Source of the DNA: Patescibacteria group bacterium
GTDB taxonomy: Bacteria > Patescibacteriota > Minisyncoccia > UBA6257 > 2-01-FULL-56-20
Length of the DNA: 64,000 nt
Assembly: GCA_024654525.1 (NCBI GenBank)
Contig: JANLHI010000021.1
Span: 1,969-65,968, forward strand
Direction of reading: 5' to 3'
Shown here: in pieces, positions 1 to 64,000 of the stretch
How positions within the stretch are numbered: the stretch's first letter is position 1
Layout: every line of letters starts with the position of its first letter
Position numbers and translations under genes: made by a program
The notes under the pieces: model-generated
Told to the model about the DNA's origin: nothing
Database searches by the model: none
What the model saw: the letters and a program-made list of their open reading frames with translations, nothing else

Positions 1-99
1 CTAGGCAACTTCTTAAAAACTAATCCAAGAGATACCTGTTATCGCATAAATGCGATGATACGGTAAAACCCGCCGTCGCGAAACGCTATGGCGAGATAA

Positions 100-345
100 A
101 ACCCGCCTGTGTTCATGCGAACTATGGCGAGGCGAAGTGGGGAAGCGGGTGAGAATCCCGCACAGTGCCGCTACGGTGAAGTCCCGCCTGTGTTCAATAG
201 AACTTCGGCGAGACACAAGTCCGAGTACCACTCTTTGGAATGTTTCGTGTGCGTCCCCGCATTCTGCGGGGCAAGTCTCTCGAGCAAGAGGCAAGCCTGT
301 TTGTCGAACAGACTCCCCCTTGCGGTGGGTTTTTTATTTCCGAAT
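100..345 (+). promoter_or_regulatory. Candidate cobalamin (AdoCbl) riboswitch with expression platform, upstream of the 398..2257 gene
   Basis: Core AGUGGGGAAGCGGGUGAGAAUCCCGCACAGUGCCGCUACGGUGAAG (about 137-182) matches the conserved cobalamin-riboswitch core (GGGAA..GGUGA.AAUCC..ACAG; compare T. tengcongensis AGUGGGAAAGUGACGUGAAAUUCGUCCAG). A B12-box-like AAGUCCGAGUACCACUC follows at about 218-234. A strong hairpin CCCCGCAUUCUGCGGGG (256-272) and a GC-rich segment plus U-run (about 312-336) precede the start codon at 398. Downstream genes are B12-related. Confidence 0.6.
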
Positions 346-397
346 AAATTCCCCATCGTAGTATTAATTATAAAAAGCGGATGATCCGCTTCGTCTC

Positions 398-2257
398 ATG
401 AAAAAAAAGTTATTCGCGAGTATTCTACTCGCCACGTTCCTTGCAAACACGTTTGTAGCAGCAATTCCCGTGCACGGCGACACAAACACTTCAATTACTT
501 ATCTGAAGTCAAAGCCACTCACCCCATGGACCATCATGGCGCTTATCGCCGCGGGAGAATCTCCCTCGCTTGATTCGCTCAAAACTCTCCCTGAAAACGG
601 AAAGGCGATTGATTATGAAGCGCCTATTCTCGCCATTACTTCCGCCAATAAAGATCCCCGCACATTCGGAAGCGAAGATTATGTCGCAAAACTCAAAGGA
701 TTTTCGGATGGCATTCAACTCGGCGACACCACGATTTTGAATGATGACGTATTCGGTATTCTTGCGCTTGTCGCCGCAGGAGAACCGAAGGACGGCGACA
801 TAATTTCGCAGACGACGCAGTTCCTCCGTAACCATCAGAATGGCGATGGAGGATGGGGATATGCCGTGGGTGGTACGAGCGATACTAATACCACCGCCGC
901 CGCAGTCATGGCGCTTGCCTCAACGGGAATGCCCTCGAGCGAAGAGCCGATAGTGAACGCGCTTGAATACCTGAAAGCCGCGCAGAACGGCGATGGGGGG
1001 TTTCCTTACGACCCCAAGAGCGAATGGGGTACGGATTCGGACTCATCTTCGGACGCATGGGTAATCATGGCAATTAAGAGCGCAGGGCAAGATCCTTCCT
1101 CGTGGCAAAAGGAAGGCGGAACACCCATCTCCAACCTTGCTACGTTTGAAGACGAATCGGGGTTTTATCTCTATCAACCCGGCAACTCCGAAGATTCATT
1201 CAGCCCTACCACTACTTCATACTCACTGATTGCTCTCGCGGGAAAATTCTTTCCGCTCCATACCATCACACCCACAACACCCACGTCCGTACATTATTCC
1301 TACAGAATAGAAGGAAAAACGCAGGGGCTTTGCGCGGGAGAATCGGACGGACTCAAAGCAATTGATTCGATACCGACCGCCGGCGATGCATGCGGTATTA
1401 CCTATCATATCCAAGAATCCTCACTTGGTTCCTATGTCGACGAAATTGCTACGGAAAAAGCGGAAGGTTCTTCGGGATGGATGTATACCGTGAACAATGA
1501 ACCTCCGAGTGTCGGCGCAAGCGACTACACATTGTCCGCAGGGGATGGAATAATTTGGTATTACGGCGTGTATGGCGACGAACTCCTTCGTCTTACATTG
1601 AATACCACAAGTACTTCTGCAGGCACTCCCATTTCGGGCACCGTGGCAACCTACCATGCACATGCATGGACTCCCCTTGCAGATGCGGTAGTACGCACCA
1701 CGACCGCGTCCACCACCACCGACGGCACGGGAACATTTTCACTCACGCTTCCCGAAGGGATACACTCCCTTGTCGCGGAAGCTCCTCGGCATATTCGCAG
1801 TAATATGGAGAAGATAATGGTGGGCACTCCCGACGCCACTGCAATCGAGCTCAGCGTCACTATTCCCGAATCCCAAAATACAGGAGGGGGTAACACGGGG
1901 GGGAACGGTGGGACTGGAGGAGGCGGTTCTTCTCAAGGCGTATCGATTATGGTAGAAACAGGCACGGAAGATGGGGGCCTTGATTTCGGTTCGCTTGGGA
2001 TAGGCGCCTCACAAAAGAAAACTATTACTATAAAGAATCGTGGCAATAAAAAACTTGCCATGCAGGCGGTAGTCGGCGGGGATGACATATTCAGAAGCTA
2101 TCTCTTTCTTGACGGAAAAACATGGCGCGTATTCCATGTTGCAGTGGATCCCGGAGCATCAGTCGCACCCGAAACATCGCTTCGCATCCCATCCGCGTAT
2201 TCCGCAGCAGGTATAAAAAAGGGATCACTTGTATTCTGGGCGGTGCCTACGGAATAA
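398..2257 (+). CDS. Secreted transcobalamin/intrinsic-factor-like cobalamin-binding protein: N-terminal signal peptide, prenyltransferase/squalene-cyclase-type alpha/alpha-toroid repeats, DUF4430-like beta domain, beta-sandwich domains and a Gly-rich linker
   Basis: Signal peptide MKKKLFASILLATFLANTFVAA. Repeated QNGDGGWGY / QNGDGGFPY (QxxDGGW/F prenyltransferase-alpha/alpha-toroid repeat motif). Segment SGWMYTVNNEPPSVGASDYTLSAGDGIIWYYG resembles the DUF4430 (transcobalamin beta-domain-like) signature. GGGNTGGNGGTGGGGSS linker. Sits directly downstream of the candidate B12 riboswitch. Confidence 0.6.
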   Translation: MKKKLFASILLATFLANTFVAAIPVHGDTNTSITYLKSKPLTPWTIMALIAAGESPSLDSLKTLPENGKAIDYEAPILAITSANKDPRTFGSEDYVAKLKGFSDGIQLGDTTILNDDVFGILALVAAGEPKDGDIISQTTQFLRNHQNGDGGWGYAVGGTSDTNTTAAAVMALASTGMPSSEEPIVNALEYLKAAQNGDGGFPYDPKSEWGTDSDSSSDAWVIMAIKSAGQDPSSWQKEGGTPISNLATFEDESGFYLYQPGNSEDSFSPTTTSYSLIALAGKFFPLHTITPTTPTSVHYSYRIEGKTQGLCAGESDGLKAIDSIPTAGDACGITYHIQESSLGSYVDEIATEKAEGSSGWMYTVNNEPPSVGASDYTLSAGDGIIWYYGVYGDELLRLTLNTTSTSAGTPISGTVATYHAHAWTPLADAVVRTTTASTTTDGTGTFSLTLPEGIHSLVAEAPRHIRSNMEKIMVGTPDATAIELSVTIPESQNTGGGNTGGNGGTGGGGSSQGVSIMVETGTEDGGLDFGSLGIGASQKKTITIKNRGNKKLAMQAVVGGDDIFRSYLFLDGKTWRVFHVAVDPGASVAPETSLRIPSAYSAAGIKKGSLVFWAVPTE

Positions 2258-2275
2258 TCGCGAATCACTCATCTC

Positions 2276-2824
2276 ATGCTCAATACTACAAATAGCCGCC
2301 TTATACTCGGAGCAATTGCTGCAATTGCGCTACTTATTATTCCGTTTACTTTTGTGCGCGCAATCGGCATTACCGCACTTCCCTCCGAAATTACGATAAC
2401 AGTGTCGCGAGGAGAAAATACCACAGCCCACCTTACCGTTCAGAATCCCTCGCGCGAGGTCGCGATATTTGAAGTCTATCCCGATGACCTTGATACCATG
2501 ATCATACCGATCCCCTCGCGGTTTACGCTTGAATCAGCCGAAACGCGCGTAATAGAAATAAAACTTATCCCAAAACAAGAAGGAGTATTTACCACCAATC
2601 TTTCTGTTCTTGCACGTCCCATTACTGACCCACTTCTCGGCATTGGAAGCGGTCTTAAGATTCCCATCAATATCACCGTCACCGCACCACGCACTATGTC
2701 GCTTGCATCAATAATTTCCCTCTCATCACCTCTGGGAATCATTGTTGCGCTTCTTGCAACACTTGCAGTATGTATTTATGCGTTTCATCGTGCACTTAAA
2801 AAAAGAACCGCAGAGCGGTATTAA
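2276..2824 (+). CDS. Hypothetical membrane-anchored protein (N-terminal TM/signal, beta-rich domain, C-terminal TM anchor); likely co-transcribed with the 398..2257 gene
   Basis: 18-nt gap after the upstream gene, same strand. Hydrophobic N-terminus LILGAIAAIALLIIPF and C-terminal TM LGIIVALLATLAVCIYAF followed by basic residues. Confidence 0.4.
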   Translation: MLNTTNSRLILGAIAAIALLIIPFTFVRAIGITALPSEITITVSRGENTTAHLTVQNPSREVAIFEVYPDDLDTMIIPIPSRFTLESAETRVIEIKLIPKQEGVFTTNLSVLARPITDPLLGIGSGLKIPINITVTAPRTMSLASIISLSSPLGIIVALLATLAVCIYAFHRALKKRTAERY

Positions 2825-2847
2825 TTGACACCTCTTTATAAAGCCGT

Positions 2848-3306
2848 TTATTGCGAAATACGTCCGAGAAGAGGAATGCGTGAAAACGCACGTTCCAATC
2901 CCCACATATGTCCCGCGCGCAACGCAGAGAGAAGGAGTAGCGCCGCGGCATAGATAATATGTTCATCCACAATATACGAGTGCGCGTTCGGATAGGGAAA
3001 CTCAAGAATCGGAAGATAGTAGAGCACCATCATCAACGCACCGAGGATACCACTCCACCGCACCCCGATGCCTAAAATAAGAGATGCTCCGATAAGGGTT
3101 AATCCCCACTCGTTTATAAAGTTGGTAAACGGAAGCAATGCGGGGCTCGCAAGTGCGTTATAGAATCCAGGAAATGTTTTTGCAGATTGAAGATATCCAA
3201 CCGCAGACCATGCAGGATTCATTATTTTGACAATACCTGCGTAGAAAAACATCCACCCCGTTGTGATGCGAAGTAGAAACACCGCTATTTTCGCATTACG
3301 TCTCAT
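2848..3306 (-). CDS. DoxX family membrane protein
   Basis: 152 aa, four hydrophobic segments, N-terminal motif AVFLLRITTGWMFFYAGIVKI typical of DoxX/DoxD-like proteins. Confidence 0.55.
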   Translation of the reverse strand: MRRNAKIAVFLLRITTGWMFFYAGIVKIMNPAWSAVGYLQSAKTFPGFYNALASPALLPFTNFINEWGLTLIGASLILGIGVRWSGILGALMMVLYYLPILEFPYPNAHSYIVDEHIIYAAALLLLSALRAGHMWGLERAFSRIPLLGRISQ

Positions 3307-3317
3307 TATATGAATAA

Positions 3318-3899
3318 TTATACCACAATCTTCTTATCCACACCACCCACAATTGCCGGTTCGAGCGCTCTATTTACCACCACCCACCGATAGATGAGCG
3401 GACTAAGTAATGCACTTAATGTTACGTTTCCCGCAAGGTGCATAAGGGTAAACGGAATCTGACCCACAAGCGCCCCCATAAAGGGCTGACCAAAGAGAAG
3501 AGGCCCCATGGTTAGTCCTGTAATTGCATCATAGAGAATCGTGCCTCCTGCGGCGTATACTGCATAGTAGAGAGGGCTATTATTTTTCGAACGGAGAAAC
3601 CACGCCGCACTCATGCCCACTATGCCGTACGCGGTCGCGGTAAGCAAAGTCCATATTCCTCCGGTTCCCGTCACTAAATCGTAGAGGATAATATTCCCCG
3701 CCCCGAAGAGGAATCCCACAAGATATCCGTGATGTTTTGCAAACGGCATCACGGTAGCCATGATTGGCTCCACATTCGGCGCACGGAAAGGTATGAGGCG
3801 CAATATAAGACAAAATATAATCCCCACACCATACTTCAGCGCATCGCTTCGAAAGCGAAACCGGTGAAATTGTTTTTTTGCTGTTTCCATGTTCATCAT
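3318..3899 (-). CDS. Small polytopic membrane protein, possible ECF S-component/BtuM-like vitamin (cobalamin?) permease
   Basis: About 190 aa with five to six TM helices and Gly-rich helix motifs (GFLFGAGNIILYDLVTGTGG; AAGGTILYDAITG). Lies immediately upstream of cobO, within the B12 locus. The function is inferred from context only. Start adjusted to the internal Met to avoid overlapping cobO. Confidence 0.35.
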   Translation of the reverse strand: MMNMETAKKQFHRFRFRSDALKYGVGIIFCLILRLIPFRAPNVEPIMATVMPFAKHHGYLVGFLFGAGNIILYDLVTGTGGIWTLLTATAYGIVGMSAAWFLRSKNNSPLYYAVYAAGGTILYDAITGLTMGPLLFGQPFMGALVGQIPFTLMHLAGNVTLSALLSPLIYRWVVVNRALEPAIVGGVDKKIVV

Positions 3900-3903
3900 T
3901 ATA

Positions 3904-4425
3904 TCAGTATTCGACTCCTTTTGCCCCCTGCACTCCTTCCGCATATGGATGTTTTATTTCTCTCATTTCAGTAACTAAATCCGCTACTTCAATAAAACTC
4001 AAGGGAGCGTCTCTTCCAGTAAAAATAAGATGCTCCACTTTTGATTCCGCTTTTATTCTCACCACATTAACCTCTTGTTCGGTGATAAGCCCAAGTGCTA
4101 TCGCATTATGCACTTCATCAAGTATTACTGCATCCCACTCTCCGGAAAGGATTTCCTTTTCCGCATAGGCAAGCGCTTCTCTTGCCGCACGCGCATGTTC
4201 TTCGCGAGGCAAAGTATCGCCCAAAATTCCCACAAACCCCTTCCCCATTTTCACTATTTTAAATTTCGGCGCAAGCAATTTTGAAGCATCATCCTCTCCG
4301 CTTCGCCACGGGCCTTTGATAAACTGCACCATGAGCACCCTCTTCCCGTCGCCCACGAGCCGCATCGCCTGTCCCAATGCCGCCGTAGTCTTACCTTTCC
4401 CATTACCGGTGAAAATAAGAAACAT
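3904..4425 (-). CDS. cobO: Cob(I)alamin adenosyltransferase (CobO/BtuR/CobA family, PduO-unrelated)
   Basis: N-terminal P-loop-like FTGNGKGKTTAALGQAMRLVGDG and overall similarity to CobA/BtuR ATP:corrinoid adenosyltransferases. Start chosen at MFLIFTGNGKGKTT; the ORF track starts 7 codons earlier at 4446. Confidence 0.8.
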   Translation of the reverse strand: MFLIFTGNGKGKTTAALGQAMRLVGDGKRVLMVQFIKGPWRSGEDDASKLLAPKFKIVKMGKGFVGILGDTLPREEHARAAREALAYAEKEILSGEWDAVILDEVHNAIALGLITEQEVNVVRIKAESKVEHLIFTGRDAPLSFIEVADLVTEMREIKHPYAEGVQGAKGVEY

Positions 4426-4531
4426 ACTCGTCACACTTATGACCAATAACCTATAATAGAATTCAATCTCATGAAATTTATTGAACTTGGTTATTAGTTA
4501 TCAGTATTCCGTGTTATAAGTTTCCGTGCAG

Positions 4532-7252
4532 TCATGAACACGAACCGCTTGCAGTGCCACATTGAATACACGTCTTACAGCTTCCAGTCTGAATTAACAT
4601 TCCTCCGCATGTACGGCACACACTATCCGCAAATATAATTTTTGCCGGCGAAGATTCGTTATTTACCACTTCAACCTTTTTCACTTCAGGCATTGACGGA
4701 ATGTTTTCTACTCCATCAAGCTCCTTATGAGGCACTTTTATGCCCAACCCCTCAAGCTCATTCGCGGAAAGGAATCGTACCGCAAGATATCGAAACACAT
4801 AATCAGTAATTGATGTCGCAACTTGCACATCCTGATTCTTTGTAAAACCGGCGGGTTCATATCGGCCATAAGAAAATTTCTGTACCAACGTTTTAAGCGG
4901 TACACCATACTGACACGCAATCGACACCATAATCGCGAATGCATCCAAAAGCCCCGCGAGTGTCGATCCTTGTTTCGACATCCTGATAAAGATTTCTGCA
5001 AGGCCTCCCTCTTCAAACATGCTGTAGGTAAGATATCCTTCGTGTCCTCCGATCGAAAACTTGTGAGTCTCGGATGCACGCGTTGCAGGTAGGTGTCGGC
5101 GAGCGGGCTTCTGCTCTTTTTTCTTTTGATTCCCCGAGCCCGTGAAAAGCGGCTGTGCAGCCTTCGAACCATCGCGATACACCGCGAACGCTTTCAATCC
5201 CATCTTCCAGCCCATCATAAACGCCTGTTCCACTTCCTCCACCGTTGTCTCGTGTGTCATATTGAACGTCTTCGATATCGCACCGGAAAGGAACGGTTGC
5301 ACCGCCGCCACCATTTTCACGTGTCCCTTCCACGAAATAGAACGCGCTCCATTCGAAGGTTTTATTGCACAATCAAAAACGGGAAGGTGCTCCTCCTGAA
5401 ATCCCGGAGCTCCTTCTATGGTTCCCTGTTGCTCAATGTAAGCCACGATTCCCGCACGCGATTCATCGTCATATCCAAGTTTTACCAATGCTCGATCCAC
5501 TACATTATTTACGAATTTCATCATTCCTCCTCCCACAAGACGCTTCATTTTTACCAATGCAAATTCCGGTTCGATTCCCGTGGTTACACAATCCATCATC
5601 AATGCAATGGTACCCGTTGGGGCAAGAACCGATACTTGCGAATTTCGCACACCCCAGCGCCGTGCATCTGCAACCGCCCCACTCCATGCTTCGTGAGCGG
5701 CGCTCATGATGCCGTTATCGAAGGAATAGACATCGTCAACATTATCAATCGCATCGCGATGCATAGAAAGCACCTTAAGCATTGCATCTCTGTTTTCCTG
5801 ATACCGAGAAAAAGGATGCATCACTCGCGCAATCTGTGCGGAAAAACGATACGCTTCTCCCGTCATAAGCGCCGTAATTGCCGCAGCCGAGCTCCGCGCT
5901 TCATCCGAATCATATGGAATTCCGAGTGACATCAACAGTGCGCCAAGATTTGCATATCCCAATCCCAGTTGTCGAAAATCGTGTGTATTTTTTCCTATCC
6001 GTGACGTGGGGTACGATGATCCGTCCACTAAAATTTCCTGCGCAAGAATCATGATATCAACCGTACGGCGAAATCCTTCCACATCAAACCCTCCCTCCGG
6101 TGTGAGATAGTGAAGCAGATTGATTGATGCAAGATTACATGCGGAATTATCCACATGCATATATTCACTGCACGGATTCGATGCATTAATACGTCCGGAG
6201 TTTGGACACGTGTGCCAACGGTTAATAGTGGTATCGAACTGCATTCCCGGATCACCACAACTCCATGCTGACTCTGCAATCGCCCGCATCATATCGCGCG
6301 CTTTATACGTGTCCGCAACCGCTCCATTCGTTACTTGCTTCGTGCGCCACTCGTCATCCTGTTCCACCGCTTTCATAAACGCATCGGAAACACGCACGCT
6401 ATTGTTCGCATTTTGATATTGAATGGAATTCCATGCCGAGTCATTCAAATCAAACATATCGTACCCTCCGTCCATGAGCGCCTTTACCTTTTTTTCTTCC
6501 TCCGACTTCACATGAATAAATTTCATGATATCGGGGTGATCGACATTCAAAATCACCATTTTTGCTGCACGTCGCGTAGAACCGCCCGAGGCGATCATGC
6601 CCGCTACGGAATCCGCCCCGCGCATAAAAGATACCGGTCCCGATGAGAAACCTCCATGCGACAATGTTTCTCGTGTTGAGCGGAGCGCCGAGAGATTTAT
6701 TCCCGCTCCAGAACCACGCTTAAAAATCAAACCTTCCGTAGTAATCCAATCAAGGATAGATTCCATCGAGTCCTCCACGGAAAGAATAAAACACGCCGAG
6801 CATTGTGGTTTTGCATCAAGTCCTAAATTAAACCACACCGGGGAATTGAACGCCGCACGCTGATGCAACAATACATAGGTGAGTTCTTCGGCGTACACAT
6901 CGGCATCGTGTGCATTCGAAAAATAGTGATAACGAAGCCCCCACTCACGCACCGTCTTCACTACACGTCCAATCATTTGCTTAATCGAAGATTCCCGTTC
7001 TGTGGATCCCACTCGCCCGCGAAGATATTTCGAACCTGCGATTTCGGCAGCGTTTTCTGACCACACTTCGGGAAATTCCAACTCGCGCTCTTCCCTTGCT
7101 CCATTCGTACCTCTCACTGTTACCCTGCGCGTTTTCCACGCAACTTCATCGAAAGGATGCACTCCTTCGCGAGTAAAATACCTCTCCGTAAATGACTTTC
7201 CGCTTTCACGATGCGCTTTTGTATTTATTGCCAAAGGCGATGTACGTTCCAT
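4532..7252 (-). CDS. nrdJ: Adenosylcobalamin-dependent (class II) ribonucleotide reductase
   Basis: 906 aa. RNR catalytic-core motifs (NPCSEYMHVDNSACNLASINL, active-site Cys/Asn/Glu region). C-terminal Cys-rich tail CRTCGGMLIQTGSCKTCIQCGTASGSC. No NrdB partner nearby. cobO is adjacent. Confidence 0.85.
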   Translation of the reverse strand: MERTSPLAINTKAHRESGKSFTERYFTREGVHPFDEVAWKTRRVTVRGTNGAREERELEFPEVWSENAAEIAGSKYLRGRVGSTERESSIKQMIGRVVKTVREWGLRYHYFSNAHDADVYAEELTYVLLHQRAAFNSPVWFNLGLDAKPQCSACFILSVEDSMESILDWITTEGLIFKRGSGAGINLSALRSTRETLSHGGFSSGPVSFMRGADSVAGMIASGGSTRRAAKMVILNVDHPDIMKFIHVKSEEEKKVKALMDGGYDMFDLNDSAWNSIQYQNANNSVRVSDAFMKAVEQDDEWRTKQVTNGAVADTYKARDMMRAIAESAWSCGDPGMQFDTTINRWHTCPNSGRINASNPCSEYMHVDNSACNLASINLLHYLTPEGGFDVEGFRRTVDIMILAQEILVDGSSYPTSRIGKNTHDFRQLGLGYANLGALLMSLGIPYDSDEARSSAAAITALMTGEAYRFSAQIARVMHPFSRYQENRDAMLKVLSMHRDAIDNVDDVYSFDNGIMSAAHEAWSGAVADARRWGVRNSQVSVLAPTGTIALMMDCVTTGIEPEFALVKMKRLVGGGMMKFVNNVVDRALVKLGYDDESRAGIVAYIEQQGTIEGAPGFQEEHLPVFDCAIKPSNGARSISWKGHVKMVAAVQPFLSGAISKTFNMTHETTVEEVEQAFMMGWKMGLKAFAVYRDGSKAAQPLFTGSGNQKKKEQKPARRHLPATRASETHKFSIGGHEGYLTYSMFEEGGLAEIFIRMSKQGSTLAGLLDAFAIMVSIACQYGVPLKTLVQKFSYGRYEPAGFTKNQDVQVATSITDYVFRYLAVRFLSANELEGLGIKVPHKELDGVENIPSMPEVKKVEVVNNESSPAKIIFADSVCRTCGGMLIQTGSCKTCIQCGTASGSCS

Positions 7253-7263
7253 AGTTTGTTGAG

Positions 7264-7593
7264 TTATAGCGGACTTACTACCGACGCCGACTTACTCCAT
7301 AAATCCTTGAAAATCCGACACGGCTCGACAATCCGGGGATCTGTAATTCTGTAATATATATTCAAACCGTCACGTCTCGTCAGCACCGCCCGCGCATAAC
7401 GCAAACGCGCAAGATGTTGCGACATATTCGCCTTGGAAACATCGAGGGTCTTTGCAAGCTCATTAACAGATGCCTCGTGCACTTTGAGAATATTTAAAAT
7501 TTCAAGCCTCTTCGGATTTGCAAGAATTTTATAGAGAAACGCATTGCGCTTATACACACTTTTTGGAAACGGTGACATGACTTTTGTTCTCAT
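7264..7593 (-). CDS. ArsR/SmtB family metalloregulatory transcriptional repressor
   Basis: HTH segment LANPKRLEILNILKVHEASVNELAKTLDVSKANMSQHLARLRYARAVLTRRDG. Start set at the internal Met (MRTKVMSPF); the upstream part of the ORF is probably not coding. Confidence 0.7.
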   Translation of the reverse strand: MRTKVMSPFPKSVYKRNAFLYKILANPKRLEILNILKVHEASVNELAKTLDVSKANMSQHLARLRYARAVLTRRDGLNIYYRITDPRIVEPCRIFKDLWSKSASVVSPL

Positions 7594-7880
7594 AATTGCG
7601 AAATTTCTTAACTTGCTTCTCCAGCATACTCCCCGCCCATCACTCCTGTAAAGCGAAAAAATTATCCACAACATACGACCATACCCAAGCGTAATGCGCA
7701 ATCGGAAAAACCCTATATTTTCCCTCGTGATACCTCTTTTTCCAACCAATTTCAATGCTTCTTACCCAGTAGCGTCATCTAAACCTCCTCTTTTTGAGCA
7801 TTATCGCGCGTATGGCAACAATCATAACTGAAATAAACTTATCCTCTCCGTATAAAGAGAATAATCCCTTGCGTAGACCC

Positions 7881-10469
7881 TTATGCTTTTTTTAATCGTA
7901 ACGAATTCAAAACAACACTTATACTGCTAAACGCCATTGCTGCTGCGGCAAAGATTGGACTAAAAAGAATTCCAAAAAAGGGATAGAGGATTCCGGCGGC
8001 AACGGGAATAAAAGCGATGTTATAGAAAAACGCCCAGAAAAGATTTTGCTTTATTACTCTCATCGTGCGTTTCGAAATATTTATCACTTCGGGAATCAAC
8101 ATCAAATCTCCTCTCATCAGCGTGATATTCGCCGATTCCATGGCAATATCCGTACCTTCGCCCATAGCGATACCAATATTCGCTTGAGTAAGAGCCGGCG
8201 CATCATTAATACCATCACCAATCATTGCCACAATTTTTCCTTGATTTTGAAGCTCGCGTACTTTTTCCGACTTCTTATCGGGTAATATTTCGCTCATCAC
8301 CTTGTCTATACCCACCTGTGTCGCAATAGCACGAGCGGTGCGGTCATTGTCTCCGGTAATCATCCAGACATCTATATTATTTTTCTTGAGAGTTTGTATT
8401 GCTTCGATTGATTCTCTTTTTAATACATCAGCCACCGCAAGCGCCCCCTTGATTTTTTTATCAACTATAAGAATCATTACCGTCTTGCCTTCATTTTCAA
8501 GACTACTGATATTGTCTTCGTAAGGAGAAATATCGAGACCAATATCTACAACCAAAGCTCGGTTTCCTAAATATGCCTCAACCCTTTGATTTTGAATTTG
8601 CAAAAATCCCTTCAAACCCTTTCCGGAAATAGCCTTAAAATCTTCCAGCTTGTGAAGCTTAATCTTCTCTTTTATCACTTCATCCGCGATTGCCTTATCA
8701 AGAGGATGTGATGATTTTTGATCAAGACTTGCGGCATACTGCAGTATAGCCTGCGCCAAAGGATGCTCCGACCTCTGCTCTAATGAAGCGGCGAAGGTAA
8801 GAACTTCTACTTGGCGACCATTATTGAACGCGACAATATCGGTTAATTGTGGTTTTCCTTCCGTAAGCGTGCCTGTTTTGTCTAAAACCACCGTGTCTAT
8901 TTTATTGGCAATTTCAAGCGAAGTGGCATCTTTGATTAAAATACCTTTATTTGCCGCACTCCCCGAAGAAACCATAATAGCCATAGGAGTTGCAAGACCG
9001 AGAGCGCAAGGACACGCAATTATCAAAACCGCTACAAAGTTTACAAGCGCGAAAGTAAATGCGGGGCCAAAAAAGAACCACGCGATAAAAGTAATAATTG
9101 CAATAACAAAGACCGCAGGAACAAAATACGAAGAAACGAGGTCTGCTAAACGCTGAATAGGCGCTTTGGAACCTTGAGCTTCTTCCACCATTTTAATTAT
9201 TTGCGAGAGCACCGTTTCTTTTCCGACTTTGGTAGCTTGGAAAGTGAAAGTTCCAAATTTATTTATCGTACTGCCGATAACCGCGCCCCCAATCGTCTTA
9301 TGCACAGGCATTGATTCTCCGGTTACCATTGATTCGTCAACTTCCGAATCCCCCTCGGTTATTTTCCCGTCAACAGGGATCCTCTCCCCCGGACGCACAA
9401 TGATTAAATCCCCTACCACCACATCGGAAATCGATATCTCAACTTCTTTTTCCTCTCTTAATACTTTTGCGGTCTTAGGTTGTAACCCAATAAGTTTTTT
9501 GATGGCTTCCGAAGCTCTTCCTTTCATCAACACTTCAAAATATTTTCCCAACAGAATCAAAACAATAATGATTGCCGAAGTATCAAAATAGACCGCCGGA
9601 GTTATTCCTTCTTTTATGAAAAAAGAGGGGAAAACAGTAACTACTACACTATAAAAATATGCAGCGAGTGTCCCCACGGCAACCAGAGTGTTCATATCGG
9701 CAGTCCGATATTTTACTACAAGTTTGAGTCCGCTATAAAACTGCCAACCGACCCAAAACTGCACCGGTGTGGTTAACACAAGAAGCACCCAATTATTGCC
9801 TAAAATTTTAGGAATGAAAGAGAATAAATCAGAGAAACTACCCAAAAATATAAACGCAGAAAGAATAGCGCCGATTACGAGTTTGCGTTTTAATATCTTT
9901 GCCTGATTTTCTCTTTCAAGTTTTTCCTTATCTATAACTTCTTCCTTGATGCCTTCTTCTTTGATTGGTGTGTAACCCGCATCAGTAATAACTTTTAAAA
10001 TTTCACTGGTATTTATCAAAGATGAATCAAAAACCACCTTGGCTCGCTGGTTGGAAAAATCAACATCTGTATTTTTGATACCTGATAACTTTTTTATGGC
10101 ACCCTCCACAATCATGGCGCAATGAGGAGAATCCATACCTATTACTTTCATCGAAACCGTTTCAGTATTTCCATTTGCATCACCAAAACCACGATGAGGC
10201 GAATCAACGAGTATCTCTTCTTTTTTGTCGGTAGTCATATATGCGCCTTTTTCTTTCTCACTCACTTCAAGATGATACCCTACTGATGCAACAATTTTTG
10301 CAAGTTCCGACTCGGAAATAACACTGTTATCAAATTCAATCAATGCGGATTCCGAAGCAAAATTAACCGAGGCTGAATGTACGCCTTCCGTTTTCAAAAG
10401 CACACGCTCGATTGTCGCAACACAACTTGCGCAATGCATTCCATTAATTGAGTATGTCTTTTTAATCAT
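7881..10469 (-). CDS. copA: Copper-translocating P1B-type ATPase
   Basis: Two N-terminal HMA domains (GMHCASCVATIE and GMDSPHCAMIVE), CPC motif (IIACPCALGLATP), DKTGTLT phosphorylation site, GDGINDAPAL hinge motif. Confidence 0.9.
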   Translation of the reverse strand: MIKKTYSINGMHCASCVATIERVLLKTEGVHSASVNFASESALIEFDNSVISESELAKIVASVGYHLEVSEKEKGAYMTTDKKEEILVDSPHRGFGDANGNTETVSMKVIGMDSPHCAMIVEGAIKKLSGIKNTDVDFSNQRAKVVFDSSLINTSEILKVITDAGYTPIKEEGIKEEVIDKEKLERENQAKILKRKLVIGAILSAFIFLGSFSDLFSFIPKILGNNWVLLVLTTPVQFWVGWQFYSGLKLVVKYRTADMNTLVAVGTLAAYFYSVVVTVFPSFFIKEGITPAVYFDTSAIIIVLILLGKYFEVLMKGRASEAIKKLIGLQPKTAKVLREEKEVEISISDVVVGDLIIVRPGERIPVDGKITEGDSEVDESMVTGESMPVHKTIGGAVIGSTINKFGTFTFQATKVGKETVLSQIIKMVEEAQGSKAPIQRLADLVSSYFVPAVFVIAIITFIAWFFFGPAFTFALVNFVAVLIIACPCALGLATPMAIMVSSGSAANKGILIKDATSLEIANKIDTVVLDKTGTLTEGKPQLTDIVAFNNGRQVEVLTFAASLEQRSEHPLAQAILQYAASLDQKSSHPLDKAIADEVIKEKIKLHKLEDFKAISGKGLKGFLQIQNQRVEAYLGNRALVVDIGLDISPYEDNISSLENEGKTVMILIVDKKIKGALAVADVLKRESIEAIQTLKKNNIDVWMITGDNDRTARAIATQVGIDKVMSEILPDKKSEKVRELQNQGKIVAMIGDGINDAPALTQANIGIAMGEGTDIAMESANITLMRGDLMLIPEVINISKRTMRVIKQNLFWAFFYNIAFIPVAAGILYPFFGILFSPIFAAAAMAFSSISVVLNSLRLKKA

Positions 10470-10531
10470 GGCTTTTCAGTATGGCTCTTTTTTACCTTAA
10501 ATTCCACGTACACCGTACGCACTTTACACAT

Positions 10532-11449
10532 CTACACTCCGCACCCTCCTCCCCCTCCTCCTTGACCTTCCGGCACTTCAACCTGCGTGGCAACCGTTTG
10601 AAAACCGGAGATACTCGAATACTTTTCCCCCAGGATTTCTTTCGGATTTACGCGTTGAGGATCAATGTTTCGAGAGGTGAAATATTGGGCAATCGTCGCA
10701 TATTGTTCGGGAAACCAAAAAGCGTTTGTCGCAAGCGCTATGCGATACATTTCTCCTTCAGTAGCGCCCCCGGACGCCAGAAACTGCAACAACCCCAACA
10801 TTGCCATACCATGATTACAATCGGGAAAGTACGTCGCATTATTGCAACATGGACGATATATATTTTTCGCCACATTCTCCACAAGCGTTTGATCCTCTTC
10901 GGTAAGCGCAAGAAATATATGCGCACTATAATGCGCCATTGCGTTACCGTGCGCGAGCGTCCACCCCCCTGTGGATGCAAACCGCTCCGCACCGCCATAA
11001 CGAGGACTCATCATCGGTCCCTCTTCCAAAATCCGATTCTTATTGCCAAGTCCCAATGCCCAAAAAAGATTGAGGAGAATACTCGCATTTTTTTGATCTA
11101 TTATCACATTCCCATTGTCCAAACCCGTAAGAAGTTTTTGTTCGCGCTCCGGTACGCCGCCCTGCACGGCGTAGATCGCTTCGAATTGATTCTTATCAAT
11201 TACTCCTGCCTCTATCATGCGCGCACCAAGATCACGCCACTTCACGGGAAGTGCAACAAGCTCTTCTTGTCCTGGACGGTTCTCATCGGAAAGATTGGGA
11301 ACATGTTTGCTTGTAATTACCGGCTGACTCTTCATTCCGGTTGTGTATATCCATGCACCCGCGAGCACCAAAGATGCAATCACAATACTCACCGAAAGCG
11401 TAATAGTATTTCTTTCCTGTTGCGTATTCGCTTTGTTTTCTGATTCCAT
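10532..11449 (-). CDS. Hypothetical membrane-anchored protein in the copper operon (N-terminal TM, Cys-containing CCNNATYFPDCNHG segment, Gly-rich C-terminus)
   Basis: ORF with a single N-terminal TM helix (ITLSVSIVIASLVLAGAWIYTT). No recognisable family. Start moved to an ATG at 11449; the track's 11482 start appears to be GTG. The overlapping plus-strand ORF 10481..11443 is rejected as spurious. Confidence 0.4.
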   Translation of the reverse strand: MESENKANTQQERNTITLSVSIVIASLVLAGAWIYTTGMKSQPVITSKHVPNLSDENRPGQEELVALPVKWRDLGARMIEAGVIDKNQFEAIYAVQGGVPEREQKLLTGLDNGNVIIDQKNASILLNLFWALGLGNKNRILEEGPMMSPRYGGAERFASTGGWTLAHGNAMAHYSAHIFLALTEEDQTLVENVAKNIYRPCCNNATYFPDCNHGMAMLGLLQFLASGGATEGEMYRIALATNAFWFPEQYATIAQYFTSRNIDPQRVNPKEILGEKYSSISGFQTVATQVEVPEGQGGGGGGCGV

Positions 11450-11459
11450 TGTATTGAAG

Positions 11460-11891
11460 TTAGCGACAACAACCGCCTGCACTCACATCATCCGACTTTT
11501 CCGACACGACACGATCAATAGCTTTCTTCAACTTCTCTTCCGCAATACGTGCAATTTCTTTCAATGCAAAATTATCAATCATTTCCATCGCTACCGTGGG
11601 AAGAATTGTTGCCACCCGCACCGTACCTTTTTCCTCATACACAATGATATTGCACGGCAAAAATAATCCTATTTCCTTCTCCGCAATAAGTGCATTGTAT
11701 GCAAGTTGCGGGTTGCATGCACCGAGAATTACGTACCTATCAACATCAACATTTAATTTCTTTTTGAGTGTTGCACGCACATCAACTTCGTGCAACACTC
11801 CGAAACCCTCACTCGCAAGCTCTTCTTTTATACGAGTAACCGCCTCTTCAAAAAGAATCTTTGCAACGCATGTATGACTGTATTTCATCAC
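11460..11891 (-). CDS. DUF302 domain protein
   Basis: 143 aa, characteristic DUF302 layout (FGVLHEVDVRATLKKKLNVDVDRYVILGACNPQLAYNAL). DUF302 genes are frequently found in heavy-metal resistance operons. Confidence 0.6.
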   Translation of the reverse strand: MMKYSHTCVAKILFEEAVTRIKEELASEGFGVLHEVDVRATLKKKLNVDVDRYVILGACNPQLAYNALIAEKEIGLFLPCNIIVYEEKGTVRVATILPTVAMEMIDNFALKEIARIAEEKLKKAIDRVVSEKSDDVSAGGCCR

Positions 11892-11893
11892 TG

Positions 11894-12583
11894 TTATGCA
11901 AGTAAATCTTTCTTCTTTTCCTCGAACTCTTTCCTGTCAATTTCTCCTTTTGCGTAACGCTCTTTTACTATCTCAAGCGCCAATCCTTTGCGATGCACAT
12001 TACTTCCCGAAACACTTGTCGCCCATCGCACAATCATAACGATGCCTGCAATGATAAGCGCCCAAAAAAGAAACATTACAATCCACCCCGATGTCCCCAT
12101 ATGCCCAAAACCATATCCATATCCCATCATGTTATATACCGGATATCCCCACGGAGCCGACCCTACTCCGTTTTTTACTGTCTTTACGTTTTCAAGAGAA
12201 TTAGATGCATTTCCTCCCCATAAACCCATCATTCCGTATCCATCACTTCCTTCATATACCGCATCGGGATTACACCCAGAAAACCGCTCTCCCATCGTCT
12301 CATGCATTGCTCGAAGCCCTTCTGCACCAGCTCTATCCCTTACCGATTGATCCATCGCTTCATGCGCATTTCCCATCATTCCATCCATGAAATACTCACC
12401 CAGATTCTCAAAATCCTCATCCCGAAAATTCGCACACTGCGTTTTTCCAGATTGCAATTCCTTCCATAAACTCTGTCCCGCAACAACCGTCGCATCTTCC
12501 CCGACGGCTTGCACAGAAATTCCCGCTACCATAACCGCCACTGCAAACATCATAACCCATACCATTCCCTGAAATCGTTTCAT
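11894..12583 (-). CDS. Secreted/membrane Met-, His- and Gly-rich putative copper-binding protein with a C-terminal SHOCT domain
   Basis: Signal/TM region, Met-rich motifs (MDGMMGNAHEAM; GYGMMGLWG; YNMMGYGYGFGHMG), a TM segment, then a SHOCT-like tail LEIVKERYAKGEIDRKEFEEKKKDLL. Confidence 0.55.
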   Translation of the reverse strand: MKRFQGMVWVMMFAVAVMVAGISVQAVGEDATVVAGQSLWKELQSGKTQCANFRDEDFENLGEYFMDGMMGNAHEAMDQSVRDRAGAEGLRAMHETMGERFSGCNPDAVYEGSDGYGMMGLWGGNASNSLENVKTVKNGVGSAPWGYPVYNMMGYGYGFGHMGTSGWIVMFLFWALIIAGIVMIVRWATSVSGSNVHRKGLALEIVKERYAKGEIDRKEFEEKKKDLLA

Positions 12584-12596
12584 TGTAATATTGCAA

Positions 12597-12866
12597 TTAT
12601 GTTTTCTTTGAAAATTTGTAGACCTTGAGTATTTCTTTCACCGCCATATCTCCTTTCCCTCCCTTCATCTGTTTTGTAGCGCACGTAGAGAGATGATTCT
12701 CCAAAAGCACATCTTCAACCCCGGAAAGTGCCTGCTTTGCCGCGGATGATTGTGTAATTACATCAATACAATACTCATTTTGCTCAATCATCCGCTCAAT
12801 TCCAGAAATCTGACCCTTCACTATCCGAAGTCGCCGTAACACGCTTTTCTTCATTGATTTTTCCAT
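12597..12866 (-). CDS. csoR: CsoR/RcnR family copper-sensing transcriptional repressor
   Basis: VLRRLRIVKGQISGIERMIEQNEYCIDVITQSSAAKQALSGVEDVLLENHLSTC matches the CsoR (DUF156) signature including the Cu-ligand Cys and His. Start set at MEKSMKKS so that the operator palindrome lies upstream rather than inside the coding region. Confidence 0.7.
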   Translation of the reverse strand: MEKSMKKSVLRRLRIVKGQISGIERMIEQNEYCIDVITQSSAAKQALSGVEDVLLENHLSTCATKQMKGGKGDMAVKEILKVYKFSKKT

Positions 12867-12874
12867 TCTTCTAT

Positions 12875-12893
12875 TATACCCCCTAGGGGTATA
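12875..12893. promoter_or_regulatory. CsoR-type operator palindrome TATACCCCCTAGGGGTATA, overlapping a TATAAT-like -10 element on the minus strand
   Basis: GC-rich inverted repeat of the ATACCC-N-GGGTAT type, which resembles the operators described for B. subtilis and M. tuberculosis CsoR. It lies 9-27 nt upstream of the csoR ATG. Confidence 0.5.
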
Positions 12894-12929
12894 CATAGTC
12901 AAGAATAAAAGCTATCCACAAACCGAATG

Positions 12930-13295
12930 CTACGGAAGTGCACACCCGCTCCGTTCCGAAAGCTTCTGTAACCCCTGCTCGCCCACCAATCTTTCCCCAT
13001 CACCGGTAATCCATGTGGGATATTCCTCTATTTTTTGTGCGACGCATTTTTCCGGCTCTGTGGGGCATTCTACATACGACACGTATTGGAACGAATCGCC
13101 GAATGCCCGTTTCTCATTCTGACAATGAGAACACCACTCCGCGCCATACATTACAAATTTCTTGTCCGCAAGGCATTGCGAAAATGCATCGTATGTCCCG
13201 TTTGCAGGCAAAGGGTCGTAAAGTAACCACCATAAACCTCCCGCAACCACTCCTACGAATACAAGCCCCAAAATCGTTTGCTTACTCGTTCCCAT
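12930..13295 (-). CDS. Membrane-anchored thioredoxin-like thiol-disulfide oxidoreductase (CxxC)
   Basis: N-terminal TM, then YGAEWCSHCQNEKRAF (thioredoxin-fold CxxC active site). Paralog of the 16284..16670 gene. Confidence 0.6.
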   Translation of the reverse strand: MGTSKQTILGLVFVGVVAGGLWWLLYDPLPANGTYDAFSQCLADKKFVMYGAEWCSHCQNEKRAFGDSFQYVSYVECPTEPEKCVAQKIEEYPTWITGDGERLVGEQGLQKLSERSGCALP

Positions 13296-13324
13296 AGTGA
13301 AGAAAAAATATGGTTTTGTTCATG

Positions 13325-13834
13325 CTACTCGTCACAACAATCAACTAATTTATCCACAATATCGCTGAAGGTCCACGCTTTGCCCCGAGCAGATTCTTCT
13401 TTCGTAATTTCTTTAAACCTCGACGCATCAATGAGTTTTAATCGTAACGCCCAGAACATCGAATATGTTTTGTATGCGCGATCGAACATTTCTTTCGCAT
13501 CTGTTTTTTTACCGTCGCCATTTAACTTTGTCCCCACTTCCATAAGGCGCATCGTGACAGCCAAAAGATGCTTCGTAATACACCACGTTTCCCCCTCGTG
13601 ACGCGGCACCATTTTTCCTAAAAGTTCTTTTCTCATTTCCCGTATTTCTCCAAGCAATGTGAGGTATTCAGGCTTCTGCGTTTTTGCGTTTGTGAAAAAC
13701 ATATGCTCTTCCAAACTTATGAGATTCATCACTGCAATGCTTAAGTCTTCTTCCGTTGAGAGATCCACCGTTCCTGAAGATTTAAGTTTTTCAATTTTTT
13801 TTATCAATTCCTCAAAATTTTCTTGTATTTCCAT
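13325..13834 (-). CDS. Hypothetical cytoplasmic alpha-helical protein ending in CCDE
   Basis: ORF with coding-like composition and no recognisable motif. Sits between the Trx-like gene and ccdA. Confidence 0.4.
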   Translation of the reverse strand: MEIQENFEELIKKIEKLKSSGTVDLSTEEDLSIAVMNLISLEEHMFFTNAKTQKPEYLTLLGEIREMRKELLGKMVPRHEGETWCITKHLLAVTMRLMEVGTKLNGDGKKTDAKEMFDRAYKTYSMFWALRLKLIDASRFKEITKEESARGKAWTFSDIVDKLVDCCDE

Positions 13835-13924
13835 GGTGGTAAGTATAAGTCACACTCATACGCAACGTACTATCTCCGTCTTACGGATAGTTGGGGGAGT
13901 GAACCATTCTTCTTGTGTCATAGT

Positions 13925-14707
13925 CTAAAGAATAAAGATTATTACGCCAAGAAGGATCGCGCCAACTCCTCCCCATATCCTCATAGTACCCGTTTCTCGT
14001 TTTTTCCACTGCTGTATACGCTCGAGAACTCCCGCATCGCTCCCTAATGCAAGGATGAAGATCAGCGGAAGAATAAAGACGAGATTATAGAGTACAAGAT
14101 ACCCCATGCCACTCGCGTAGTTTTGTCCATCGTGTAAAAGCCCCAAAATAAGCAGGTAAGGTCCTCCGGTGCACGGAAACTCACAGAGTCCTACAAGTCC
14201 CCCCAAAAGAAACACCGCGGGAAGAGACGCCTTTTCCATCAACGAAGCCATCGGCTTATGAGAAATACTGGGAATTTTAAGCTTGATTGGAAACGATGGG
14301 AAGAAATGATTAATGAGACTCAAGAGTCCCGCCGCTATCATGAGGGACGCCGCGAGTTTTGCCATAAAATGGGGCGTGTTAAAGAGATGAAGCGCTTGGA
14401 GAAGTCCCACTCCTATCAAGAGATACGCCATAAACACGCCGAGAATATAGAATCCTCCTATTGTAAGAATTCGCGCGCGTTCTTTTTGAATACTCACCAA
14501 AAATGCAATGGTAAGAATTAATACCGAGAACGCACAGGGGTTGATACTATCCAATACCGCCGCAACAAGCACAAGAGGCAAAAGCCATTTTCCTCCTTGC
14601 GATATATTCCACAATGCATCCGTTCCAAGATTCCCTGTCTTAATAATCAGCGCTCCACCGACAAGTACCACTACCACTCCTAACACGATCCAAAATCGTT
14701 TTGACAT
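13925..14707 (-). CDS. ccdA: Cytochrome c-type biogenesis/thiol-disulfide electron transporter CcdA (DsbD family)
   Basis: Polytopic membrane protein with the two conserved Cys motifs SINPCAFSVL and GLCEFPCTGGPY. Confidence 0.75.
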   Translation of the reverse strand: MSKRFWIVLGVVVVLVGGALIIKTGNLGTDALWNISQGGKWLLPLVLVAAVLDSINPCAFSVLILTIAFLVSIQKERARILTIGGFYILGVFMAYLLIGVGLLQALHLFNTPHFMAKLAASLMIAAGLLSLINHFFPSFPIKLKIPSISHKPMASLMEKASLPAVFLLGGLVGLCEFPCTGGPYLLILGLLHDGQNYASGMGYLVLYNLVFILPLIFILALGSDAGVLERIQQWKKRETGTMRIWGGVGAILLGVIIFIL

Positions 14708-14714
14708 AAGGGCA

Positions 14715-15230
14715 TTATGGAATCACTTCCGCAGAAAAAGTAAGTTCAAGCGGTTTTCCAGAATCCGTGGCGACATATACTCCACGGTTTACACTTCCCA
14801 AACCCGCAGGTCCATGCGCGGCGGGATCGAACACCGCCTCCACCACCGCCTCTTCTCCCGGCTCAATCGGAATATTAATGCGTGGTAAAAATCCGTGTCC
14901 GCGCATACCGAATGGTCCCGCATCACCGCCGGAAGCTCGTATTTGCGCCGTAGTACACATACACGATGTGTAGAGCTGTGTCACACGCACTGCCTCATCA
15001 CCGGTATTACGCACGGTAAACGCATGACTCACTTTTCCCGCTCCCATGGATATTGGGCCAAATGCGTATAAGCTTTCATCGGGCACAAGAAGCGAAGGAA
15101 CCTGTGACACCTGCACCGGTACTGTATCTTGCGAGCGCCAACTCCCTACCACTACAATACCTCCCACTATCACCATCACCGATACAATTCCTAAAAAAAT
15201 ATTATTTGTGTTTTTCATGAATACACGCAA
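14715..15230 (-). CDS. Membrane-anchored DUF1573 domain protein
   Basis: N-terminal TM. Beta-sandwich-like segment with FTVRNTGDEAVRVTQLYTSCMCTTA, typical of DUF1573. Confidence 0.5.
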   Translation of the reverse strand: MRVFMKNTNNIFLGIVSVMVIVGGIVVVGSWRSQDTVPVQVSQVPSLLVPDESLYAFGPISMGAGKVSHAFTVRNTGDEAVRVTQLYTSCMCTTAQIRASGGDAGPFGMRGHGFLPRINIPIEPGEEAVVEAVFDPAAHGPAGLGSVNRGVYVATDSGKPLELTFSAEVIP

Positions 15231-15294
15231 AATTCACTACAAAAAAACGAGCGTGGTTGCGTTGCGACTACAACGTAACTACGCTTGCCGTTTT

Positions 15295-15693
15295 TTATAT
15301 GAGAGAAGGAATGCGCCTTTCACGAAGTGCGAGCCAACGATAAAAACGTACCGCATGCGGTCTGTCGCCGCGTGATGCATCTGTGGTACGGTACCCGGAA
15401 TCAAAAAAGGAAAAAATCGACGCACTACCGGACCATGCTATGCTAAAAACCACGGCAAGAAGCATTAACAATCCAATCCATCCGATAACATGTATCGTGG
15501 AAAAACTCTTGAGAATGTTCAAATGGAATGTCGCCATCCCGACAGATCCCACCGCTTCGGGACATATTGTCCCTCCTGTCGCGGTTTCCACAAGACACTT
15601 TCCGTATCCATCATGGTTCACCATCGCAAGCGCGCCGAACACCGCCATACCAAGAAACGCGCTAATCACGATAATCCCCAAAATCCTTTTCAT
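15295..15693 (-). CDS. Small two-TM membrane protein (hypothetical)
   Basis: Start set at MKRILGIIVISAFLGMAVFGALA, which has a GGAGG Shine-Dalgarno about 10 nt upstream. The longer ORF would overlap dsbB by about 145 nt. Confidence 0.35.
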   Translation of the reverse strand: MKRILGIIVISAFLGMAVFGALAMVNHDGYGKCLVETATGGTICPEAVGSVGMATFHLNILKSFSTIHVIGWIGLLMLLAVVFSIAWSGSASIFSFFDSGYRTTDASRGDRPHAVRFYRWLALRERRIPSLI

Positions 15694-15743
15694 ATACAGT
15701 GATTGTATACCTCCGACTATCCGTTCGCAACTGTGAACTATAT

Positions 15744-16280
15744 CTAATCCTCTTTTCTCATGCGCGCCATAACAAGAGAAACGATGATTAACGCAAATGC
15801 GCTCACTGCCATCATCGGTATCGTAATATACCCGTACTGAAGAACAAAACGTTGAGAACACGCCGCAGAGTATCCCACTGCCGAACACGGAACGGCAGGC
15901 GCCACACCCACTTGAAGCAAGTAATGATATGCGGCAATAATGCCTCCGATAACCGCGAGGGAAAGAGAATAATCAAGAATTGCTTTTTCTTTTTTGAAAA
16001 GCGCGATTCCCAGCAATATAACTTGCGGATACATGAAAATTCTTTGGAACCAACATAATTTACATGGCTCGTATCCGATAATATCGGAATACGTGAGACT
16101 GCCAAGTGTCGCGATAACCGCCGCGGAAAATGCGATCCAAAGCGCTTTTTTCTTCACCACCGTGCGAAGCCATGGAAACGCACCGGGAAAAAGCATTTCT
16201 GCGACAATAAGCACCACCGCAATATCGGCGGCAATCGTCAAAATGCCGAGTATTTGATTCACGCCATATGTTAATGTCAT
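15744..16280 (-). CDS. Disulfide bond formation protein, DsbB/BdbC family
   Basis: EPCKLCWFQRIFMYPQVILLGIAL closely matches the B. subtilis BdbC PCELCWYQRILMYP motif. There is a second Cys pair, CSAVGYSAACS. Four TM helices. Confidence 0.7.
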   Translation of the reverse strand: MTLTYGVNQILGILTIAADIAVVLIVAEMLFPGAFPWLRTVVKKKALWIAFSAAVIATLGSLTYSDIIGYEPCKLCWFQRIFMYPQVILLGIALFKKEKAILDYSLSLAVIGGIIAAYHYLLQVGVAPAVPCSAVGYSAACSQRFVLQYGYITIPMMAVSAFALIIVSLVMARMRKED

Positions 16281-16283
16281 GAT

Positions 16284-16670
16284 TTATTTTTCAGGAGGAA
16301 GTTCGCACCCTGTTTTTTCCGCGAGACGCTCAAGCGACACCTCACCCTCTTCCCGACTCCCATCGGAAAATACCCACGTGGGATATGCTCCAATTCCCCT
16401 TTCGGTACAATACGCCAACCGACCACGTGCATCACTTGTAGAACATTCCACATAGGGAAGTTTTTCCACGGATTGTCCAAAAAGTGCTTTTTGATTTTGG
16501 CAATGTTGACACCAAAATGCTCCGTAAAATATTGCTCCTTTGTCGCTAAGGCATTGCGTAAATTCATCCAAATCATCTCGCCCAGCGGGCGTTGATAACG
16601 ATAAAAGTCCCACCACGATAACTGCCAATGCCCCTACGACCCACCACGTATTGATTCTTTTTTTTGGCAT
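16284..16670 (-). CDS. Membrane-anchored thioredoxin-like thiol-disulfide oxidoreductase (CxxC), paralog of the 12930..13295 gene
   Basis: N-terminal TM, then YGAFWCQHCQNQKALF and a conserved YVEC...YPTW...GC.LP frame shared with the paralog. Confidence 0.6.
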   Translation of the reverse strand: MPKKRINTWWVVGALAVIVVGLLSLSTPAGRDDLDEFTQCLSDKGAIFYGAFWCQHCQNQKALFGQSVEKLPYVECSTSDARGRLAYCTERGIGAYPTWVFSDGSREEGEVSLERLAEKTGCELPPEK

Positions 16671-16690
16671 GTAGCGGTATATTTACCTTT

Positions 16691-17599
16691 CTAGTTTTTT
16701 AGATATCTCCGTACCGCAATAAAGCTCGAGAATATCCCGATACCTACACCGAAAAGTAATTGGTAGCCGAACAATACCGCGAAGTTTGATATAAAAAATC
16801 GGAAAATATCCAATCCCGGAATAAACACGCTAAGATATGGCGATGCAATATATACCACCGGCATTGCCAGCACCAAACTAATCACTGCCGCAATAATACC
16901 GGAGACAATACCCTCTACCATATACGGCCCTCGTACTAACGCATTTGATGCGCCCACCACCCGCATGATGCCTATCTCTTCGCGATTAGAATATATCGCA
17001 AGACGGATCGTGTTGAACACCACGAGTCCCGCAATAAGCGTGAGCGCCAGCGTGAGCGCCCATCCGATTCTATTTACATTATCGATAATCCGCGCAAGCC
17101 GATCTATTACCACTTGATTCTTTGCATAACTTACATTATCCACATACGTGGAAAGATTCGGCGCTGAAAGATACTGCGCAATCGTCGCATATTGATCCGG
17201 ACGTTGCGCCCTGATATTTAACGATGCCTGAAAAGGATTCGAGTTTAATTCGTTGATTGCCTGGCTTATTGCCTGATCGCTCTCATGAGTTGATTTAAAA
17301 AGTTCAAGCGCCCTATCGCTCGACACGTAATTAACTCCTTTTACTTCGGAAAGTTTCTCAAGTGATTGTTTGATATTCAAAATTTGATCTTCGGATGTAT
17401 CGCTCTTGAAATAAACACTGATATCTATTTTGTCCTGGATAGAAACGACGGCATATGCCGTAATCACGCGGAATAAGATAAGTCCCACAAACACCATCAA
17501 TGCCAGCACGGTAATTGCCACAGTGGCGGTAGAAAGCCACCCGTTCCTACGGAACCCCTTCATGCCGAATTTTAAAATACGAAAAAGGATAGTGAACAT
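16691..17599 (-). CDS. ftsX: Cell division ABC transporter permease FtsX
   Basis: Four-TM FtsX topology with a large periplasmic loop; adjacent to ftsE. Confidence 0.8.
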   Translation of the reverse strand: MFTILFRILKFGMKGFRRNGWLSTATVAITVLALMVFVGLILFRVITAYAVVSIQDKIDISVYFKSDTSEDQILNIKQSLEKLSEVKGVNYVSSDRALELFKSTHESDQAISQAINELNSNPFQASLNIRAQRPDQYATIAQYLSAPNLSTYVDNVSYAKNQVVIDRLARIIDNVNRIGWALTLALTLIAGLVVFNTIRLAIYSNREEIGIMRVVGASNALVRGPYMVEGIVSGIIAAVISLVLAMPVVYIASPYLSVFIPGLDIFRFFISNFAVLFGYQLLFGVGIGIFSSFIAVRRYLKN

Positions 17600-17608
17600 G
17601 ATTTTATT

Positions 17609-18292
17609 TTACACTAATATGTATTTTCCTTTTTTCTCATCACGGACAACTCGTCCTCGATCCATGGTAATCACTCGTCTTTCCAAACTATTGATTACTT
17701 CTCGATCATGCGTTGCAAGTACCACCGTAGTACCCAATTCGTTAATTTTCTCGAGAAGTTTGATAATTTCCCATGTATGGAATGGATCAAGATTTCCCGT
17801 CGGTTCGTCGGCAATAATAACTTCCGGTCGATGAATCATCGCGCGCGCAATCGCCACTCGTTGTTTTTCACCTCCGGAAAGCTCGTTTGGAAAGTTCACT
17901 CCCTTGTCCGCAAGTCCCACCATATCAAGCACCTGGGGTACTAACTCGTCAATTTCACGCTGGACCCGTCCCGCCACTTCCAATGCAAACGCAACATTTT
18001 CATGTGCGGTTTTTGTAGGGAGAAGACGGAAATCTTGAAATACTACTCCTATGTGCCTTCGAAATTCAGGAAGTTCCGAAGAAGTTAATTTATTCACTTC
18101 ATATTGCCCAAAAAATACACGTCCCCGACTTGGTTGCTCTTCACCAATGAGAAGCTTGATAACCGTGGATTTTCCCGCGCCGGAACGTCCCGCAAGAGAA
18201 ACAAACTCTCCCGGCTTTATTTCAAAATCCACATCCTCCAATGCGGGAGTAGTATGTCCATACACCTTGGAAACTCCTTGAAATTCAATCAT
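17609..18292 (-). CDS. ftsE: Cell division ABC transporter ATP-binding protein FtsE
   Basis: Walker A GRSGAGKST, ABC signature LSGGEKQRVAIARA, Walker B IIADEPTGNLD. Confidence 0.9.
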   Translation of the reverse strand: MIEFQGVSKVYGHTTPALEDVDFEIKPGEFVSLAGRSGAGKSTVIKLLIGEEQPSRGRVFFGQYEVNKLTSSELPEFRRHIGVVFQDFRLLPTKTAHENVAFALEVAGRVQREIDELVPQVLDMVGLADKGVNFPNELSGGEKQRVAIARAMIHRPEVIIADEPTGNLDPFHTWEIIKLLEKINELGTTVVLATHDREVINSLERRVITMDRGRVVRDEKKGKYILV

Positions 18293-18441
18293 GAGCGTGT
18301 TTGCAAATTATACTATTTATTCTTCAAAAAACCATTTACCAAATTAAAAATCGGAATATATAACACTGGTTCCAATGATAGCAAATTTTTACGGGAATAG
18401 CCATATTATTTCCTAAATTCCGTTGCGACAACCGTTTTTAA

Positions 18442-19477
18442 TTATATATCGGCACTTTCAATCTCTGCTTCGATAAACATGCTCAAATCACCCTCAAGCA
18501 CTTTATTTACCTGCGAGGTCTCGACTTCCGTACGATGGTCTTTCACCAATTGATACGGATTCAGTACATACGACCTAATTTGATTTCCCCACTCCGGCTT
18601 CACTTTGATACGAATATTTGAAAGCTCTTCTATATGATGTTTCTCCATAAGTTGCACTATCTTCGCCTTCAAAAGACGCAGGGCGTACTCGCGGTTTTGC
18701 TGTTGAGAACGCTCGACGCGGGAGCTTACCGCAATACCGGTAGGAATGTGGACAATACGCACCGCAGTCTCTACTTTATTTACGTTCTGCCCTCCCGGCC
18801 CACCGGCGCGCGAGAATTCAAATTTTAAATCTCCTTCGGGAATCACCACTTTCGACTCCTCTACGGGAGGAAGATCGGGTACCACTTCCACAAGCGCAAA
18901 TGCGGTATGACGAAGTTTTTTCGGGGAAAACGGGGAAATACGCACAAGCCGATGCACTCCGGATTCTTTTTTCAGATATCCGAAAGCATATTGCCCTTTT
19001 ACTTCAATCATTCTGCTACGGGGGTTATCATCCACAATTCGCGTTTTCCATTCCTGTAACTCGGCATACTTTATATACATTTCCGCAAGCATCCGCGCCC
19101 AATCCTCTGCATCCTCTCCTCCCGCACCGGGATAGAACGAAAGTATCGCCGATTGCGTGTCATATTTTCCTTTAAATAATTCCTTGAGTTCTAAAAAGCG
19201 AAATTTTCTTTTTATATCGTAATAAAGACTTTCATCGAATAATGATTCAAGTTTTATGATTCCTTCTTCTACTTCCTCATATTGATCCGTGAGATCGCGA
19301 AGTATTCCGAGTTGTTTAATCTTCTCGTCGGCAATCGTTCGATTACCCCAAAACTCAGGCTCACTTATCGCCTTTTCAATCGCCTCTATCTCCTTTTTTT
19401 TAGCCGTTACGTCAAAGCCGCCCGCCTAACCGGCGGGCTTCGATTGCAAATTCCTCTAGCTGCGCTTTGAAATCCAT
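18442..19477 (-). CDS. prfB: Peptide chain release factor 2, expressed via a +1 programmed ribosomal frameshift
   Basis: Frame 0 (from ATG at about 19477) encodes MDFKAQLEEFAIEARRLGGRL followed by TGA within CTT TGA C (about 19411-19417). The +1 frame continues DVTAKKKEIEAIEK... into the listed ORF 18442..19092, which contains the GGQ motif (SRAGGPGGQNVNK) and an SPF-type RF2 region. Confidence 0.85.
19411..19417 (-). other. prfB +1 frameshift site CTT TGA C
   Basis: The canonical RF2 autoregulatory frameshift heptamer, located at codon 21-22 of prfB. Confidence 0.8.
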
Positions 19478-19504
19478 AGTTTTACCAGAATACCATACTT
19501 TCCG

Positions 19505-19690
19505 CTACCCTTTCCAGTCCTCAACGACGATTCTTTTTTTCTTATTATCTATCGTTAAGGAGAGTTTCTGTCTGTTTTTCCAACGCCATCGACGCACCAC
19601 ATCTACGGGAATTGTGATTGCATAACTCTTTCCATTTGACGTTTTATTCAGTGATCGCACATTTTTATTTTCGATTTTCCTTCGAGGCAT
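19505..19690 (-). CDS. Small AbrB/MazE/SpoVT-like DNA-binding protein (putative)
   Basis: 61 aa. GKSYAITIPVDVVRRWRW...KLSLTI resembles the swapped-hairpin AbrB-N fold. Weak support. Confidence 0.3.
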   Translation of the reverse strand: MPRRKIENKNVRSLNKTSNGKSYAITIPVDVVRRWRWKNRQKLSLTIDNKKKRIVVEDWKG

Positions 19691-19701
19691 ATATTCATCA
19701 T

Positions 19702-19739
19702 AAAAAAATCCCGGTATTAATTCAAGGATTAATGCCGGG
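19702..19739 (-). terminator. Intrinsic terminator downstream of the asparaginase gene
   Basis: 12-bp near-perfect stem CCCGGCATTAAT...ATTAATACCGGG on the minus strand, followed by TTTTTTT. Confidence 0.6.
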
Positions 19740-19760
19740 ATTCCGAAAATTGAAAACTTT

Positions 19761-20861
19761 CTATATAAGTTCGTTTTCGATTGTTATCTCACCATGCAAA
19801 TCCTGAAGCATTCTGTATTTGATATCAACGTAACTGCAGTTTTGCGCAAGAAGCCATCCGAGTTTCGTGGTAATGGATTCAATACTCATATCAAACGCAG
19901 GGATTGCAAGATCGTTATCTTTTAAATATTTCCCGTTTTCATTCACCTGAAAACTGGCAATACCAGTCGGAGCTTGAGTGGTAACCACAAGAGGAATTTC
20001 TTTTTCTTTCAGATAACCAACCCCTTCCCGAAGATGCACACTCACGTCTCCTGCTCCAAATGCCCGAAGGATGATCGCTTTCACGCCATTTTGCTCGACA
20101 AGCGTTTTAAAAATGTCCGGCGACATACCCGGGAACTCGGTAAGCGAAGCGATGTGTTGTGTATCAAAATCTTTTTTCACACTCAATACTCTTGCCTGAA
20201 TTGCAAGAGGTTTTACTTTCGAGAGATATGAAATGTATTTATCGAGTGCGTTTTCATCAATACGCATGAACCTTCCAATCTGCCCAAGAGCCCCTTTGAT
20301 GAAAGACGAAAACGGGTCGTAATCGAAATCCGTCCCTTTCTTTACCCTGACTCCGGAAATAATTTTACTCCCAAATACCGCCATGACACCCTTGATAGGG
20401 TGATATCCCCACACGGCAAGCCGCAAAGCATTCACGAGGTTCGTGGTGGCATCACTCCCCAAATATCCAAGAGGAACCTGCGCACCCGTCACAATTACCG
20501 GCTTGTTGATATTCTCGAGCGCAAATGTAAGCGCGGCACACGTGTATCCCATAGTATTCGTGCCATGGAGCACGATGAATGCATCATAGTCGTCGTATGT
20601 TTCCTGAATTTTCCCCGCAATCGCTGTCCAATTCTCAGGAAGCACATCCGAGCTATCCACATTAAAAAGCTGTTCGATTTGCGGCTCCACTTCAATTGCC
20701 CAATTCTTTTTGAGAATAGAAATAGACATCTGCAGAGTGGCAAGAAAACTGTCCGGGTCTGATTTTACCGCATCCGCAACCACCTCGTTCACCGCTACAT
20801 TTCCGGCGATTGTGCCACCCGTAAGGATAAGCAGTATCCTTTTTTTCGCATATCCTGTCAT
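19761..20861 (-). CDS. L-asparaginase, type I family
   Basis: N-terminal TGGTIAG threonine active-site motif and HGTNTM second motif; 366 aa. Confidence 0.75.
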   Translation of the reverse strand: MTGYAKKRILLILTGGTIAGNVAVNEVVADAVKSDPDSFLATLQMSISILKKNWAIEVEPQIEQLFNVDSSDVLPENWTAIAGKIQETYDDYDAFIVLHGTNTMGYTCAALTFALENINKPVIVTGAQVPLGYLGSDATTNLVNALRLAVWGYHPIKGVMAVFGSKIISGVRVKKGTDFDYDPFSSFIKGALGQIGRFMRIDENALDKYISYLSKVKPLAIQARVLSVKKDFDTQHIASLTEFPGMSPDIFKTLVEQNGVKAIILRAFGAGDVSVHLREGVGYLKEKEIPLVVTTQAPTGIASFQVNENGKYLKDNDLAIPAFDMSIESITTKLGWLLAQNCSYVDIKYRMLQDLHGEITIENELI

Positions 20862-20882
20862 ATAATTACTTCCTTTATACCA

Positions 20883-21722
20883 TTAAATAACAAACGACAA
20901 AACAAGCACAAGAATTGAGGCGGCAACCTTTTTGAGAGTGGGCTTTTCACTGAGGAACAGTGCTCCGAGAATAAATACAAAAACGGGGGTTATGTTCGCG
21001 AGAGTTACGGTAACTCCGGCGTTTCCGCGAGTAAGTGCAAAATAGAGAAGTGTCCATTGCCCGATAACAAAAAGTCCCCGGAAAAATATGAAGCGATATT
21101 GAGATGCGGTAATATCCCGAAGTTGGAAGTTGAAAAACAAGAGCGCAAAAAGAGCAATAAGTCCTGCCCGAAACATATAAAGCGTGGGAGAATTTATCGC
21201 TTCAAGAGTGCTTAATAAATATTTTGAAGGAATTGCCGATATTCCAAAAAGAAACGAGGAGAGAATCGCGGGTTGCAATGTTGCGGTTTTGAATTTGGAA
21301 AAGTTACTGAAATCTGTTGAGAAAATAATGATGCCAATCAAAATGAGAAATGAAAAGACATACGAGGAAAGATGAACTGTATCATCTAATATGAGCCACC
21401 CTAGCAAGAACGTAAATGCCGGAGCAAGAGAAAGTATGGGAGTAGCCACGCTTGCTTCCGTGTGCTCAAATGTTTTAAAGAAAAAGTAGTTTGCAAGCGT
21501 ATCGATAAAAGCAATAAGAATAACTAGAGAGCACGCAATAATAGAAGGGGTAAAGGAATAAAAGAATGGAGAAATAATAAGAAGCGTCGCCCCCATCGTA
21601 AGGAAGTTAATCCCCAAGATATCTCTCGATTTCAAATTCTTAAGAAGCGTCCGTGCTAAAATATTCGCGATTGAACCAAGGAGCGCCGAGCCTATTGCAA
21701 TTAATGTGAAACTTGAATTCAT
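20883..21722 (-). CDS. EamA/DMT superfamily transporter (10-TM permease)
   Basis: 279 aa, about 10 hydrophobic helices arranged as two 5-TM repeats. Confidence 0.5.
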   Translation of the reverse strand: MNSSFTLIAIGSALLGSIANILARTLLKNLKSRDILGINFLTMGATLLIISPFFYSFTPSIIACSLVILIAFIDTLANYFFFKTFEHTEASVATPILSLAPAFTFLLGWLILDDTVHLSSYVFSFLILIGIIIFSTDFSNFSKFKTATLQPAILSSFLFGISAIPSKYLLSTLEAINSPTLYMFRAGLIALFALLFFNFQLRDITASQYRFIFFRGLFVIGQWTLLYFALTRGNAGVTVTLANITPVFVFILGALFLSEKPTLKKVAASILVLVLSFVI

Positions 21723-21756
21723 TGCATAAATAATTTCATTACCACAACGGGGTTAG

Positions 21757-22071
21757 TTAATATTCATGAGTATCTATTGTACTCCGCTCAAACCTACTTT
21801 TGCAAAAACCCCTGACTTCGCACGCGCCTCGCCTGCGCCGACCTGTCTGCCGTGCCAACGGCACAGGTAGAGGCTTCGCGGGCAGATAGCCATGGACGAT
21901 CCTACTGTGCCCCTTCGTAGCTTTCTTGTCCGCCGAAGCTTTAGCGAAGGTGGAGCGAAGTAGGAACGGAAATGCCCGAGGCTCATTTACGTATGTGCTT
22001 GCCCCGACCCTCCCATGCACACGCAAACCCGCCGTCTCCAGCTTGCTTCGCGCCAGAGATGGCGGGACTCC
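21757..22071. other. GC-rich, ORF-poor 315-nt noncoding region with several hairpins; possible structured ncRNA or intergenic repeat element
   Basis: Local GC is clearly above the flanking sequence. Contains a GTGCC-AAC-GGCAC hairpin. Shares the 8-mers CGCCTGCG, GCGGGCAG, GCCGAAGC and CGGAAATG with the 29400-29560 region. Has only partial resemblance to the RNase P P4 strand (GGAAATGCCCGAGGCTC). Confidence 0.3.
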
Positions 22072-24336
22072 CTAAAGTTTCTTTATCTCACCCAATACCT
22101 CCTCAACATTCCCTGTATGCACGAGAAAGAAATGCTGGTCTTTACCGAGTTTCGCCCATAGTTCACCAATCTCAATCTTGTATGCCGTGTCTTCATTGCT
22201 CACGCGATCGCCGCCTTTCCACTCAAGCGCGATAATCGCGCCTTTATTGGTGACCGCGATAAAGTCGGGGTAAAACTTTCCTTTCTTCCAACCTTGGATA
22301 AAGAACGGGTCCACCTTCTCGCGACTGCGCACCCAGTATTTAATGTTCGCGAGGGTGTCCAAGTCAAGACGTTGAACAAACTCGTGTTCCTCCTTGTTTA
22401 GCTTGTCAATTTTCTCGTAGTAGTTTCGATTGAACTCTTGCGGCACGGCGCGTTTTAGCGTGATGGTGTCGGGAAATGCCTTAAACGGCTTTGTAGAAAC
22501 CTTCCCTGCTTTCATCTTGGTGTCGAACTGTGTCTTCGCATACGCTTCGAGAACAGATTCGATGTGCTGGCTCAAACGATCCGCGAGCACGAAGCGATTT
22601 ACCGAAAGCTCCGCAAGCGAATGTGTTTTGAGTTGATGGTCAATCGCCTTGTCCAAGAAGCGCACCTTGTCCGACTTCTCAAGAATCGTGAAGCGCAGTT
22701 TTTTATCGAGCCATTGTACAAGCTCCTCTTTGGTAAGGTTTTTGTCCGAGTATTTCAACTTGAGCGACATTTGTACTCCTCGTATCCACGCATCATCTTC
22801 CCGGATGTCAATAATCGCGCGACCATCACTGTCATAATGCACTTCAAAATCAAATTTCGGGTCTTGCTTCGCAAGCTCAAAATCACTGCCGATCAAATCC
22901 TCAAAGGTGAGCTTGTCGCCATCAAGCGCCATGAGTGGCACTTTGAGGATCCCGGACACTGCCTTCTTTGCTTCAAGTTCGTATACAGCATCTTTCTTTT
23001 CAGCGCTTACGATGTCTGCTCGGCTGTATCCGTTGTCTTCAAGTCCGGAGATAATCTGGTTCGCCGCCTCGTTAAAGTTTCGCGCCGAGGCAAACACATA
23101 GCTTCGGTTAAAATCTTCGTCGGTTTTCCGCTTCGCATTCGGCATGCGGATAATGCGCCCGATAATCTGTTCCACGGCAATTTTCGAGCCGAGGTTCGCA
23201 ACAGAGACGAGTACATACGCAAACGCGCAGTCCCATCCTTCCGCAAGCGCGTTGACGGTGATGATGTAGCGTATTTTGCAGGTTTTGCTAAAGAGGTTCA
23301 CGCCTTCAAGATCGTTCTTATCCGATGTCTTGATAGCGATTTCTTCTTCGGGAATTTTTCGCTCCAAAAGAAAAGCTTTTATCTCCTCCACGGTAACGGT
23401 CTTGTTCACCGAGCTTTTTGGCTGTGCCTGCAAGAGTGCTATCGGCCGGATGTACTCGTTCTTTATTTTCTTCGCTCCTTTTTCAAGTTCAATGCGCTTT
23501 TCAATACCGTTCGTGAGCGCGTTTTGCCACTGCGCCGCACTTTCAAGCACAATAGGAATTTTGACCATCTGCTCATCTTTCAATTCAGACGCATGTACCT
23601 CAAAGAGAATATTGCTTTCCTTGAGCGGCGTGGCAGTGTACTCAACAACAAATGCGGGGTTGAGACCGTTTATAGTTTCAAGAGACAAATCCGAAGTCGC
23701 CTTATGTCCCTCGTCGATGACTATAATCGGATTATTCAAACGAATGGTGTTTGCGAGCGAGTTAATGACCGTGCCTTCCTCGTCGCGCTCTAAATATTCC
23801 GGCTCCTCAATATTTTCAAAATGATCCATCAACGAGCCGTTCTCTTGGTACACCTTGTATTTGCCTTGCTTCTGCTTTTTCTTATTGAACGCCGCAAAGC
23901 TGGCTACGATAATGCAAAGATTATCGCTCACATCCGCCTTGCGGATAGCAAGAGCTTCTTCGTTTGAGAATACACGCACATGGTTGTCATACGATTCATC
24001 ATGAATCTGGCGGTGCGGGTCTTTGCGGTCTTTCAGTTTTTTGAGCGTTTGCGTTTTAATTGCTTCGGAAGGTGTAAACCACAACACAACGCCACGATCC
24101 ATCTTGTCTTGAAGTGCTTTGCTCATTATTTTCTCAACCGCGTGACACCCGACGAGCGTCTTGCCTCCACCGGTCGGTATTTTAATGCAGACAAACGGCA
24201 CTTCGCCAAATGCCTCCGCTTTGTACGGGTTTTCGGTGATGCCCATAAAGGCATACCTCAACCCGACTTTCCGAAGTTCGACCAGAAAGTTCTCAAGCGT
24301 TTCTAAACTATTCTTTTGGTATCGTTTTAGTTGCAT
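22072..24336 (-). CDS. res: Type III restriction endonuclease, Res subunit (SF2 helicase plus nuclease)
   Basis: Helicase motif I PTGGGKT and motif II DEGH. 754 aa. Lies immediately downstream of the mod gene on the same strand. Confidence 0.8.
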   Translation of the reverse strand: MQLKRYQKNSLETLENFLVELRKVGLRYAFMGITENPYKAEAFGEVPFVCIKIPTGGGKTLVGCHAVEKIMSKALQDKMDRGVVLWFTPSEAIKTQTLKKLKDRKDPHRQIHDESYDNHVRVFSNEEALAIRKADVSDNLCIIVASFAAFNKKKQKQGKYKVYQENGSLMDHFENIEEPEYLERDEEGTVINSLANTIRLNNPIIVIDEGHKATSDLSLETINGLNPAFVVEYTATPLKESNILFEVHASELKDEQMVKIPIVLESAAQWQNALTNGIEKRIELEKGAKKIKNEYIRPIALLQAQPKSSVNKTVTVEEIKAFLLERKIPEEEIAIKTSDKNDLEGVNLFSKTCKIRYIITVNALAEGWDCAFAYVLVSVANLGSKIAVEQIIGRIIRMPNAKRKTDEDFNRSYVFASARNFNEAANQIISGLEDNGYSRADIVSAEKKDAVYELEAKKAVSGILKVPLMALDGDKLTFEDLIGSDFELAKQDPKFDFEVHYDSDGRAIIDIREDDAWIRGVQMSLKLKYSDKNLTKEELVQWLDKKLRFTILEKSDKVRFLDKAIDHQLKTHSLAELSVNRFVLADRLSQHIESVLEAYAKTQFDTKMKAGKVSTKPFKAFPDTITLKRAVPQEFNRNYYEKIDKLNKEEHEFVQRLDLDTLANIKYWVRSREKVDPFFIQGWKKGKFYPDFIAVTNKGAIIALEWKGGDRVSNEDTAYKIEIGELWAKLGKDQHFFLVHTGNVEEVLGEIKKL

Positions 24337-24340
24337 ATAA

Positions 24341-25873
24341 TTAATATACTTTCACCTCGTACGGAATCTGCTTAAAGACGATGTTATGAGCGGCAAGTGT
24401 GTCGTCGTCCAATAGACATCGGTCTGCGTAGACTATCTTCTTTTTATCAGAATCTCCAATCGTCTTGAGTGTCGCCTTGTCGAGCTCATTTTTGTTCTTT
24501 CCCTTGTAGAGAAGATAGTATTCGGTGTCGCCATACTCGCCGATATAGTTGCCACTGATTTTCTTTGGGTCAATATTTGTTTGCGTTTCGGTGAAGTAGA
24601 TATAAGTGGCAAATTGTTTAAAATCGCAGGTTTCTTCGATCTGTCCATCCTCGTTGAAAAGCGGCTTGTCTAACTCGCAATACTCAAAGCCGTCATTGTA
24701 GTCGTACTTTTTGATAGCCCGCTTCACGCGCTCGGCAGTAATGTCTCTTGCAACCTTATCTTCCATTTCCACGAGGATAAATTTCCGGCTTCCACCGTCT
24801 TCTTTGTTTAAGTCCAAAACAGCTTGCGCTGTTGTACCGGAGCCTGCAAATGAGTCCAAAATGAGAGAGTCTTTTTGCGAAGCTAGTTCAAGAATTCTTT
24901 TGATCAAACCGACGGGTTTTGGCGTCTCAAAAATACCTCCATCAAAAAGATTAATAATCTCATTCTTACCTTCCTTGTTTGTCGCAACGTCTGTCCAAAT
25001 GTTGCTTGCCGGAATACCCGTGCTCTCGTGCGCATAAATCACGCGCTGAGGTACACCGTCGCCTTTCATGCCAAAATAAATCTTGCCCTCACTCAGTAGA
25101 CGTTTATAGCTTTCCTCCGGGTATGCCCATTCTCTTTTGTGTTTTTTGCCAGAAGGCGTAACTATTTCGTAAGTATATCCACCACTTTTATGCCCCTTTG
25201 TTGTGGCTATGGGTACCGGTCTCCACTTTCCGTTTGGAAATTCTTTTGTCGGCGGTTTGTATGCAGTTTCAATATAAGCTTCGCTGAGAGAAAGCAAATT
25301 AAGTTGGGCGATTTTGGAACGAGCATACACAACGATATATTCTGCCTTTACCGTGATATTTCTACTATCGTTTGAGCTCTCTTTCTTCCGTTGCCATGTG
25401 ACGGTCGTAACGTGATTTTCTTCAAGAAAAATCTCATCCATAGCACCACGAAGATTGCAGTGCTCATTTTCATCAACAGAAATAAATATAAATCCGTCGT
25501 CTGTTAGTAAATCGCGCAAAAGTTTCAGGCGCGGATACATCATGCAAAGCCACTTGTCGTGACGCGTTAAATCTTCCGACTCTTTTCCGACAACTTTGCC
25601 AAGCCACTGTTTTATCTTTGGTGAGTTTACTTTGTCGTTATAAACCCACCCTTCGTTGCCGGTATTGTACGGAGGATCAATGTAAATACATTTAACTTTG
25701 CCGACATAGTGTGGCATCAATGCTTTAAGCGCTTCCAAATTGTCGCCGTGCACTATGAGGTTTTTTGAATGCTCGCCAACAGACGCACCTTTTACTTTCT
25801 TGAACAACTTAAAAGGAACCTCCTTATCGTGGTTTACAACTGCATCTTTACCTATCCAGTTTAGCGTTGCCAT
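24341..25873 (-). CDS. mod: Type III R-M DNA methyltransferase, Mod subunit (N6-adenine or N4-cytosine MTase, DPPY type)
   Basis: Motif IV CIYIDPPYNTG and motif I LILDSFAGSGTTAQAV; 510 aa. Confidence 0.85.
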   Translation of the reverse strand: MATLNWIGKDAVVNHDKEVPFKLFKKVKGASVGEHSKNLIVHGDNLEALKALMPHYVGKVKCIYIDPPYNTGNEGWVYNDKVNSPKIKQWLGKVVGKESEDLTRHDKWLCMMYPRLKLLRDLLTDDGFIFISVDENEHCNLRGAMDEIFLEENHVTTVTWQRKKESSNDSRNITVKAEYIVVYARSKIAQLNLLSLSEAYIETAYKPPTKEFPNGKWRPVPIATTKGHKSGGYTYEIVTPSGKKHKREWAYPEESYKRLLSEGKIYFGMKGDGVPQRVIYAHESTGIPASNIWTDVATNKEGKNEIINLFDGGIFETPKPVGLIKRILELASQKDSLILDSFAGSGTTAQAVLDLNKEDGGSRKFILVEMEDKVARDITAERVKRAIKKYDYNDGFEYCELDKPLFNEDGQIEETCDFKQFATYIYFTETQTNIDPKKISGNYIGEYGDTEYYLLYKGKNKNELDKATLKTIGDSDKKKIVYADRCLLDDDTLAAHNIVFKQIPYEVKVY

Positions 25874-25990
25874 GTTTAAAAATCGAGTCTTTGAGTTTCA
25901 TTTTACCTTAACTCGCCAAAAAACGCTCACGTTTTATCTGCCGAGTCCTTGACAAACCGTGTTAAATATCCCGCAACCTTTTCCATAGTG

Positions 25991-26019
25991 TTGACTTTTT
26001 ATTGTACATAGTCTAGGAT
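25991..26019 (+). promoter_or_regulatory. Candidate sigma70-type promoter of the higB cassette (TTGACT, 17-nt spacer, TAGGAT) with a TGTACA palindrome in the spacer
   Basis: Sequence inspection only. A TTGTTgggAACAA inverted repeat lies just downstream and could be an operator. Confidence 0.3.
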
Positions 26020-26061
26020 AGAGTTGTTGGGAACAAATTATTAGTATGAAATACTTCCACA

Positions 26062-26349
26062 ATGAGATTACTGGGCAAACAACAGCTACACGACTTTAAG
26101 GAAAAACATGCTGATGCCCGGTCGCAGGTCGAATCGTGGGAGGCGGAAGTCGAGAGCGCGGAGTGGAAAACCCCTCACGAACTCAAGAGTAGGTTCCCTA
26201 GCGTAGATACACCCGGTAACCAGCAAGCCATTTTCAATATATGTGGCAACAAATACCGGCTGTGGGCACAGGTAGAGTATAAGCAAGGAATCGTGTTAGT
26301 AAAGAGGATTGGAACACATAAGGAATACAGCAAGTGGAAAATCGTATAA
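26062..26349 (+). CDS. higB: Type II toxin HigB family (RelE/ParE superfamily mRNA interferase)
   Basis: 95 aa. NQQAIFNICGNKYRLWAQVEYKQGIVLVKRIGTHKEYSK matches the HigB_toxin family pattern (F.I.GN.YRL...IGTH.EY). Confidence 0.7.
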   Translation: MRLLGKQQLHDFKEKHADARSQVESWEAEVESAEWKTPHELKSRFPSVDTPGNQQAIFNICGNKYRLWAQVEYKQGIVLVKRIGTHKEYSKWKIV

Positions 26350-26355
26350 AAAGCC

Positions 26356-27603
26356 ATGACCCAAATAAAAGTTATAAAAAATCAAAAAGACTACGAAGAA
26401 GCTCTCAAGCTCATTGAGGGGCTTATGAACCGTAGCCCTGACCCCAACAGCGACGAAGGTGCACAACTTGAACTTCTTAGCGTCCTTATTGAGGACTACG
26501 AGTCAAGACAATTCCCTAGTGCACTTCCTAGTCCTGTCGAGGCAATCAGATTCCGCATGGAACAAAGCGACCTCAAACCGGTTGATCTCGTACCCTACCT
26601 CGGTAGCCGTAGCCGTGTTTCTGAAATCCTTTCCGGAAAACGACAACTCACGCTTGATATGGTTCGTGCTCTTTCTACGGGTCTTGGTATTCCGGAAAAG
26701 GTGCTTGTCCAAAAACCGAATCAATCGGAAGAATCGCGTTATGAACGCTGGGATATACGCATAGTCCGGGCTATGGAAAGCTACGGGTACTTCGGGAACA
26801 AAACGCTAAAGAAATTCAACAAGGGCGAACTACTGAAAAAATATTTTGGCTCTTTTGGTGGAAACTTACAACCAGTAGCACTTCTCCGTGCCAGTATCAG
26901 CCATCGTTCTGCCCCAAGAACAGATACTGGGGCATTGGATGCATGGAAAATTCGCGTGCTACAAAAAGCAGAGAAAATAAAAACGTCTGTTAAATACAAA
27001 CACGGGGTTATTGATGTTGATTTCATGCGCAAGCTCGTCAAATTAAGCACAAAAAAAGACGGGCCAACTTTGGCGTGCGAAGAATTAAAAAAGATAGGAA
27101 TCAAAGTGGTGATTGAACGACATCTTCCAAAAACTTTCCTCGATGGTGCAGCTATTCTAGAAGATAAAGACAATCCTGTAATCGGCATCACACTTCGACA
27201 TGACCGACTAGATAACTTCTGGTTTACGCTTATGCATGAGGTGGCTCACGTAGCACTACACTGCGATCAAAATATCAGCACTTTTTACGATGAGAAATTG
27301 CTAGAAAAGAACGGAGGGCAAATGACAGAAGAAGAACAGAAACGGGAACGTGAAGCCGACGAATGGGCGGAGGAAGCCATTTTACCGGAGAGTAAGTGGG
27401 AGATTAGTAACGCAAAAATCACTCCATCACCCATGGCAGCACAAAGTCTCGCTAACGAACTCAGTATTCACGTTGCCGTAGTTGCTGGTGTTGTGCGATT
27501 CAAACATCAAAATTTCTTCTACTTGAACAAGATCGTTAATGACGAAACTGCAAAAGTACGCCGACTATTTCCTGATGCGTTTAAAGCAAAAACAGTAACA
27601 TGA
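26356..27603 (+). CDS. HigA-like antitoxin (helical N-domain plus XRE HTH) fused to an ImmA/IrrE (DUF955, M78-like) metallopeptidase domain
   Basis: Residues 1-135 mirror the E. coli HigA architecture (YEEALKLIEGLMNRSPDPNSDEGAQLELLSVLIEDYE, then LGSRSRVSEILSGKRQLTLDMVRALSTGLGI). The C-terminal region carries the HExxH motif HEVAHVALH with downstream Glu residues, typical of ImmA/IrrE. Confidence 0.7.
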   Translation: MTQIKVIKNQKDYEEALKLIEGLMNRSPDPNSDEGAQLELLSVLIEDYESRQFPSALPSPVEAIRFRMEQSDLKPVDLVPYLGSRSRVSEILSGKRQLTLDMVRALSTGLGIPEKVLVQKPNQSEESRYERWDIRIVRAMESYGYFGNKTLKKFNKGELLKKYFGSFGGNLQPVALLRASISHRSAPRTDTGALDAWKIRVLQKAEKIKTSVKYKHGVIDVDFMRKLVKLSTKKDGPTLACEELKKIGIKVVIERHLPKTFLDGAAILEDKDNPVIGITLRHDRLDNFWFTLMHEVAHVALHCDQNISTFYDEKLLEKNGGQMTEEEQKREREADEWAEEAILPESKWEISNAKITPSPMAAQSLANELSIHVAVVAGVVRFKHQNFFYLNKIVNDETAKVRRLFPDAFKAKTVT

Positions 27604-28715
27604 CAGCTATAAAACCCTACATTCCTATACTTCGCTCACGACCTGCTGAAATGCTGGCACTTGAACGCATGTATCCGCAAGATCGCGAACAGATTACACC
27701 GTTTATCGAGTTCATCATGCCACCACCAAAAACAGACAAAGATGATCGCACGAAGATTGTCGAGGACTCTAGAAGTAAACTTCTCAGACAACTATCAGAT
27801 GTTGGCGTGCGACTTCTCAAGTATTGTGGTAGAGAAGCAGTATTTATAGACGTGCATCTACTCGACGGGGATATACGTGCAGATGCGTTTGAAAGCATTC
27901 TTTCGGCAACAAACGAAGTTGATCTCTTCTCAATTCCCGTTGTTCATATTGTCCCTGTTATAGGTACAGATGCGGACATGGCAACACGAGAAGTGGCTGT
28001 GAAATACGCAAAAATCAACGACAGAGGTATGTGTATTCGTATTGATATTTCTCATTTCAAAGACGAGAATCTTGTGACTCACATTGATGAGTTCATAAAA
28101 GACAGTGATCTTGATATAAAAAATATTGATATTTTGGTTGACCTTCAAATCGTTGATGAGAGCACAACAGCAGAATCCGTCGTTGGAAAACTTAATCGTC
28201 TTCCGCAAATCAAATCCTGCCGCTCTTTTATTCTTACGGGAGGAGCATTTCCAAAAGATCTCTCAGAATACCCCAAACATGGGAACTACCAACGAGAACG
28301 GCTTGACTATGCGCTTTGGCAAAGCGTAAGTAACTTGATTACAAGTCGAAAACCGTATTTCTCTGACTACACAATCCAACATCCTATTTACTACGGCAAC
28401 ATGCCCGGTGTGAACCCTAGCGCTAGCGTACGGTACACAAACGATACCCAATGGGAGATTATTCGAGGTGAAGGTTTGAGAAATAAAAAAGGGGCAGGAT
28501 TCAAACAGTATTTGGCACATGCACGAGAGATAATTCAACAGCCATTCTACAAGAACGCCGATTATAGTTTTGGGGATTCAGAAATTAACCGTATTGCTTC
28601 GCAGGATGAAAAGACAGGAAATCCGCAACTGTGGCTAAACATTGGTATCAACCACCATTTGACGCTAGTGGCGAAACAACTCGCTGACTTTCGCGAGAAG
28701 ATAAAGCAGTCATAA
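27600..28715 (+). CDS. Uncharacterised 371-aa protein, translationally coupled to the HigA-ImmA gene (ATGA start/stop overlap)
   Basis: Clean ORF with coding-like composition. No motif I can assign with confidence. From memory only, it may belong to the sce7725 / beta-protein family that pairs with sce7726-type PD-(D/E)xK proteins. Confidence 0.5.
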   Translation: MTAIKPYIPILRSRPAEMLALERMYPQDREQITPFIEFIMPPPKTDKDDRTKIVEDSRSKLLRQLSDVGVRLLKYCGREAVFIDVHLLDGDIRADAFESILSATNEVDLFSIPVVHIVPVIGTDADMATREVAVKYAKINDRGMCIRIDISHFKDENLVTHIDEFIKDSDLDIKNIDILVDLQIVDESTTAESVVGKLNRLPQIKSCRSFILTGGAFPKDLSEYPKHGNYQRERLDYALWQSVSNLITSRKPYFSDYTIQHPIYYGNMPGVNPSASVRYTNDTQWEIIRGEGLRNKKGAGFKQYLAHAREIIQQPFYKNADYSFGDSEINRIASQDEKTGNPQLWLNIGINHHLTLVAKQLADFREKIKQS

Positions 28716-29301
28716 CGTGCCCTTTGAGCGCGTCGAGATCGTCCTTGAAGACCTCGGCAATCTTCTCGTGAATTACACTGCGGGATTTTGAACGAATGCC
28801 ATCAGCCGCGTTTCTCTCCTCCAAGATGCTTAGGGCCTGTGTGCGCCACAGCATTCGAGCTAGGGAAACAGGTACTTGAGCGTCTTCATTCTGTCTTGCC
28901 TCTCGAATCGTAAAGAAAACAACCTGTTGACCTGAGTCTATCTTTGCGAGATCAATACCCCACCATTCCGGGATCCGGTGAATCGCGTCGAGTAAATGAC
29001 GCTGACCAACAACGAGCGTTATCTTATCAAAAACTTCGTTGTACTCGTGGATCTGATCAAACAAGCGTGAGAGAGTATCTTTGTCGCTCTTAATCTCATA
29101 ACCGTGCATAACGCCGTTTATGACGGCCATATCGATTCGTGCCCTACCATGACTCACTCCTAGTTCCTCAAAAATGTCGGCCTGCTTACCAGTTTGCGTT
29201 CTATACTCGTCCAACTCTTTTTCAATACGCCGTCGCAATTCTATTCGTATGATGTGATCATTCGTGGAAACTATTTTTTTATTGAAATTTTGTGTTTCCA
29301 T
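28648..29301 (-). CDS. PD-(D/E)xK nuclease-fold protein (possibly sce7726-like), convergent to the 27600..28715 gene, with a 68-nt 3' overlap
   Basis: Motif GRARIDMAVINGVMHGYEIKSDKD fits the D...(E/D)xK catalytic core. 217 aa. Confidence 0.5.
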   Translation of the reverse strand: METQNFNKKIVSTNDHIIRIELRRRIEKELDEYRTQTGKQADIFEELGVSHGRARIDMAVINGVMHGYEIKSDKDTLSRLFDQIHEYNEVFDKITLVVGQRHLLDAIHRIPEWWGIDLAKIDSGQQVVFFTIREARQNEDAQVPVSLARMLWRTQALSILEERNAADGIRSKSRSVIHEKIAEVFKDDLDALKGHVMTALSSRESQRVVSPLASNGG

Positions 29302-29507
29302 GATTAAAAAGCAAGAACAACCGATACATAGATTTTACCACAACAACGCTATCACTGGATACCAGTGTCGCTGTGGATGAACAACCGACCGAGCCCCGTT
29401 TTCCGCCCCCGCCTATACAAATGTTTCGGCGGGCAGGCATTCAATTTCTAAAAAAGTACCTACGCCTGCGTGGCCGAAGCCACTTCGGCGAGGCGAAGGC
29501 CCGCAAC

Positions 29508-29527
29508 CTGCCTGCCGGCAGGCAGGA
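29508..29527. repeat. Perfect 20-bp GC-rich palindrome CCTGCCTGCCGGCAGGCAGG (copy 1)
   Basis: An exact second copy is at 49853..49872. Embedded in a GC-rich noncoding region that also contains a GCCGAAG-CCA-CTTCGGC hairpin and motifs shared with the 21757-22071 and 100-215 regions. Confidence 0.8.
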
Positions 29528-29620
29528 AAAATAAAAAACATAGACAGCGGAAATGGGGCAGAGGGCCGGACGCGCCGCCAAAATTTCTGCCCCTAAAAAG
29601 CCAGTTGAGTTTGATTCTTG

Positions 29621-29692
29621 AGCCGGTGGTCGGATTTGAACCGACGACCCACGCTTTACGAAAGCGTTGCTCTGCCCCTGAGCTACACCGGC
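29621..29692 (-). tRNA. tRNA-Thr (anticodon CGU)
   Basis: Minus-strand sequence GCCGGTGTAGCTCAGGGGCAGAGCAACGCTTTCGTAAAGCGTGGGTCGTCGGTTCAAATCCGACCACCGGCT folds as a cloverleaf. Anticodon loop TTCGTAA, T-loop GGTTCAAATCC. CCA is not encoded. Confidence 0.85.
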
Positions 29693-29852
29693 ATTGGTAC
29701 GGTCGGGTGAATATTACATGAATTAAAGTGGCAACTTCCCCATTCTACGGAATTAGTCCAAAAATGCAACGCAATTCCTTATACATAACCGACTCATAAA
29801 AGAGATGCTTTCTTCTCACTCTAAAATCCCCTAGAATAAGGGCAACCAACTC

Positions 29853-32800
29853 ATGCCTAAATTCGTACACTTACATACTCACTCCCACTATTCGCTTCTC
29901 GATGGACTCGCAAAAATCGAAGACCTTGTGGCACGCACCAAAGAGCTCGGCATGGATACGCTTGCATTAACCGATCATGGCGTACTCTATGGTGCAGTAG
30001 AATTTTATAAAAAAACGAGAGCGGCGGGCATCAAACCCATCTTAGGAGTCGAAGCATACATTGCACCGAAGGAACGCCAAAATAAAGACGCGGGAGACAG
30101 ATATTATCACCTTATTCTTCTTGCCGAAAATAATACGGGGTGGAAAAATCTCATAAAACTCGTAACAAAAGCACAGCTTGAAGGGTTTTATTACAAACCA
30201 CGGATGGATAAAGAACTTCTTCGCGAATATCACGAAGGCATTATCTCACTTTCAGGATGCTTCTCCGGAGAACTTGCGCGCGCCATTCTTGCGGGAGATT
30301 CCGGCGAAAAGATACTTAAGGAATATCAGGATATCTTCGGTCCGGAAAATTTCTTTATCGAGATAGGGTACCATCCTCACATCAATCGCGCAGAACACGA
30401 CAAACTTTGGAACGGCTTGATTGCACTTTCAAAAAAAACGGGGGCTCCTCTTGTCGCCACACAAGACCTTCACTATGCGCGCCCCGAAGACCGCGACTAC
30501 CATGATATATTGCTTGCGGTTCAAACCGGGAGCAATTTGAGCGACCAAGACAGACTCACCCTCAAAGCGGATGACTTTTCCATGACGTCTCCCGAGGATA
30601 TGGCAGAAAAATTCAAAGATATTCCCGAAGCGGTAACGAACACCGTTCGCATCGCCGAACGATGCAATGTAACACTGGAACTTGGAAAAACTCAACTTCC
30701 CGAATTTCCAAAACCCGAAGGGATAAGCGCGAACGAGTATGTCCGCACGCTTGCCACCGAAGGATTAACACGCCGATTTCCCGGTATCACATGCACACAA
30801 GAAGCGAAAGATCGTCTTGAGTATGAGCTTGGCGTTATAGAAAAAACAGGATTTGCGGATTATTTCCTTATTGTCCAAGACCTTACCGGATGGGCGCGCG
30901 CGCATGGCATTGCGGTCGGTCCGGGCCGTGGTTCTGCGGCGGGAAGTCTGGTTTCCTATGTTCTGGGTATTACCGATATTAATCCTTTGAAATACGGATT
31001 ACTCTTCGAACGATTCTTGAATCCGGAGCGTATTCAAATGCCCGATATCGACATTGATTTTGCCGATGCGCGAAGAGACGAAGTACTTGCCTATGCCCGT
31101 CAAAAATACGGAGAAGACCACGTAGCGCAAATAATTACATTCGGGACTATGGCAGCACGTGCCGCAGTGAGGGATGCGGGACGGGCAATGGGTTTGCCGT
31201 ACGGTTTTTGCGATCAAATCGCGAAACTCATCCCTTTCAATGCATCGATCAAGGAATCTATTGACCAAGTACCCGAGCTTGCGGACATGGCTAAACAAAA
31301 CGAAGAAGCGCGCCGACTCTTGGACGCCGCACAACATCTTGAGGGTGTCGCACGACATGCATCGGTACACGCATGCGGTACGGTGATTACAAAAAAACCC
31401 CTCACCGAATATCTTCCTCTTCAATATGCCCCGCAAGACAGAGCGGTGATTATTACACAGTTTGAAATGCATTCCGTGGAAGACTTAGGACTTCTTAAAA
31501 TGGATCTTCTTGGGCTCCGAAACCTCACTATCATCGAGGAAACCGTGCGACTTGTGAAAAATATCCGCGGCGAAGATATTTATATTTCCGATCTTCCACT
31601 CGACGATGCCGCGACATATTCCCTTCTTCAAGCGGGTAACACTACCGGTGTGTTCCAATTCGAATGCCTTTCGGAAGAAACGATCGTATCCAATACCACC
31701 ATTAAAAAGCTCTACGAGCGGAAGAATAAGAAGACACTCGAGTCGGTATATGTCGACGAAGGGAAAGTACATAAAAATAAAATCCTTGGTGTCGCGAAAA
31801 GCGGCGTGAAAGACGTGTATGCGCTTGTCGCCGAGAACGGGTGGTATATCAAATCTTCTGCGGACCATAATTTTCTTACCGAGAACGGATGGAAGAAACT
31901 TTCGGATATTCGACCCGGCGAAAAGATACTCATGAAGACAAAAGCAAAGCACCTCGTCTATAACGCGTGCGCACGTTGCGGGAGGCAAATTAGCGGACAA
32001 AAAGAAGGACACAGCACATTCTGCTACACGTGTTCAGCTCGCGTATATAGCAACCCCAGCAAACCGATCTCGCGCACAAAAATGAAGGTCGCGCGAACGC
32101 GGTTTTTCGAACGAGGCGGAACAGTATGGAACGAAGGCGTAACGACCGAAAATAACGAGACTTGGCGTGCAACCGCGGAAAAAATATCGCATGCGCTCAC
32201 TGGCGTATCCATTGAAACGCGATGGGGCAAGAAAAAAGCCGCGGAGATAAAAGCCCGGTTGTCGCAAAGGTTTAGAGGCGCGGGGAATCCAATGTTCGGC
32301 AAACCTGCTCCCCACCGCAAAGGAGGCGTGCGAGGAGATTTGGGCCACTATGTGCGTTCAAATTGGGAAGCGGATTTTGCACGAATCCTCAAACTGTATG
32401 GAATCGCATATGAATATGAACCGAGATCCTTTACTCTTCAAAACTCGCGGGGAGAGGTAATGCATTATACTCCCGATTTTTACGTGAAAGCCACCAATAC
32501 TTTCTATGAAATAAAGGGATGGCTCCACGATATTGACCAGAAAAAAATGGACCTTTTCCGGCAACAGTATCCTGAATACAATTTTATTCTCATTAACAAA
32601 ACAAAGTTTGCGGAACTGGCGATGCGCTACCGCAGTCTTGTCGCTTGGGAATGTCCGAGGGTTCCTACAGAACGAAGTTTTAAATTTATAAAAGTGAGGG
32701 AAGTGCGGTACGCAGGAAAAGAAGAAACGTATGACATCGCGATGGAAGCACCCGGAAATAACTTCGTGGCAAATGGATTCGTCGTGCATAACTCGAGCGG

Positions 32801-34172
32801 CATGCGTCGCTATATGAAAGATATCCATCCCACCGAACTGGAAGATTTAATTGCGCTTGTGGCACTTTTCCGCCCCGGTCCCATGGAGCTTATTCCCACA
32901 TTTATCAAACGAAAACGCGGTGAAGAAAAAATTGTGTATCTTCATCCTCGACTGGAACCTATTTTGAAAAACACCAACGGCATTGGCGTATATCAGGAGC
33001 AAATGATGCAGATTGCCCGCGATCTTGCAGGCTACACACTCCCCGAAGCAGACACGCTTCGAAAAGCAATCGGTAAAAAAATAAAATCGCTTCTTGACGA
33101 ACAGAAAGTAAAACTTACGAATGGCATGATTAAAAATGGTATTCCTCAGAAAACCGCGGAAGCGATTTGGGAACTTTTTCCTCCCTTCGCACGCTACGGA
33201 TTTAACAAGTCGCACGCGGCATGCTACGCCCTGATCGGCTATCAGACCGCGTATCTTAAAGCTCATTATCCGGTTGAATCCATGGCGGCTCTTTTAAACG
33301 CAGAAGTCAGCGATATCGAACGTATTGCGTTTTTAGTCAATGAGGCACGGCAAACCGGAATATCCATCCTTCCTCCCGACGTAAACAGCAGTTTGGTCAA
33401 ATTCTCTCCGAATGGAGAAGAAGTGCGTTATGGGCTTCTCGGTATAAAGAATGTCGGGGAACAAATTGCGCAAGCAATAGTGGAAGAAAGGATACGGGGA
33501 GGCGCCTTCGAAAACTTCACTTCTTTTCTTGCACGCATTCAACATAAAGATTTAAATAAAAAATCACTCGAAAGTTTAGCAAAATGCGGCGCACTTGAAT
33601 CTCTTGATATAGAGCGCAATCAAGCTATCCAGAACATGGACGATATTGTCCGCTTTGCAGGAGTTGCGCGGAAAACCGCATCCCAAACCAATTCACTTTT
33701 TGGTAATTCAACCGCATCACTCTCCATTAAATTAAAACCCGCTCCTCCCGCAACGCGAGAAGAAAAACTCGGATGGGAAAAGGAGCTCCTTGGATTTTAT
33801 CTTTCTGATCATCCCCTGAATTCATTCAAGGAACAACTTGCTACTTTGCGTGCGCGAACGCTTACCGAACTTCGCACTATTAAAAACGAGAGTCTTACCA
33901 TACGCGCCGCAGGACTTATTACCACCATCAAAAAAATATTCACGAAAAAAGGAGATGCGATGATGTTTGTGACTATTGAAGACTTTTCCCCGCAACCCTT
34001 TGAAATAGTAATTTTCCCCCGCGTACTCGAAAAAACACAGGCAGTGTGGCAAGAAAACAATGTAGTCCTTCTTCAGGGAAAAATGTCTTGGCGTGGCGGA
34101 GAACCAAAAATCATCTGCGACGATGCAAGGAAATTGGAATTGCACCACACGGAGAAAAAAACGCCCGCTTAA
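29853..34172 (+). CDS. dnaE: DNA polymerase III alpha subunit, interrupted by an in-frame intein
   Basis: N-terminal PHP domain (HLHTHSHYSLLDG), polymerase core motifs, OB-fold C-terminus. 1439 aa including a 376-aa intein, leaving about 1063 aa of extein. Confidence 0.9.
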   Translation: MPKFVHLHTHSHYSLLDGLAKIEDLVARTKELGMDTLALTDHGVLYGAVEFYKKTRAAGIKPILGVEAYIAPKERQNKDAGDRYYHLILLAENNTGWKNLIKLVTKAQLEGFYYKPRMDKELLREYHEGIISLSGCFSGELARAILAGDSGEKILKEYQDIFGPENFFIEIGYHPHINRAEHDKLWNGLIALSKKTGAPLVATQDLHYARPEDRDYHDILLAVQTGSNLSDQDRLTLKADDFSMTSPEDMAEKFKDIPEAVTNTVRIAERCNVTLELGKTQLPEFPKPEGISANEYVRTLATEGLTRRFPGITCTQEAKDRLEYELGVIEKTGFADYFLIVQDLTGWARAHGIAVGPGRGSAAGSLVSYVLGITDINPLKYGLLFERFLNPERIQMPDIDIDFADARRDEVLAYARQKYGEDHVAQIITFGTMAARAAVRDAGRAMGLPYGFCDQIAKLIPFNASIKESIDQVPELADMAKQNEEARRLLDAAQHLEGVARHASVHACGTVITKKPLTEYLPLQYAPQDRAVIITQFEMHSVEDLGLLKMDLLGLRNLTIIEETVRLVKNIRGEDIYISDLPLDDAATYSLLQAGNTTGVFQFECLSEETIVSNTTIKKLYERKNKKTLESVYVDEGKVHKNKILGVAKSGVKDVYALVAENGWYIKSSADHNFLTENGWKKLSDIRPGEKILMKTKAKHLVYNACARCGRQISGQKEGHSTFCYTCSARVYSNPSKPISRTKMKVARTRFFERGGTVWNEGVTTENNETWRATAEKISHALTGVSIETRWGKKKAAEIKARLSQRFRGAGNPMFGKPAPHRKGGVRGDLGHYVRSNWEADFARILKLYGIAYEYEPRSFTLQNSRGEVMHYTPDFYVKATNTFYEIKGWLHDIDQKKMDLFRQQYPEYNFILINKTKFAELAMRYRSLVAWECPRVPTERSFKFIKVREVRYAGKEETYDIAMEAPGNNFVANGFVVHNSSGMRRYMKDIHPTELEDLIALVALFRPGPMELIPTFIKRKRGEEKIVYLHPRLEPILKNTNGIGVYQEQMMQIARDLAGYTLPEADTLRKAIGKKIKSLLDEQKVKLTNGMIKNGIPQKTAEAIWELFPPFARYGFNKSHAACYALIGYQTAYLKAHYPVESMAALLNAEVSDIERIAFLVNEARQTGISILPPDVNSSLVKFSPNGEEVRYGLLGIKNVGEQIAQAIVEERIRGGAFENFTSFLARIQHKDLNKKSLESLAKCGALESLDIERNQAIQNMDDIVRFAGVARKTASQTNSLFGNSTASLSIKLKPAPPATREEKLGWEKELLGFYLSDHPLNSFKEQLATLRARTLTELRTIKNESLTIRAAGLITTIKKIFTKKGDAMMFVTIEDFSPQPFEIVIFPRVLEKTQAVWQENNVVLLQGKMSWRGGEPKIICDDARKLELHHTEKKTPA
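31665..32792 (+). mobile_element. Intein in DnaE (Cys1...His-Asn, followed by Ser+1) carrying a homing-endonuclease-like insert with a Zn ribbon, a NUMOD-like segment and a PD-(D/E)xK-like motif
   Basis: The insertion splits the conserved GVFQFE / SSGMRRY extein junction. Block A CLSEET, block B SADHNFLT, block F/G ETYDIAMEAPGNNFVANGFVVHN then S. Internal CARCG...CYTC Zn ribbon and YTPDFYVKATNTFYEIKG. Confidence 0.8.
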
Positions 34173-34588
34173 GACGGAAAAGGCGCATGAAGAAGCACGC
34201 TTGAGTGAAATTTTCCCGGTTCGTAAGGTTCCATCATTTTAATTTCAAACTGCCAATCGAATTCCGCTCTATGTTTTTCCAGATCTTCCTTGAATCGTTC
34301 TTGATCGTATCCCACCGCCACCACATCCGGCTTCTGCATTTTTAATACTTTATAGCTTCCAAGCGCCACGTCTCCTACTACTGCCTCATCGACATAATCA
34401 ACCGATTTTATATGTTCCAAACGGACATGAGCCGGTAAACTGGGATAGTGGCCTTTCAGCTCTTCCACAACTACGTCTCGCGTCACCACCGCGATAAGAT
34501 ATTCACCACATTTTCTGGCTTGCTTCAAAAAATCACGATGCCCGTCGTGAATACCATCAAATACTCCAAATACAAGGACTTTACGCAT
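34169..34588 (-). CDS. Cytidylyl/adenylyltransferase-like nucleotidyltransferase (HxGH motif; RibL/TagD/RfaE-II-like)
   Basis: VFGVFDGIHDGHRDFL at the N-terminus; 139 aa. Confidence 0.5.
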   Translation of the reverse strand: MRKVLVFGVFDGIHDGHRDFLKQARKCGEYLIAVVTRDVVVEELKGHYPSLPAHVRLEHIKSVDYVDEAVVGDVALGSYKVLKMQKPDVVAVGYDQERFKEDLEKHRAEFDWQFEIKMMEPYEPGKFHSSVLLHAPFPS

Positions 34589-34646
34589 ACAAGTTAGAGA
34601 ATTAAGTTAAGAAAAAGATTGCGCATAATTCGCCGCTCACAACCCA

Positions 34647-36101
34647 TTATTCGCTTTTCCGCATTCGCATCAGCGGATAAATCACCGTTTCTCGAATCGG
34701 CCTGTCCATAATGAAAGAGAATACACGCTCAGAAAGTCCGAATCCCGCAATAGGAGGGAACCCATATTCCATTGCGCGCAAAAACTCTTCATCAAGTTGT
34801 TGTGCTTCTTTATCCCCCGCCGCACGAAGCTTCATCTGATCCTCAAATCGCGCACGCTGATCAAGCGGGTCATTCAACTCAGAAAACCCTTTTGCAAGCT
34901 CCGTTCCTCCGGCAACAATTTGAAAACGCTCTACACGCCGCGGATCTTCGGACATGCGTTTTGCCAAGGGTTCGATTTCCACGGGAGGGTTTACTAAAAA
35001 TGCCGGCTCAATCAAATGCGGACGTACTGTTTTTTTATAAATCAAATCAATAAGGCGTCCTTTCCCAAAACCGGATTCCGGAGCAATCTTCAATGCATGC
35101 GCTTTCTTTTCGAGCTCATGCTCCGTCGCAGTACGCGGATCAATCCCGTTCGCTTCCTTGAATACATCACAATATTCAACCCTTCCCCATTTCTTTCCCC
35201 AATTTATTTTATTCCCTTGATATGAAGTGGTAAATCCTCCGGTAACCGCTTTTATGGTGGTTTTAAAGAGAGTCTCCGTAAATTTCATTAACTCCTCATA
35301 ATCACGGTACGCCCAATAAAATTCGAGCTGAGTGTAGTCCTGCAAATGCTCTCGGCTAATTCCTTCATTGCGAAAAATTCTTCCTATTTCAAATACTTTT
35401 TCATATCCGCTTGCCATAAGCTTCTTTAAAGGAAGCTCAAGTGAAATGCGAAGATAAAAATCGGCATCAAGCGCGTGGTGATGTGTGATAAACGGTTCCG
35501 CCTCCGCACCCCCAGGAACTTGCTCCAGTACCGGCGCTTCAACTTCAAGAAACCCTTCATTCAGAAGAAATTCTCTTATAGTCCTCCAAAACATCGCCTT
35601 CTTCCGAAACAATTCCGCGGACTCGTCGTTTAAAAATATATCGAGATACCGATCACGAAGCCGTGTTTCAATATCTTCCACGCCATATCTCTCGGAAGGA
35701 ATGGGGCGAAGTGATTTCGAGGCAAGCACCAGTGTTTTCACCTCGACACTCTGCTCTCCCCTCTTCGTAGTAAATAATATCCCGGTTACGGAAATAAAAT
35801 CGCCACGATCAAGATTCTCTTTCCACAAAGCAAAATTTTTGACATTCTCCTCTTTAAGTACTGCCTGAAATGAACCCGACTCATCCCGGATATCAATAAA
35901 CATAATACTTCCCTGATCACGAATACTTATCACGCGCCCCACAAGCGAAACTTTCTTTTTTGCCTTTGTAAGCGCCTCAAATTTCTCCCGCGCCTCCCCT
36001 ATGGTATGCGTGCGTGCCACGCGTGCCGGATATGCGTCAATCCCCGCATGTTTAAGCACTTCCAACTTTTTACGCCTCTCGGCGATAAGATCTTCCAGCA
36101 T
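34647..36101 (-). CDS. lysS: Lysyl-tRNA synthetase, class II
   Basis: N-terminal OB anticodon-binding domain. Class II motifs including IFRNEGIS (motif 2) and GGxxxGxGRL-like motif 3 (GFGLSERV). Confidence 0.9.
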   Translation of the reverse strand: MLEDLIAERRKKLEVLKHAGIDAYPARVARTHTIGEAREKFEALTKAKKKVSLVGRVISIRDQGSIMFIDIRDESGSFQAVLKEENVKNFALWKENLDRGDFISVTGILFTTKRGEQSVEVKTLVLASKSLRPIPSERYGVEDIETRLRDRYLDIFLNDESAELFRKKAMFWRTIREFLLNEGFLEVEAPVLEQVPGGAEAEPFITHHHALDADFYLRISLELPLKKLMASGYEKVFEIGRIFRNEGISREHLQDYTQLEFYWAYRDYEELMKFTETLFKTTIKAVTGGFTTSYQGNKINWGKKWGRVEYCDVFKEANGIDPRTATEHELEKKAHALKIAPESGFGKGRLIDLIYKKTVRPHLIEPAFLVNPPVEIEPLAKRMSEDPRRVERFQIVAGGTELAKGFSELNDPLDQRARFEDQMKLRAAGDKEAQQLDEEFLRAMEYGFPPIAGFGLSERVFSFIMDRPIRETVIYPLMRMRKSE

Positions 36102-36142
36102 TGTCCTTTATGATATCAGTTTTATTGGTTTATTAAAATAAT

Positions 36143-36169
36143 GCCGGCGGCCGATCACTCGGTCGCCGC
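36143..36169 (-). terminator. GC-rich hairpin between greA and lysS (possible terminator)
   Basis: GCGGCGACCGAGTGATCGGCCGCCGGC stem-loop followed by an A/T-rich tract on the minus strand. Confidence 0.35.
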
Positions 36170-36195
36170 ATCTATCGCATCCCGATCAGCCCTTA

Positions 36196-36657
36196 TTACT
36201 CTACCTTCTTAATGGTATACGCAATCTTTCCTGCCGGTGTTATCACTTTCACCTCATCACCCACATGGTGATCTAAAAACGCCTTTCCTATCGGAGACTC
36301 ATCGGATATCTTTCCTTGCTCCGGTTTTGCATCATACGGCCCCACAATGACATACGTAATCTCTTTCCCGTTCTTCTCCACAACCACCGTTGACCCCACT
36401 TTCACCGTGCTCCCTCCTTCATTCTTAGTAAGAATTACGGCATTTTTTAACAACTCTTCAAGCTCAAAAATCTTCCCTTCCATAAGATTCTGCTCTTCTC
36501 TCGCTTCCGCATATTCCGCATTTTCTGAAAGATCACCATATTCCTTCGCTTTTTTTAATTGATCCGCAACGCGCGCGCGCCCCTCTCCTTTAAGCGCAGT
36601 AAGCTCACCCTGTAACTCATCATACCTTTCCTTCGAGAGATGTTTTGCTTCAGCCAT
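36196..36657 (-). CDS. greA: Transcription elongation factor GreA
   Basis: N-terminal coiled-coil (LTALKGEGRARVADQLKKAKEYGDLSENAEYAEAREEQ) and C-terminal FKBP-like domain. Confidence 0.85.
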   Translation of the reverse strand: MAEAKHLSKERYDELQGELTALKGEGRARVADQLKKAKEYGDLSENAEYAEAREEQNLMEGKIFELEELLKNAVILTKNEGGSTVKVGSTVVVEKNGKEITYVIVGPYDAKPEQGKISDESPIGKAFLDHHVGDEVKVITPAGKIAYTIKKVE

Positions 36658-36705
36658 GATTTTTTAAATATAAGCTCTATCGGACCAATAGAGCTCCAAA
36701 TATAA

Positions 36706-37458
36706 TTATATGCGATATATCCCCCTCCATAACCTGAAGCGGATTATAACGTTCTCGATTATAAATTGCAAACCCGCGGATGCAGGGACACGGGAAAATA
36801 CATTATTACTCCACCGCACCGGGACTTCTTTTATCGTATATCCGAGCGCGCGAGCAAGCGCAAGAACCTCTACATCGAATGCCCACCCGTTTATAGATGC
36901 ACGAGAAAAAATATCCTGTGCCGCCGTGTCGGTAAACGCCTTAAACCCGCATTGCGTGTCCCAAATACCCGGTACGAGAAGTATTTGAGTAATACCATTC
37001 AATATTTTTCCTGCAACACGCCGATAGAAAGGCTGAGGAGGAACAAGCTCTGCGCCTTGAATTGCACGCGATCCTATGACCACTTCACACCCTCCGTTTC
37101 CCCCTTCCTGAAAAAAAGGCACCATCTTACGAAACTGGGAAATCGAAGTGGAATTATCCGCATCCGCAAAAAGACGAACTTTGCCCCGCGCGGCAAGCAT
37201 TCCCTGTCGCACCACCCCTCCTTTTCCTTTATTCACATCATTTCCGATAAGTGTAAGTCCATCGATTTTTTCCGCCATCTTTTGTACCACCTCCGCCGTC
37301 CCATCATGAGAACCATCGTTTACCACAATAATTTCATACGAAAAACCTGCATTACTCAAATATTCATGCGCCTCAACAAGCGTCGCGGGAAGACGCTTTT
37401 CTTCGTTGTACGCAGGAATGATGACGGATAAAAACGGCTTGTCCATTGAATGATTCAC
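36706..37458 (-). CDS. Family 2 glycosyltransferase (dolichol-phosphate mannosyltransferase-like)
   Basis: SVIIPAYNEE, VNDGSHDGT and DADNS (DxD) motifs. Confidence 0.75.
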   Translation of the reverse strand: MNHSMDKPFLSVIIPAYNEEKRLPATLVEAHEYLSNAGFSYEIIVVNDGSHDGTAEVVQKMAEKIDGLTLIGNDVNKGKGGVVRQGMLAARGKVRLFADADNSTSISQFRKMVPFFQEGGNGGCEVVIGSRAIQGAELVPPQPFYRRVAGKILNGITQILLVPGIWDTQCGFKAFTDTAAQDIFSRASINGWAFDVEVLALARALGYTIKEVPVRWSNNVFSRVPASAGLQFIIENVIIRFRLWRGIYRI

Positions 37459-37517
37459 TGTTTAGATAGTATGGAACATGCAAGGAAAAACCGCAAAAAG
37501 ATCTCATGCAATATTTA

Positions 37518-38285
37518 CTAATCGCTCGCAGTTAAAATTTTAGGCCCTTCTTGTGTAATAACGATAGTATGCTCGAAATGCGCGGTAAGAGAACCATCTT
37601 TTGTAGCAAAACTTCCGTCTGCACGCTCCTCTACGCAACCAGAACCCGTTGCGACCATCGGTTCAATGGCAAGTACCATTCCCGGTAAAAGCTCTTGTCC
37701 TCTTCCCGGTGCCCCAATGTTCAACACCGCCGGCTCTTCGTGGAGGGCTTTACCTATTCCGTGGCCTGTAAGTTTATCCGCAATCGAAAACCCCCCATGC
37801 TTCACTCGAGCCGAAATAGCCGCGCCGATATCCCCAATGGTATTTTTTACTTTTGCAACCGAGATTCCTGCCGCAAGCGCTTCTTCAGTAACCGTGCTAA
37901 GACGTCGCGCTTCGGTCGTTACATTTCCTACAAGTACGGTACGCGCAGTATCCGCGTACCAACCTTTGAACTTGAGGCCAATATCTATTTTAACCACATC
38001 ACCGTCACGCACCACATATTCCGAAGGAAGTCCGTGCACTACCACTTCGTTTATTGAAATACACACTGCGGCGGGATACCCCTTCGTACTTCCCGGTACA
38101 CGATACCCTAAAAATGCCGGTTGTGCGTCCGCTTTCTTGATCAGCTCACGTGCGCGCATATCAAGCATTCGAGTTTCTACTCCCGCCTTTACCTCGTCAC
38201 AAAGCACGTCTCGTACATACGCAAGGCGTTTTCCCGCTTCCGCAAGTAATTTTATTTGAGAAGCTGTTTTGATAAAACCGCTCAT
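37518..38285 (-). CDS. map: Methionine aminopeptidase, type I
   Basis: Metal-ligand context GHGIGKALHEEP and EPMV; pita-bread fold signature. Confidence 0.9.
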   Translation of the reverse strand: MSGFIKTASQIKLLAEAGKRLAYVRDVLCDEVKAGVETRMLDMRARELIKKADAQPAFLGYRVPGSTKGYPAAVCISINEVVVHGLPSEYVVRDGDVVKIDIGLKFKGWYADTARTVLVGNVTTEARRLSTVTEEALAAGISVAKVKNTIGDIGAAISARVKHGGFSIADKLTGHGIGKALHEEPAVLNIGAPGRGQELLPGMVLAIEPMVATGSGCVEERADGSFATKDGSLTAHFEHTIVITQEGPKILTASD

Positions 38286-38872
38286 TTCAGTGTTTTCTCA
38301 ATACACGCTATGAGACGCGCGTATACTTCCTTTTTTGTTCCCATACCGGAAATCTCTTTGAAAACATATCTTTTTTTGAAGAAATCAACAACCGCAGGAA
38401 TATCCTTTGCATAGTACTTCATCCGATTCCGGAGATGCTCCATACGATCATCGGACCTCCCTTCTGTAGTTGCGCGAATCCCAATACGTTTCAAAATCTC
38501 TTTCTTGGGAATAGAGAGGTAAATCACGAGGGGATCCGTTCTCTTTGCCTCTCGAAACCATTTATATACAAGCTTCGCCTCTCCTAACATCTTGGGGTTG
38601 CCATTTAAAAAAACTCCTCGGGAAAATGGAGTCGAAAAAATAACATCTTTGAATTTTGCACGAGCGAATTGAGTGGGGGTAAGATTTCCTTTCATAGTAT
38701 GCTCGAACTTAACCTTTTTTGCCTCACGAGGGCTCAAACTCCGAAGCCAGTCTCCGAAATCAAATTCTTGAAGCGCAGGATAACGCTTTAAAAGCATGAC
38801 CGCCTGTGTAGCTTTTCCCGCCGCAGGATCTCCAAGAAATATTAAGTTGAATATTTTTTCTTGTTTTCTCAT
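38282..38872 (-). CDS. Divergent adenylate-kinase-like paralog (P-loop NMP kinase)
   Basis: P-loop GDPAAGKATQ. LID-like TTEGRSDDRMEHLRNRMKYY. Sits immediately downstream of the canonical adk. Start uncertain (38872 or 38893). Confidence 0.5.
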   Translation of the reverse strand: MRKQEKIFNLIFLGDPAAGKATQAVMLLKRYPALQEFDFGDWLRSLSPREAKKVKFEHTMKGNLTPTQFARAKFKDVIFSTPFSRGVFLNGNPKMLGEAKLVYKWFREAKRTDPLVIYLSIPKKEILKRIGIRATTEGRSDDRMEHLRNRMKYYAKDIPAVVDFFKKRYVFKEISGMGTKKEVYARLIACIEKTLK

Positions 38873-39444
38873 ATAATACCCAGCGCACTCCACACTCCTT
38901 TTTTGACCTCTTCGATTGACGGGTGCCCGTCAATCGTGAAAAAATCCGTGCGTTGCTTTAACACGTCAAGCATCGGCACCGTATTCGATTCATAATCCGC
39001 AAGCCTTCGTTCAATCGCTTCTCGCGCATCATCGACTCTCCCTTCCTGTTCTGCACGAAGGAAAAGTCGCTTGCGCGATTCATCTTTCGGAATATCCAAG
39101 AATATCGTGGCAAATTTCTTCACCCCTCGTGATTGAAGTAATCCTAGAAGAAATTCTGCCTGTCCAATTCTTCTTGGTATTCCGTCGAAAACAATCCCTC
39201 CCTTATGAGGAAGATGCTCTAACTCCTTCTTTACCACGCTAAGAAGTTCCTCGTCGGTAAAAAGGCGTCCGGTTTTCAGGATATCTCCCGCACACTCACC
39301 GCTTGAAGTAATAACATCTGCATTCTTCCGAAGAATCGCACCTGTTTCCCAAAAAAAGAAATTAAGTGTTTGTGCAAGCATTCTCGCCTGTGTTCCTTTG
39401 CCCGAACCTTGCGGACCCAGAATAAAAATTGCTTCGTAATTCAT
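38869..39444 (-). CDS. adk: Adenylate kinase
   Basis: GPQGSGKGTQ P-loop and GRVDDAREAIERRL LID motif. Conserved position after secY. Confidence 0.85.
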   Translation of the reverse strand: MNYEAIFILGPQGSGKGTQARMLAQTLNFFFWETGAILRKNADVITSSGECAGDILKTGRLFTDEELLSVVKKELEHLPHKGGIVFDGIPRRIGQAEFLLGLLQSRGVKKFATIFLDIPKDESRKRLFLRAEQEGRVDDAREAIERRLADYESNTVPMLDVLKQRTDFFTIDGHPSIEEVKKGVWSALGII

Positions 39445-39535
39445 AGAATGTAGTATTTAGGAAATTGCGAAAAAATACGAACATGCAAAAAATTATTTTA
39501 TACTTTCGCGATATTTCGTATTCTCACAGTCCCCG

Positions 39536-40804
39536 CTATATCCCCTCATACTCACGCACAGTGAGTTGAGAGTTTATCTGCCGCATCGTCTCAAGCGCCA
39601 CCGCCACTACAATAAGAAGCGCCGTACCACTTACCGTAAGCACCGCAATCCCAGTAAGGGACTGCACGATAATCGGTAGTATCGCGATAAGTCCCAAAAA
39701 CACCGCTCCGAAAAATGTCACGCGATTTACCGTTTTTTTAAAATAACGCTCGGTCATTTCTCCGGGGCGAATACCGGGAATAAATCCTCCTCCTCTCTGA
39801 AGATTCTTTGCAACTTCGGAAGGATTGAATGTGATTGCGGTATAGAAATACGTAAACGCGAATACAAGAGAAAAATAGATAATCCCATAGAATAACTGAT
39901 TATTGAGCACTGTTACCACAAGTTCATTCAACTTAACTCCCAAGGCCGGAATAAATGCGCTTGTTACCTGTGCTAAAAATTGGGGAAAAAGTAGCACTGA
40001 AATCGCGAAAATGAGAGGGATCATACCGGCTTGATTCACTTTAAGAGGAAGGTAGCTCGAAACGCCTCCATACATTTTCATCCCTCGTACACGGCGAGCA
40101 TACGCAACGGGAACTTTTCGCTCTCCCTCGTTGAGATACACCACTCCAAAAATTACGAGAAGTAATACCACAATGAATCCAATATATGTGGTGAGTCTTG
40201 CGGGAGTGTACGATAGCAACGCCAACCTTGCATCCTGGGGAAGCCTACTTACGATTCCCGCCAAAATAATGAGCGATACTCCATTTCCTATTTTCTGTTC
40301 GGTGATAAGCTCTCCAAGCCACAGCGCGATCATCGATCCCGTAGTAATCACCGCAACGTTCGTAAGCATGCTCCAAAAATCAGGCTTGTCGATTACCTGT
40401 TGCGCAACGAGAAGAGTAAGAAACCCATACGCCTGAAACACCGCAAGGGGAACCGTAAGGAGACGGGAATATTGATTGAACTTTGCCCGTCCTCGGGCGC
40501 CGTCCTCGTAATACATTTCTTTAAACTTCGGGAATATGAGTGTTAAAAGTTGCATGATGATGGTTGCCGTAATATACGGCCCCACACCAAGCATCATTAC
40601 AGAAAGATTTTCCAATCCCCCTCCGGAAAAGAAGTTGAGAAAACCAAGAAGTTGATTTGAGTTGAAATAATTCTGAAGACGCGCCGCATCTACACCCGGA
40701 ATCGGAATCGCCGCAAGAAAACGATACGCAACTAAAACACCCAACACAATAAGAATCTTATTGCGCACATCGGGGATACGGAATATTTGAAGGAATCGGT
40801 TCAT
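39536..40804 (-). CDS. secY: Preprotein translocase subunit SecY
   Basis: 10-TM SecY topology; conserved position after rplO. Confidence 0.9.
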   Translation of the reverse strand: MNRFLQIFRIPDVRNKILIVLGVLVAYRFLAAIPIPGVDAARLQNYFNSNQLLGFLNFFSGGGLENLSVMMLGVGPYITATIIMQLLTLIFPKFKEMYYEDGARGRAKFNQYSRLLTVPLAVFQAYGFLTLLVAQQVIDKPDFWSMLTNVAVITTGSMIALWLGELITEQKIGNGVSLIILAGIVSRLPQDARLALLSYTPARLTTYIGFIVVLLLVIFGVVYLNEGERKVPVAYARRVRGMKMYGGVSSYLPLKVNQAGMIPLIFAISVLLFPQFLAQVTSAFIPALGVKLNELVVTVLNNQLFYGIIYFSLVFAFTYFYTAITFNPSEVAKNLQRGGGFIPGIRPGEMTERYFKKTVNRVTFFGAVFLGLIAILPIIVQSLTGIAVLTVSGTALLIVVAVALETMRQINSQLTVREYEGI

Positions 40805-40889
40805 GGGTAAGCTTGTATTTTATAACTTGTAACGCATAACGAAAGAGTTTTGCTATTTGTTATCAGTCGTTATTTTCTTATTATAATAA

Positions 40890-41327
40890 TTACACTTTTC
40901 CTCCAGCCTTCTCAATCTTCTCTTTTGCAGATTTCGAAACGGGAATTCCTCGCACTTCAATCGGAAATTTCACATCTCCACCGCTGAGAATTTTCACTTT
41001 GCGGTTACCGTCAATAATTCCCACTTGCGCCAAAGTTTCACTCGTTACTATCACTATATCCTTACCTCTTTCGTAAAGAGGAAAACATTTACGCGCCACC
41101 ACCCCAATACTTACCGCATATGGTTTCTCACTAGAAGGTTTGTTACTGAACCCCCTCCGTTTCGGTAATCTCATAATCAAATCACGCACTGCGGGGCGTA
41201 TACGCCGACCCGCACGGGATTTTTGCCCTTTTACACCACGCCCGGAATAACTCCCTCGCTTTCCTCCTCGTGCGATTCTTACGGGCTTCTTTTTTCCTGA
41301 GATTTTTTTAATGCTATGAAGTTGCAT
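40890..41327 (-). CDS. rplO: 50S ribosomal protein L15
   Basis: GGKRGSYSGRGVKGQKSRAGRR motif. Follows S5 directly, with no L30 gene between them. Confidence 0.85.
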   Translation of the reverse strand: MQLHSIKKISGKKKPVRIARGGKRGSYSGRGVKGQKSRAGRRIRPAVRDLIMRLPKRRGFSNKPSSEKPYAVSIGVVARKCFPLYERGKDIVIVTSETLAQVGIIDGNRKVKILSGGDVKFPIEVRGIPVSKSAKEKIEKAGGKV

Positions 41328-41333
41328 GGAAGT

Positions 41334-41822
41334 TTATAGAGCGTTACGGCTTTTCATTCTTAATTTCTTCAAAGCTGCAACTGTCGCCAATGCGTTGGTT
41401 AATTTATTGGGAGTTCTCCCTAAACATTTTGAAGTGGCATCTTTGATGCCCGCAAGCGCAAGTACCACGCGCACCGCACCTCCTGCGCGAACTCCGTGCC
41501 CTTGAGGAGCGGGTTTTATCAACACACGCGCAGCACTGTATTTTGCATACACCTCGTGAGGTAACGTCCTTCCGTCTTTAAGAGGTACCATAAAAAGAGT
41601 TTTCTTTGCTCCGGCTTTTGCCTTTGCGACGGCTTGCGCAACATCAATACCTTTCGCGATACCAATACCCACTCGCCCTTTCTCGTCTCCGATAACCAGC
41701 GTTGCACGGAATCGGAATCTTTTTCCTCCCGCCACCACGCGCGTCACACGCCTAAGATCAAGCATCTTTTCTTTAAACTCGTCTTTTTTAATGGGTGGAC
41801 TCCTTCGTGTCGTATTATTCAT
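41334..41822 (-). CDS. rpsE: 30S ribosomal protein S5
   Basis: Conserved S5 dsRBD and C-terminal domain (RFRFRATLVIGDEKGRVGIGIAKG). Confidence 0.85.
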   Translation of the reverse strand: MNNTTRRSPPIKKDEFKEKMLDLRRVTRVVAGGKRFRFRATLVIGDEKGRVGIGIAKGIDVAQAVAKAKAGAKKTLFMVPLKDGRTLPHEVYAKYSAARVLIKPAPQGHGVRAGGAVRVVLALAGIKDATSKCLGRTPNKLTNALATVAALKKLRMKSRNAL

Positions 41823-41828
41823 GGTCTC

Positions 41829-42188
41829 TTATAATGTTAACCCTCCGGAACGGGCTCCTTCCGCAAGAGCCTTGACTCTACCATGATAACGATATGCCCC
41901 GCGATCAAAAACCGCTTTTTGAATGCCTGCCTCGAGTGCTCGCTTTGAAAGAAGAATTCCCACCTGCTCGGCGGCTTTTGACTTCTCTTTTACCTCTTTC
42001 TTTATTTCACGACTTGATGCCGCCACAAGCGTGGTACCGCGAACATCGTCAATAAGTTGCGCATAAATTGATTTATTACTTCGAAATACCGAAAGACGAG
42101 GACGCTCCGCGCTTCCTTCAATTTGCGTGTGCGTTCTGTGCGCGCGGCGCAGACGAATACGATTTATGTTTTTTCTAAAAGTTGTCAT
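41829..42188 (-). CDS. rplR: 50S ribosomal protein L18
   Basis: [18 protein letters not shown]...[22 protein letters not shown]. Start set at the internal Met to avoid overlapping rplF. Confidence 0.8.
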
Positions 42189-42195
42189 GGTAGTT

Positions 42196-42747
42196 TTACG
42201 CAGACCCTCCTGACGAAGCAGCTTTTTTACCCGCTTTACGTCGTATAATCTCACCCTTATAACGAATTCCCTTGCCTTTATACGGTTCCGGTTTTTTGTA
42301 GGAGCGGATTTGAGCCGATACCTCCCCTACAAGCTCTTTATTAATTCCGGAAACGGTTATTTTATTTTTCTCTACTACAATAGCAATGCCTTCGGGAATG
42401 GTAAATCGGATCGGATTCGAAAACCCAAGGTGCAATACTAAATCCTTCCCTTCTATTACTGCGCGATACCCCACCCCTTCGAGCTCAAGATTTTTTTCAA
42501 AACCCTGCGAAACTCCTTCTATCGCATTTCGAGTAAGCGCCCACATCGTGCCACGCGCCGTAGCACCCCATTTTTTTTCACCCGTTCCGTCAAAAAAAAT
42601 ATTTTTATCTTCAAATTTTGCCGTAGTGCCTCGAAGAAACGGAAGCGTGAGCATGCCGCGTGTTCCCTTGATAACAAGGAAGTCTTTCTCCTGATGCACC
42701 TCAACCCCATCAGGTACTACAATTGGTTTTTTTGCTAATCGAGACAT
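42196..42747 (-). CDS. rplF: 50S ribosomal protein L6
   Basis: [12 protein letters not shown] start and two L6 alpha-beta repeats. Confidence 0.85.
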
Positions 42748-42755
42748 AATAATAA

Positions 42756-43136
42756 TTACCAAATTTCAAAAAGATATTCTCCTCCAATTTTTTGTTTACG
42801 TGCTTCCGAATTATTCATAATGCCTTTTGAAGTGGAGAGGATTGCCGCACCGAATCCCTGTCTCACCGATTTTAAATCCGTATAGGGAACATACACTCGA
42901 CGACTCGGCTTGCTCACAATTTTTATCCCTTCGATAACAGGCACGCCATCGTCGTATTTCAACACTACTTCAATCATTGAACGCCGCCCCATCATCTTTC
43001 GCTGTGCATCTTTTATAAAGCGCCTCGTTACGAGTGCTTGAAGTACCGCGTAATCCATACTCGAATAGGGAACAAGCAAGGATTCTTTCCTTGCCATCTG
43101 TGCATTCTTTATTTTTATAATCGTATCGTGATACAT
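42756..43136 (-). CDS. rpsH: 30S ribosomal protein S8
   Basis: DTIIKIKNAQMA...ILSTSKGIM...GGEYLFEIW. Confidence 0.85.
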   Translation of the reverse strand: MYHDTIIKIKNAQMARKESLLVPYSSMDYAVLQALVTRRFIKDAQRKMMGRRSMIEVVLKYDDGVPVIEGIKIVSKPSRRVYVPYTDLKSVRQGFGAAILSTSKGIMNNSEARKQKIGGEYLFEIW

Positions 43137-43166
43137 AGATATAAGTTCAAAAACAAAGAGACTTCG

Positions 43167-43352
43167 TTACCATGATGCTTTTCTCACTCCGGGAATTTCT
43201 CCGCGAGTGGCCATCTCACGGAAACATATTCTGCATAACTTGAAATCTCTCATATACCCGCGCTTCCTCCCACATCGAAAACAACGTAATACCAGACGAG
43301 TTGTATATTTCGGAGTTTTTTTGCTCCGCGCGATAACCGAGAGTTTTGACAT
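43167..43352 (-). CDS. rpsZ: 30S ribosomal protein S14, type Z (zinc-binding)
   Basis: 61 aa with the [20 protein letters not shown] zinc motif. Confidence 0.85.
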
Positions 43353-43354
43353 AA

Positions 43355-43891
43355 TTACGTTGTTCTTTTTTTATCCTTTACAAACGGTACTTTTAATGCG
43401 CGAAAGGCTTCCAGCGCTTCCTCTCTATTCTTTTTTCTTGGCACGATATTGATTCCTAATGAGAAAGAAAACGTAGATGTTTCCGGGTCTATTTCCGGAA
43501 ATACGATCTGCTCTTTAACTCCCATATTCAACACTCCCTTCTCATCAACCGAACCAGTATCAATACCATGAAAATCGCGCACGCGAGGCAGTACTATGGT
43601 AACTAATTTCGTGAAAAAATCAACCATCTTCGCTCTTCGAAGCGTTACGCGAACTCCCACAACCTGCCCCTCTCTCACTTTAAATCCCGCGATTGACTTA
43701 CGCGCGCTGCGAGGCTCTGGCTTCTGACCGGTGATCGCCGCAATATCACGAGTGATTTGAGGAAGAATTTTTTCTTCGAATGCTTGGTTTTGCCCACCAA
43801 TACGGCCCACACCCGCATTCACCACTATCTTTTCGATAATCATGCGTGCTTCGAATCCCGTATGTGTGTGATTGTCTTTTTTTTGTGTCAT
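43355..43891 (-). CDS. rplE: 50S ribosomal protein L5
   Basis: Conserved L5 sequence; position in the operon. Confidence 0.85.
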
Positions 43892-43926
43892 AGCAATTTA
43901 TATATGCACACTACTTCGTTCTTATT

Positions 43927-44232
43927 CTAGAACGATGCATTGCACTTTTTACACACACGGACCTTTTTTTCTCCTTCACTCCGATGTCCTACGCGCGTCG
44001 TGCGCTTACACGCCGTGCATACAATCATCGCGTTCGATACATGTACCGGACGGGGCAAAGTTACCATCTCCCCCTTTTCGCCGTTTCGTTTGGGACGCGC
44101 ACGCTTTTTATAAAGATTCAGTCCTTCAACTGTAATTTTTTCTTCAGAGGGAAAAACTCGAAGTACCGCACCGCTCTTTCCGCGATCCTTTCCGGTCATC
44201 ATTTTAATTTGATCTCCTTTCTTAATATTCAT
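43927..44232 (-). CDS. rplX: 50S ribosomal protein L24 with a C-terminal C4 zinc-ribbon extension
   Basis: KOW motif GDQIKMMTGKDRGKSG. The C-terminal tail has CTACKR...CKKCN. Confidence 0.8.
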   Translation of the reverse strand: MNIKKGDQIKMMTGKDRGKSGAVLRVFPSEEKITVEGLNLYKKRARPKRNGEKGEMVTLPRPVHVSNAMIVCTACKRTTRVGHRSEGEKKVRVCKKCNASF

Positions 44233-44240
44233 GGAATTAA

Positions 44241-44609
44241 CTACACTATTTCTTCCGCCATAGTCATTAATTTCTCGAAGCCCATGCTTTTCAACTCCCG
44301 AGGCATCGGTCCGAAAATGCGCGTTGCAACGGGTTCCTTTTTTGCATCGACTATAACCACTGCGTTTTCGTCAAAGCGCACATACGATCCATCCGATCTT
44401 CGAAACGACGCCTTCGCACGAACTATAATCGCTCTAATCACATCTTTCTTTTTTATCGCCTTTCTTGGTTCCGCTATTTGCACTGATGCGACAATCATAT
44501 CACCCAATCGTGCATAACGATGACGCGTTCCTCCTAAAATACGAAAGCAACGTACGACTTTCGCGCCGCTGTTATCCGCAACTTTTAAGATGGATCGTTC
44601 TTGTATCAT
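44241..44609 (-). CDS. rplN: 50S ribosomal protein L14
   Basis: MIQERSILKVADNSGAK start. Confidence 0.9.
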   Translation of the reverse strand: MIQERSILKVADNSGAKVVRCFRILGGTRHRYARLGDMIVASVQIAEPRKAIKKKDVIRAIIVRAKASFRRSDGSYVRFDENAVVIVDAKKEPVATRIFGPMPRELKSMGFEKLMTMAEEIV

Positions 44610-44872
44610 TGCTTTTTAGTAGTACCATCTATTTTCCCTACTATTTTCCAACGCTTATCTTTTGAAAGAGGGCGCGTCTCTTCAATAACCACCTTATCGC
44701 CGATATGACACGCATTTTCCTCGTCGTGTACCTTTACCTTGGTAGTAACCGTAAAATACTTGAGGTATTTGGAATGCTTTTTTACCTGCGTAATCGCCAC
44801 TACGCACGTTTTCTGCATTCGGTCGGATACCACTACCCCTTCCCGTGTTCTTTTGTTTTTTTCCTGTTGCAT
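44606..44872 (-). CDS. rpsQ: 30S ribosomal protein S17
   Basis: OB-fold S17 sequence; operon position. Confidence 0.85.
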   Translation of the reverse strand: MQQEKNKRTREGVVVSDRMQKTCVVAITQVKKHSKYLKYFTVTTKVKVHDEENACHIGDKVVIEETRPLSKDKRWKIVGKIDGTTKKQ

Positions 44873-44890
44873 AAAATTAAGATTCCTTGT

Positions 44891-45103
44891 TTATACGTTA
44901 TTACTCTTCTTTTTGTCCGCGTAAATATAGGTAAGCATCCTCGCGATACCTTTTCGCACAATTCGGATTTCCGACACATTCTTCACTTTTCCCGCCGCTA
45001 AGTCAAATCGAAGCTTGCGAAGCTTCTCTCGAGCTTCTCGCACTAACTTTTCCAATTCGGCAACCGGTTTCGTTTTTAGTTGTTCAATATCGCGCCGTTT
45101 CAT
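44891..45103 (-). CDS. rpmC: 50S ribosomal protein L29
   Basis: 70-aa coiled-coil L29. Confidence 0.8.
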   Translation of the reverse strand: MKRRDIEQLKTKPVAELEKLVREAREKLRKLRFDLAAGKVKNVSEIRIVRKGIARMLTYIYADKKKSNNV

Positions 45104-45104
45104 A

Positions 45105-45518
45105 TTATTCTTTTGAAATTATGCGACTCTTAAACGGAAGTTTATATGCGGCACGGCGCAATGCACCTTTTGCAGTTTCCGGATCCACACCATCCACCTC
45201 AAATACCACACGTCCCGGCAACACGCGCGCTACATAATGATCGACACTCCCCTTACCTCCTCCCATTGTCGTTTCCGGAGGACGCTTGGTGATTGGCTTA
45301 TCGGGAAATACACGAATCCACATTCTTCCGCGCCGATTCAAATATCCCGTAATGGCTTTCCGAGCGGCTTCAATTTGGCGAGAATTAAATCGCGCAGACT
45401 CCAAAGCCTTAAGCCCGAATTGCCCATATGCGACCGTAAGACCCCGTGTTTCCACGACGCGCTTTCGCGATCGTCCTTTGTGCCATTTTCGGTGTTTTAC
45501 TTTTTTCGGGATAAGCAT
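45105..45518 (-). CDS. rplP: 50S ribosomal protein L16
   Basis: [16 protein letters not shown] start. Confidence 0.9.
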
Positions 45519-45555
45519 GGTAGAAAATAAAAGGTGTAAATATCAAAATAAAAAA

Positions 45556-46275
45556 TTATTGAGTTTCACCTCGCGAAACATCTTCATTTTTATCTTTGAC
45601 TTTTGAATTTTGATCTTGAAAAATCTCTCCTTTGTATACCCATACCTTAATACCTATAGTTCCGAATGTGGTGAACGCCGTTCCCTTGCCGTAGTCGATA
45701 TCCGCACGCAACGTCTGCAACGGAAGAGATCCACGCGATAACCATTCACGGCGCGCTATTTCATTCCCATTAAGTCTTCCGCTCAAAAGAATTTTTGCGC
45801 CTTTTACTTCCTTATTCTGCATTATCTGCTCAAGTTGTTTCTTCATTGCACGTCTAAACGGAAGGCGTTTCTCAAGGTCCCATGCAATTTGTTGCGCAAT
45901 ATATATCGCAGAGACTTGTGAGCGTTTCAGTTCTTCTACGTTCACGCTCAATGCCGACGCGGGTCCCTTCAAAACTCCCTTTCGGACTGCGCGAAGCGCC
46001 TTCTCAATCGCCTTAGTAAGATCTTCAATTCCCTTACCTCCGCGTCCGATAATAAACCCTGGACGTGCCGCTTGAATAGCAATCCTTAAATTATTAGAAG
46101 TCCTTTCAATTTCAAGCGCCGAAACTCCTGCCTGCTGTATCTTTTCTTTCACCACGCGGCGAATAGCCTCGTCTTCTTCAAGGAATTTTCCATAGCCGCC
46201 CTTAAGTAACCATCGAGATGACCAGTTTCGCACTATTCCGGTACGAAATGAAATTGGATTAATTTTCTGTCCCAT
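45556..46275 (-). CDS. rpsC: 30S ribosomal protein S3
   Basis: MGQKINPISFR start, KH domain. Confidence 0.9.
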   Translation of the reverse strand: MGQKINPISFRTGIVRNWSSRWLLKGGYGKFLEEDEAIRRVVKEKIQQAGVSALEIERTSNNLRIAIQAARPGFIIGRGGKGIEDLTKAIEKALRAVRKGVLKGPASALSVNVEELKRSQVSAIYIAQQIAWDLEKRLPFRRAMKKQLEQIMQNKEVKGAKILLSGRLNGNEIARREWLSRGSLPLQTLRADIDYGKGTAFTTFGTIGIKVWVYKGEIFQDQNSKVKDKNEDVSRGETQ

Positions 46276-46335
46276 AGGATTGACTAGTGACTTATACCAT
46301 ATAACAACGGATATGTCGTAATTCGTTATTAATTA

Positions 46336-46854
46336 TTAGACTGATTTTCTTTGGAACATCTTTTTCCAAAATCCATTCTGCCGACGCGAACCTTTTTGCA
46401 TGGGCATTTCGTCAATGCCTCCTTCTTTTTGTTTATCTTGTGTTTTCTTTGTGCGTGATGCAACCGGGGCTTTTTTCTTTTTTGGCGCGGGTATGAACGT
46501 AAACTTCGGTGTCTTTGCTCTTTCATCTTCAACGAGCACCATCATAATATTGCTCATTTTCTTCTGAATTGGAGACGCCATTCCTCGTGCGCGTGGCAAA
46601 TGCCTCTTAAGCATCGGTCCTTGGTCAACACGAATTTCTTTCACTATAAGACGAGTGTTGTCCATTTTTTTCTGCTTTGCATTGGCAACTGCCGAACGTA
46701 GCAACTTCAGTAATGGCACCGCCGCGCGGCGGCGATGTAAAAGAAGCTCCGCTTCTGCATCGTTCACCATTCTGCCACGAATAAGACCTGCAACTGCACG
46801 CACTTTGCGCGGTGTCATGTGAAGATATCTAAGTTGTGCGGAAGCGTTTTTCAT
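46336..46854 (-). CDS. rplV: 50S ribosomal protein L22 with a long basic C-terminal extension
   Basis: L22 core followed by a Lys/Gln-rich tail of about 60 aa. Confidence 0.8.
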   Translation of the reverse strand: MKNASAQLRYLHMTPRKVRAVAGLIRGRMVNDAEAELLLHRRRAAVPLLKLLRSAVANAKQKKMDNTRLIVKEIRVDQGPMLKRHLPRARGMASPIQKKMSNIMMVLVEDERAKTPKFTFIPAPKKKKAPVASRTKKTQDKQKEGGIDEMPMQKGSRRQNGFWKKMFQRKSV

Positions 46855-46860
46855 ATTGCG

Positions 46861-47187
46861 TTATTTTTTTCCTCCCCCAGCTTGAGCCGCCGGCGCCGTT
46901 GGCGCCGAACCTTGTTCAATATCGCGTTGCATTTTACCGCCGTGTTTGACGAATTTTCTCGTAAGAGAAAATTCTCCAAGTCGGTGTCCTACCATATCCT
47001 CATTGACTCTGACTTCGATAAAATCTTTTCCATTATGAACCGAGAACGCAAACCCCACCATTTCCGGAGCGATTTCCGAATCACGGGACCATGTTTTGAT
47101 TATCGGAGCTTGTTCCGGCTTTAACCCTGCAATCTTTTTAAGAAGTTTTGGGTCTACGTAGGGGCCTTTTTTTGTTGAACGACTCAT
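46861..47187 (-). CDS. rpsS: 30S ribosomal protein S19
   Basis: [12 protein letters not shown] start; Gly/Ala-rich C-terminal tail. Confidence 0.9.
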
Positions 47188-47200
47188 ATAAATTTAAATA

Positions 47201-48031
47201 TTATTTTTTAGGACGCCGCGAAACAATAAGTGGATTTGACCATTTTTTCTTGCTGCGGGTCTTGTGTCCACCGGTCACCTTGCCCCACATCGTTTTCGGT
47301 TTTCGCGTACCACGAGGCTGACTTCCCTCTCCTCCACCGTAAGGATGATCCACGGGGTTCATCGCTTTGCCGCGTACCGTAGGACGAACACCTTTCCAAC
47401 GGGATCGTCCCGCTTTTCCGATAACCACTAAACTGTGTTCCGGATTGGAAACTTGTCCCAAAGAAGCGAATGACTCCCATGATACCCGTCGTACCGCTCC
47501 CGATGAAAGTTTCACGTCCGTTGTCCCCTCCGCATTCGCGAGTACTTCTCCGTAGGAACCTGCGGAGCGAGCAAGCACCCCTCCACTCCCCGGGCGTGTT
47601 TCTATATTATGTATTTGATACCCCAAAGGAATATTTTTAAGCTTCATCCTGTTTCCTGTAATAAAAGGAGCTTCGTCTGCGACAAGAATACTGTCTCCCA
47701 CTTTGATGCCGTGAGGGGCGATGATATATCGCACTTCTTTATCGGCATACTCCACGCGCGCGATAAACGATGTCCGATATGGATCATATTCAAGCGCAAT
47801 AACCTTCGCAGGCTCGTTGTATTTATTTTGCATAAAATCCACCATCCGATACCGCCGTTTTGCACCACCACCCTGATGACGCATGGTGATTCTTCCTTGA
47901 GAGTTTCTTCCGGCATGAGATTTGAGAGTTATCAGCAACTTCTTCACGGGTCTCACCTTGCTTAAAACAGTCCGATAATCAATACCGGTAATGAATCGCC
48001 GTGAAGGCGTATATGGTTTGTACGATTTCAT
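47201..48031 (-). CDS. rplB: 50S ribosomal protein L2
   Basis: Conserved L2 sequence including GGGAKRRYR. Confidence 0.9.
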   Translation of the reverse strand: MKSYKPYTPSRRFITGIDYRTVLSKVRPVKKLLITLKSHAGRNSQGRITMRHQGGGAKRRYRMVDFMQNKYNEPAKVIALEYDPYRTSFIARVEYADKEVRYIIAPHGIKVGDSILVADEAPFITGNRMKLKNIPLGYQIHNIETRPGSGGVLARSAGSYGEVLANAEGTTDVKLSSGAVRRVSWESFASLGQVSNPEHSLVVIGKAGRSRWKGVRPTVRGKAMNPVDHPYGGGEGSQPRGTRKPKTMWGKVTGGHKTRSKKKWSNPLIVSRRPKK

Positions 48032-48036
48032 GTTCT

Positions 48037-48318
48037 CTATTTCATTACATCAATTACTTCTCCTTTCTTCAAAGTGACAATTGCCTTTTTCTTTCCGCTC
48101 GTCACACTGTATTTAGCGCCCATTCTTTTCGGCTTTCCGGGAAGACGTACAATATTAACATCGGTGATATGCACGCCATATAATTTCTCTATCGCTTTTC
48201 TTATTTCTGGTTTTGTAGAGTCGGGTCGTACAATAAAAACATATTTCCCTTCGTTTGTGAAGGAAGCCGCTTTCTCGGTAATTAAAGGTTTTTGAATCGG
48301 AAATCTGCTATTGTTCAT
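48037..48318 (-). CDS. rplW: 50S ribosomal protein L23
   Basis: Conserved L23 sequence; operon position. Confidence 0.85.
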   Translation of the reverse strand: MNNSRFPIQKPLITEKAASFTNEGKYVFIVRPDSTKPEIRKAIEKLYGVHITDVNIVRLPGKPKRMGAKYSVTSGKKKAIVTLKKGEVIDVMK

Positions 48319-48956
48319 TGTCGTGTAAAGTGACGAGACATATATGCAATCGCGTCTTTATCTATATAAATCTGCTTGTAATTCACGATGTCGTATACGT
48401 TTAACGAAGACGGATGTATTGCTTTTACCTTCGGAAGGTTTGAAGCGGCACGAAATATCCCTTTTTCCTGATCATTAGGAATCAAAAGCGCATTAATTGT
48501 AGCGCGCGACGACACAGATCCAAGCACCCTTAATGTAGCGGCAAACGCTTTTGTTTTCGGCTCCGCATGAAGACCGTCAATTATTTTTATTTCATCGAGA
48601 CGAAGCTTCTTTGAAAGCGCGGAGAACATCGCCACGCGATTCATTTTTTTATTTATTTTCTGCTCATAGTTTCTTTCTTTTTGCGGTCCATGCGATTTTC
48701 CTCCTCCCACCCAAAGAGGCGATCGAATAGAACCGTGGCGCGCACGTCCGGTCCCTTTTTGTCTCCATGGCTTTTTCCCTCCACCACGCACTTCACCTCG
48801 TCCTTTTGCATGCGCCCATGGACGTCGCTGATTTGCCCGAAACGCAGTAAGTACTTGCGCCACAAGAGTAGGACGCCATCGCTCACTAAACATACCGTCG
48901 GGAACTTCAACCTCCCCAACCGCCTCATTCTTCAAATTATATATTGCGACCTTCAT
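48315..48956 (-). CDS. rplD: 50S ribosomal protein L4
   Basis: Conserved L4 sequence; operon position. Confidence 0.85.
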   Translation of the reverse strand: MKVAIYNLKNEAVGEVEVPDGMFSERWRPTLVAQVLTAFRANQRRPWAHAKGRGEVRGGGKKPWRQKGTGRARHGSIRSPLWVGGGKSHGPQKERNYEQKINKKMNRVAMFSALSKKLRLDEIKIIDGLHAEPKTKAFAATLRVLGSVSSRATINALLIPNDQEKGIFRAASNLPKVKAIHPSSLNVYDIVNYKQIYIDKDAIAYMSRHFTRQ

Positions 48957-48984
48957 GGTATAAAAATAAATTAGCGATGAAATA

Positions 48985-49530
48985 TTATGTGTTTATTTTT
49001 ACAATTTCTACAACGCCATCCCGCGCACCCGGCACCGCACCCTTTATAAAAAGAAGATTATTGTCCTTATCAACACTCACAATTTTCAAATTTTTTATTG
49101 TTACTCTATCCGTTCCCATATGTCCTGCCATTTTCTTTCCAGGAAGCACTCGCTGAGGAGACGTGTTCCCAATTGATCCGGGCATACGAAGCCTGTTTTT
49201 TTGTCCGTGCGTCTTTGGCCCCCCTCCGAATCCATGACGTTTTACCACTCCTTGATACCCTCTCCCCTTGGTGGTGCCACTCACCCGAACAGTGTCTCCC
49301 TCTTTGAATCCATCAACGCCCACAGAATCCCCCATCTTGAGCGCACTTTCTTTTACTTTAAATTCTTTTTTTTCTTTTCCCATGGCAAGTTGCACCGCGT
49401 GATATCCATCTCGCTCCGCAGTACGCACTAAAGACACCGTATTCGGCATTGCACGAACCACGGTCACAGAGACTATTTTTTTCTCTTGCCATACCTGATC
49501 CGTTTTTATTTTTTTCCCGAGAATAAACAT
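48985..49530 (-). CDS. rplC: 50S ribosomal protein L3
   Basis: Conserved L3 sequence. Start set at the internal Met MFILGKKIK. Confidence 0.85.
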   Translation of the reverse strand: MFILGKKIKTDQVWQEKKIVSVTVVRAMPNTVSLVRTAERDGYHAVQLAMGKEKKEFKVKESALKMGDSVGVDGFKEGDTVRVSGTTKGRGYQGVVKRHGFGGGPKTHGQKNRLRMPGSIGNTSPQRVLPGKKMAGHMGTDRVTIKNLKIVSVDKDNNLLFIKGAVPGARDGVVEIVKINT

Positions 49531-49852
49531 ATAACTAATAAAAATCGCCCAAGGCGTACCCTGAGCGGGAAACGTCCTTGTGCAATCCTTCACAACCCTG
49601 AAATTTCTAAGTGAGGGATCATTAAAGAGACTGGAACATGATATAGCAGTGCTCCTATAATGTCAAACGAAGATATTCCTTCAACTGCCAGGTATTTCCA
49701 TGGGAAAGTAATCCCGCGTACGACGCGATGGTTTCCGATGTTGAACCACTTTTGATCCTTTTAAACATTCGATGTTTTGTAAGCGTCCGCAACACGCATG
49801 GTACCAAAAATGCAAAACTCCGGCGATTGCTCATCGGAGTTCCGCGACTGTC

Positions 49853-49872
49853 CCTGCCTGCCGGCAGGCAGG
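49853..49872. repeat. Perfect 20-bp palindrome CCTGCCTGCCGGCAGGCAGG (copy 2), inside the rpsJ-rplC spacer
   Basis: Exact match to the copy at 29508..29527. Confidence 0.8.
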
Positions 49873-49880
49873 AGCGTGTA

Positions 49881-50216
49881 TTAGACCATCTTTATCTCGA
49901 TATCCACCCCCGCCGGGAGGTTGAGATTTCCGAGAGATTCGATGATTTTCTGATTCGGATTCAAGATATCCACCAACCGCTTATGCATTCGGAGCTCGAA
50001 CTGCTCACGCGAATCCTTATGCACAAAAGTGGAGCGGTTTACTGTATATTTTTTCGTTTCGGTGGGCAAAGGAATCGGTCCTACCACTTTCGCATCGTTA
50101 CGCTCCGCCGCATCTATAATTTGACGCGCAGAAGAATCGATCAATTTATGATCATACGATCGAATCCTCAGCCGAAGCTTTTGCGGAAAGTCAGTTTCTT
50201 GTTGTTTCTTTGCCAT
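49881..50216 (-). CDS. rpsJ: 30S ribosomal protein S10
   Basis: Conserved S10 sequence ([13 protein letters not shown]...). Confidence 0.9.
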
Positions 50217-50253
50217 ATTAAGGATGCGAGAAAATCAAAGTTCAAAATTTTTC

Positions 50254-51453
50254 TTACTTGGAAATTTTGGTAACCACTCCCGCACCGACTGTCTTGCCTC
50301 CTTCACGAATTGCGAAGCGCTGTTTTTCTTCGAGTGCAACCGGAGAGATGAGCTTTACGGTAACTTTTACCGTATCGCCAGGCATTACCATTTCCGTTCC
50401 TTCCGGCAAGGTTACGTCTCCAGTCACATCGGTAGTACGAATGTAGAACTGAGGCTTATATCCGCTGAAAAACGGTGAATGTCGTCCTCCTTCGTCTTTT
50501 GAAAGCACATATACCTCTGCTTCAAAATCGGTGTGAGGAGTAACACTTCCCGGCTTTGCAATAACCTGTCCACGCTCGACGTCTTCCTTCTTAAGACCTC
50601 GAAGCAAGATACCCACATTATCACCGGCCATACCATCATCAAGAAGTTTGTTAAACATTTCGATTCCGGTAACTACGGTTTTCTGCGTCGGACGAAGACC
50701 GATGATTTCAGCTTCTTCATTCACTTTTACCTGTCCACGCTCGATTCTTCCCGTTGCCACCGTACCACGTCCTTCAATAGAGAAAATGTCTTCAATGGGC
50801 ATAAGGAATGGTTTGTCGAGATCGCGAACCGGATCCGGCACATATTCATCAAGTGCGCTGATAAGATCCAAAATTGGCTTTGCGTCCGCATCTTCAAGAG
50901 ACTTTGTATTTAATGCTTTAAGCGCAGAACCGCGGATAATCGGAGTGGTGTCGCCAGGGAATTCATACTTCTTAAGAAGTTCCCGCACTTCAGATTCCAC
51001 AAGGTCAATAAGCTCCGGATCATCAACCTGATCAACTTTATTGAGAAACACTACAATCGCCGGCACACCTACCTGACGCGCCAAAAGGATATGTTCCCGC
51101 GTCTGAGGCATCGGCCCATCCGCGGCGGACACCACAAGCACTGCACCGTCCATCTGGGCGGCGCCAGTAATCATGTTCTTGATATAATCGGCATGTCCCG
51201 GCGCATCAATGTGCGCATAGTGACGCTTTTCAGATTCATATTCGGAGTGGTGAAGCGCAATTGTAATACCACGCGCTTTTTCTTCAGGCGCATTGTCAAT
51301 TTGATCAACTGCCTCTTCTTTCTTTGCCCAACCCTTCAAAAACAGGACGTGCGTCAACGCCGCCGTAAGGGTCGTCTTACCGTGGTCAACGTGTCCGATG
51401 GTTCCCACATTTACGTGCGGTTTCGCCCGATTAAACTTCTCTTTTTCTGCCAT
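50254..51453 (-). CDS. tuf: Elongation factor Tu
   Basis: [18 protein letters not shown] and NKVD GTPase motifs; 399 aa. Confidence 0.95.
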
Positions 51454-51619
51454 GGAATTCCTAAGTTTTTATTTAGTATTACGACTTGTGTATTGATTGT
51501 ATGAATATATTAGAGATTGTCAAATCATACTCGCCTGGGGACAACGCACCAAAATTTGATAGCGCTGATGTGCCTACGGCGATACTCCATAAATAAACAG
51601 TGTGCCATAATAAATCTAC

Positions 51620-53176
51620 ATGAGACATTATCCTTTCTACCTTTTATTCATTGCCGTATATCCGGCTTTGTTTTTCTACTCAAAAAACTCATGGCTTTTC
51701 CCTCTAAGTGACACTGCAATAACATTTGGGATCCTCGTTTTAATCGCCACAATACTTTGGTGGCTTTTAACGATGACCTGTGGAAACAAGCATAAAAGCG
51801 GAATTGTCGTCTCTCTTTTATTTTTAATATTTTTCTCCTACGGTCCCATATCACAATTACTCATTGCGCTAGGACACAACCTTATCCGCATACGCCATGT
51901 CGTGGGATTGTGTATTGCTATATTTTGCATAGGAACATTCGCGGTACTCCAAACCCGAAAAAATCTAGACGCGGTTGAACGCACTCTTACCATAACATCA
52001 TTTTTTCTTACAAGTATTGTGGTTTTACAACTTTCATTCTTCGGTCTTCAATATTTTGCTGCAACACAAGAGATTCAATACGCCAACAACGCACCGACTG
52101 CACAAGGATACGCAACAAAAAACAATAATAGCTCTCCGGTACGTCGCGATGTTTACTATTTACTCCTTGACGGATATGCCCGCTATGACACCATAGAGCA
52201 ATTCTTTGGTTATTCCAACAAAGAATTCTATGATTTTTTGGGAAAAAATAAGTTTTCCATCGCAAATAAGAGTACCAGTAACTACAGCTTCACACTTCTT
52301 TCACTTGCATCATCACTTAACATGGAATACCTCGACGATTTAACAACACGCTACTCTCCTACCACGGAAACAACTGCCGGGAATACTGCGTCGCTACGCG
52401 TAAGAATAGAAAACAATGCATTGCAACATTTTTTTAAATCCAATGGCTATAAATTTGTTTATGTAAGTTCCGGATCATTCGCTCCTACCTCTCGCAACAA
52501 CAATGCAGACATAAACCTATCATGGGATATCTCAAAGTCGTCATTTGGAGGAAATGCTTTTCTTTCTTCTTTCCTTTATGAATTCTCGATGCTGAGACCA
52601 CTGTATATGGAAAACAAACTCAACCATAGCTTCCTCGACACTGGCGAAGGAGTGCTTTATGCATTTGACTCGCTGGAACGCACCGCAACGCGGAAAAATC
52701 GCGATCCCCTATTTGCTTTCGCACACATCCTCGCACCACACCCTCCTTTTACCCTGAATAACGACTGTATGCGGATTCCGCCACGCACCATTCTTACACC
52801 AGAGGAAGATGATGCGGGATATGTTAGCAAACTTATATGCACCAACAAACTCCTTGAAAACCTAATCACTACGATACTAGATCAGCCGGGTCCCGCTCCA
52901 ATCATAGTCCTCCAAAGCGATCATGGTTTTACAAGTAGTCGCGTATCCGCTAAAGACACTCCTTCTGTCCGTATGAGAAATTTTACCGCTTTATACCTCC
53001 CCGACGGCGGAGAAAACATAATATATCCCTCCATTACACCCGTAAATATATTTCCGCGTATCTTTAACTATTATTTCGATACAGAATTTCCCTCCATGAA
53101 AGACTCAAATTTTTATATGCCTTCAGAAAAATATATTTATGACCTTCGCGATATTACCGAAGCAAACAAACCGTAA
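51620..53176 (+). CDS. Membrane-anchored sulfatase/alkaline-phosphatase-superfamily protein (LTA-synthase/phosphoglycerol-transferase-like)
   Basis: Five N-terminal TM helices followed by an extracytoplasmic domain with QSDHG and other sulfatase-family features. Confidence 0.55.
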   Translation: MRHYPFYLLFIAVYPALFFYSKNSWLFPLSDTAITFGILVLIATILWWLLTMTCGNKHKSGIVVSLLFLIFFSYGPISQLLIALGHNLIRIRHVVGLCIAIFCIGTFAVLQTRKNLDAVERTLTITSFFLTSIVVLQLSFFGLQYFAATQEIQYANNAPTAQGYATKNNNSSPVRRDVYYLLLDGYARYDTIEQFFGYSNKEFYDFLGKNKFSIANKSTSNYSFTLLSLASSLNMEYLDDLTTRYSPTTETTAGNTASLRVRIENNALQHFFKSNGYKFVYVSSGSFAPTSRNNNADINLSWDISKSSFGGNAFLSSFLYEFSMLRPLYMENKLNHSFLDTGEGVLYAFDSLERTATRKNRDPLFAFAHILAPHPPFTLNNDCMRIPPRTILTPEEDDAGYVSKLICTNKLLENLITTILDQPGPAPIIVLQSDHGFTSSRVSAKDTPSVRMRNFTALYLPDGGENIIYPSITPVNIFPRIFNYYFDTEFPSMKDSNFYMPSEKYIYDLRDITEANKP

Positions 53177-53229
53177 TACTACATCATTTCGACTAAACAA
53201 ATACCCTTTCGTGACGCCAAAATGAGAGA

Positions 53230-54618
53230 CTATCCTCCTACGGTACGAGAAAGTAAGTATAAAATGCGGCTAGATCCTTCAACTTTATGACGAGATACGA
53301 TAGTAAAATATTCTCCAAAGGATTTTTCAAATCCTCGTTCATGGTACTCGGGAAATATATCCTTTCTTCCAGAAAGCAACTTTTGAACATTTGAATCTTG
53401 TTTCGGTGCAAATTCCACAATCGTATATTTACATAGATTGGAAAAATATTCTGCAATCATCGAGAGAGGTATATTGCGTCCAATGGCAAGATGATGCACT
53501 AATGCAAGCGCGAGAAGCATATCCGCGGGACCTCTCTCTACGAGAGACGACCATTCCTTGCCCGCCCATCCAATACCGGGACTTGGATTACATATATCCA
53601 GTATGAGTGGCAAAATATTATCCTCTCTATGTGTCTTCACCGACAAATAATTTGATTCCACACAATCAGTATCATAATCAAATGATATGGTAACAATGCC
53701 TTTTTTACTCGCACAACGGCTAAAACACCCCGTATTCGCTCCAATATCCCACACAAGATTTGGGTTTATTTCATCTATCCACGATTCGATTACCACTTTT
53801 TTATCATGAAACGACTCCGAAGAATAATTATTCGTTACTTCATAATAATCAGACCATCCTTGCAATACAGGACGATATTGAAGGGCTGATATTGCATTCC
53901 GCAAACTCTCAAGAATAGAAATAAGCTGACGAGCATCAATTTTTCCCCGCGTGGAAGAATCCGCACAAATATAATGCCCGCGCACCGTACGCCGTTGAAA
54001 ACGCGCGTGTAATCGAAGATGGAGCAGAAGAGAAGGATGGAAAGATGTCCGAAATGGCAGAAGTGAAACCGCCAAATCAAGCGGGATTCCTTCGGGATAA
54101 ATTCTCCACAAACGTCCCAAACGCACATCACCAAAACTCATGAGCGCGAGCGGTGCAAGAAAATGTTCGCAAAACTGGCGATATGCAATCCATGGTGATC
54201 CCTTTTGATATTCTTCGAATGATAGAGTATCGATAAATATCGGGCGGCCATGAAAAAACTGAATATTGTACGCGGAAGCATCCTTTAAGACCATGCCAAA
54301 ATCCAATGCCCGCCGCGCAACATCAAGCATACAAAGCGCCGCATCTTTCATTTCGCTAAAACACCTTTCATATGGATAAGAAATAAAAGGAATTTGCTCC
54401 GGCAAGAGAGTAATACCCCCATCGGCATCCCGGGAAATCTCTTCATGACGTACTAGCACACCGCGGTCTATCAAATCGTGATAAAGCCCTGAACTCATAA
54501 GTAGATCGTATTGCGGAACATATTCCGATTGTACTTTTCTGTGTACTTTCCCATCACGACGGAACACAAATCCGCTGGGATCACGAAACGAAGTATTAGC
54601 AAGGCGATTCTCTGTCAT
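53230..54618 (-). CDS. Two-domain protein with a C-terminal class I SAM-dependent methyltransferase
   Basis: SAM-binding motif VWDIGANTGCFSRCASKKG and ALALVHHL (post-motif II). The N-terminal roughly 250 aa is uncharacterised. Confidence 0.5.
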   Translation of the reverse strand: MTENRLANTSFRDPSGFVFRRDGKVHRKVQSEYVPQYDLLMSSGLYHDLIDRGVLVRHEEISRDADGGITLLPEQIPFISYPYERCFSEMKDAALCMLDVARRALDFGMVLKDASAYNIQFFHGRPIFIDTLSFEEYQKGSPWIAYRQFCEHFLAPLALMSFGDVRLGRLWRIYPEGIPLDLAVSLLPFRTSFHPSLLLHLRLHARFQRRTVRGHYICADSSTRGKIDARQLISILESLRNAISALQYRPVLQGWSDYYEVTNNYSSESFHDKKVVIESWIDEINPNLVWDIGANTGCFSRCASKKGIVTISFDYDTDCVESNYLSVKTHREDNILPLILDICNPSPGIGWAGKEWSSLVERGPADMLLALALVHHLAIGRNIPLSMIAEYFSNLCKYTIVEFAPKQDSNVQKLLSGRKDIFPEYHERGFEKSFGEYFTIVSRHKVEGSSRILYLLSRTVGG

Positions 54619-54931
54619 TGCCTGATTCTAATTTTTGTTTTCTATCCTCATGCGTGTCCTTTCTTCTTCGGAAAGGAGCTACTATTATATGCATTATTTT
54701 TCCTCTTAACGAGCGGAATGCTACCGTAATTCCAAACACTGTTCCCAAAAAAAGTTGAAATAAATAACTTCCCGTCCCCGGATCAATATATGCATAACTA
54801 TTCCACGGCATTAACGCAACAAATGCAAATATCCATAGTGTTCTCTCATATATTGTCATGGTATGCATTGTATCAAATCCACAGCGTATCGTTTTCTTAA
54901 ATTCCGAATTCCACTTCCTTTCCACAATCAA
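54596..54931 (-). CDS. Small hypothetical membrane protein
   Basis: ORF with two hydrophobic segments; weak support only. Confidence 0.2.
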   Translation of the reverse strand: MIVERKWNSEFKKTIRCGFDTMHTMTIYERTLWIFAFVALMPWNSYAYIDPGTGSYLFQLFLGTVFGITVAFRSLRGKIMHIIVAPFRRRKDTHEDRKQKLESGNDRESPC

Positions 54932-55201
54932 CTACTCGTCACCCCGGTAATGGTGAAATATTTTGTATTACTCACTCCCCCTGCATTCTGCACCTGTACG
55001 GAATATATGCCAGGAGGATAGGAGGGTACGGTAGCAGTAAGAGAAGCACCCACCGCGGAACGCATATTAGATGAGGTAGTGCGTCCATGGGTATCTGAAA
55101 ACGTAATGAGATTGTCTTTATCTGTAGCAAATCCTTGCCCTACGATGGTAAGCGATACACAAGATATCATAAGTGCATGATATCACATCGCACTAACCTC
55201 T

Positions 55202-57343
55202 TTACTTCCTTTTCCCTTCCACAATTTGCTGTTCAATATTCTTGGGAGCCGGTTCGTAATGTGAAAATTCCATCGTAAATGATCCACGCCCCTGCGTCAT
55301 AGAGCGTAATTCGGTTGCATATCCAAACATTTCCGCGAGGGGCACCTGTGCATCGATAACTTTGACCGCCGCGCGATCACCAAGATTCTCAATCTTTCCG
55401 CGTTTTGAGTTTATATTTCCCGTTACCTCGCCAAGAAAATCCTGTGGCACGATAACCTGAAGTTTCATAATGGGCTCCAATATCACGGGATTTGCACGCT
55501 TCGCCGCATCTTGAAACGCCATAGAACCGGCAATTTTAAACGCCGATTCCGATGAATCCACTTCGTGGAACGAACCATCATACAATGTCACTTCTAAATC
55601 GGTCATCGTGTAATGTGCGACAACACCCTTATCAAGTGCTTCACGCACTCCTTTTTCCACCGCCGGAATAAACTCTCTGGGGATTGCACCTCCTTTAATC
55701 GCATCAGTGAAAATAAATCCTTGTCCCCGTTCAAGAGACTTCACTTTTAATTTGACGTGTCCATATTGACCCCTACCTCCGGACTGACGAATGTATTTTC
55801 CCTCCGCTTCCGCCTCTCCCGAAATAGTTTCACGATATGCCACCTGTGGTCTTCCCACCGATGCTTCCACGCCAAATTCTCGCTTCATACGATCCACAAT
55901 AATCTCAAGGTGAAGTTCACCCATACCGGAAATAATAGTCTCACCGGTTTCTATGTCTCCCGCAACTCGAAATGTAGGATCCTCTTCAGCAAGCCGGTGG
56001 AGCGCCACACCCATTTTTTCCTGGTCCGCTTTCGTTTTGGGTTCGATGCGAATACCAATAACAGGTTCCGGAAAGATAATTCTTTCGAGAATAATGGGTT
56101 TTTCAGGAACACATAACGTATCCCCTGTCGTAGTGTTTTTGAGTCCTACAATTGCGGCAATTTCTCCCGAAAACACTTCTTCAACTTCTTCTCGCTGGTT
56201 TGCATGCATTCGCACAATACGCCCAATACGCTCCTGCGTTCCTTTCGTCGCATTCATAATATACGAACCTCGCTTCATCACTCCCGCGTAATTACGGAAA
56301 TAAGTGAGTGAACCGACATACGGATCCGCAGCGATTTTAAACGCAAGGCCCGCAAACGGCTCTTCGTCGTTAGGATGACGAACGATTTCTTCGTTCGTTA
56401 CCATATCATGCCCATTTACTGGAGGAAGATCCGACGGCGAAGGAAGGAAATCCGCCACCGCATCAAGCACAAATTGTACTCCCTTATTTTTAAGCGCAGA
56501 GCCGCACATTATCGGAATTATTTTATTCGCGATAACCGCCTGACGTAATACTCGCTTTAAATCACTCAAAGGGATTTCTTTCCCCTCGAGATAGCTGGAC
56601 ATAAGCACATCGTCCGCTTCAACAATTTTTTCAATCAACTCATGACGACGTGTCGCAACTTCTTCTTTCATATCATCAGGAATTGGAATTTCTACAATGT
56701 TTTCACCATGCTCTCCATTAAACTCAAACGCAGTATTACGCAAAAGATCCACAAGGCCTCGATGCGCGCTCTCGAGTCCTATGGGCAACTGAATGGGAAT
56801 CGCATTTTGTGTAAGACGTTCCCGAATCGAATTCAAACTATCCCAAAAACTTGCACCCATCCGGTCGAGCTTATTAATAAAACAAATCCTTGGCACATGA
56901 TATTCATCCGCATAATGCCAGTTGGTTTCGGTTTGCGGTTCCACACCCGCGACTCCGTCAAACACTACTACCGCACCATCCAACACGCGCAAGGAACGTT
57001 TCACCTCGACGGTAAAATCAATATGTCCCGGCGTATCGATAAGGTTTATGTGATATTCATGTTTCTTTCTGTCTGTAGTTTGAGCATGATCAATGTACGT
57101 GGGAACCCAAAACGTAGTAGTTGCCGCCGAAGTAATGGTGATGCCGCGTTCCCTCTCTTGATCCATCCAGTCCATTACGGTGTCTCCCGTGTGCACTTCA
57201 CCAATTTTATGCGAGACTCCCGTATAAAAAAGAATCCGTTCGGAAACGGTTGTTTTTCCGGCATCAATATGCGCAACAATACCTATGTTGCGAATTTTTT
57301 CGATTGGATATTTTCGGGACATAACAAGTTCAAAACTTATCAA
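55202..57343 (-). CDS. fusA: Elongation factor G
   Basis: [17 protein letters not shown] and NKLD GTPase motifs; 713 aa. Confidence 0.95.
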
Positions 57344-57346
57344 AGA

Positions 57347-57814
57347 TTATCGTGCAAAGTGCGCAAATGCACGATTCGCCTCCGCCATACGGTGCATGTC
57401 CTGTTTTTTCTTAATCGCTGCGCCTTCATTCTTCGATGCCGCAATAAGTTCTTCGGCGAGTTTTTCCGACATTGCTTTCCCACTCTTACCACGCGCCGCA
57501 GAAACAATCCATCGTACCGCAAGCACAAACCTCCTGTCGGGACGCACTTCTTGCGGCACCTGATAATTGGCACCTCCTACGCGTCGTGACCGCACTTCAA
57601 GCGCGGGCGATGCCTGTTCAAGGGCTTTTTCAAAAACTTTTATCGGATCTTCTCCCGTTATCTTCTTTACCGATTCGAACGCACCATACACCACCTTCTC
57701 GGCAGTCGCCTTCTTCCCGTCACGCATGACATAATTCACAAAACGCGATACATCAATCCGACTATATTTCAAATCTGGCGTGTAATATTTTTTATAGACT
57801 CGTTTTTTTCTCAT
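57347..57814 (-). CDS. rpsG: 30S ribosomal protein S7
   Basis: Start set at MRKKRVYKK; conserved S7 sequence. Confidence 0.85.
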   Translation of the reverse strand: MRKKRVYKKYYTPDLKYSRIDVSRFVNYVMRDGKKATAEKVVYGAFESVKKITGEDPIKVFEKALEQASPALEVRSRRVGGANYQVPQEVRPDRRFVLAVRWIVSAARGKSGKAMSEKLAEELIAASKNEGAAIKKKQDMHRMAEANRAFAHFAR

Positions 57815-57818
57815 TGTG

Positions 57819-58235
57819 TTATTTTGCTTTTGCTCGCTTTGCACCATACTTTGACCGTTGCTGTTTTCTGCTGTCCACTCCGGTCGTATCCAGTACGCCA
57901 CGCACAATGTGATATCGCACACCCGGAAGGTCTTTTACGCGTCCTCCCCGTATCACCACAATCGAGTGTTCCTGAAGATTGTGTCCTTCTCCCGGAATAT
58001 ATGCCGTAACTTCCATACCGTTCGTAAGGCGCACACGTGCCACTTTTCTCAATGCGGAGTTCGGCTTCTTCGGAGTAGTGGTAAACACCTTCACGCATAC
58101 ACCCCTCTTAAATGGAGAGGATGAATCCACCGGACGGTTCTGAATCGTGTTGAAATAATACGACAAAGCCGGCGATTTTGTTTTCGTCTTAAGTGGCTTT
58201 CTGCCGTGTTTAATAAGTTGACTGATTGTGGGCAT
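57819..58235 (-). CDS. rpsL: 30S ribosomal protein S12 (with an insertion of about 13 aa near the N-terminus)
   Basis: [13 protein letters not shown]...[10 protein letters not shown]...; extra segment [16 protein letters not shown] before the conserved PFKRGVC. Confidence 0.9.
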
Positions 58236-58340
58236 CTGAAAATAGTGAGGGATGAAGCAAGTGATAGCACATAACCCTCGGTAACTTTCCTCTCGCGCTT
58301 TCCACTTATCACTTCACACTTGACGCTATGGTTTATACAT

Positions 58341-58368
58341 TATAAAACGCCCTCACGCAAGTGTGAGG
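58341..58368 (-). terminator. Intrinsic terminator downstream of the M50 protease gene, upstream of the rpsL promoter region
   Basis: Minus-strand hairpin GCCTCACACTTGCGTGAGGGC followed by GTTTTAT. Confidence 0.5.
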
Positions 58369-58544
58369 CATTTCTCATTCTATAGAAAATCACCGAAGTG
58401 TCAATTTTCCCCTTTCGCATATTGACTCCCTACTCAATTTTCAAAAAGTGCGTGTCCTCGTGATTCCCCCAAACCCTATCTATTGAGATGGGAAAACTTC
58501 AAGTCTGAACGATTTGGTTTCAAAGAAAAAGCAGGGGTCTTGTC

Positions 58545-59177
58545 TTATATCCGCAATCCTGTAAATAATGCGAAGAGCGCCCTCATAATAGGAATGAGAA
58601 GCTCAAACCCAAAGAAAATGAACACTAAAAGAAGGATGAGCCCGTTTCGCTCTAGGAAAGAAATAACTGCGGCGCCCTGCGCGGTACGCGGAAGAATCGC
58701 ATAAAGAATTTTTGAACCATCCAGCGGCGGAAGCGGTACAAGGTTAAATATCGCAAGAAGGATGTTAATCTGCACAATAATACCGAAAAAAAGGATGAGC
58801 GGAGAAGCAGGATCCAATGCAACCGCAAATCGGAGGAATGCACCGAACACAACCGCAAGCGCAATATTTGATAAGGGTCCCGCAAGCGCAATTTTTGCCG
58901 CAGCGACAATGGGATTTTTCAGATTCCAAGGGTTATACGGCACGGGCTTCGCCCAACCAATAACAAATGTTCCTCCAGATATAAACCATAACGCCACAGG
59001 AAGAAGGATGGAACCAATCGGGTCTATATGAGGAATCGGATTTAATGTAAGTCGCCCCAAAAGTCGCGCGGTAGGATCACCAAGCTTGTCTGCCATCACT
59101 CCATGCGAGACTTCGTGAATTACCACGGAAAACAAAAGCGCAACGAGTTGAAAGAGTATCAGAGATATACCATCCAT
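58545..59177 (-). CDS. Site-2 protease family (M50) zinc metalloprotease
   Basis: HEVSHG (HExxH) and NLVPLPPLDGSK (LDG motif); polytopic membrane protein. Confidence 0.75.
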   Translation of the reverse strand: MDGISLILFQLVALLFSVVIHEVSHGVMADKLGDPTARLLGRLTLNPIPHIDPIGSILLPVALWFISGGTFVIGWAKPVPYNPWNLKNPIVAAAKIALAGPLSNIALAVVFGAFLRFAVALDPASPLILFFGIIVQINILLAIFNLVPLPPLDGSKILYAILPRTAQGAAVISFLERNGLILLLVFIFFGFELLIPIMRALFALFTGLRI

Positions 59178-59306
59178 AACTTTTATAGTATAACCGATTA
59201 TACCGTAAAACGATGCGTGGCGTCCGATTTACGATTTGTCATTTAAGATTTAAGATTTAAGATACGGTAGGTAGGAAATACGCATAATGCCACCTACCAA
59301 TAACTT

Positions 59307-59381
59307 GCCCTCGTGGTGAAATGGATATCATACTTGGCTTCGAACCAAGAGGTCCGGGTTCAATTCCTGGCGAGGGCACCA
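59307..59381 (+). tRNA. tRNA-Arg (anticodon UCG), CCA encoded
   Basis: GCCCTCGTGGTGAAATGGATATCATACTTGGCTTCGAACCAAGAGGTCCGGGTTCAATTCCTGGCGAGGGCACCA. Anticodon loop CTTCGAA, T-loop GGTTCAATTCC. Confidence 0.85.
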
Positions 59382-59410
59382 ATATCTGACTTTTAAACTT
59401 CACAATGATT

Positions 59411-61768
59411 TTATAAACCAATTTTTGACCAATTAAACAAAATACCAGGGTCTTCTTTTGTTCCCGCAGAATATTCGTCATGACCAATAATATGTTGCCG
59501 GTCAATTTTTATATCATGTCGCTGATAAATCCCCAGCAAAAGAGAATTGAGTGCTGTATATTGTTTGTCAGTATATCCGATATCATCCTTTGGTATTGAA
59601 CGATATATTTCTGAAGAAATGTATTGCTTCATTTCTTCCTCTGTCCCAATAGCTAAAATTTCTATTCCAATAGAATGGCGGTTAAGTTTATCTTTGTACT
59701 GTGGATAATCGGTAAGACTGCCCTTTCCCGCATGATACGCATTTCTATTTTCATCTACAAGATTAAATATTGTGCCATCGCGTGCAATAAGATAGTGAGC
59801 TGAAACTCCATACTGCTTGAAAATATTTATTACATCTTCCGGAATATACGGATTGGTTGATTTCGCTATGACATTGCTAGAAAAATGAATTACCACGTGC
59901 GTTATGTCGTCGACTTCTGAATGTACTTCTGAATTTGAAAGCGGAAGAAGATGGTCGATTACTTTTGGTGGTAATGACTGCGGCTTTGGTTCAACAAAAA
60001 TATTCTTTACCGAAGACGCTTCCTCATCGAGGTAAATGTATTTACTCACATTCGTAGCGGGAACATGTGGTTCTAATTTAATTCCCAGCACATCCTTATA
60101 AACCTTTGAGAGGGTATACATCCATTCGTCCGCTCTGTATCCGACATAAAGTAAATGAAAAGCGTTGAGATCTTTTTTTGCCGCATTTAAATAAATATCT
60201 CTTTTTATTCCTTGTGCAAATTGACGAAAACCGTCTCTCAAATCTTTGTATTTTCTATTGCGTGTGCTGTCCGCATCGTAAAGAGGCAAACCATTTTTCA
60301 TGAGAACATTTTGCCAATGATATGCCATCGGGTTGTTATACCATCTCGGGAATGAACAACATCCGAAACCGCTTTCTGATGCAATAATTCCAGTTAAGAA
60401 AAGTGGATGAATTGAATACTCTTTTGCCACATCCACAATTAATTTTGCCATCAGATTCGGACTTATAATTTCTTGTTCATCAATCTTTATCTGAAAATAA
60501 ATTGAATTTGAATAATAATCATTTATGAATTGACCTAAACGATTTACGAATTCATCACTATAAGGATTTATTTTTAGAGGGCTATCATAATGTGCGGTTT
60601 CATATTTATAAAATTTTCTGGTTGATGTATTGACTGAAGTCTGATTTGCAACATCCTCTAATTTTTTAGCCGGGCGGATACATCTGAAACCAACATCGTA
60701 ATTGTAATTACTCGGTGCCATAAAACTTCTTTTGCTCACACGAAGATATTCGGGACTAATACTGCCCCACGATCCTCCGCGCACAACTTTTGTTCTGCCA
60801 GTTTCCGAACCCGTTGGATTATTTTTGGCAATTGCCGAGTAATAATTTTTGTCGTACCAATCATTTGTCCATTGCCACACATTTCCGCTCATTCCATAAA
60901 GTCCGTAGTTATTCGGTTTTGTATCTTTGGCTTTAGCCAATCTCCACCATTCACCAATCATCAATCCTCTTTCATCATCATAATTAGCCAAGGAAGGATC
61001 GAATTCATTCCCCCAAGGAAATTTTTTGCCCTCAAGCCCGCCACGAGCCGCATATTCAAATTCCGCTTCAGTGGGCAACCTGTAACCATCGGCTGAACTA
61101 TTTAAATCCCAAAGAGGATAGCCCCAAGCGTCTAATTTTTCGGATAATTTATATGCAGGCCGAAGTCCTTCTTTCTCACTTCTCCAATTACAATAATCTA
61201 CCGCGTGATACCAATTTATTCCCGAAACAGGGTTTTCCGGTTTATTGTAGGTATCATATTCCCAGTATCTCGATTTAGTACCGCCGTCATTTATATATTT
61301 TATAAAATCTTCGTAGGTGATAGGAGTTTCGTCCATATAAAACGATTCCATGGCAACAAAGTGTTCGGGTTTTTCATCAGGGAAATTACTACTGTCATCA
61401 CCCATGGTAAATTTACCTTCCGGAACCAAAACCATTGTTTTGGTTCCTTGTAAAGTTTTTGGTAATTCTGTTGCTTTTGTTTCGGAAATATTTTTCTCCG
61501 CCACCTGCTCGTCTATATATTTATTTGATGAAGAAAAGTAAGAAAAAGTAGCAATACCAAAAATACAAACAAAAAACAGTAGCAAAATAATTTTTAATTT
61601 TCTCGACGTCATATTTGCCAATAATAGCATTTTTTTTCTTATAGATAGGTAATGTCTATGCATTGTGAATTTTAAAAATTTTCTCGCCAAAAATACAAAA
61701 AAAAGAATCCCGCCAACATTCGTTCCCCAGCACATACTACTCAAGGCGCGAGATTTCCTTTTCTGCAC
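59411..61768 (-). CDS. Multidomain envelope protein: N-terminal TM, formylglycine-generating-enzyme (FGE-sulfatase/SUMF1-like) domain, unknown middle region, C-terminal N-acetylmuramoyl-L-alanine amidase (Amidase_2/PGRP)
   Basis: FGE-like motifs (RGGSWGSISPEYLRVSKR...DVGFRCI). Amidase_2 C-terminus (NRNAYHAGKG...HSIGIEI...IIGHDEYSAGTKEDPG). The exact start is uncertain because there are several candidate Mets. Confidence 0.6.
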   Translation of the reverse strand: MQKRKSRALSSMCWGTNVGGILFFVFLARKFLKFTMHRHYLSIRKKMLLLANMTSRKLKIILLLFFVCIFGIATFSYFSSSNKYIDEQVAEKNISETKATELPKTLQGTKTMVLVPEGKFTMGDDSSNFPDEKPEHFVAMESFYMDETPITYEDFIKYINDGGTKSRYWEYDTYNKPENPVSGINWYHAVDYCNWRSEKEGLRPAYKLSEKLDAWGYPLWDLNSSADGYRLPTEAEFEYAARGGLEGKKFPWGNEFDPSLANYDDERGLMIGEWWRLAKAKDTKPNNYGLYGMSGNVWQWTNDWYDKNYYSAIAKNNPTGSETGRTKVVRGGSWGSISPEYLRVSKRSFMAPSNYNYDVGFRCIRPAKKLEDVANQTSVNTSTRKFYKYETAHYDSPLKINPYSDEFVNRLGQFINDYYSNSIYFQIKIDEQEIISPNLMAKLIVDVAKEYSIHPLFLTGIIASESGFGCCSFPRWYNNPMAYHWQNVLMKNGLPLYDADSTRNRKYKDLRDGFRQFAQGIKRDIYLNAAKKDLNAFHLLYVGYRADEWMYTLSKVYKDVLGIKLEPHVPATNVSKYIYLDEEASSVKNIFVEPKPQSLPPKVIDHLLPLSNSEVHSEVDDITHVVIHFSSNVIAKSTNPYIPEDVINIFKQYGVSAHYLIARDGTIFNLVDENRNAYHAGKGSLTDYPQYKDKLNRHSIGIEILAIGTEEEMKQYISSEIYRSIPKDDIGYTDKQYTALNSLLLGIYQRHDIKIDRQHIIGHDEYSAGTKEDPGILFNWSKIGL

Positions 61769-61918
61769 AAGGTCTCGGCAAAGAGGGAATATGGTCGCGT
61801 AGATACTGTATATCCGCCGTAGGAATGAACGAAAGGAAATCCCTCGCCTACGTCAGCTATCAAGACCGCGAAGAAAGAGCAACTGAAAATCAATCTCGGA
61901 TAACAGATCGGTGAAGCT

Positions 61919-62833
61919 TTACTTAAAAGATTTCAATGCGTCTGCATAACCTCTAGAAATATTTTCCGCAATTTTTTGTTTATTTCTAGAAAGTAAACCC
62001 GCGAGGTTGTCCTTATCAGGGGCGATAATCATTATCCTGTATTTGCCATTATCTCCTTCATGGCTCCAAATAAAATCATAAATTTCATTCACTTTTGAAA
62101 ATCTCTCAAAGAGACTATCTTTTGATTTTTTTGGCCAATCCTTAAAATAATTCCAACTTAAATTGTTATAGACAAATTTGCTTGGTTTTCTTCTGAATTT
62201 CCTGGAACGAGTCAAAATTACTACAATATCAGTGCACCCAAGATTTATTGCTTCTAATATGGGAGTGGGATTAACTACGCCTCCATCTATGTATTTTTCC
62301 CCATCTATAAGAATTTTTTTATTTGATATCGCCGGAATAGTTGCCGAAGTCTTAATAAGATTCATAATCTCTTTTGGATATTTTTTGGATTCAAAAAATA
62401 TTTCTTTAGCACTAGGATAATGTATCATTGAAAAGATAAGATTGGCGGCGGAGTTGATTACCGCAGCTGCATCCAAAGCCGTGTTACCTTGAGTAAATAA
62501 TTTGATTAAATATTCAACATCTAGAATTTCTTTCAAACGAAAGAAATTAATAAATTCACTATTCGTTAAATAGTCAGTGTATATTTCGGTAGCTAATTTT
62601 GACTGATGAGCCATGAAATATGCCCCATTTATGGCTCCCGCCGATGAACCAAATACATAGTCGAATGAATTATTAAAACCCATCTCTTCAAGAGAGAGAA
62701 GACTACCCATTGAGTAAGAGGCTCTCATTCCACCTCCTTGGATAACGAGAGCAGTTTTTACGTCATTATTTTCTTTTTCTCTAGCTTTTCTTTTAAGATT
62801 CGATTTTATTATCTGATGTATCGGATCGCTCAT
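61919..62833 (-). CDS. Patatin-like phospholipase
   Basis: Oxyanion GGGMRASYSMG, nucleophile elbow GSSAG, catalytic Asp in DGG (IDGGVVNP). Confidence 0.8.
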   Translation of the reverse strand: MSDPIHQIIKSNLKRKAREKENNDVKTALVIQGGGMRASYSMGSLLSLEEMGFNNSFDYVFGSSAGAINGAYFMAHQSKLATEIYTDYLTNSEFINFFRLKEILDVEYLIKLFTQGNTALDAAAVINSAANLIFSMIHYPSAKEIFFESKKYPKEIMNLIKTSATIPAISNKKILIDGEKYIDGGVVNPTPILEAINLGCTDIVVILTRSRKFRRKPSKFVYNNLSWNYFKDWPKKSKDSLFERFSKVNEIYDFIWSHEGDNGKYRIMIIAPDKDNLAGLLSRNKQKIAENISRGYADALKSFK

Positions 62834-62971
62834 TTCAACATTGTATCATCTGCGGTTAATTATATACGTGCTGAATACAGATATATAAATATAGCAAGTC
62901 ATGTTACGCGGCATCGCCGGCGTTTCTAGAAACCCGTGATAAAATTACGGAGTGATTTTATTTTACGAACG

Positions 62972-64000
62972 ATGATGAAACTCCCCCCTCTACACACCTA
63001 TATTGCTATACTCGCTCTTCTTGCGATACCTCTCTTTCTTTACTCATCGGCGCTACCCAATGCATTCGTATGGGACGACGAAGAACAAGTGGTAAACAAT
63101 CCCGCCATTCAAGACATTCACAACCTCCCTTTAATTTTTACCGGAAGCACGTTCTCGACCGGAGGAGGAGGACTCGCAGGAAGCTTTTATCGCCCACTCG
63201 TTACCGCATCATATCTCCTCTCATACCAGCTCTGGGGAACCGACCCGTGGGGATATCACCTCCTCCAAATTCTGCTCCATACAATAAACACGGTTCTTGT
63301 ATTTTGGATTCTCCGATATCTTTTTTTAGTAGATGCGAAATCCGAGGATAACCACGCAACTAACGTATGGCTCGCATTCTTTCTTGCAATTATATTTGCC
63401 ATCCACCCTACGCACGTGGAATCGGTTGCGTATGTGGGAAGTATCGGAGACGTACTTGCGGGATTTTTTGCACTCGCATCCTTCGCACTTCTTCTTAAAG
63501 GCGTGCGTGAACATCGCATTCAATCGCACTTTCTTTGGGGAAGTATCGCGGTAGGAGCAATAGGACTCTTTGCAAAAGAAAATGCCGCAATGATATTCCC
63601 GATTGCGTTATCGTATTTATTCTTTTTCTCCCATTCATCCAAAAAAACACTTACGTCATATTTCACCGGCACGGTAATTGCTGTGGCAATGTACCTTATG
63701 GCAAGACTACTACTAGCTCGCATTTCCTTTGGAGGCGCGCCACTCTCCCCGATTGCAGAAGCAGGATTTAGCGAACGACTCCTTACCATACCACTGGAGT
63801 TGGTACGCTATATGACTCTATTTTTCTTTCCCACATATCTTTCCGTATCTCAACATTTTGTTGTATCTTCACTATTCACCGCCGAATTTTTGATTCCCGT
63901 TACACTTCTTGTTTTTATAGGACTTCTTGCGTGGCGGTTGAGGGAAATATTCGTCGATATGGAAAAAAGGATTTTTTTCTTCGGCATTGCATGGTTACTC
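62972..64000 (+). CDS. GT39/PMT_2 (TMTC/ArnT-like) membrane glycosyltransferase; 3' end runs off the window and is not in the ORF track
   Basis: Open frame from ATG at about 62972 to the window end with no stop. N-terminal FVWDDEEQVVNNP motif and multiple TM helices (about 343 aa visible). Confidence 0.5.
   Translation, partial: MMKLPPLHTYIAILALLAIPLFLYSSALPNAFVWDDEEQVVNNPAIQDIHNLPLIFTGSTFSTGGGGLAGSFYRPLVTASYLLSYQLWGTDPWGYHLLQILLHTINTVLVFWILRYLFLVDAKSEDNHATNVWLAFFLAIIFAIHPTHVESVAYVGSIGDVLAGFFALASFALLLKGVREHRIQSHFLWGSIAVGAIGLFAKENAAMIFPIALSYLFFFSHSSKKTLTSYFTGTVIAVAMYLMARLLLARISFGGAPLSPIAEAGFSERLLTIPLELVRYMTLFFFPTYLSVSQHFVVSSLFTAEFLIPVTLLVFIGLLAWRLREIFVDMEKRIFFFGIAWLL

Follow-up and report, generated by a model that had tools for sequence, protein, structure and literature searches.

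A probable vitamin B12 salvage-and-use locus in Patescibacteria, with a cobalamin riboswitch, a transcobalamin-like protein, a CbrT-like S-component and a class II ribonucleotide reductase

A B12 transporter of the ECF-CbrT type, together with its gene cluster in Lactobacillales, was reportedly predicted by Rodionov in 2009. In Lactobacillus delbrueckii, CbrT is encoded within an nrdJ-cbrS-cbrT-pduO cluster and transports both cobalamin and cobinamide (Santos et al. 2018, PMC5997447; PDB 6FNP). It requires the ECF ATPase module and did not support growth when present alone (PMC5997447), and in lactobacilli a DUF4430 protein is encoded near the gene for the B12-dependent reductase (PMC9963975). 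BtuM of proteobacteria is a solitary S-component-like B12 transporter (Rempel et al. 2018, PMC6072759). Outside the cell, secreted bacterial fusions of an SLBB domain with a toroid were earlier predicted to scavenge B12 (PMC1796856), and DUF4430 corresponds to the domain at the C-terminal end of transcobalamins (PMC4350170). The literature searched contained no paper linking Patescibacteria with cobalamin riboswitches, ECF transporters or B12-dependent ribonucleotide reductase (RNR) clusters.

The window, which is the whole 64-kb stretch of DNA that was analysed, had been proposed to begin with a B12 scavenging pathway of capture, import, adenosylation and use. The riboswitch and all of the genes named in this original prediction were present at or very near the expected positions (Table 1), including those for the DoxX protein, the small polytopic membrane protein, CobO and the class II RNR on the minus strand. 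The minus-strand operon extends further than was first described, to an ArsR-family gene, and the locus comprises two convergent transcription units. It is likely to be a B12 (cobamide) salvage-and-use module of Patescibacteria (CPR) and corresponds to the nrdJ-cbrS-cbrT-pduO cluster of Lactobacillus as its CPR counterpart. Both join a small S-component to a class II RNR and a corrinoid adenosyltransferase, the Lactobacillales host being a B12 auxotroph. The CPR locus differs in having a CobO-type adenosyltransferase in place of PduO, an ArsR-family regulator within the cluster, and a large binder of toroid, SLBB and Ig-like domains in a riboswitch-controlled unit of its own. The symbiotic or episymbiotic lifestyle suggested for the host fits Patescibacteria, the name carried by database proteins that were identical over the aligned region.

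Table 1. Features of the locus, with positions counted from the first base of the window
Feature	Position	Strand	Basis
3' end of palindromic operator-like element (GGCAACTT, bases 4-11)	1..11	+	Window start matched by eye to the element of relatives
Cobalamin riboswitch aptamer	24..239	+	Rfam, own covariance models, fold, covariation
Expression platform	240..335	+	Alignment with L020, L035, L089 and L090
Secreted transcobalamin-like protein, 619 aa	398..2257	+	Signal peptide, toroid, DUF4430, two Ig-like domains
Type I membrane protein, 182 aa	2276..2824	+	N-terminal signal/anchor, ASH/Ig-like domain, C-terminal transmembrane helix
Terminator-like hairpin (ACCGC-TCT-GCGGT) and T run, end of minus-strand operon	2798..2819	-	Hairpin and T run
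DoxX-family membrane protein, last operon gene	2848..3306	-	PF07681, 29.8 bits against 23.6
CbrT-like ECF S-component, 190-193 aa, six transmembrane helices	3318..3899	-	Fold, marginal sequence match to CbrT
CobO/CobA/BtuR-type ATP:corrinoid adenosyltransferase	3904..4446	-	PF02572, P-loop GNGKGKTT
NrdJ, class II (adenosylcobalamin-dependent) RNR, 906 aa	4532..7252	-	NF005122, TIGR02504, Pfam
ArsR/SmtB-family winged-helix regulator, ~109 aa, first operon gene	7264..7593	-	NF033788, 75.2 bits against 55
Promoter-like TTTACA-N18-TATGCT (7652-7623) and imperfect palindrome AGTTAAGAAATTTCGCAATT (7613-7594)	7594..7652	-	Promoter scan, relatives

To place the riboswitch, the window was searched with Rfam (cmscan), which returned one cobalamin riboswitch. 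The match was to RF01689 (AdoCbl-II) at 122-238 on the plus strand, with 38.1 bits, above the gathering score of 36.5, and E-values of 1.8e-5 for the whole 64-kb window and 2.3e-6 for bases 1-8000 only; a second family of clan CL00101 also matched and was suppressed as a lower-scoring overlap. A covariance model built from four Nomurabacteria riboswitches, containing no window sequence, gave the window copy 42.6 bits (E 1e-5), and a widened model gave 52.2 bits with the window's own sequence as part of its training alignment. The proposed core motifs were found at 139-145 (GGGGAAG), 148-158 (GGUGAGAAUCC) and 161-165 (CACAG), and the B12-box-like segment at 219-232 (AGUCCGAGUACCAC). The conserved core extends from 135 to 232 and includes a 40-nt P6 hairpin at 180-214. 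The element had been expected to start at base 100; comparison with relatives moved the start of the aptamer to near base 24. In the minimum-energy fold, bases 24-31 pair with 231-239 as a long-range P1, of which an equivalent with altered sequence occurs in the related loci L020, L035 and L089, and additional hairpins form at ~38-62, 68-94 (P2) and 102-131 (a duplicate). A 33-nt tandem repeat (D2) and a second repeat (D1) lie inside the aptamer. The idea that this 5' region is only a repeat cluster was rejected, the repeats being real and constituting hairpins within the aptamer. Among 26 CPR copies, 91.8% of cells were paired compared to 31-45% with the partners slid, in an alignment fitted to the model and thus favouring structure; in this same model-fitted alignment, changes on both sides were seen in 18 of 30 pairs and the covariation score was reached by none of 500 shuffles. 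Judged from sequence and predicted fold, the element is a real cobalamin riboswitch. It has the conserved core, B12 box and helices P3-P6 of clan CL00101 (RF00174, RF01689) and likewise sits on the 5' side of a gene for B12 acquisition, with a terminator-type expression platform. It departs from the clan in that its long-range P1 encloses duplicated hairpins, one of them 83% identical to the P6 hairpin, and in the protein-operator-like palindrome found just upstream in relatives.

In L089, L020 and L035, that palindrome (AGTTGCATAGTTTCGAAAGTATGCAACT) follows TTGACA-N17-TATGAT and precedes the riboswitch. Since the operator-like element of these relatives lies between promoter and riboswitch, the corresponding element here appears to be cut by the left edge of the window, which truncates the leader. 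Downstream of the aptamer, a hairpin at 255-271 is followed by CUCUCGAGCAAGAGGCAA, a segment that is conserved. The strand GCAAGAGG (284-291) is a candidate antiterminator and pairs with CCCCCUUGC (315-323), and a stem-loop (312-330) together with a U run (330-335) makes up an intrinsic terminator. A clear hairpin and U6 were present at the same place in L020, L089 and L090, with compensatory changes. Based on these conserved terminator and antiterminator segments, plentiful B12 would probably lead to transcription termination at 312-335.

It was also considered whether the window riboswitch is a decaying copy that has lost regulation, given the duplicated hairpins that lie between P1 and P3 and the ~50 extra nucleotides (~336-397), including a hairpin at 374-392, that follow the terminator ahead of the start codon. 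This copy scored lowest of the three scored by Rfam (38.1 against 45-47 bits), its Rfam-assigned P1 contains mismatches, and both repeats fall within its aptamer. However, every core nucleotide is intact, the long-range P1 is able to form, and the terminator and antiterminator segments are kept in the 75%-identical relative L089. Large peripheral insertions are, moreover, frequent among cobalamin riboswitches, and decay was judged unlikely.

The placement of riboswitches was then compared across CPR loci. Of 26 matches in 1.3 Mb of flanking sequence, 19 were upstream of toroid/DUF4430 genes, seven were upstream of stand-alone, monocistronic S-component genes and none was upstream of an RNR operon. 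The S-component gene of the window itself is not under riboswitch control.

The secreted protein expected behind the riboswitch was confirmed by its signal peptide and domains: an alpha/alpha toroid at the N-terminus (~25-290), a DUF4430/SLBB beta-grasp domain (~295-395) and two Ig-like domains. DUF4430 was matched at residues 342-389 (PF14478, 50.3 bits against 23.8), and a model of a 376-residue fragment showed a strand-rich domain at 274-367. The signal peptide, the order of toroid then DUF4430/SLBB and the extra Ig-fold domains are common to the bacterial SLBB-toroid proteins (Burroughs, Balaji, Iyer and Aravind 2007, PMC1796856) and to animal transcobalamin, intrinsic factor and haptocorrin, and all are found in B12-scavenging organisms. 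Those described in 2007 were from Firmicutes, planctomycetes and archaea and were usually encoded within CbiO/CbiQ operons (PMC1796856), whereas here the host belongs to the CPR, the gene has a riboswitch in front and no CbiO/CbiQ neighbour was found. In contrast to the animal proteins, the CPR binder had no sequence match to the Cobalamin_bind family: this eukaryotic family was absent from its Pfam matches at E <= 0.01, and no transcobalamin, intrinsic factor or haptocorrin chain was among its PDB sequence matches. A common logic is apparent with BtuG, BtuH (DUF4465) and BtuJ of Bacteroides, which are riboswitch-regulated, high-affinity surface binders feeding a membrane transporter (PMC8941943, PMC13398666), although their folds (beta-propeller and DUF4465) bear no relation to toroid and SLBB and the outer-membrane TonB system that partners the Bacteroides binders was not seen here.

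The 619-aa protein could instead be a surface enzyme or adhesin, with a toroid of terpene-cyclase-like type and under incidental B12 control. Against this, the protein is secreted and by eye lacks the DxDD catalytic motif, and a toroid was always paired with DUF4430/SLBB, either fused or in a neighbouring gene, which is the transcobalamin architecture (PMC1796856, PMC4350170). Of the 21 related loci with such genes, 18 have a cobalamin riboswitch in front of them, as does the window, which also lends support to the predicted capture step. A function other than corrinoid binding therefore seems improbable, and the protein would capture corrinoids extracellularly. In L020, L035, L089 and L090, the gene for the 182-aa protein (140-225 bits) always came directly after that for the binder, on its downstream side. 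Its Pfam matches (ASH and Cep192) were weak only; the protein may serve to dock the secreted binder at the membrane.

The small polytopic membrane protein has the six-helix fold of ECF S-components. When its family profile was searched against the PDB with plain HMMER, the only match was CbrT (6fnp_A), at a marginal E of 0.014 over 136 positions. Alignment of the family to CbrT with hhalign gave 91% probability and an E of 9.5e-7, the CbrT fragment having been drawn from the same HMMER alignment. The motifs R(L/I)..PNV(E/Q)P, G(V/I)WTL..AY and F.L.H..GN are common to both. No Pfam or NCBIfam model of CbrT exists for comparison, and a Pfam model of the riboflavin S-component was weakly matched by 17 of 23 family members. 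The family is compact (277 clusters at 50% identity) and, while sharing the fold and several motifs with CbrT, is very distant from it and forms a family of its own. It was considered a candidate B12 importer of CbrT-like type. Import of another substrate, such as riboflavin, a nucleoside or a precursor, with the RNR neighbourhood reflecting general nucleotide metabolism, is very improbable in view of the seven stand-alone copies directly behind a cobalamin riboswitch, the almost constant co-location of an adenosyltransferase of either type and the single PDB sequence match to CbrT.

Whether this importer works with an ECF module bears on the same pathway. CbrT needs the module, yet no EcfA or EcfT gene was found in the 64-kb window, no ECF ATPase module within 10 kb of any of 88 related loci and no tandem pair of ABC ATPases in the 1.3 Mb of flanks. 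The S-component may accordingly act alone, perhaps fed directly by the surface binder. The riboswitch-led copies, being monocistronic, are in keeping with this, and some BioY proteins function without an ECF ATPase module. BtuM provides a further precedent (PMC6072759), being likewise a small membrane protein of S-component fold tied to B12 uptake. On the other hand, BtuM has a cobalt-ligand cysteine, Cys80 in loop 3, for which the CPR family has no equivalent, no invariant or near-invariant cysteine being present in the 23-sequence alignment, and L. delbrueckii CbrT alone gave no growth (PMC5997447). The flanks represent only ~1-2% of each genome, and the absence of a module there therefore carries little weight. 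Furthermore, group II S-components are normally encoded at a distance from the genes of their module. Solitary action is thus possible but doubtful, and the preferred reading, a B12 importer of CbrT-like type, would hold with or without the module.

Next in the minus-strand operon, CobO was identified by PF02572 (182.4 bits against 25.7), with the TIGR00708 equivalog score of 167.7 bits falling 0.05 under the cut-off of 167.75. NrdJ matched NF005122 (1283 bits against 859) and TIGR02504 (590 against 400), as well as PF08471 (the class II N-terminal domain, 56.9 bits), PF02867 and TSCPD, in agreement with the predicted use of AdoCbl by a class II RNR. The operon has a single terminator and gaps of 11 nt between arsR and nrdJ and 5 nt between the cobO stop codon and the S-component gene. 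Linkage was counted in 80 species-level CPR loci. A class II RNR, of which two subtypes occurred, was present in the flanks of 56, and in 51 it was directly adjacent to the S-component on the same strand. An adenosyltransferase was found in 51 of the 80, as 12 CobO-type and 39 PduO-type enzymes; exchange of CobO for an unrelated protein is the pattern expected if it is the function that is kept and not the gene family. This linkage, the RNR adjacency, the adenosyltransferases and the riboswitch-led S-component copies together support the scavenging reading, including its import and adenosylation steps. No cob or cbi gene for B12 biosynthesis was found in the 64-kb window. Inclusion of DoxX in the pathway was not supported: of the 6 window-type loci, only ~2 had doxX behind the S-component gene, namely L020 and, in fragmentary form, L016.

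The ArsR-family regulator is a previously unnoticed, conserved part of these operons. Among the 80 loci, a homologue was detected in 29 of the 56 linked to an RNR, and the 24 scored without RNR had none; L089 had one as well. The homologues scored 65-167 bits, all but one being at least 110. The palindrome AGTTAAGAAATTTCGCAATT abuts the arsR start codon, the promoter/palindrome block hardly varies among the window, L020, L035 and L089, and related palindromes lie upstream of operons in other CPR. ArsR together with a matching palindrome co-occurred with these operons (Fisher p 6.5e-9), and the palindrome at 7613-7594 is a candidate operator. The motif DPRIVEPCRIL, at least 90% conserved, holds the single conserved cysteine of the protein; of the known ArsR metal sites, CXC in alpha3 and Asp/His in alpha5, neither pattern was seen by eye.

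From these components, the following mechanism is proposed. Unit 1 would consist of the riboswitch, the secreted binder and the membrane-anchored Ig-like partner, and unit 2 of arsR-nrdJ-cobO-S component-doxX. Corrinoids outside the cell would be bound by the transcobalamin-like protein, which the partner may tether at the cell surface, and passed to the S-component for movement of B12 through the membrane. CobO would adenosylate the imported B12, and NrdJ would then use AdoCbl to form deoxyribonucleotides. Unit 2, having no riboswitch, is probably governed by the ArsR-family repressor through the palindrome at its own promoter; a palindrome of the same kind also precedes the unit 1 riboswitch in relatives.

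With ~370 species-level relatives, a sizeable subset of the CPR, mainly Paceibacteria/Parcubacteria, is suggested to make deoxynucleotides with a B12-dependent reductase while importing the vitamin. CPR bacteria are very hard to grow and their ties to other cells are only partly known. A B12 dependency would be a concrete link, usable for supplementing enrichment cultures and, with the help of the riboswitch, for reporting B12 status. For research on B12 transport and regulation, the locus offers a CbrT-like carrier, whether or not dependent on an ECF module; a transcobalamin look-alike from bacteria, for which the predicted models are of high confidence; and, for class II RNR operons, a regulator of the ArsR family whose candidate operator is clear. 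A more speculative and rather unlikely extension is that many CPR possess a minimal, ATPase-free B12 relay from a surface transcobalamin-like protein to a solitary CbrT-derived carrier, jointly controlled by the riboswitch and a new type of ArsR-family repressor whose DPRIVEPCRIL cysteine would sense either B12 itself or a redox or nucleotide signal linked to it. If true, the B12 supply of neighbouring cells would be a direct and controllable limit on CPR DNA synthesis.

The small polytopic membrane protein of the original prediction corresponded to a six-helix ORF at 3318-3899 (-), referred to here as the S-component. The protein had no Pfam or NCBIfam match of its own. More than 1000 homologues were found, those named to a taxon being almost all from CPR, and several of them carry the annotation of ECF S-components. 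A database protein identical to it over the aligned region bears the locus tag NUV53_01940, and 'Patescibacteria group bacterium' is the name given to the database proteins that align to the window's without a difference. When 1.84 billion representatives were searched exhaustively with HMMER, only 277 clusters of the family were returned. The family is compact and, where its members bear names, restricted to CPR; the names of distant members gave no functional hint. A plain phmmer search of the protein against the PDB found nothing. The profile of 23 family members gave one match of weight, 6fnp_A (E 0.014 over 136 positions; second-best match E 0.91), which is the 182-aa 'Membrane protein' chain of the ECF-CbrT entry. 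Judging by length, we identify this chain with CbrT, the L. delbrueckii cobalamin S-component. The motifs R(L/I)..PNV(E/Q)P, G(V/I)WTL..AY and F.L.H..GN were common to the family and 6fnp_A, and hhalign against a CbrT fragment drawn from that profile alignment gave 91% probability.

The strongest evidence is gene context. The predicted CobO at 3904-4446 (-) matched PF02572 with 182 bits, and the class II ribonucleotide reductase (RNR) predicted beside it, at 4532-7252 (-), matched NF005122 with 1283 bits (cut-off 859). Related loci carrying the S-component gene were scored by phmmer, taking the best 80 of 373 species-level genome loci. A class II RNR was present in the flanks of 56/80, and in 51 of the 80 it directly adjoined the S-component on the same strand. 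An adenosyltransferase lay alongside in 51/80 loci (CobO-type in 12; PduO-type, which is unrelated, in 39). Two RNR subtypes were represented, as were both orders of the genes. DUF4430 and toroid genes were found in 21 of these loci, often as two separate genes. The DoxX gene was present as claimed (2848-3306, -), but a place for it in the pathway was not supported; it follows the S-component in only about 2/6 window-type loci.

Three typical CPR-type S-component clusters (L009, L021 and L033) were found in MAGs labelled Woesearchaeota archaeon, Gammaproteobacteria and Pseudobdellovibrionaceae, labels that likely reflect mis-binning or mislabelling. In several Nomurabacteria-type loci, a small membrane protein (~157 aa, no Pfam match) is encoded near the S-component-RNR operon, and in L001 and L003 its gene is divergently upstream of the operon. 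This protein may belong to the system.

The claimed AdoCbl riboswitch was identified, as a cobalamin riboswitch, by an Infernal cmscan of the whole window against Rfam, which matched RF01689 (AdoCbl-II) at 122-238 (+) with 38.1 bits, above the cut-off of 36.5 (E 1.8e-5). This was the only cobalamin riboswitch among three gathering-level matches, the other two being tRNAs, and a permissive Rfam scan found no second riboswitch in 1-8000. The claimed core motifs and B12-box-like segment were all present in the sequence (see table). The window copy was misaligned by MAFFT owing to a 40-nt P6 insert, and the first covariance model was therefore built without it, from four Nomurabacteria copies only. 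This model recovered the window copy at 42.6 bits. The iterated model found 26 copies in 1.3 Mb of CPR DNA with strong helix covariation (91.8% of cells paired versus 31-45% in slid controls). A riboswitch was immediately upstream of the gene for the secreted binder in the window, and likewise in 18/21 loci with DUF4430 and toroid genes. At seven further loci, with a lone S-component and no RNR nearby, a cobalamin riboswitch was directly in front of the S-component gene. None preceded the RNR operons among the best 80 of 373 species-level loci, which is sensible because the RNR needs B12. This pattern is difficult to account for if the S-component does not handle B12. Gene linkage and riboswitch placement in relatives thus support the proposed scavenging pathway of capture, import, adenosylation and use.

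The repeats behind the alternative that the 5' region is only a repeat cluster are real: 102-131 and 183-212 are 83% identical (D1), and 48-74 repeats as 81-107 (D2). The leaders of the closest relatives, L020, L035, L089 and L090 (62-75% identity to the window in the binder protein), explained them as aptamer hairpins, and the riboswitch stands. In L020, AAACCCGCC...GCUAUGGCGUGG is a P2 hairpin between P1 (CCAGAG/CUCUGG) and P3. The window has this hairpin at 68-94 plus a second copy at 102-131, the inner part of which is like its own P6 hairpin. Given this counterpart, the true P1 is 24-31 (UCCAAGAG) paired with 231-239 (CUCUUUGGA), a long-range helix formed exactly in the minimum-energy fold of 18-245. 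An equivalent helix, changed in sequence, was present in L089 and L035. The P1 assigned by Rfam (122-127 with 233-238, mismatched) was dropped; in L020, CUAUGGCG forms the P2 hairpin's 3' arm. The aptamer carries internal duplications at 48-131 and 183-212: the P2 hairpin region is repeated in tandem (33 nt), and the second hairpin copy shares 83% identity with P6 of the same aptamer. No P2 hairpin at all was present in the close relative L089, which indicates that this region is fast-changing.

At equal positions in the window, L020, L089 and L090, a hairpin was followed by a U run, and the four stems exhibited compensatory changes. The conserved GCAAGAGG (284-291), upstream of this hairpin, could pair with its 5' arm. 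Based on the conserved hairpin, the U run and this pairing segment, the riboswitch was read as a probable transcription-termination OFF switch, in which the ligand would favour the terminator fold. The terminator scan of the window did not detect this terminator because its stem has a mismatch. L089, L020 and L035 each have a good promoter (TTGACA-N17-TATGAT) ahead of the riboswitch, together with a 28-bp palindrome. Of this palindrome the window holds only the end, at bases 4-11 (GGCAACTT), so the leader is cut by the window's left edge; the L089 leader (5540-5850) is complete. No Shine-Dalgarno sequence was evident before the binder start codon. A perfect 7-bp hairpin, AAGCGGA-UGA-UCCGCUU (374-392), lies 5 nt before that codon in a ~50-nt stretch absent from relatives.

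The binder, predicted as a secreted protein, is a 619-aa ORF with a signal peptide at 398-2257 (+). Residues 25-400 gave a high-confidence model (pLDDT 93) of an alpha/alpha toroid with a strand-rich domain after it, and the C-terminal 220 residues are Ig-like. The strand-rich domain matched DUF4430 in Pfam (50.3 bits against 23.8), which is the C-terminal domain of transcobalamins (PMC4350170). Secreted bacterial fusions of SLBB, toroid and Ig domains exist, and B12 scavenging was predicted for them by Burroughs et al. 2007 (PMC1796856). The gene at 2276-2824 (+) comes after that of the binder in all close relatives, and its product is Ig-like with a transmembrane helix at the C terminus; we infer that this protein would be a docking partner of the binder.

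A gene missing from the original list, at 7264-7593 (-), encodes an ArsR/SmtB-family protein 11 nt upstream of the RNR gene, nrdJ. Homologues were present in 29/56 RNR-linked loci (of 80), plus L089, and in 0/24 loci scored as without RNR. They matched with 65-167 bits over ~110 aa, all but one with at least 110 bits. In window-type loci the gene immediately precedes nrdJ; in the others it closes the S-component-RNR-PduO(-binder) cluster. The window, L020, L035 and L089 are almost invariant in two elements upstream of arsR, a promoter-like TTTACA-N18-TATGCT and the palindrome AGTTAAGAAATTTCGCAATT (7613-7594). In the other operon type, the S-component gene is closely preceded by a related inverted repeat (AGTTGC-N8-GCAACT), found in about 24 other loci. 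For the 56 RNR-linked loci, both gene and site were present in 24, the gene only in 5, the site only in 2 (short contigs) and neither in 25 (Fisher's exact test, p 6.5e-9); 36/45 of all sites in 1.19 Mb were inside these upstream windows. No classical ArsR/SmtB metal site was seen in the protein by eye, and the motif DPRIVEPCRIL, at least 90% conserved, holds its one conserved cysteine. The protein has the look of a repressor dedicated to the RNR/B12 regulon, with AGTTAAGAAATTTCGCAATT and AGTTGCGAAACTATGCAACT as candidate DNA sites. A candidate regulon in CPR would thus comprise the regulator, the palindrome and the class II RNR/B12 operons. A literature search returned no paper on this regulator.

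A heavy-metal P-type ATPase with HMA domains (two matched stretches) is encoded directly upstream of arsR in the window. The two genes were not adjacent in L089 and were ~2.5 kb apart in L020 and L035, which argues that the ArsR gene goes with nrdJ and not with the metal pump.

Coordinates of features in the window and in related loci (L numbers)
Feature	Locus	Position	Strand	Basis
GGGGAAG motif	window	139-145	+	sequence
GGUGAGAAUCC motif	window	148-158	+	sequence
CACAG motif	window	161-165	+	sequence
B12-box-like AGUCCGAGUACCAC	window	219-232	+	sequence
Terminator hairpin	window	312-330	+	aligned with relatives
U run	window	330-335	+	aligned with relatives
ArsR gene and palindrome block	window	7264-7652	-	
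ArsR gene and palindrome block	L020	6298-6656		
ArsR gene and palindrome block	L035	6295-6653		
ArsR gene and palindrome block	L089	13358-13716		
P-type ATPase, then DUF302 and SHOCT-domain genes	window	7881-10469 and 11460-12583	-	
~157-aa membrane protein gene	L001	2804-3277	-	
~157-aa membrane protein gene	L003	7333-7809	-	
~157-aa membrane protein gene	L048, L055, L073, L081			
Riboswitch-led lone S-component	L023, L034, L062, L069, L074, L077, L083			

Elsewhere in the window, the DNA polymerase III alpha subunit (DnaE, 29853-34172, +) is split by an intein at about residues 614-980, with an endonuclease-like insert (weak Phage_endo_I match). A possible defence or mobile island (22072-29692) adjoins a tRNA gene (29621-29692) and contains a type III restriction helicase (ResIII) and a DNA methylase, then M78/IrrE-type peptidase and 'Beta protein' (PF14350) genes. 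The 216-aa release-factor ORF at 18442-19092 (-), with a partial PCRF domain and an RF-1 domain, probably represents the downstream frame of a prfB gene with programmed frameshifting. An unusual pairing of FGE-sulfatase (formylglycine-generating enzyme-like) and N-acetylmuramoyl-L-alanine amidase was found in a 785-aa fusion at 59411-61768 (-).

The closest known system is the nrdJ-cbrS-cbrT-pduO cluster of Lactobacillales, and the window locus is the CPR counterpart of this known module. The original CbrT/CbrS prediction was reportedly that of Rodionov et al. 2009. CbrT binds Cbl and Cbi at nanomolar affinity and transports both together with the ECF module, and solitary CbrT gave no complementation (PMC5997447). 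In L. rhamnosus, the gene of a DUF4430 protein adjoins that of a B12-dependent reductase (PMC9963975); statements in the same paper indirectly indicate that CbrS is a DUF4430 protein. BtuH was dropped as a DUF4430 link, as it is DUF4465 in the literature. Compared to the Lactobacillales cluster, the window's carrier family is very divergent, its binder, a large toroid+SLBB+Ig protein, has a separate riboswitch unit, its adenosyltransferase is CobO-type and it has an ArsR-type regulator. A further difference is that no ECF module was seen near the locus, nor in the window by Pfam scans (43/53 ORFs of at least 120 aa beyond the locus), and no tandem ABC ATPases were found by a motif scan of 1.3 Mb of flanks, which represent 1-2% of each genome. 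BtuM (PMC6072759) is a looser analogue of the S-component, its defining Cys80 having no conserved counterpart in the family. While it introduces no new principle, the locus is useful for research on CPR physiology and B12 transport.

Follow-up and report, generated by a model that had tools for sequence, protein, structure and literature searches.

A transcobalamin-like secreted protein encoded behind a cobalamin riboswitch, and its probable role in B12 capture in a Patescibacteria bacterium

The window (the whole stretch of DNA that was analysed, 64 kb in length) has near its start a cobalamin riboswitch, followed on the same strand by a gene for a secreted protein of 619 amino acids, here called the binder, and by a gene for a membrane partner. 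Converging on these from the opposite strand is a second operon, with genes for another membrane protein, a corrinoid adenosyltransferase, a class II ribonucleotide reductase and an ArsR-type regulator (Table 1). The binder gene starts with ATG, and its open reading frame has exactly the bounds listed there. The CPR origin assumed in a preliminary description of the locus is borne out by an identical protein whose database entry reads 'DUF4430 domain-containing protein [Patescibacteria group bacterium]', and by the nearest relatives of the binder, which come from Liptonbacteria. The family is large, with at least 395 clusters at 50% identity (E ≤ 1e-30), and 282 relatives are encoded in species-representative genomes, almost all of them CPR. 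The literature searched contained no biochemistry of any bacterial member.

Table 1. Coordinates of the features of the locus, counted from the first letter of the window, with the evidence for each
Feature	Position	Strand	Evidence
Cobalamin (AdoCbl-II class) riboswitch aptamer	122..238	+	Rfam RF01689
Candidate intrinsic terminator, expression platform	315..339	+	Weak hairpin CCCCC-TTGC-GGTGGG then TTTTTTATTT, read from sequence
Secreted transcobalamin-like protein gene (binder), whole ORF	398..2257	+	ORF, Pfam domains, AF2 model, Foldseek
Signal peptide, aa 1 to about 27	398..478	+	MKKKLFASILLATFLANTFVAAIPVHG
Single alpha/alpha toroid, aa about 30-290	485..1267	+	SQHop_cyclase_C/_N, 11 model helices
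DUF4430 / transcobalamin-like SLBB beta-grasp domain, aa about 296-392	1283..1573	+	PF14478, beta-domain profile
Beta-sandwich 1, aa about 395-490, carboxypeptidase-regulatory/prealbumin-like	1580..1867	+	AF2 model, CarboxypepD_reg
Gly-rich flexible linker, aa 494-514	1877..1939	+	Surrounding sequence QNTGGGNTGGNGGTGGGGSSQG; pLDDT
Beta-sandwich 2, aa about 517-617, ASH/Cep192/PapD-like Ig domain	1946..2248	+	Pfam, HHalign
182-aa partner, co-transcribed	2276..2824	+	ORF, weak ASH match (Pfam), hydrophobic segments
ECF S-component-fold membrane protein, 190 aa (NCBI gene model)	3318..3890	-	AF2, Foldseek, relatives' Pfam
BtuR/CobA ATP:corrinoid adenosyltransferase	3904..4446	-	PF02572 182 bits; TIGR00708 cobA 167.7 bits
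Class II (adenosylcobalamin-dependent) ribonucleotide reductase	4532..7252	-	Ribonuc_red_lgC 475 bits, Ribonuc_red_2_N 56.9 bits, TSCPD
ArsR-family HTH regulator, first gene of convergent operon	7264..7755	-	HTH_5 39.3 bits

The riboswitch upstream of the binder gene is real and conserved. With RF01689 its aptamer reaches 38.1 bits (E = 1.8e-5 over the whole window), where the gathering score is 36.5, a margin of only 1.6 bits; it has an insertion of 40 nt, and its P1 is poorly paired. It lies 160 nt upstream of the ATG of the binder gene, and two relatives have the identical core, GGGGAAGCGGGTG.AAATCCCGCACAGTGCCGCTACGGT ... AGTCCGA.TACCA. Riboswitches of the cobalamin clan (CL00101) that reach the gathering score stand in front of the homologous gene, 30-300 nt away and on the same strand, for at least 10 of 18 relatives. 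Four or five further relatives have sub-threshold matches upstream in the same orientation, the distance to the gene being about 420 nt in one case. No match to a cobalamin riboswitch was found elsewhere in about 200 kb of the relatives' flanking sequence. The riboswitch control previously suggested for the gene is thereby upheld. As to the expression platform, a simple terminator scan made no call at the candidate terminator, and the RNA fold of this segment is ambiguous. At the homologous position of two related loci, L001 and L005, there are clean terminators (CTCTTGC-loop-GCAAGAG followed by a T-run), and GCAAGAGG, which is conserved upstream of both, could be an anti-terminator strand. 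Judging from these sequences, we infer that the switch may operate by termination at 315-339.

The N-terminus of the binder, MKKKLFASILLATFLANTFVAAIPVHG, is a Sec-type signal sequence that begins with MKKK and continues as the only hydrophobic segment of the protein (aa 4-27), with neither a lipobox nor an LPXTG motif detected. The AlphaFold2 (AF2) model has a mean pLDDT of 90.8; it contains a helix at aa 2-20, within a signal segment whose pLDDT is lower than that of the rest (means of 74, 69 and 64 for the three 10-residue blocks of aa 1-30). One toroid of about 255 aa follows, modelled with 11 helices between about aa 30 and 285 and containing two QxxDGG[WF] motifs, QNGDGGW (aa 147) and QNGDGGF (aa 196). 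SQHop_cyclase_C (42.6 bits against a cutoff of 26.1) and SQHop_cyclase_N (30.6 against 26.2) are both matched here. The repeats and the alpha/alpha toroid stand as first described. The two Pfam families expected in that description fared differently. DUF4430 (PF14478) is matched well above its cutoff (50.3 bits against 23.8, E = 3.3e-13, aa 342-389), as it is by all 75 relatives, in a region (about aa 298-390) that is mixed alpha/beta in the model, whereas Prenyltrans (PF00432) reaches 21.4 bits and falls under its cutoff of 26.5, with all 75 aligned relatives matching it at E ≤ 0.1. Prenyltrans belongs to the same alpha/alpha-toroid group as the SQHop_cyclase families.

The DUF4430 domain holds the only two cysteines of the binder, Cys312 and Cys332, a pair that is invariant; an extracellular location of the protein is indicated by this and by the signal peptide. 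The two additional beta-sandwich domains and the Gly-rich linker reported earlier are also seen in the model. Beta-sandwich 1 is all-beta, with high pLDDT, and matches CarboxypepD_reg below the cutoff (25.8 bits against 32.3), a family matched at E ≤ 0.1 by 33 of 75 relatives. In the interior of the chain, pLDDT falls below 50 only in the linker, which is disordered in the model and is surrounded by the sequence QNTGGGNTGGNGGTGGGGSSQG. Beta-sandwich 2 has weak matches to Cep192_D4, Cep192_D2 and HYDIN Ig domains, the first of which is matched by 53 of the 75 relatives.

When the model was compared with the PDB using Foldseek, the best 15 matches were all intrinsic factor (IF), transcobalamin (TC) or haptocorrin (HC), each alignment spanning the two domains in about 420-430 columns, at E-values between 9e-13 and 4e-10; prenyltransferase beta-subunits and terpene cyclases ranked below them, at 2e-8 or weaker. 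A family profile restricted to the beta-domain found in the PDB only the beta-domain of transcobalamin-2 and haptocorrin (E = 2.5e-4 to 3.4e-3). Both results agree with the earlier proposals that the toroid is like the TC alpha-domain and that the DUF4430 segment is homologous to the beta-domain of TC and IF. Cobalamin_bind (PF01122) is not matched by the binder at E ≤ 0.1, and the 25 families that the 75 relatives match most frequently do not include it. The fold comparison supports the view that the toroid resembles the TC alpha-domain in fold and architecture, while by sequence it is nearer to the QW repeats of squalene-hopene cyclases.

This proximity in sequence invites a different reading, in which the toroid would be an enzyme or isoprenoid module (terpene cyclase or prenyltransferase), or a binder of lipids or the cell envelope, with DUF4430 a mere accessory. 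The strongest sequence matches of the toroid are indeed squalene-hopene cyclases and drimenyl-diphosphate synthase (E = 4.5e-15 with a single sequence, 2e-25 with a profile), and there is a sub-threshold NCBIfam match to 'SCO2321 family membrane protein' (82 bits, where the cutoff is 300). The cyclase matches, however, are confined to the structural QW-type repeats (aa 121-240), the feature that the toroid has in common with squalene-hopene and other class II terpene cyclases and with prenyltransferase beta-subunits. A regular-expression search of the whole protein found no DxDD or DDxx[DE] motif, and the triplet N115-D116-D117, invariant among aligned relatives, reads L-N-D-D, not DxDD. The zinc site of prenyltransferase beta-subunits is made up of Asp, Cys and His ligands and is therefore impossible in this toroid, which has no cysteine. 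The binder also has a single toroid where squalene-hopene cyclase has a double one (beta-gamma), is secreted, and is fused to a beta-grasp domain of the B12 type, and every cyclase and transferase is outranked by IF, TC and HC in the fold search. An enzymatic or lipid-binding role is for these reasons very improbable, and class II terpene cyclase and prenyltransferase were rejected as identities of the protein. Neither of the two findings that the preliminary description would have counted against itself, a missing DUF4430 profile match or a confident terpene cyclase assignment with intact DxDD/DDxxD motifs, was obtained. The thioester-containing TED of alpha-2-macroglobulin and complement was rejected as well: 18 of 75 relatives weakly match TED_complement, but the toroid is cysteine-free and so lacks a CGEQ thioester.

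The correspondence with transcobalamin extends to individual positions of the beta-domain. The invariant binder residues G344, G360, W361, G373 and A374 align with G360, F376, W377, G390 and I391 of TC, and the near-invariant Y346 and Y377 with Y362 and Y394; the most conserved columns of the family fall on the TC segments S357-L363, F376-W377 and G390-Y394. In TC, the backbone of L358 hydrogen-bonds the phosphate of B12 (PMC5599065), and strands b3'-b7' are anchored by the ligand together with the b7'-b8' loop (PMC11107200). The beta-domain takes up B12 first and the alpha-domain closes afterwards (PMC11107200), the two domains associating only with ligand (PMC5599065, PMC11107200). In the superposition on transcobalamin envisaged in the preliminary description, the ligand-free model fits holo-TC poorly (two-domain rmsd about 21 A, TM 0.39-0.46), and the closed sandwich geometry is thus not reproduced. 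A geometry that is not closed is what would be expected of an apo model and proves nothing either way.

[quoted passage not shown] It differs from them in a toroid that is not detectably related by sequence and has QW-type repeats like those of terpene cyclases, and in its disulfides, the alpha-domain of TC having three or four (PMC11107200) and that of the binder none, with the cysteine pair in the beta-domain. Additional differences are the two beta-sandwiches and the Gly-rich linker, and a bacterial gene that is riboswitch-controlled and shares its operon with the gene of a membrane partner. The B12 would be delivered to a membrane transporter instead of by receptor-mediated endocytosis.

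Bacterial proteins combining a toroid with an SLBB domain were described by Burroughs, Balaji, Iyer and Aravind in 2007 (Biol Direct 2:4; PMC1796856), who predicted a function in B12 scavenging and proposed that animals acquired their B12 carriers from bacteria. As in the CPR loci, those proteins have a signal peptide, a fusion of toroid and SLBB domain (with the toroid N-terminal in some) and extra Ig-fold domains, and their operons often encode a paralogous second SLBB protein; the equivalent in CPR, a standalone DUF4430 protein, is present in 27 of 80 related loci, although no second standalone DUF4430 ORF occurs in this window. The proteins of 2007 came from low-GC Gram-positives, planctomycetes and some euryarchaea, in a study that predates CPR genomes, and were linked to CbiO/CbiQ genes of the ECF module, which are absent from the 64-kb window. 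Riboswitches, the ASH-like membrane partner and DUF6580 are not mentioned in that paper, so that it bears out only half of the statement in the preliminary description that such proteins are known from Firmicutes riboswitch regulons, namely the Gram-positive members. As the bacterial architecture had been predicted in 2007, the novelty is also smaller than that description implied: the toroid and SLBB architecture and its prediction as a B12 scavenger were known, and what is new is the wide distribution in CPR, the conserved riboswitch and a module that recurs across loci and joins the binder to an Ig anchor, a standalone DUF4430 protein and a DUF6580 membrane protein.

The partner gene begins 18 nt past the stop codon of the binder gene. 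Its product has an N-terminal signal or transmembrane segment, an ASH-like Ig ectodomain, a C-terminal transmembrane helix and a basic tail, the hydrophobic segments being aa 4-37 and 140-174. By tblastn, 50 of 84 loci have a partner gene as the next one after that of the binder; by HMM, 54 of 80 loci do. The ectodomain is related to the C-terminal Ig domain of the binder itself (HHalign probability 73.6%, E = 2.9e-5, against 0.3% for a control), and we propose that the partner is a membrane anchor or dock for the binder.

In the convergent operon, the membrane protein has no Pfam match of its own, but 41 of its 45 relatives match PF07155 and 10 match PF20221 (DUF6580). Its AF2 model (pLDDT 90.4) is that of a six-helix S-component fold, with FolT, RibU, ThiT, PanT and BioY as the top Foldseek matches (best TM 0.67-0.74, rmsd 3.2-3.8 A); the protein is a candidate B12 importer. 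The residues invariant in its family include R31, N39, E41, D71, D121, Q144 and H151; no cysteine is invariant or near-invariant among the 45 aligned relatives. In other genomes this gene stands in an operon with class II ribonucleotide reductase and a PduO-type adenosyltransferase, which is not homologous to BtuR. The cluster of BtuR and class II reductase recurs in a 69%-identical relative, and an ArsR-type gene also accompanies the operon of reductase and adenosyltransferase in L001, L085 and L087. The profile Ribonuc_red_2_N matched by the reductase is that of the B12-dependent class II enzymes, and the reductase is the likely consumer of imported B12. Besides BtuR, no cob or cbi genes were found among the ORFs scanned in the 64-kb window; nor does it contain EcfA or EcfT, its sole ABC ATPase being FtsE, paired with FtsX.

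We consider the binder to be an extracellular corrinoid (B12) capture protein under the control of a B12 riboswitch, with a probability of roughly 0.75, and infer that its ligand would be B12, held with high affinity at the cell surface. Conceivably, complete B12 is not the ligand, and a different tetrapyrrole or a precursor of corrinoids takes its place (heme and cobinamide are examples); the protein would then be a general tetrapyrrole scavenger. Heme has been proposed for split transcobalamin-like alpha/beta proteins in an ECF-like operon of L. sakei, albeit on the basis of docking only (bioRxiv 864751, a preprint), a reviewer of Burroughs et al. cautioned that SLBB ligands may be diverse (PMC1796856), and the TC beta-domain also binds cobinamide (PMC5599065). 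The position of the binder and its homologues behind cobalamin-clan riboswitches, and the presence next to the binder of a corrinoid adenosyltransferase and an AdoCbl-dependent reductase, render a general scavenger quite unlikely; binding of incomplete corrinoids would in any case be a sub-case of B12 capture and no true rival to it.

If B12 capture is indeed the function, the following course of events can be envisaged. Under scarcity of AdoCbl, the leader riboswitch would let transcription proceed into the two-gene operon of binder and Ig-like membrane protein. With AdoCbl in ample supply, binding of the ligand to the aptamer would favour the terminator near 315-339. The binder would be expressed only under shortage. 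After export of the binder by Sec, B12 would dock first on the DUF4430 beta-grasp domain, by analogy with transcobalamin, and the toroid would then close on it, leaving the corrinoid sandwiched between the two. The two C-terminal beta-sandwiches and the Gly-rich linker may form a stalk, and the last Ig domain of the binder may pair with the homologous Ig ectodomain of the membrane partner, which would keep the binder at the surface; for such tethering by stalk and Ig-Ig pairing we see slightly less than an even chance. B12 would then be handed to a membrane protein of S-component fold, encoded here in the convergent operon and in many relatives by the DUF6580 gene that ends the binder operon, a step that we regard as tentatively as the tethering. 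Inside the cell, BtuR would adenosylate the corrinoid, and the resulting AdoCbl would serve the class II reductase.

The S-component fold is shared by the CPR membrane proteins with ECF-CbrT and with BtuM, a solitary S-component-like B12 transporter (PMC6072759), although neither BtuM nor CbrT is among the top Foldseek matches of the protein encoded here. BtuM resembles the CPR loci in that no ECF module is encoded nearby. It has an invariant cobalt-ligating cysteine (PMC6072759), whereas the CPR family has no invariant cysteine, and both BtuM and CbrT function without an extracellular binding protein.

A parallel in functional logic is provided by BtuG, BtuH and BtuJ of Bacteroides, surface-exposed proteins that capture B12 with high affinity and are encoded with B12 uptake genes. 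Their folds are unrelated to that of the binder; the Bacteroides B12 binders include DUF4465-domain proteins, and BtuG is a beta-propeller. As lipoproteins in the outer membrane of a diderm, they supply B12 to BtuB, a TonB-dependent transporter. A surface reservoir of B12 has a precedent in the same organisms, with an extracellular reservoir role proposed for BtuJ1 (bioRxiv 10.1101/2025.07.01.662609), and the binder could similarly be a reservoir, a factor for competitive sequestration or even a host-attachment protein, with uptake proceeding by an unrelated route. It would fit this that the S-component-like gene and the binder gene belong to separate operons in this window and that no ECF energising module is nearby. 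Yet the binder operon ends with a gene for a DUF6580 S-component-like membrane protein in 24 of 80 related loci, which argues for direct delivery to such a protein. A reservoir or attachment role, which we hold to be unlikely, would still require binding of B12 and departs from the capture-and-uptake reading at the last step only.

In the broadest reading, the riboswitch, binder, Ig anchor, standalone DUF4430 protein and DUF6580 protein would together make up a complete B12 import system of a new type that does without an ECF module, in which a binder tethered by Ig pairing hands B12 to a solitary transporter of S-component fold, and which would be the main route of Patescibacteria to the cofactor of their class II reductase. 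So complete a system is doubtful; if true, it would include the first S-component transporter dependent on a binding protein.

Patescibacteria, or CPR, have minimal genomes and obtain most cofactors from other cells. In many of them, this one included, deoxynucleotides come from a class II ribonucleotide reductase that needs adenosylcobalamin, so acquisition of B12 may be essential for their replication. The binder family is the obvious candidate for the capture step of B12 in CPR, accompanied by conserved, uncharacterised partners, and would be, in bacteria, a compact counterpart to the B12 carriers of animals. The biochemistry and structure of a CPR member would probe the nearly 20-year-old prediction of Burroughs et al., and its study could define a new route of B12 uptake in single-membrane cells.

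The 619-residue protein that joins a toroid to a DUF4430 domain, hereafter the binder, is identical to a sequence deposited from a 74-kb contig (P0001) under the title 'MAG: DUF4430 domain-containing protein [Patescibacteria group bacterium]'. Its nearest relatives are 69–73% identical and include P0004 from Candidatus Liptonbacteria (69%), so that the CPR origin assumed in the preliminary description is correct. Comparison with Pfam places the expected DUF4430 profile on residues 342–389 at 50.3 bits (cutoff 23.8), together with SQHop_cyclase_C (42.6 bits, cutoff 26.1) and SQHop_cyclase_N (30.6 bits, cutoff 26.2); the Prenyltrans profile, for which a match had also been anticipated, does align, but at 21.4 bits it stays under its cutoff of 26.5. 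CarboxypepD_reg (residues 412–484) and Cep192/ASH-type Ig domains (residues 517–570) give sub-threshold matches. The QxxDGGW/F repeats are indeed there, in two copies of QxxDGG[WF] at residues 147 and 196, and the two extra beta-sandwiches and Gly-rich linker read earlier from the sequence are recovered in an AlphaFold2 model (mean pLDDT 90.8, pTM 0.72) that took an alignment of 75 relatives as input. The signal peptide is the sole hydrophobic segment, and the only cysteines, C312 and C332, both lie in the DUF4430 domain (the beta-domain) and are invariant in the family, features that would fit an exported, possibly disulfide-bonded protein.

Features of the window discussed in the text (nucleotide positions unless marked aa)
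Feature	Position	Strand	Remark
AdoCbl-II riboswitch	122..238	+	Rfam
Binder ORF	398..2257	+	619 aa
Signal-peptide helix	binder N-terminus		AlphaFold2 model
Toroid	binder aa ~30-285		11 helices; AlphaFold2 model
Alpha/beta domain	binder aa ~298-390		AlphaFold2 model
First beta-sandwich	binder aa ~395-490		AlphaFold2 model
Gly-rich linker	binder aa 494-514		disordered; AlphaFold2 model
Second beta-sandwich	binder aa ~517-617		AlphaFold2 model
Ig-like membrane partner	2276..2824	+	182 aa; starts 18 nt past binder stop codon
DoxX-family membrane protein	2848..3306	-	last gene of RNR, BtuR, S-like operon
S-like membrane protein	3318..3890	-	convergent operon
BtuR/CobA adenosyltransferase (PF02572)	3904..4446	-	convergent operon
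Class II B12-dependent ribonucleotide reductase (RNR)	4532..7252	-	convergent operon
ArsR	7264..7755	-	convergent operon
P1B-type ATPase, two HMA domains	7881..10469	-	heavy-metal cluster
DUF302 protein	11460..11891	-	heavy-metal cluster
SHOCT-domain protein	11894..12583	-	heavy-metal cluster
Restriction-modification region incl. Peptidase_M78/HTH, 'Beta_protein'	22072..25873; 26356..28715	-; +	

The fold of the binder was compared with the PDB by searching the AlphaFold2 model with Foldseek. The 15 best matches are all animal B12 carriers, namely intrinsic factor (IF; 3kq4_A at E 9e-13, and 2pmv), transcobalamin (TC; including 8ixu, 7qbe, 4zrp, 2bb5 and 2bb6) and haptocorrin (HC; 4kki), each aligned over about 420–430 columns that cover both the toroid and the beta-domain. 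With these proteins ranking first over both domains, the proposed resemblance of the toroid to the TC alpha-domain is supported at the level of fold. Lower-ranked matches, at E 2e-8 or weaker, extend over the toroid only and comprise geranylgeranyl- and farnesyltransferase beta-subunits, drimenyl-diphosphate synthase and squalene-hopene cyclase. As judged from sequence, the evidence is divided, the toroid being cyclase-like and the beta-domain transcobalamin-like: the QW-type repeats match squalene-hopene cyclases (E 4.5e-15 as a single sequence, 2e-25 as a profile), and the eukaryotic Cobalamin_bind is not among the main Pfam families matched by the 75 relatives. A terpene cyclase or prenyltransferase is rejected in view of secretion and the lack of catalytic motifs; neither DxDD nor DDxx[DE] was found by a motif search of the whole protein, which thus has none of the intact DxDD/DDxxD motifs that the preliminary description had named as evidence against a B12 carrier. 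An A2M-like TED domain is likewise rejected, there being no cysteine in the toroid.

The beta-domain as a single sequence finds no match in the PDB, and its profile, searched against the entire PDB, retrieves only the TC-2 beta-domain (5no0_A, E 2.5e-4), HC (4kki_A, 2.8e-4) and full-length TCs; by this profile comparison, the domain is detectably homologous to transcobalamin. In the resulting alignment, binder G344 and Y346 correspond to TC G360 and Y362, inside the TC segment S357–L363, G360-W361 to F376-W377, and G373-A374 and Y377 to G390-I391 and Y394; these are the most conserved columns of the binder family. The backbone of TC L358 forms a hydrogen bond to the B12 phosphate (PMC5599065), and TC strands b3'-b7' and the b7'-b8' loop are anchored by the ligand (PMC11107200). 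As aligned, the conserved motifs of the binder cover these regions of TC. Superposition of both domains of the binder model, which is ligand-free, on TC is poor (rmsd ~21 A, TM 0.39–0.46), and the model does not show the closed sandwich arrangement. Since the TC domains come together only with B12 bound, the beta-domain binding it first (PMC5599065, PMC11107200), it is unsurprising that a model built with no ligand orients the domains differently. We consider the binder to be an extracellular corrinoid-binding protein under B12 control, with a probability of roughly 75–80%.

The riboswitch reported ahead of the binder gene scores marginally in Rfam (38.1 bits; gathering score 36.5), and the call is accepted because the element is conserved upstream of homologues. 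Among 18 independent related loci that were scanned, 10 carry a cobalamin-clan riboswitch that exceeds the gathering score, on the same strand and 30–300 nt 5' of the homologue. In four further loci, sub-threshold matches (E 9e-4 to 0.016) lie upstream on the same strand, at that distance in three and about 420 nt from the gene in L025; a fifth locus shows a weak one (E 0.16) at 30–300 nt. No cobalamin riboswitch was detected elsewhere in these 18 loci. The aptamer core is identical in an alignment of the window leader with two relatives. Folding alone gives an ambiguous expression platform for the window leader, and its hairpin and U-tract at 315–339 are weak; at the homologous site, clean terminators are present in the relatives (CTCTTGC-loop-GCAAGAG, then a T-run), and a conserved GCAAGAGG that lies upstream could be an anti-terminator strand. 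From the terminators of the relatives and the conserved GCAAGAGG, we infer that the leader is a transcriptional OFF switch. The leader also contains a 30-nt direct repeat, CCCGCCTGTGTTCA..GAAC..GGCGAG, at 102..131 and 183..212 (+; 83% identical), with a partial third copy at 66..96 (+). A small hairpin is possible for each copy, and the second forms a 40-nt insertion within the Rfam aptamer match that is present in related locus L005 and absent from L001.

The gene immediately downstream encodes a partner with an N-terminal signal or transmembrane segment, an ASH-like Ig ectodomain, a C-terminal transmembrane helix and a basic tail. By tblastn, 50 of 84 loci have it directly after the binder gene; an HMM search places it there in 54 of 80. 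[quoted passage not shown] We tentatively propose that the binder, otherwise soluble, is held at the membrane by this partner. The operon has additional genes in many relatives: a standalone DUF4430 protein of ~150 aa with a signal or anchor segment occurs in 27 of 80, and a DUF6580 membrane protein of ~180 aa is the last operon gene in 24 of 80. This extension, exemplified by L003 (10773..11849), is found in 24 to 27 of loci L005–L084, and both genes are absent from the window.

The operon convergent with these genes has the same arrangement in the Liptonbacteria relative (69% identical). L005 and L043 also have DoxX genes in the vicinity of the binder, and in L001 an unannotated 133-aa gene takes the DoxX position. 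The S-like protein itself has no Pfam match, and a sequence search of the PDB found none; among its relatives, 41 of 45 match the ECF S-component family PF07155 and 10 of 45 match DUF6580. Its AlphaFold2 model (pLDDT 90.4) resembles the S-components FolT, RibU, ThiT, PanT and BioY (best TM 0.67–0.74, rmsd 3.2–3.8 A). BLASTP gave no significant match to a DUF6580 protein; an HMM of 24 DUF6580 ORFs can be aligned end-to-end, though with a low score (10.3 bits), which is consistent with the Pfam co-matches of the relatives. In two unrelated genomes an S-like homologue is first in an operon with class II RNR, a PduO-type adenosyltransferase and ArsR. The adenosyltransferase beside the S-like gene belongs to PF02572 in the window (3318..7755, -) and to the PduO type (PF01923), which is not homologous to BtuR, in L085 (5001..8778) and L087 (5001..8788); judging from these gene sets, one enzyme is replaced by a non-homologous one inside a conserved operon. 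Because the same functional set recurs with a different adenosyltransferase, there is good contextual evidence for the S-like protein as a candidate B12-handling protein. The 64 kb window has no gene for EcfA or EcfT, and FtsE is its sole ABC ATPase; the S-like protein may therefore work alone or together with a module whose genes lie elsewhere in the genome. BtuM (PMC6072759) and some BioY proteins function alone; like BtuM, the S-like protein has no nearby ECF module, but it lacks the invariant cysteine of BtuM and is thus not a BtuM.

Several other genes of the window merit mention. A heavy-metal cluster (7881..12583, -) adjoins the B12 genes. The type III restriction-modification pair (ResIII helicase and N6_N4 methylase) adjoins Peptidase_M78/HTH and 'Beta_protein' (PF14350) genes, and HinfI and methylase genes adjoin the B12 cluster in the Liptonbacteria relative too. 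DnaE (DNA polymerase III alpha subunit, 1439 aa; 29853..34172, +) contains an intein (Intein_splicing, residues 614–980), of which the insert at residues 833–920 is similar to phage endonuclease I. A 216-aa ORF (18442..19092, -) with the C-terminal part of PCRF and an RF-1 domain resembles the downstream frame of prfB (release factor 2). Another frame may encode the N-terminal part, which would imply a programmed +1 frameshift.

The SLBB superfamily was defined by Burroughs, Balaji, Iyer and Aravind (2007; PMC1796856), who predicted B12 scavenging and proposed that animal transcobalamin was acquired from such bacteria; the architecture and predicted function of the binder are therefore already known. 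The literature searched yielded no experimental characterization of any bacterial toroid and DUF4430 protein, the sole functional claim being a docking-based one of heme for L. sakei (bioRxiv 864751), and nothing relevant on CPR B12 uptake, DUF6580, PF20221 or PF14478. Among species-representative genomes the binder has 282 relatives, nearly all from Patescibacteria, spread over many classes, with one Bathyarchaeia match, and the family comprises at least 395 clusters at 50% identity (E<=1e-30). The archaeal match, L077 (Candidatus Bathyarchaeia contig JAWBPF010000064.1, 6..2374; 35% identity over binder residues 44–475), stands among otherwise CPR matches and could reflect lateral transfer or a binning error. 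Six large proteins (P0309, P0343, P0353, P0367, P0366 and P0371; 900–2050 aa) contain 4–6 tandem toroids with 31–38% identity to binder residues ~76–290; this toroid type thus recurs in multi-repeat architectures of a quite different kind.

What appears to be new is the breadth of the binder family in CPR, riboswitch control across the family, the conservation of an Ig-type membrane partner, and a recurring association with S-component-fold or DUF6580 membrane proteins that involves no ECF module. In the mechanism that we propose, the leader would be read through when AdoCbl is low, and the binder and its Ig partner would then be produced and exported. The DUF4430 domain would serve as the docking site for B12, which the toroid would then enclose. 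The stalk and Ig domains might, at somewhat less than even odds, keep the complex at the membrane via the partner, and the S-component-fold protein may be the next to receive B12, a step we hold about as loosely. The corrinoid would finally be adenosylated by BtuR and used by the class II RNR.

Follow-up and report, generated by a model that had tools for sequence, protein, structure and literature searches.

Does the four-gene cassette that adjoins a Type III restriction-modification (R-M) system in this Patescibacteria contig make up an undescribed defence module, as the first-pass annotation proposed, or does it belong to a system that already has a name? We analysed the cassette within the 64,000-nt stretch of DNA that contains it (the window). 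All four open reading frames were present at the positions and on the strands first read, with matching lengths (Table 1), and they are not chance frames, since each fits curated family profiles with E values between 1e-23 and 1e-139. The sequence also bore out a 6-nt gap between genes A and B, an ATGA shared by the stop codon of B and the start codon of C, by which translation of C is coupled to that of B, and a convergent overlap of the 3' ends of C and D. A promoter-like site (TTGACT-17-TAGGAT) lies 5' of gene A; the count of such sites in the region did not exceed that in shuffled controls, and the site is weak evidence only.

Table 1. Features of the cassette and its neighbourhood, in window coordinates.
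Feature	Coordinates	Strand	Description
Gene A	26062..26349	+	95 aa; HigB-like (RelE-fold); PD-λ-2 component A
Gene B	26356..27603	+	415 aa; HigA-like HTH fused to ImmA/IrrE (M78) zinc peptidase; PD-λ-2 component B
HigA-like antitoxin module of B	26374..26709	+	Residues 7-118; matches E. coli HigA profile
HExxH zinc-binding motif of the B M78 peptidase	27235..27249	+	H294-E295-V-A-H298
Gene C	27600..28715	+	371 aa; P4 β-family (Pfam Beta_protein); predicted TIM barrel
Gene D	28648..29301	-	217 aa; P4 cII/sce7726-family PD-(D/E)xK nuclease-fold protein; convergent with C
Catalytic core of D	29089..29133	-	D57, 29131-29133; E69-I-K71, 29089-29097; codons taken from the sequence itself
C/D 3' overlap	28648..28715		68 nt, dual-coding
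Promoter-like site 5' of gene A	25991..26019	+	TTGACT-17-TAGGAT; weak evidence only
Type III R-M system	22072..25873	-	Res, 22072-24336; Mod, 24341-25873; neighbour outside the system
tRNA-Thr(CGU)	29620..29692	-	Right boundary of islet

Gene families of the cassette

Profile searches placed gene A in the HigB toxin family to which it had been assigned (Pfam HigB_toxin, E = 1.4e-25; PADLOC PD-Lambda-2_A, E = 3.9e-38), and it aligned end to end with E. coli HigB (5ycl_B/5ifg_A, E = 1.3e-7), with R66 and T85-H-K-E-Y89 conserved. The reading of gene B as a HigA-like antitoxin fused to an ImmA/IrrE peptidase was likewise upheld. Pfam HTH_3 and Peptidase_M78 were both matched, and residues 7-118 correspond to the whole of E. 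coli HigA (5ycl_A/5ifg_B, profile E = 3e-13) and are 44-46% identical to HigA genes carried by phages. The zinc-binding residues H294, E295 and H298 are invariant in the homologue alignment. Over residues 1-407, B follows positions 1-398 of the 402-position PADLOC PD-Lambda-2_B profile (E = 3.2e-139). The HigA-like module is probably the docking site for the product of gene A.

Gene C had been taken for an orphan with no assignable motif. Instead, it matched Pfam Beta_protein (PF14350) over its full length (E = 1.4e-59) and PADLOC PD-Lambda-2_C (E = 3.3e-51), its homologues are named "beta family protein" in RefSeq, and it is 23% identical to the β protein of satellite phage P4 in pairwise alignment (E = 1.8e-9). 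The sce7725 family that had been suggested for it gave no NCBIfam match at E ≤ 0.1. Fold searches returned TIM-barrel matches of a generic kind only; the predicted barrel has an invariant polar pocket.

Gene D belongs to the NCBIfam sce7726 family (E = 2.1e-41), corresponding to Pfam PF26915 (Phage_P4_cII), and matched both the PADLOC "cll" profile (E = 3e-23) and, in tblastn, P4 cII itself. The PD-(D/E)xK core noticed from the sequence (IDMAV...GYEIK) was confirmed by a confident restriction-endonuclease-like α/β fold and by residues E46, D57 and E69-x-K71, which do not vary among 54 close homologues or among distant ones, P4 cII included. We predict that D is a DNA-cutting enzyme related to cII.

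Relation to catalogued systems

PD-λ-2 (PD-Lambda-2 in PADLOC and DefenseFinder) is an experimentally validated abortive-infection system of E. coli ECOR42, composed of a HigB-like protein, a HigA-type HTH protein with a fused M78 peptidase, and a protein resembling P4 β (Vassallo 2022, PMC9519451). Genes A, B and C encode these proteins, in unchanged order and on one strand, with B matched over its full length (3e-139): the first gene is HigB-like, the second a HigA/Xre HTH-M78 fusion and the third a same-strand β. Judged by their sequences, these three genes are the known system PD-λ-2. In PADLOC, the PD-Lambda-2_A, PD-Lambda-2_B, PD-Lambda-2_C and cll profiles all found matches. The window departs from the canonical system, which has three genes and no further conserved component, in that its clade always has an extra convergent, overlapping cII-type nuclease gene, D, which strictly co-occurs with the others.

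Megablast with D-less A-B-C loci gave no E. coli match; sensitive blastn recovered three E. coli PD-λ-2 loci (L198-L200), other than that of ECOR42, which match the PADLOC PD-Lambda-2 models best. Compared with these, gene B is 37-39% and gene C 23-25% identical, and their β proteins fit model PDLC03984 at about 1e-157, versus about 1e-45 to 1e-51 for that of the window. No cII-like ORF was found within ±4 kb of the three loci. The E. coli system also protects against λvir from a clone in which only about 390 bp remain beyond β, too short for an intact D (PMC9519451). Since E. coli PD-λ-2 defends without an intact D, and D is missing from the E. coli loci that we examined, it is not universally needed.

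The gene name cII comes from P4 genetics, for which the original paper is reportedly that of Ghisotti in 1990; the P4 gop-β-cII locus, listed by PADLOC as gop_beta_cll, is credited to that paper together with Rousset 2022. In RefSeq, P4 β and cII are called "beta family protein" and "sce7726 family protein", respectively, and their genes are convergent, as C and D are in the window, with the E...D...ExK residues invariant in both cII proteins. The P4 locus is a validated anti-phage locus with toxin-antitoxin (TA)-like behaviour (Rousset 2022). Its trigger is orf184. The window thus has the β gene and the convergent cII gene of gop-β-cII, but HigB and HigA-M78 genes occupy the position of the Gop toxin gene; phmmer with P4 Gop against a six-frame translation of the window gave no match at E ≤ 10. 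P4 cII is longer (264 aa) and about 21-31% identical to D, and a 27-nt spacer with a terminator separates P4 β from cII, whereas C and D overlap.

The type II HigB-HigA pair of E. coli K-12 (5ifg/5ycl) shares the toxin-first gene order, A resembling HigB over its entire length and residues 7-118 of B the whole of HigA. It differs in that the antitoxin of the window carries an extension of ~300 residues with the M78 peptidase and in that the toxic partner in the PD-λ-2 homologue is the fusion protein rather than the HigB-like one. The combination of an HTH with an HExxH M78 peptidase, and with it the idea of a switch that a protease controls in response to infection or DNA damage, recalls ImmR-ImmA, DdrO-IrrE and CapH-CapP. 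Each of those consists of two distinct proteins regulating a downstream operon, whereas in the window the two domains are fused and paired with a toxin-fold protein, so the cassette lacks the separate HTH and M78 genes with adjacent effector operon of a CapH/CapP- or ImmR/ImmA-type pair; it has no CBASS or prophage context. Further parallels are on Agrobacterium pAt2788b and four IMG/VR contigs (L104, L105, L111 and L112), where an M78 peptidase gene precedes β and a convergent cII gene with overlapping 3' ends, as in the window. The first gene of these loci is not HigB; it encodes either a DUF6932 protein, which resembles PADLOC PDC-M63A, or a protein like GNAT acetyltransferases, and in the GNAT type the peptidase has no HTH.

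The cassette is therefore a four-gene variant of PD-λ-2 that bridges two separately catalogued systems, PD-λ-2 and P4 gop-β-cII. The four-gene combination is conserved, and we found no description of it in the literature searched, so "unreported" holds for this variant; it does not hold for genes A-C or for gene D, the cII of gop-β-cII. Similarly, the good support for the proposed role in defence or abortive infection comes only from the membership of genes A-C in a system already named and validated, so that the module was not undescribed.

Conservation of gene D and of the C/D overlap

The first-pass annotation had asked whether the four genes are found together elsewhere, and they are. Among intact β genes with enough flanking sequence to judge, a convergent D lay beside 35/35 of the window's clade in the genome survey, and in a metagenome survey anchored on D each of the 62 intact β genes adjacent to D converged on it. 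A B-family ORF was on the same strand as β in 57 of these 62 loci, and gene A was present too in 47, most of the loci without them being cut by contig ends. Distances co-varied for all three gene pairs (Mantel correlations of 0.73 for B-C, 0.68 for C-D and 0.81 for B-D; p = 0.001), and we conclude that B, C and D co-evolve. The four genes are a widespread variant in many uncultured bacteria, of which D is a conserved fourth component.

The overlap of C and D is itself a conserved feature. Its commonest length, exactly 50 nt, was seen in 50 of 76 metagenome loci, compared with 68 nt in the window. At third codon positions, information content within the overlap was 1.23 bits for C and 1.55 bits for D, versus 0.40 and 0.34 bits outside it, showing that the overlap is under constraint at all codon positions. 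We considered whether the overlap forms a structured RNA or acts as a bidirectional terminator and rejected both, as no conserved RNA structure was found and folding energies were no better than those of shuffled controls (mean z of -0.28 over 60 loci; -0.46 for the window).

Proposed working, alternatives and wider meaning

On its own, B of the E. coli homologue is toxic, and the HigB-like A is not the toxic partner but the protein that neutralises it; β is needed for defence and not for neutralisation (PMC9519451). We think it probable that the cassette is an anti-phage variant of PD-λ-2 in which A-B-C, lying tail-to-tail with the nuclease gene D, works as follows. By homology to the HigBA crystal complex, A would bind the HigA-like N-terminus of B, each neutralising the other, a step whose counterpart is the rescue by A seen in E. 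coli (PMC9519451). Infection may then unleash the M78 peptidase of B as a switch or effector, by analogy to ImmA, IrrE and CapP, and the infected cell would stop growing. Because D is strictly coupled to β, co-evolves with it and retains its catalytic residues, we infer that β and the cII-type nuclease could form a phage-sensing or DNA-targeting arm in this clade. The conserved antisense 3' overlap might couple expression of the two arms.

An unlikely alternative, though the strongest of those we weighed, is that A-B is a transcriptional switch comparable to ImmR/ImmA or CapH/CapP, in which an XRE/HigA repressor is inactivated by its fused M78 protease, HigB gates the process, and β and D are derepressed. 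B does combine an HTH with an M78 peptidase, and it matched the PADLOC capP (2.6e-8) and capH profiles, weakly and in part only. The M78-β-cII arrangement recurs with differing first genes, and β-cII pairs occur without A-B in Rac-SA53, pSTEC1024_3 and Bacillus and Rhodococcus plasmids, so β-cII could be an autonomous effector core. However, toxicity of E. coli B alone and its rescue by A are TA-like behaviour rather than simple repression. D is read from the other strand and has an upstream region of its own, which places it outside the operon that B would control, and A-B pairs without β or D are common (36/68 loci in the genome survey), as expected of an autonomous TA-like module. Together with the ability of D-less PD-λ-2 to defend, the toxicity of B and the orientation of D also fit poorly with the first-pass idea that a regulator with a fused protease drives an effector and a nuclease.

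It is improbable, in our view, that the cassette serves chiefly for addiction to or stabilisation of a mobile islet, or is a relic of lysogeny control, and has no dedicated anti-phage role in this CPR host. Its HigBA-like core is a classical TA module, prophages and plasmids carry β-cII pairs next to TA genes such as hok/mok, and cassette homologues are spread broadly over the phyla at 50-60% identity, which points to horizontal transfer. Against this, both PD-λ-2 and gop-β-cII have been shown to protect against phages, and neither an integrase nor any other mobility gene adjoins the cassette, which lies between housekeeping genes and a tRNA with the R-M system alongside, a neighbour that fits a defence islet.

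The neighbourhood was as first described in two respects, the Type III R-M system with its Res and Mod genes on one side and the tRNA-Thr gene on the other. Adjacency to the R-M system is kept in the closest relative; of about 190 loci in all, only 7 have it, and we therefore rejected a functional link between the two. The GC-rich "repeat elements" said to flank the islet were rejected as well. The intergenic stretches at 21790-22070 and 29370-29580 share no significant similarity, the only Rfam match was the tRNA, and one 20-nt palindrome alone (29507-29526) recurs, at 49853.

That D is an unrelated neighbour, as its strand and the solitary cII-family genes of phages Mx4 and Edson might suggest, is effectively refuted by the convergent, overlapping arrangement in every locus of both surveys, the co-evolution, the dual-constrained overlap and the same layout in P4.

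PD-λ-2 and gop-β-cII are validated defence systems that have been catalogued as unrelated entries, and the mechanism is known for neither. Except in the form known from enterobacteria, the operon for PD-λ-2 is invariably accompanied by a gene for a cII-type nuclease whose active site is intact. In CPR bacteria and numerous further phyla, annotation tools that call PD-Lambda-2 from three genes will overlook this conserved component. One possible history, which we put forward tentatively, is that the convergent β-cII pair with its antisense 3' overlap is an ancient autonomous phage-sensing or DNA-targeting core; PD-λ-2, gop-β-cII and unnamed systems would then be this core joined to interchangeable toxin modules (HigB, GNAT, DUF6932 or Gop), usually through an M78 peptidase, and the three-gene PD-λ-2 of E. 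coli would be derived, through loss of the nuclease. The nuclease and peptidase active sites, the β pocket and the antisense overlap offer concrete targets, and the M78-β-cII core with its swappable toxin-like genes and its tie to cII provides a unifying framework for both systems.

Composition and setting of the cassette

The four genes of the cassette (A to D) are present exactly at the coordinates proposed in the first-pass annotation. Six nucleotides separate the stop codon of A from the ATG of B, the start codon of C overlaps the TGA stop of B (ATGA), and C and D are convergent, with 3' ends that overlap by 68 nt. To the left lie a Type III restriction-modification (R-M) system and, further out, housekeeping genes (EamA transporter, asparaginase, RF2, FtsEX); to the right is a tRNA-Thr gene. 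The R-M system and cassette form an islet of ~7.3 kb without an integrase. At 754 and 510 aa, Res and Mod fall well short of the 971 and 624 aa of the pair that occupies this position on the most closely related contig, L197, indicating that the R-M partner beside the cassette differs or was remodelled.

Coordinates of the cassette, its surroundings and compared loci
Feature	Location	Coordinates	Strand
Gene A (HigB-like)	window	26062-26349	+
Gene B (HigA-HTH/M78 fusion)	window	26356-27603	+
Gene C (β)	window	27600-28715	+
Gene D (cII)	window	28648-29301	-
Type III Mod	window	24341-25873	-
Type III Res	window	22072-24336	-
Type III Res	L197	257-3172	-
tRNA-Thr	window	29620-29692	-
GC-rich intergenic stretch, left	window	21790-22070
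GC-rich intergenic stretch, right	window	29370-29580
Palindrome, two copies	window	29507-29526; 49853-49873
dnaE	window	29853-34172	+
Release-factor ORF	window	18442-19092	-
Tandem-β locus	L164	6578-8896	-
SIR2-family / DUF3223	L199	6305-7822	-
SIR2-family / DUF3223	L200	5926-6339	+
SIR2-family / DUF3223	L200	7251-8582	+

The islet had been described as flanked by GC-rich repeat elements. The two intergenic stretches (56.5% GC on the left and 52.5% on the right, against a window average of 44.6%) are not repeats of each other, having no mutual similarity, and neither matched an Rfam family; their sole repeated part is a perfect 20-nt GC-rich palindrome, CCTGCCTGCCGGCAGGCAGG, found twice in the window. 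Right of the cassette, an intein (Pfam Intein_splicing) interrupts dnaE (DNA polymerase III alpha, 1439 aa) at residues 614-980 and includes a homing endonuclease of the NUMOD3 and Phage_endo_I-like type. In the release-factor ORF, the RF-1 domain is accompanied by just the C-terminal portion of the PCRF domain; the N-terminal portion must be encoded in another frame, matching the programmed +1 frameshift expected of prfB (RF2).

Protein A belongs to Pfam HigB_toxin (1.4e-25) and aligned with HigB of E. coli K-12 (5ycl/5ifg) over the full length of both, with R66 and T85-H-K-E-Y89 conserved. Residues 7-118 of B align to the full length of HigA, the E. coli antitoxin in that crystal complex (3e-13), and the C-terminal half of B is a Peptidase_M78 domain with an invariant H294-E295-x-x-H298. 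Protein C, previously considered an orphan of 371 aa, is a Beta_protein (PF14350, 1.4e-59), and D belongs to NCBIfam sce7726_fam (2.1e-41) and, in precomputed assignments, to PF26915, named Phage_P4_cII. The PADLOC profiles assigned A, B and C to the anti-phage system PD-λ-2 (PD-Lambda-2_A, 3.9e-38; _B, 3.2e-139 over the full length; _C, 3.3e-51) and D to "cll" of a second such system, P4 gop-β-cII (gop_beta_cll, 3e-23). No relative of C was found in the PDB by sequence. It was confidently modelled as a TIM barrel with helices at the C-terminus (pLDDT 88.9, pTM 0.90), and the many invariant charged residues at or near strand ends of this model suggest a catalytic or ligand-binding pocket. A collection of 5.8 billion proteins contains B and D as exact matches (P0121 and P0001); the exact C is absent from it, with a best match of 91% identity, and the source record may lack a call for this gene or carry a different one.

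Conservation of the four-gene arrangement

Among genomes sampled at one per species, a scan anchored on B found relatives of it in at least 586, and the best 80 of these loci were sorted with our own profiles. D was convergent in all 35 with an intact β gene; one further β locus was left out because it had too little sequence beyond β to judge. Only A-B or B was present in 36 of the 68 loci with enough room. The full arrangement occurred in many CPR lineages, Aminicenantes, Nitrospiraceae, Planctomycetota, Dehalococcoidales, Omnitrophota, Acidobacteriota, Armatimonadota, Gammaproteobacteria, Myxococcota and Anaerolineae.

Conversely, a metagenome scan anchored on D found at least 492 relatives, and among the best 80, β was convergent to D in 62/62 loci with an intact adjacent β. 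A same-strand B-family ORF was present in 57 of these 62, accompanied by A in 47; most of the other five were cut by contig ends. The sole apparent exception, L164, is a tandem β duplication (A-B-C-C'-D) in which both copies match the β profile strongly (E 6e-141 and 7e-155). Pairwise distances of B, C and D were strongly correlated across 87 loci, indicating co-evolution (Mantel r: B-C, 0.73; C-D, 0.68; B-D, 0.81; p = 0.001). The cII family as a whole numbers about 4,880 representatives at 50% identity.

The C/D overlap, which does not depend on start-codon choice because 3' ends are set by stop codons, was exactly 50 nt in 50 of 76 metagenome loci (range, 26-101 nt) and 32-47 nt in RefSeq-annotated plasmids and prophages. 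Third codon positions inside it carried 1.23 bits in the C frame and 1.55 bits in the D frame (61 distinct loci), compared to 0.40 and 0.34 bits in the adjacent single-coding parts, so the segment is under dual, or additional nucleic-acid-level, constraint. No excess RNA structure was found in the overlap.

Relation to PD-λ-2 and gop-β-cII

PD-λ-2 was obtained from E. coli ECOR42 by functional selection and consists of a HigB-like protein, a fusion of a HigA-like Xre-HTH with a peptidase, and a third component "related to a P4 phage antitoxin" (PMC9519451). With sensitive blastn, three distinct PD-λ-2 loci were found on E. coli chromosomes, all in integrase-bearing islands beside ffs or ssrA. 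These are typical composite defence islands, which additionally harbour genes of the SIR2 family and a DUF3223 (HamC-like) gene. The E. coli proteins fit the PADLOC profiles far better than those of the window (for L198: A, 1e-57; B, 2e-187; C, 1e-157) and share only 37-39% (B) and 23-25% (C) identity with them; the window β is nearer (30%) to its counterpart in an isolated β-cII pair carried by an E. coli plasmid. No cII-like ORF lies within ±4 kb of the three loci, an intact D cannot fit in the validated ECOR42 clone, which extends only about 390 bp beyond β, and D is missing, although there is room for it, from two viral contigs in the same clade, L099 and L100. We conclude that canonical PD-λ-2 is a D-less form and that the window locus is a member of a separate, widespread four-gene clade.

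The β→←cII topology is shared with P4, where gop and β (RefSeq "beta family protein") run in the same direction and cII ("sce7726 family protein") is convergent, tail-to-tail with β. The P4 system confers protection from λ and P1, and its Gop protein is toxic if β is missing (PMC9122126); the phage accessory gene orf184 triggers the system (bioRxiv 10.1101/2023.04.06.535777). β-cII pairs without A-B or Gop are found in E. coli phage Rac-SA53 (annotated "CII phage-like protein" and "beta"), plasmid pSTEC1024_3, a mycobacteriophage, and Bacillus and Rhodococcus plasmids, and cII-family genes without β in phages Mx4 and Edson. Other loci combine M78, β and cII with a different first gene: DUF6932 with an XRE-HTH-M78 protein (Agrobacterium pAt2788b and IMG/VR contig L104), or a GNAT-like (acetyltransferase-like) gene with an HTH-less M78 protein (IMG/VR contigs L105, L111 and L112). 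Both types look like unnamed sister systems. The DUF6932 protein in the HigB position (L086 and L104) is similar to the PADLOC candidate PDC-M63A.

Possible mode of action

PD-λ-2 acts by abortive infection; B is toxic alone and A rescues, the two neutralising each other, and defence against λvir needs C (PMC9519451). By homology to the two HigBA complex chains, A would dock on the HigA module of B. The M78 peptidase of B may act as switch or as effector, β and the cII nuclease could form a sensing or DNA-targeting arm, and the antisense overlap may couple expression of the two convergent units. The first-pass annotation instead saw A-B as a regulator driving effector genes, which we consider unlikely given the toxicity of B, the orientation of D and the existence of autonomous A-B pairs. 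Less probable still is a role chiefly in addiction or lysogeny. Chance adjacency of D to A-B-C is effectively excluded by the locus surveys.

The cassette had been called unreported. Annotation tools would call it PD-Lambda-2, and in this respect it is ordinary; the claim holds for its composition, as PD-λ-2 is nowhere described with a cII gene in the open-access papers and bioRxiv preprints searched, which also give no mechanism for β or cII. The conserved M78-β-cII core joins two uncharacterised defence systems, and the cassette adds a probable nuclease, D, to the parts list.
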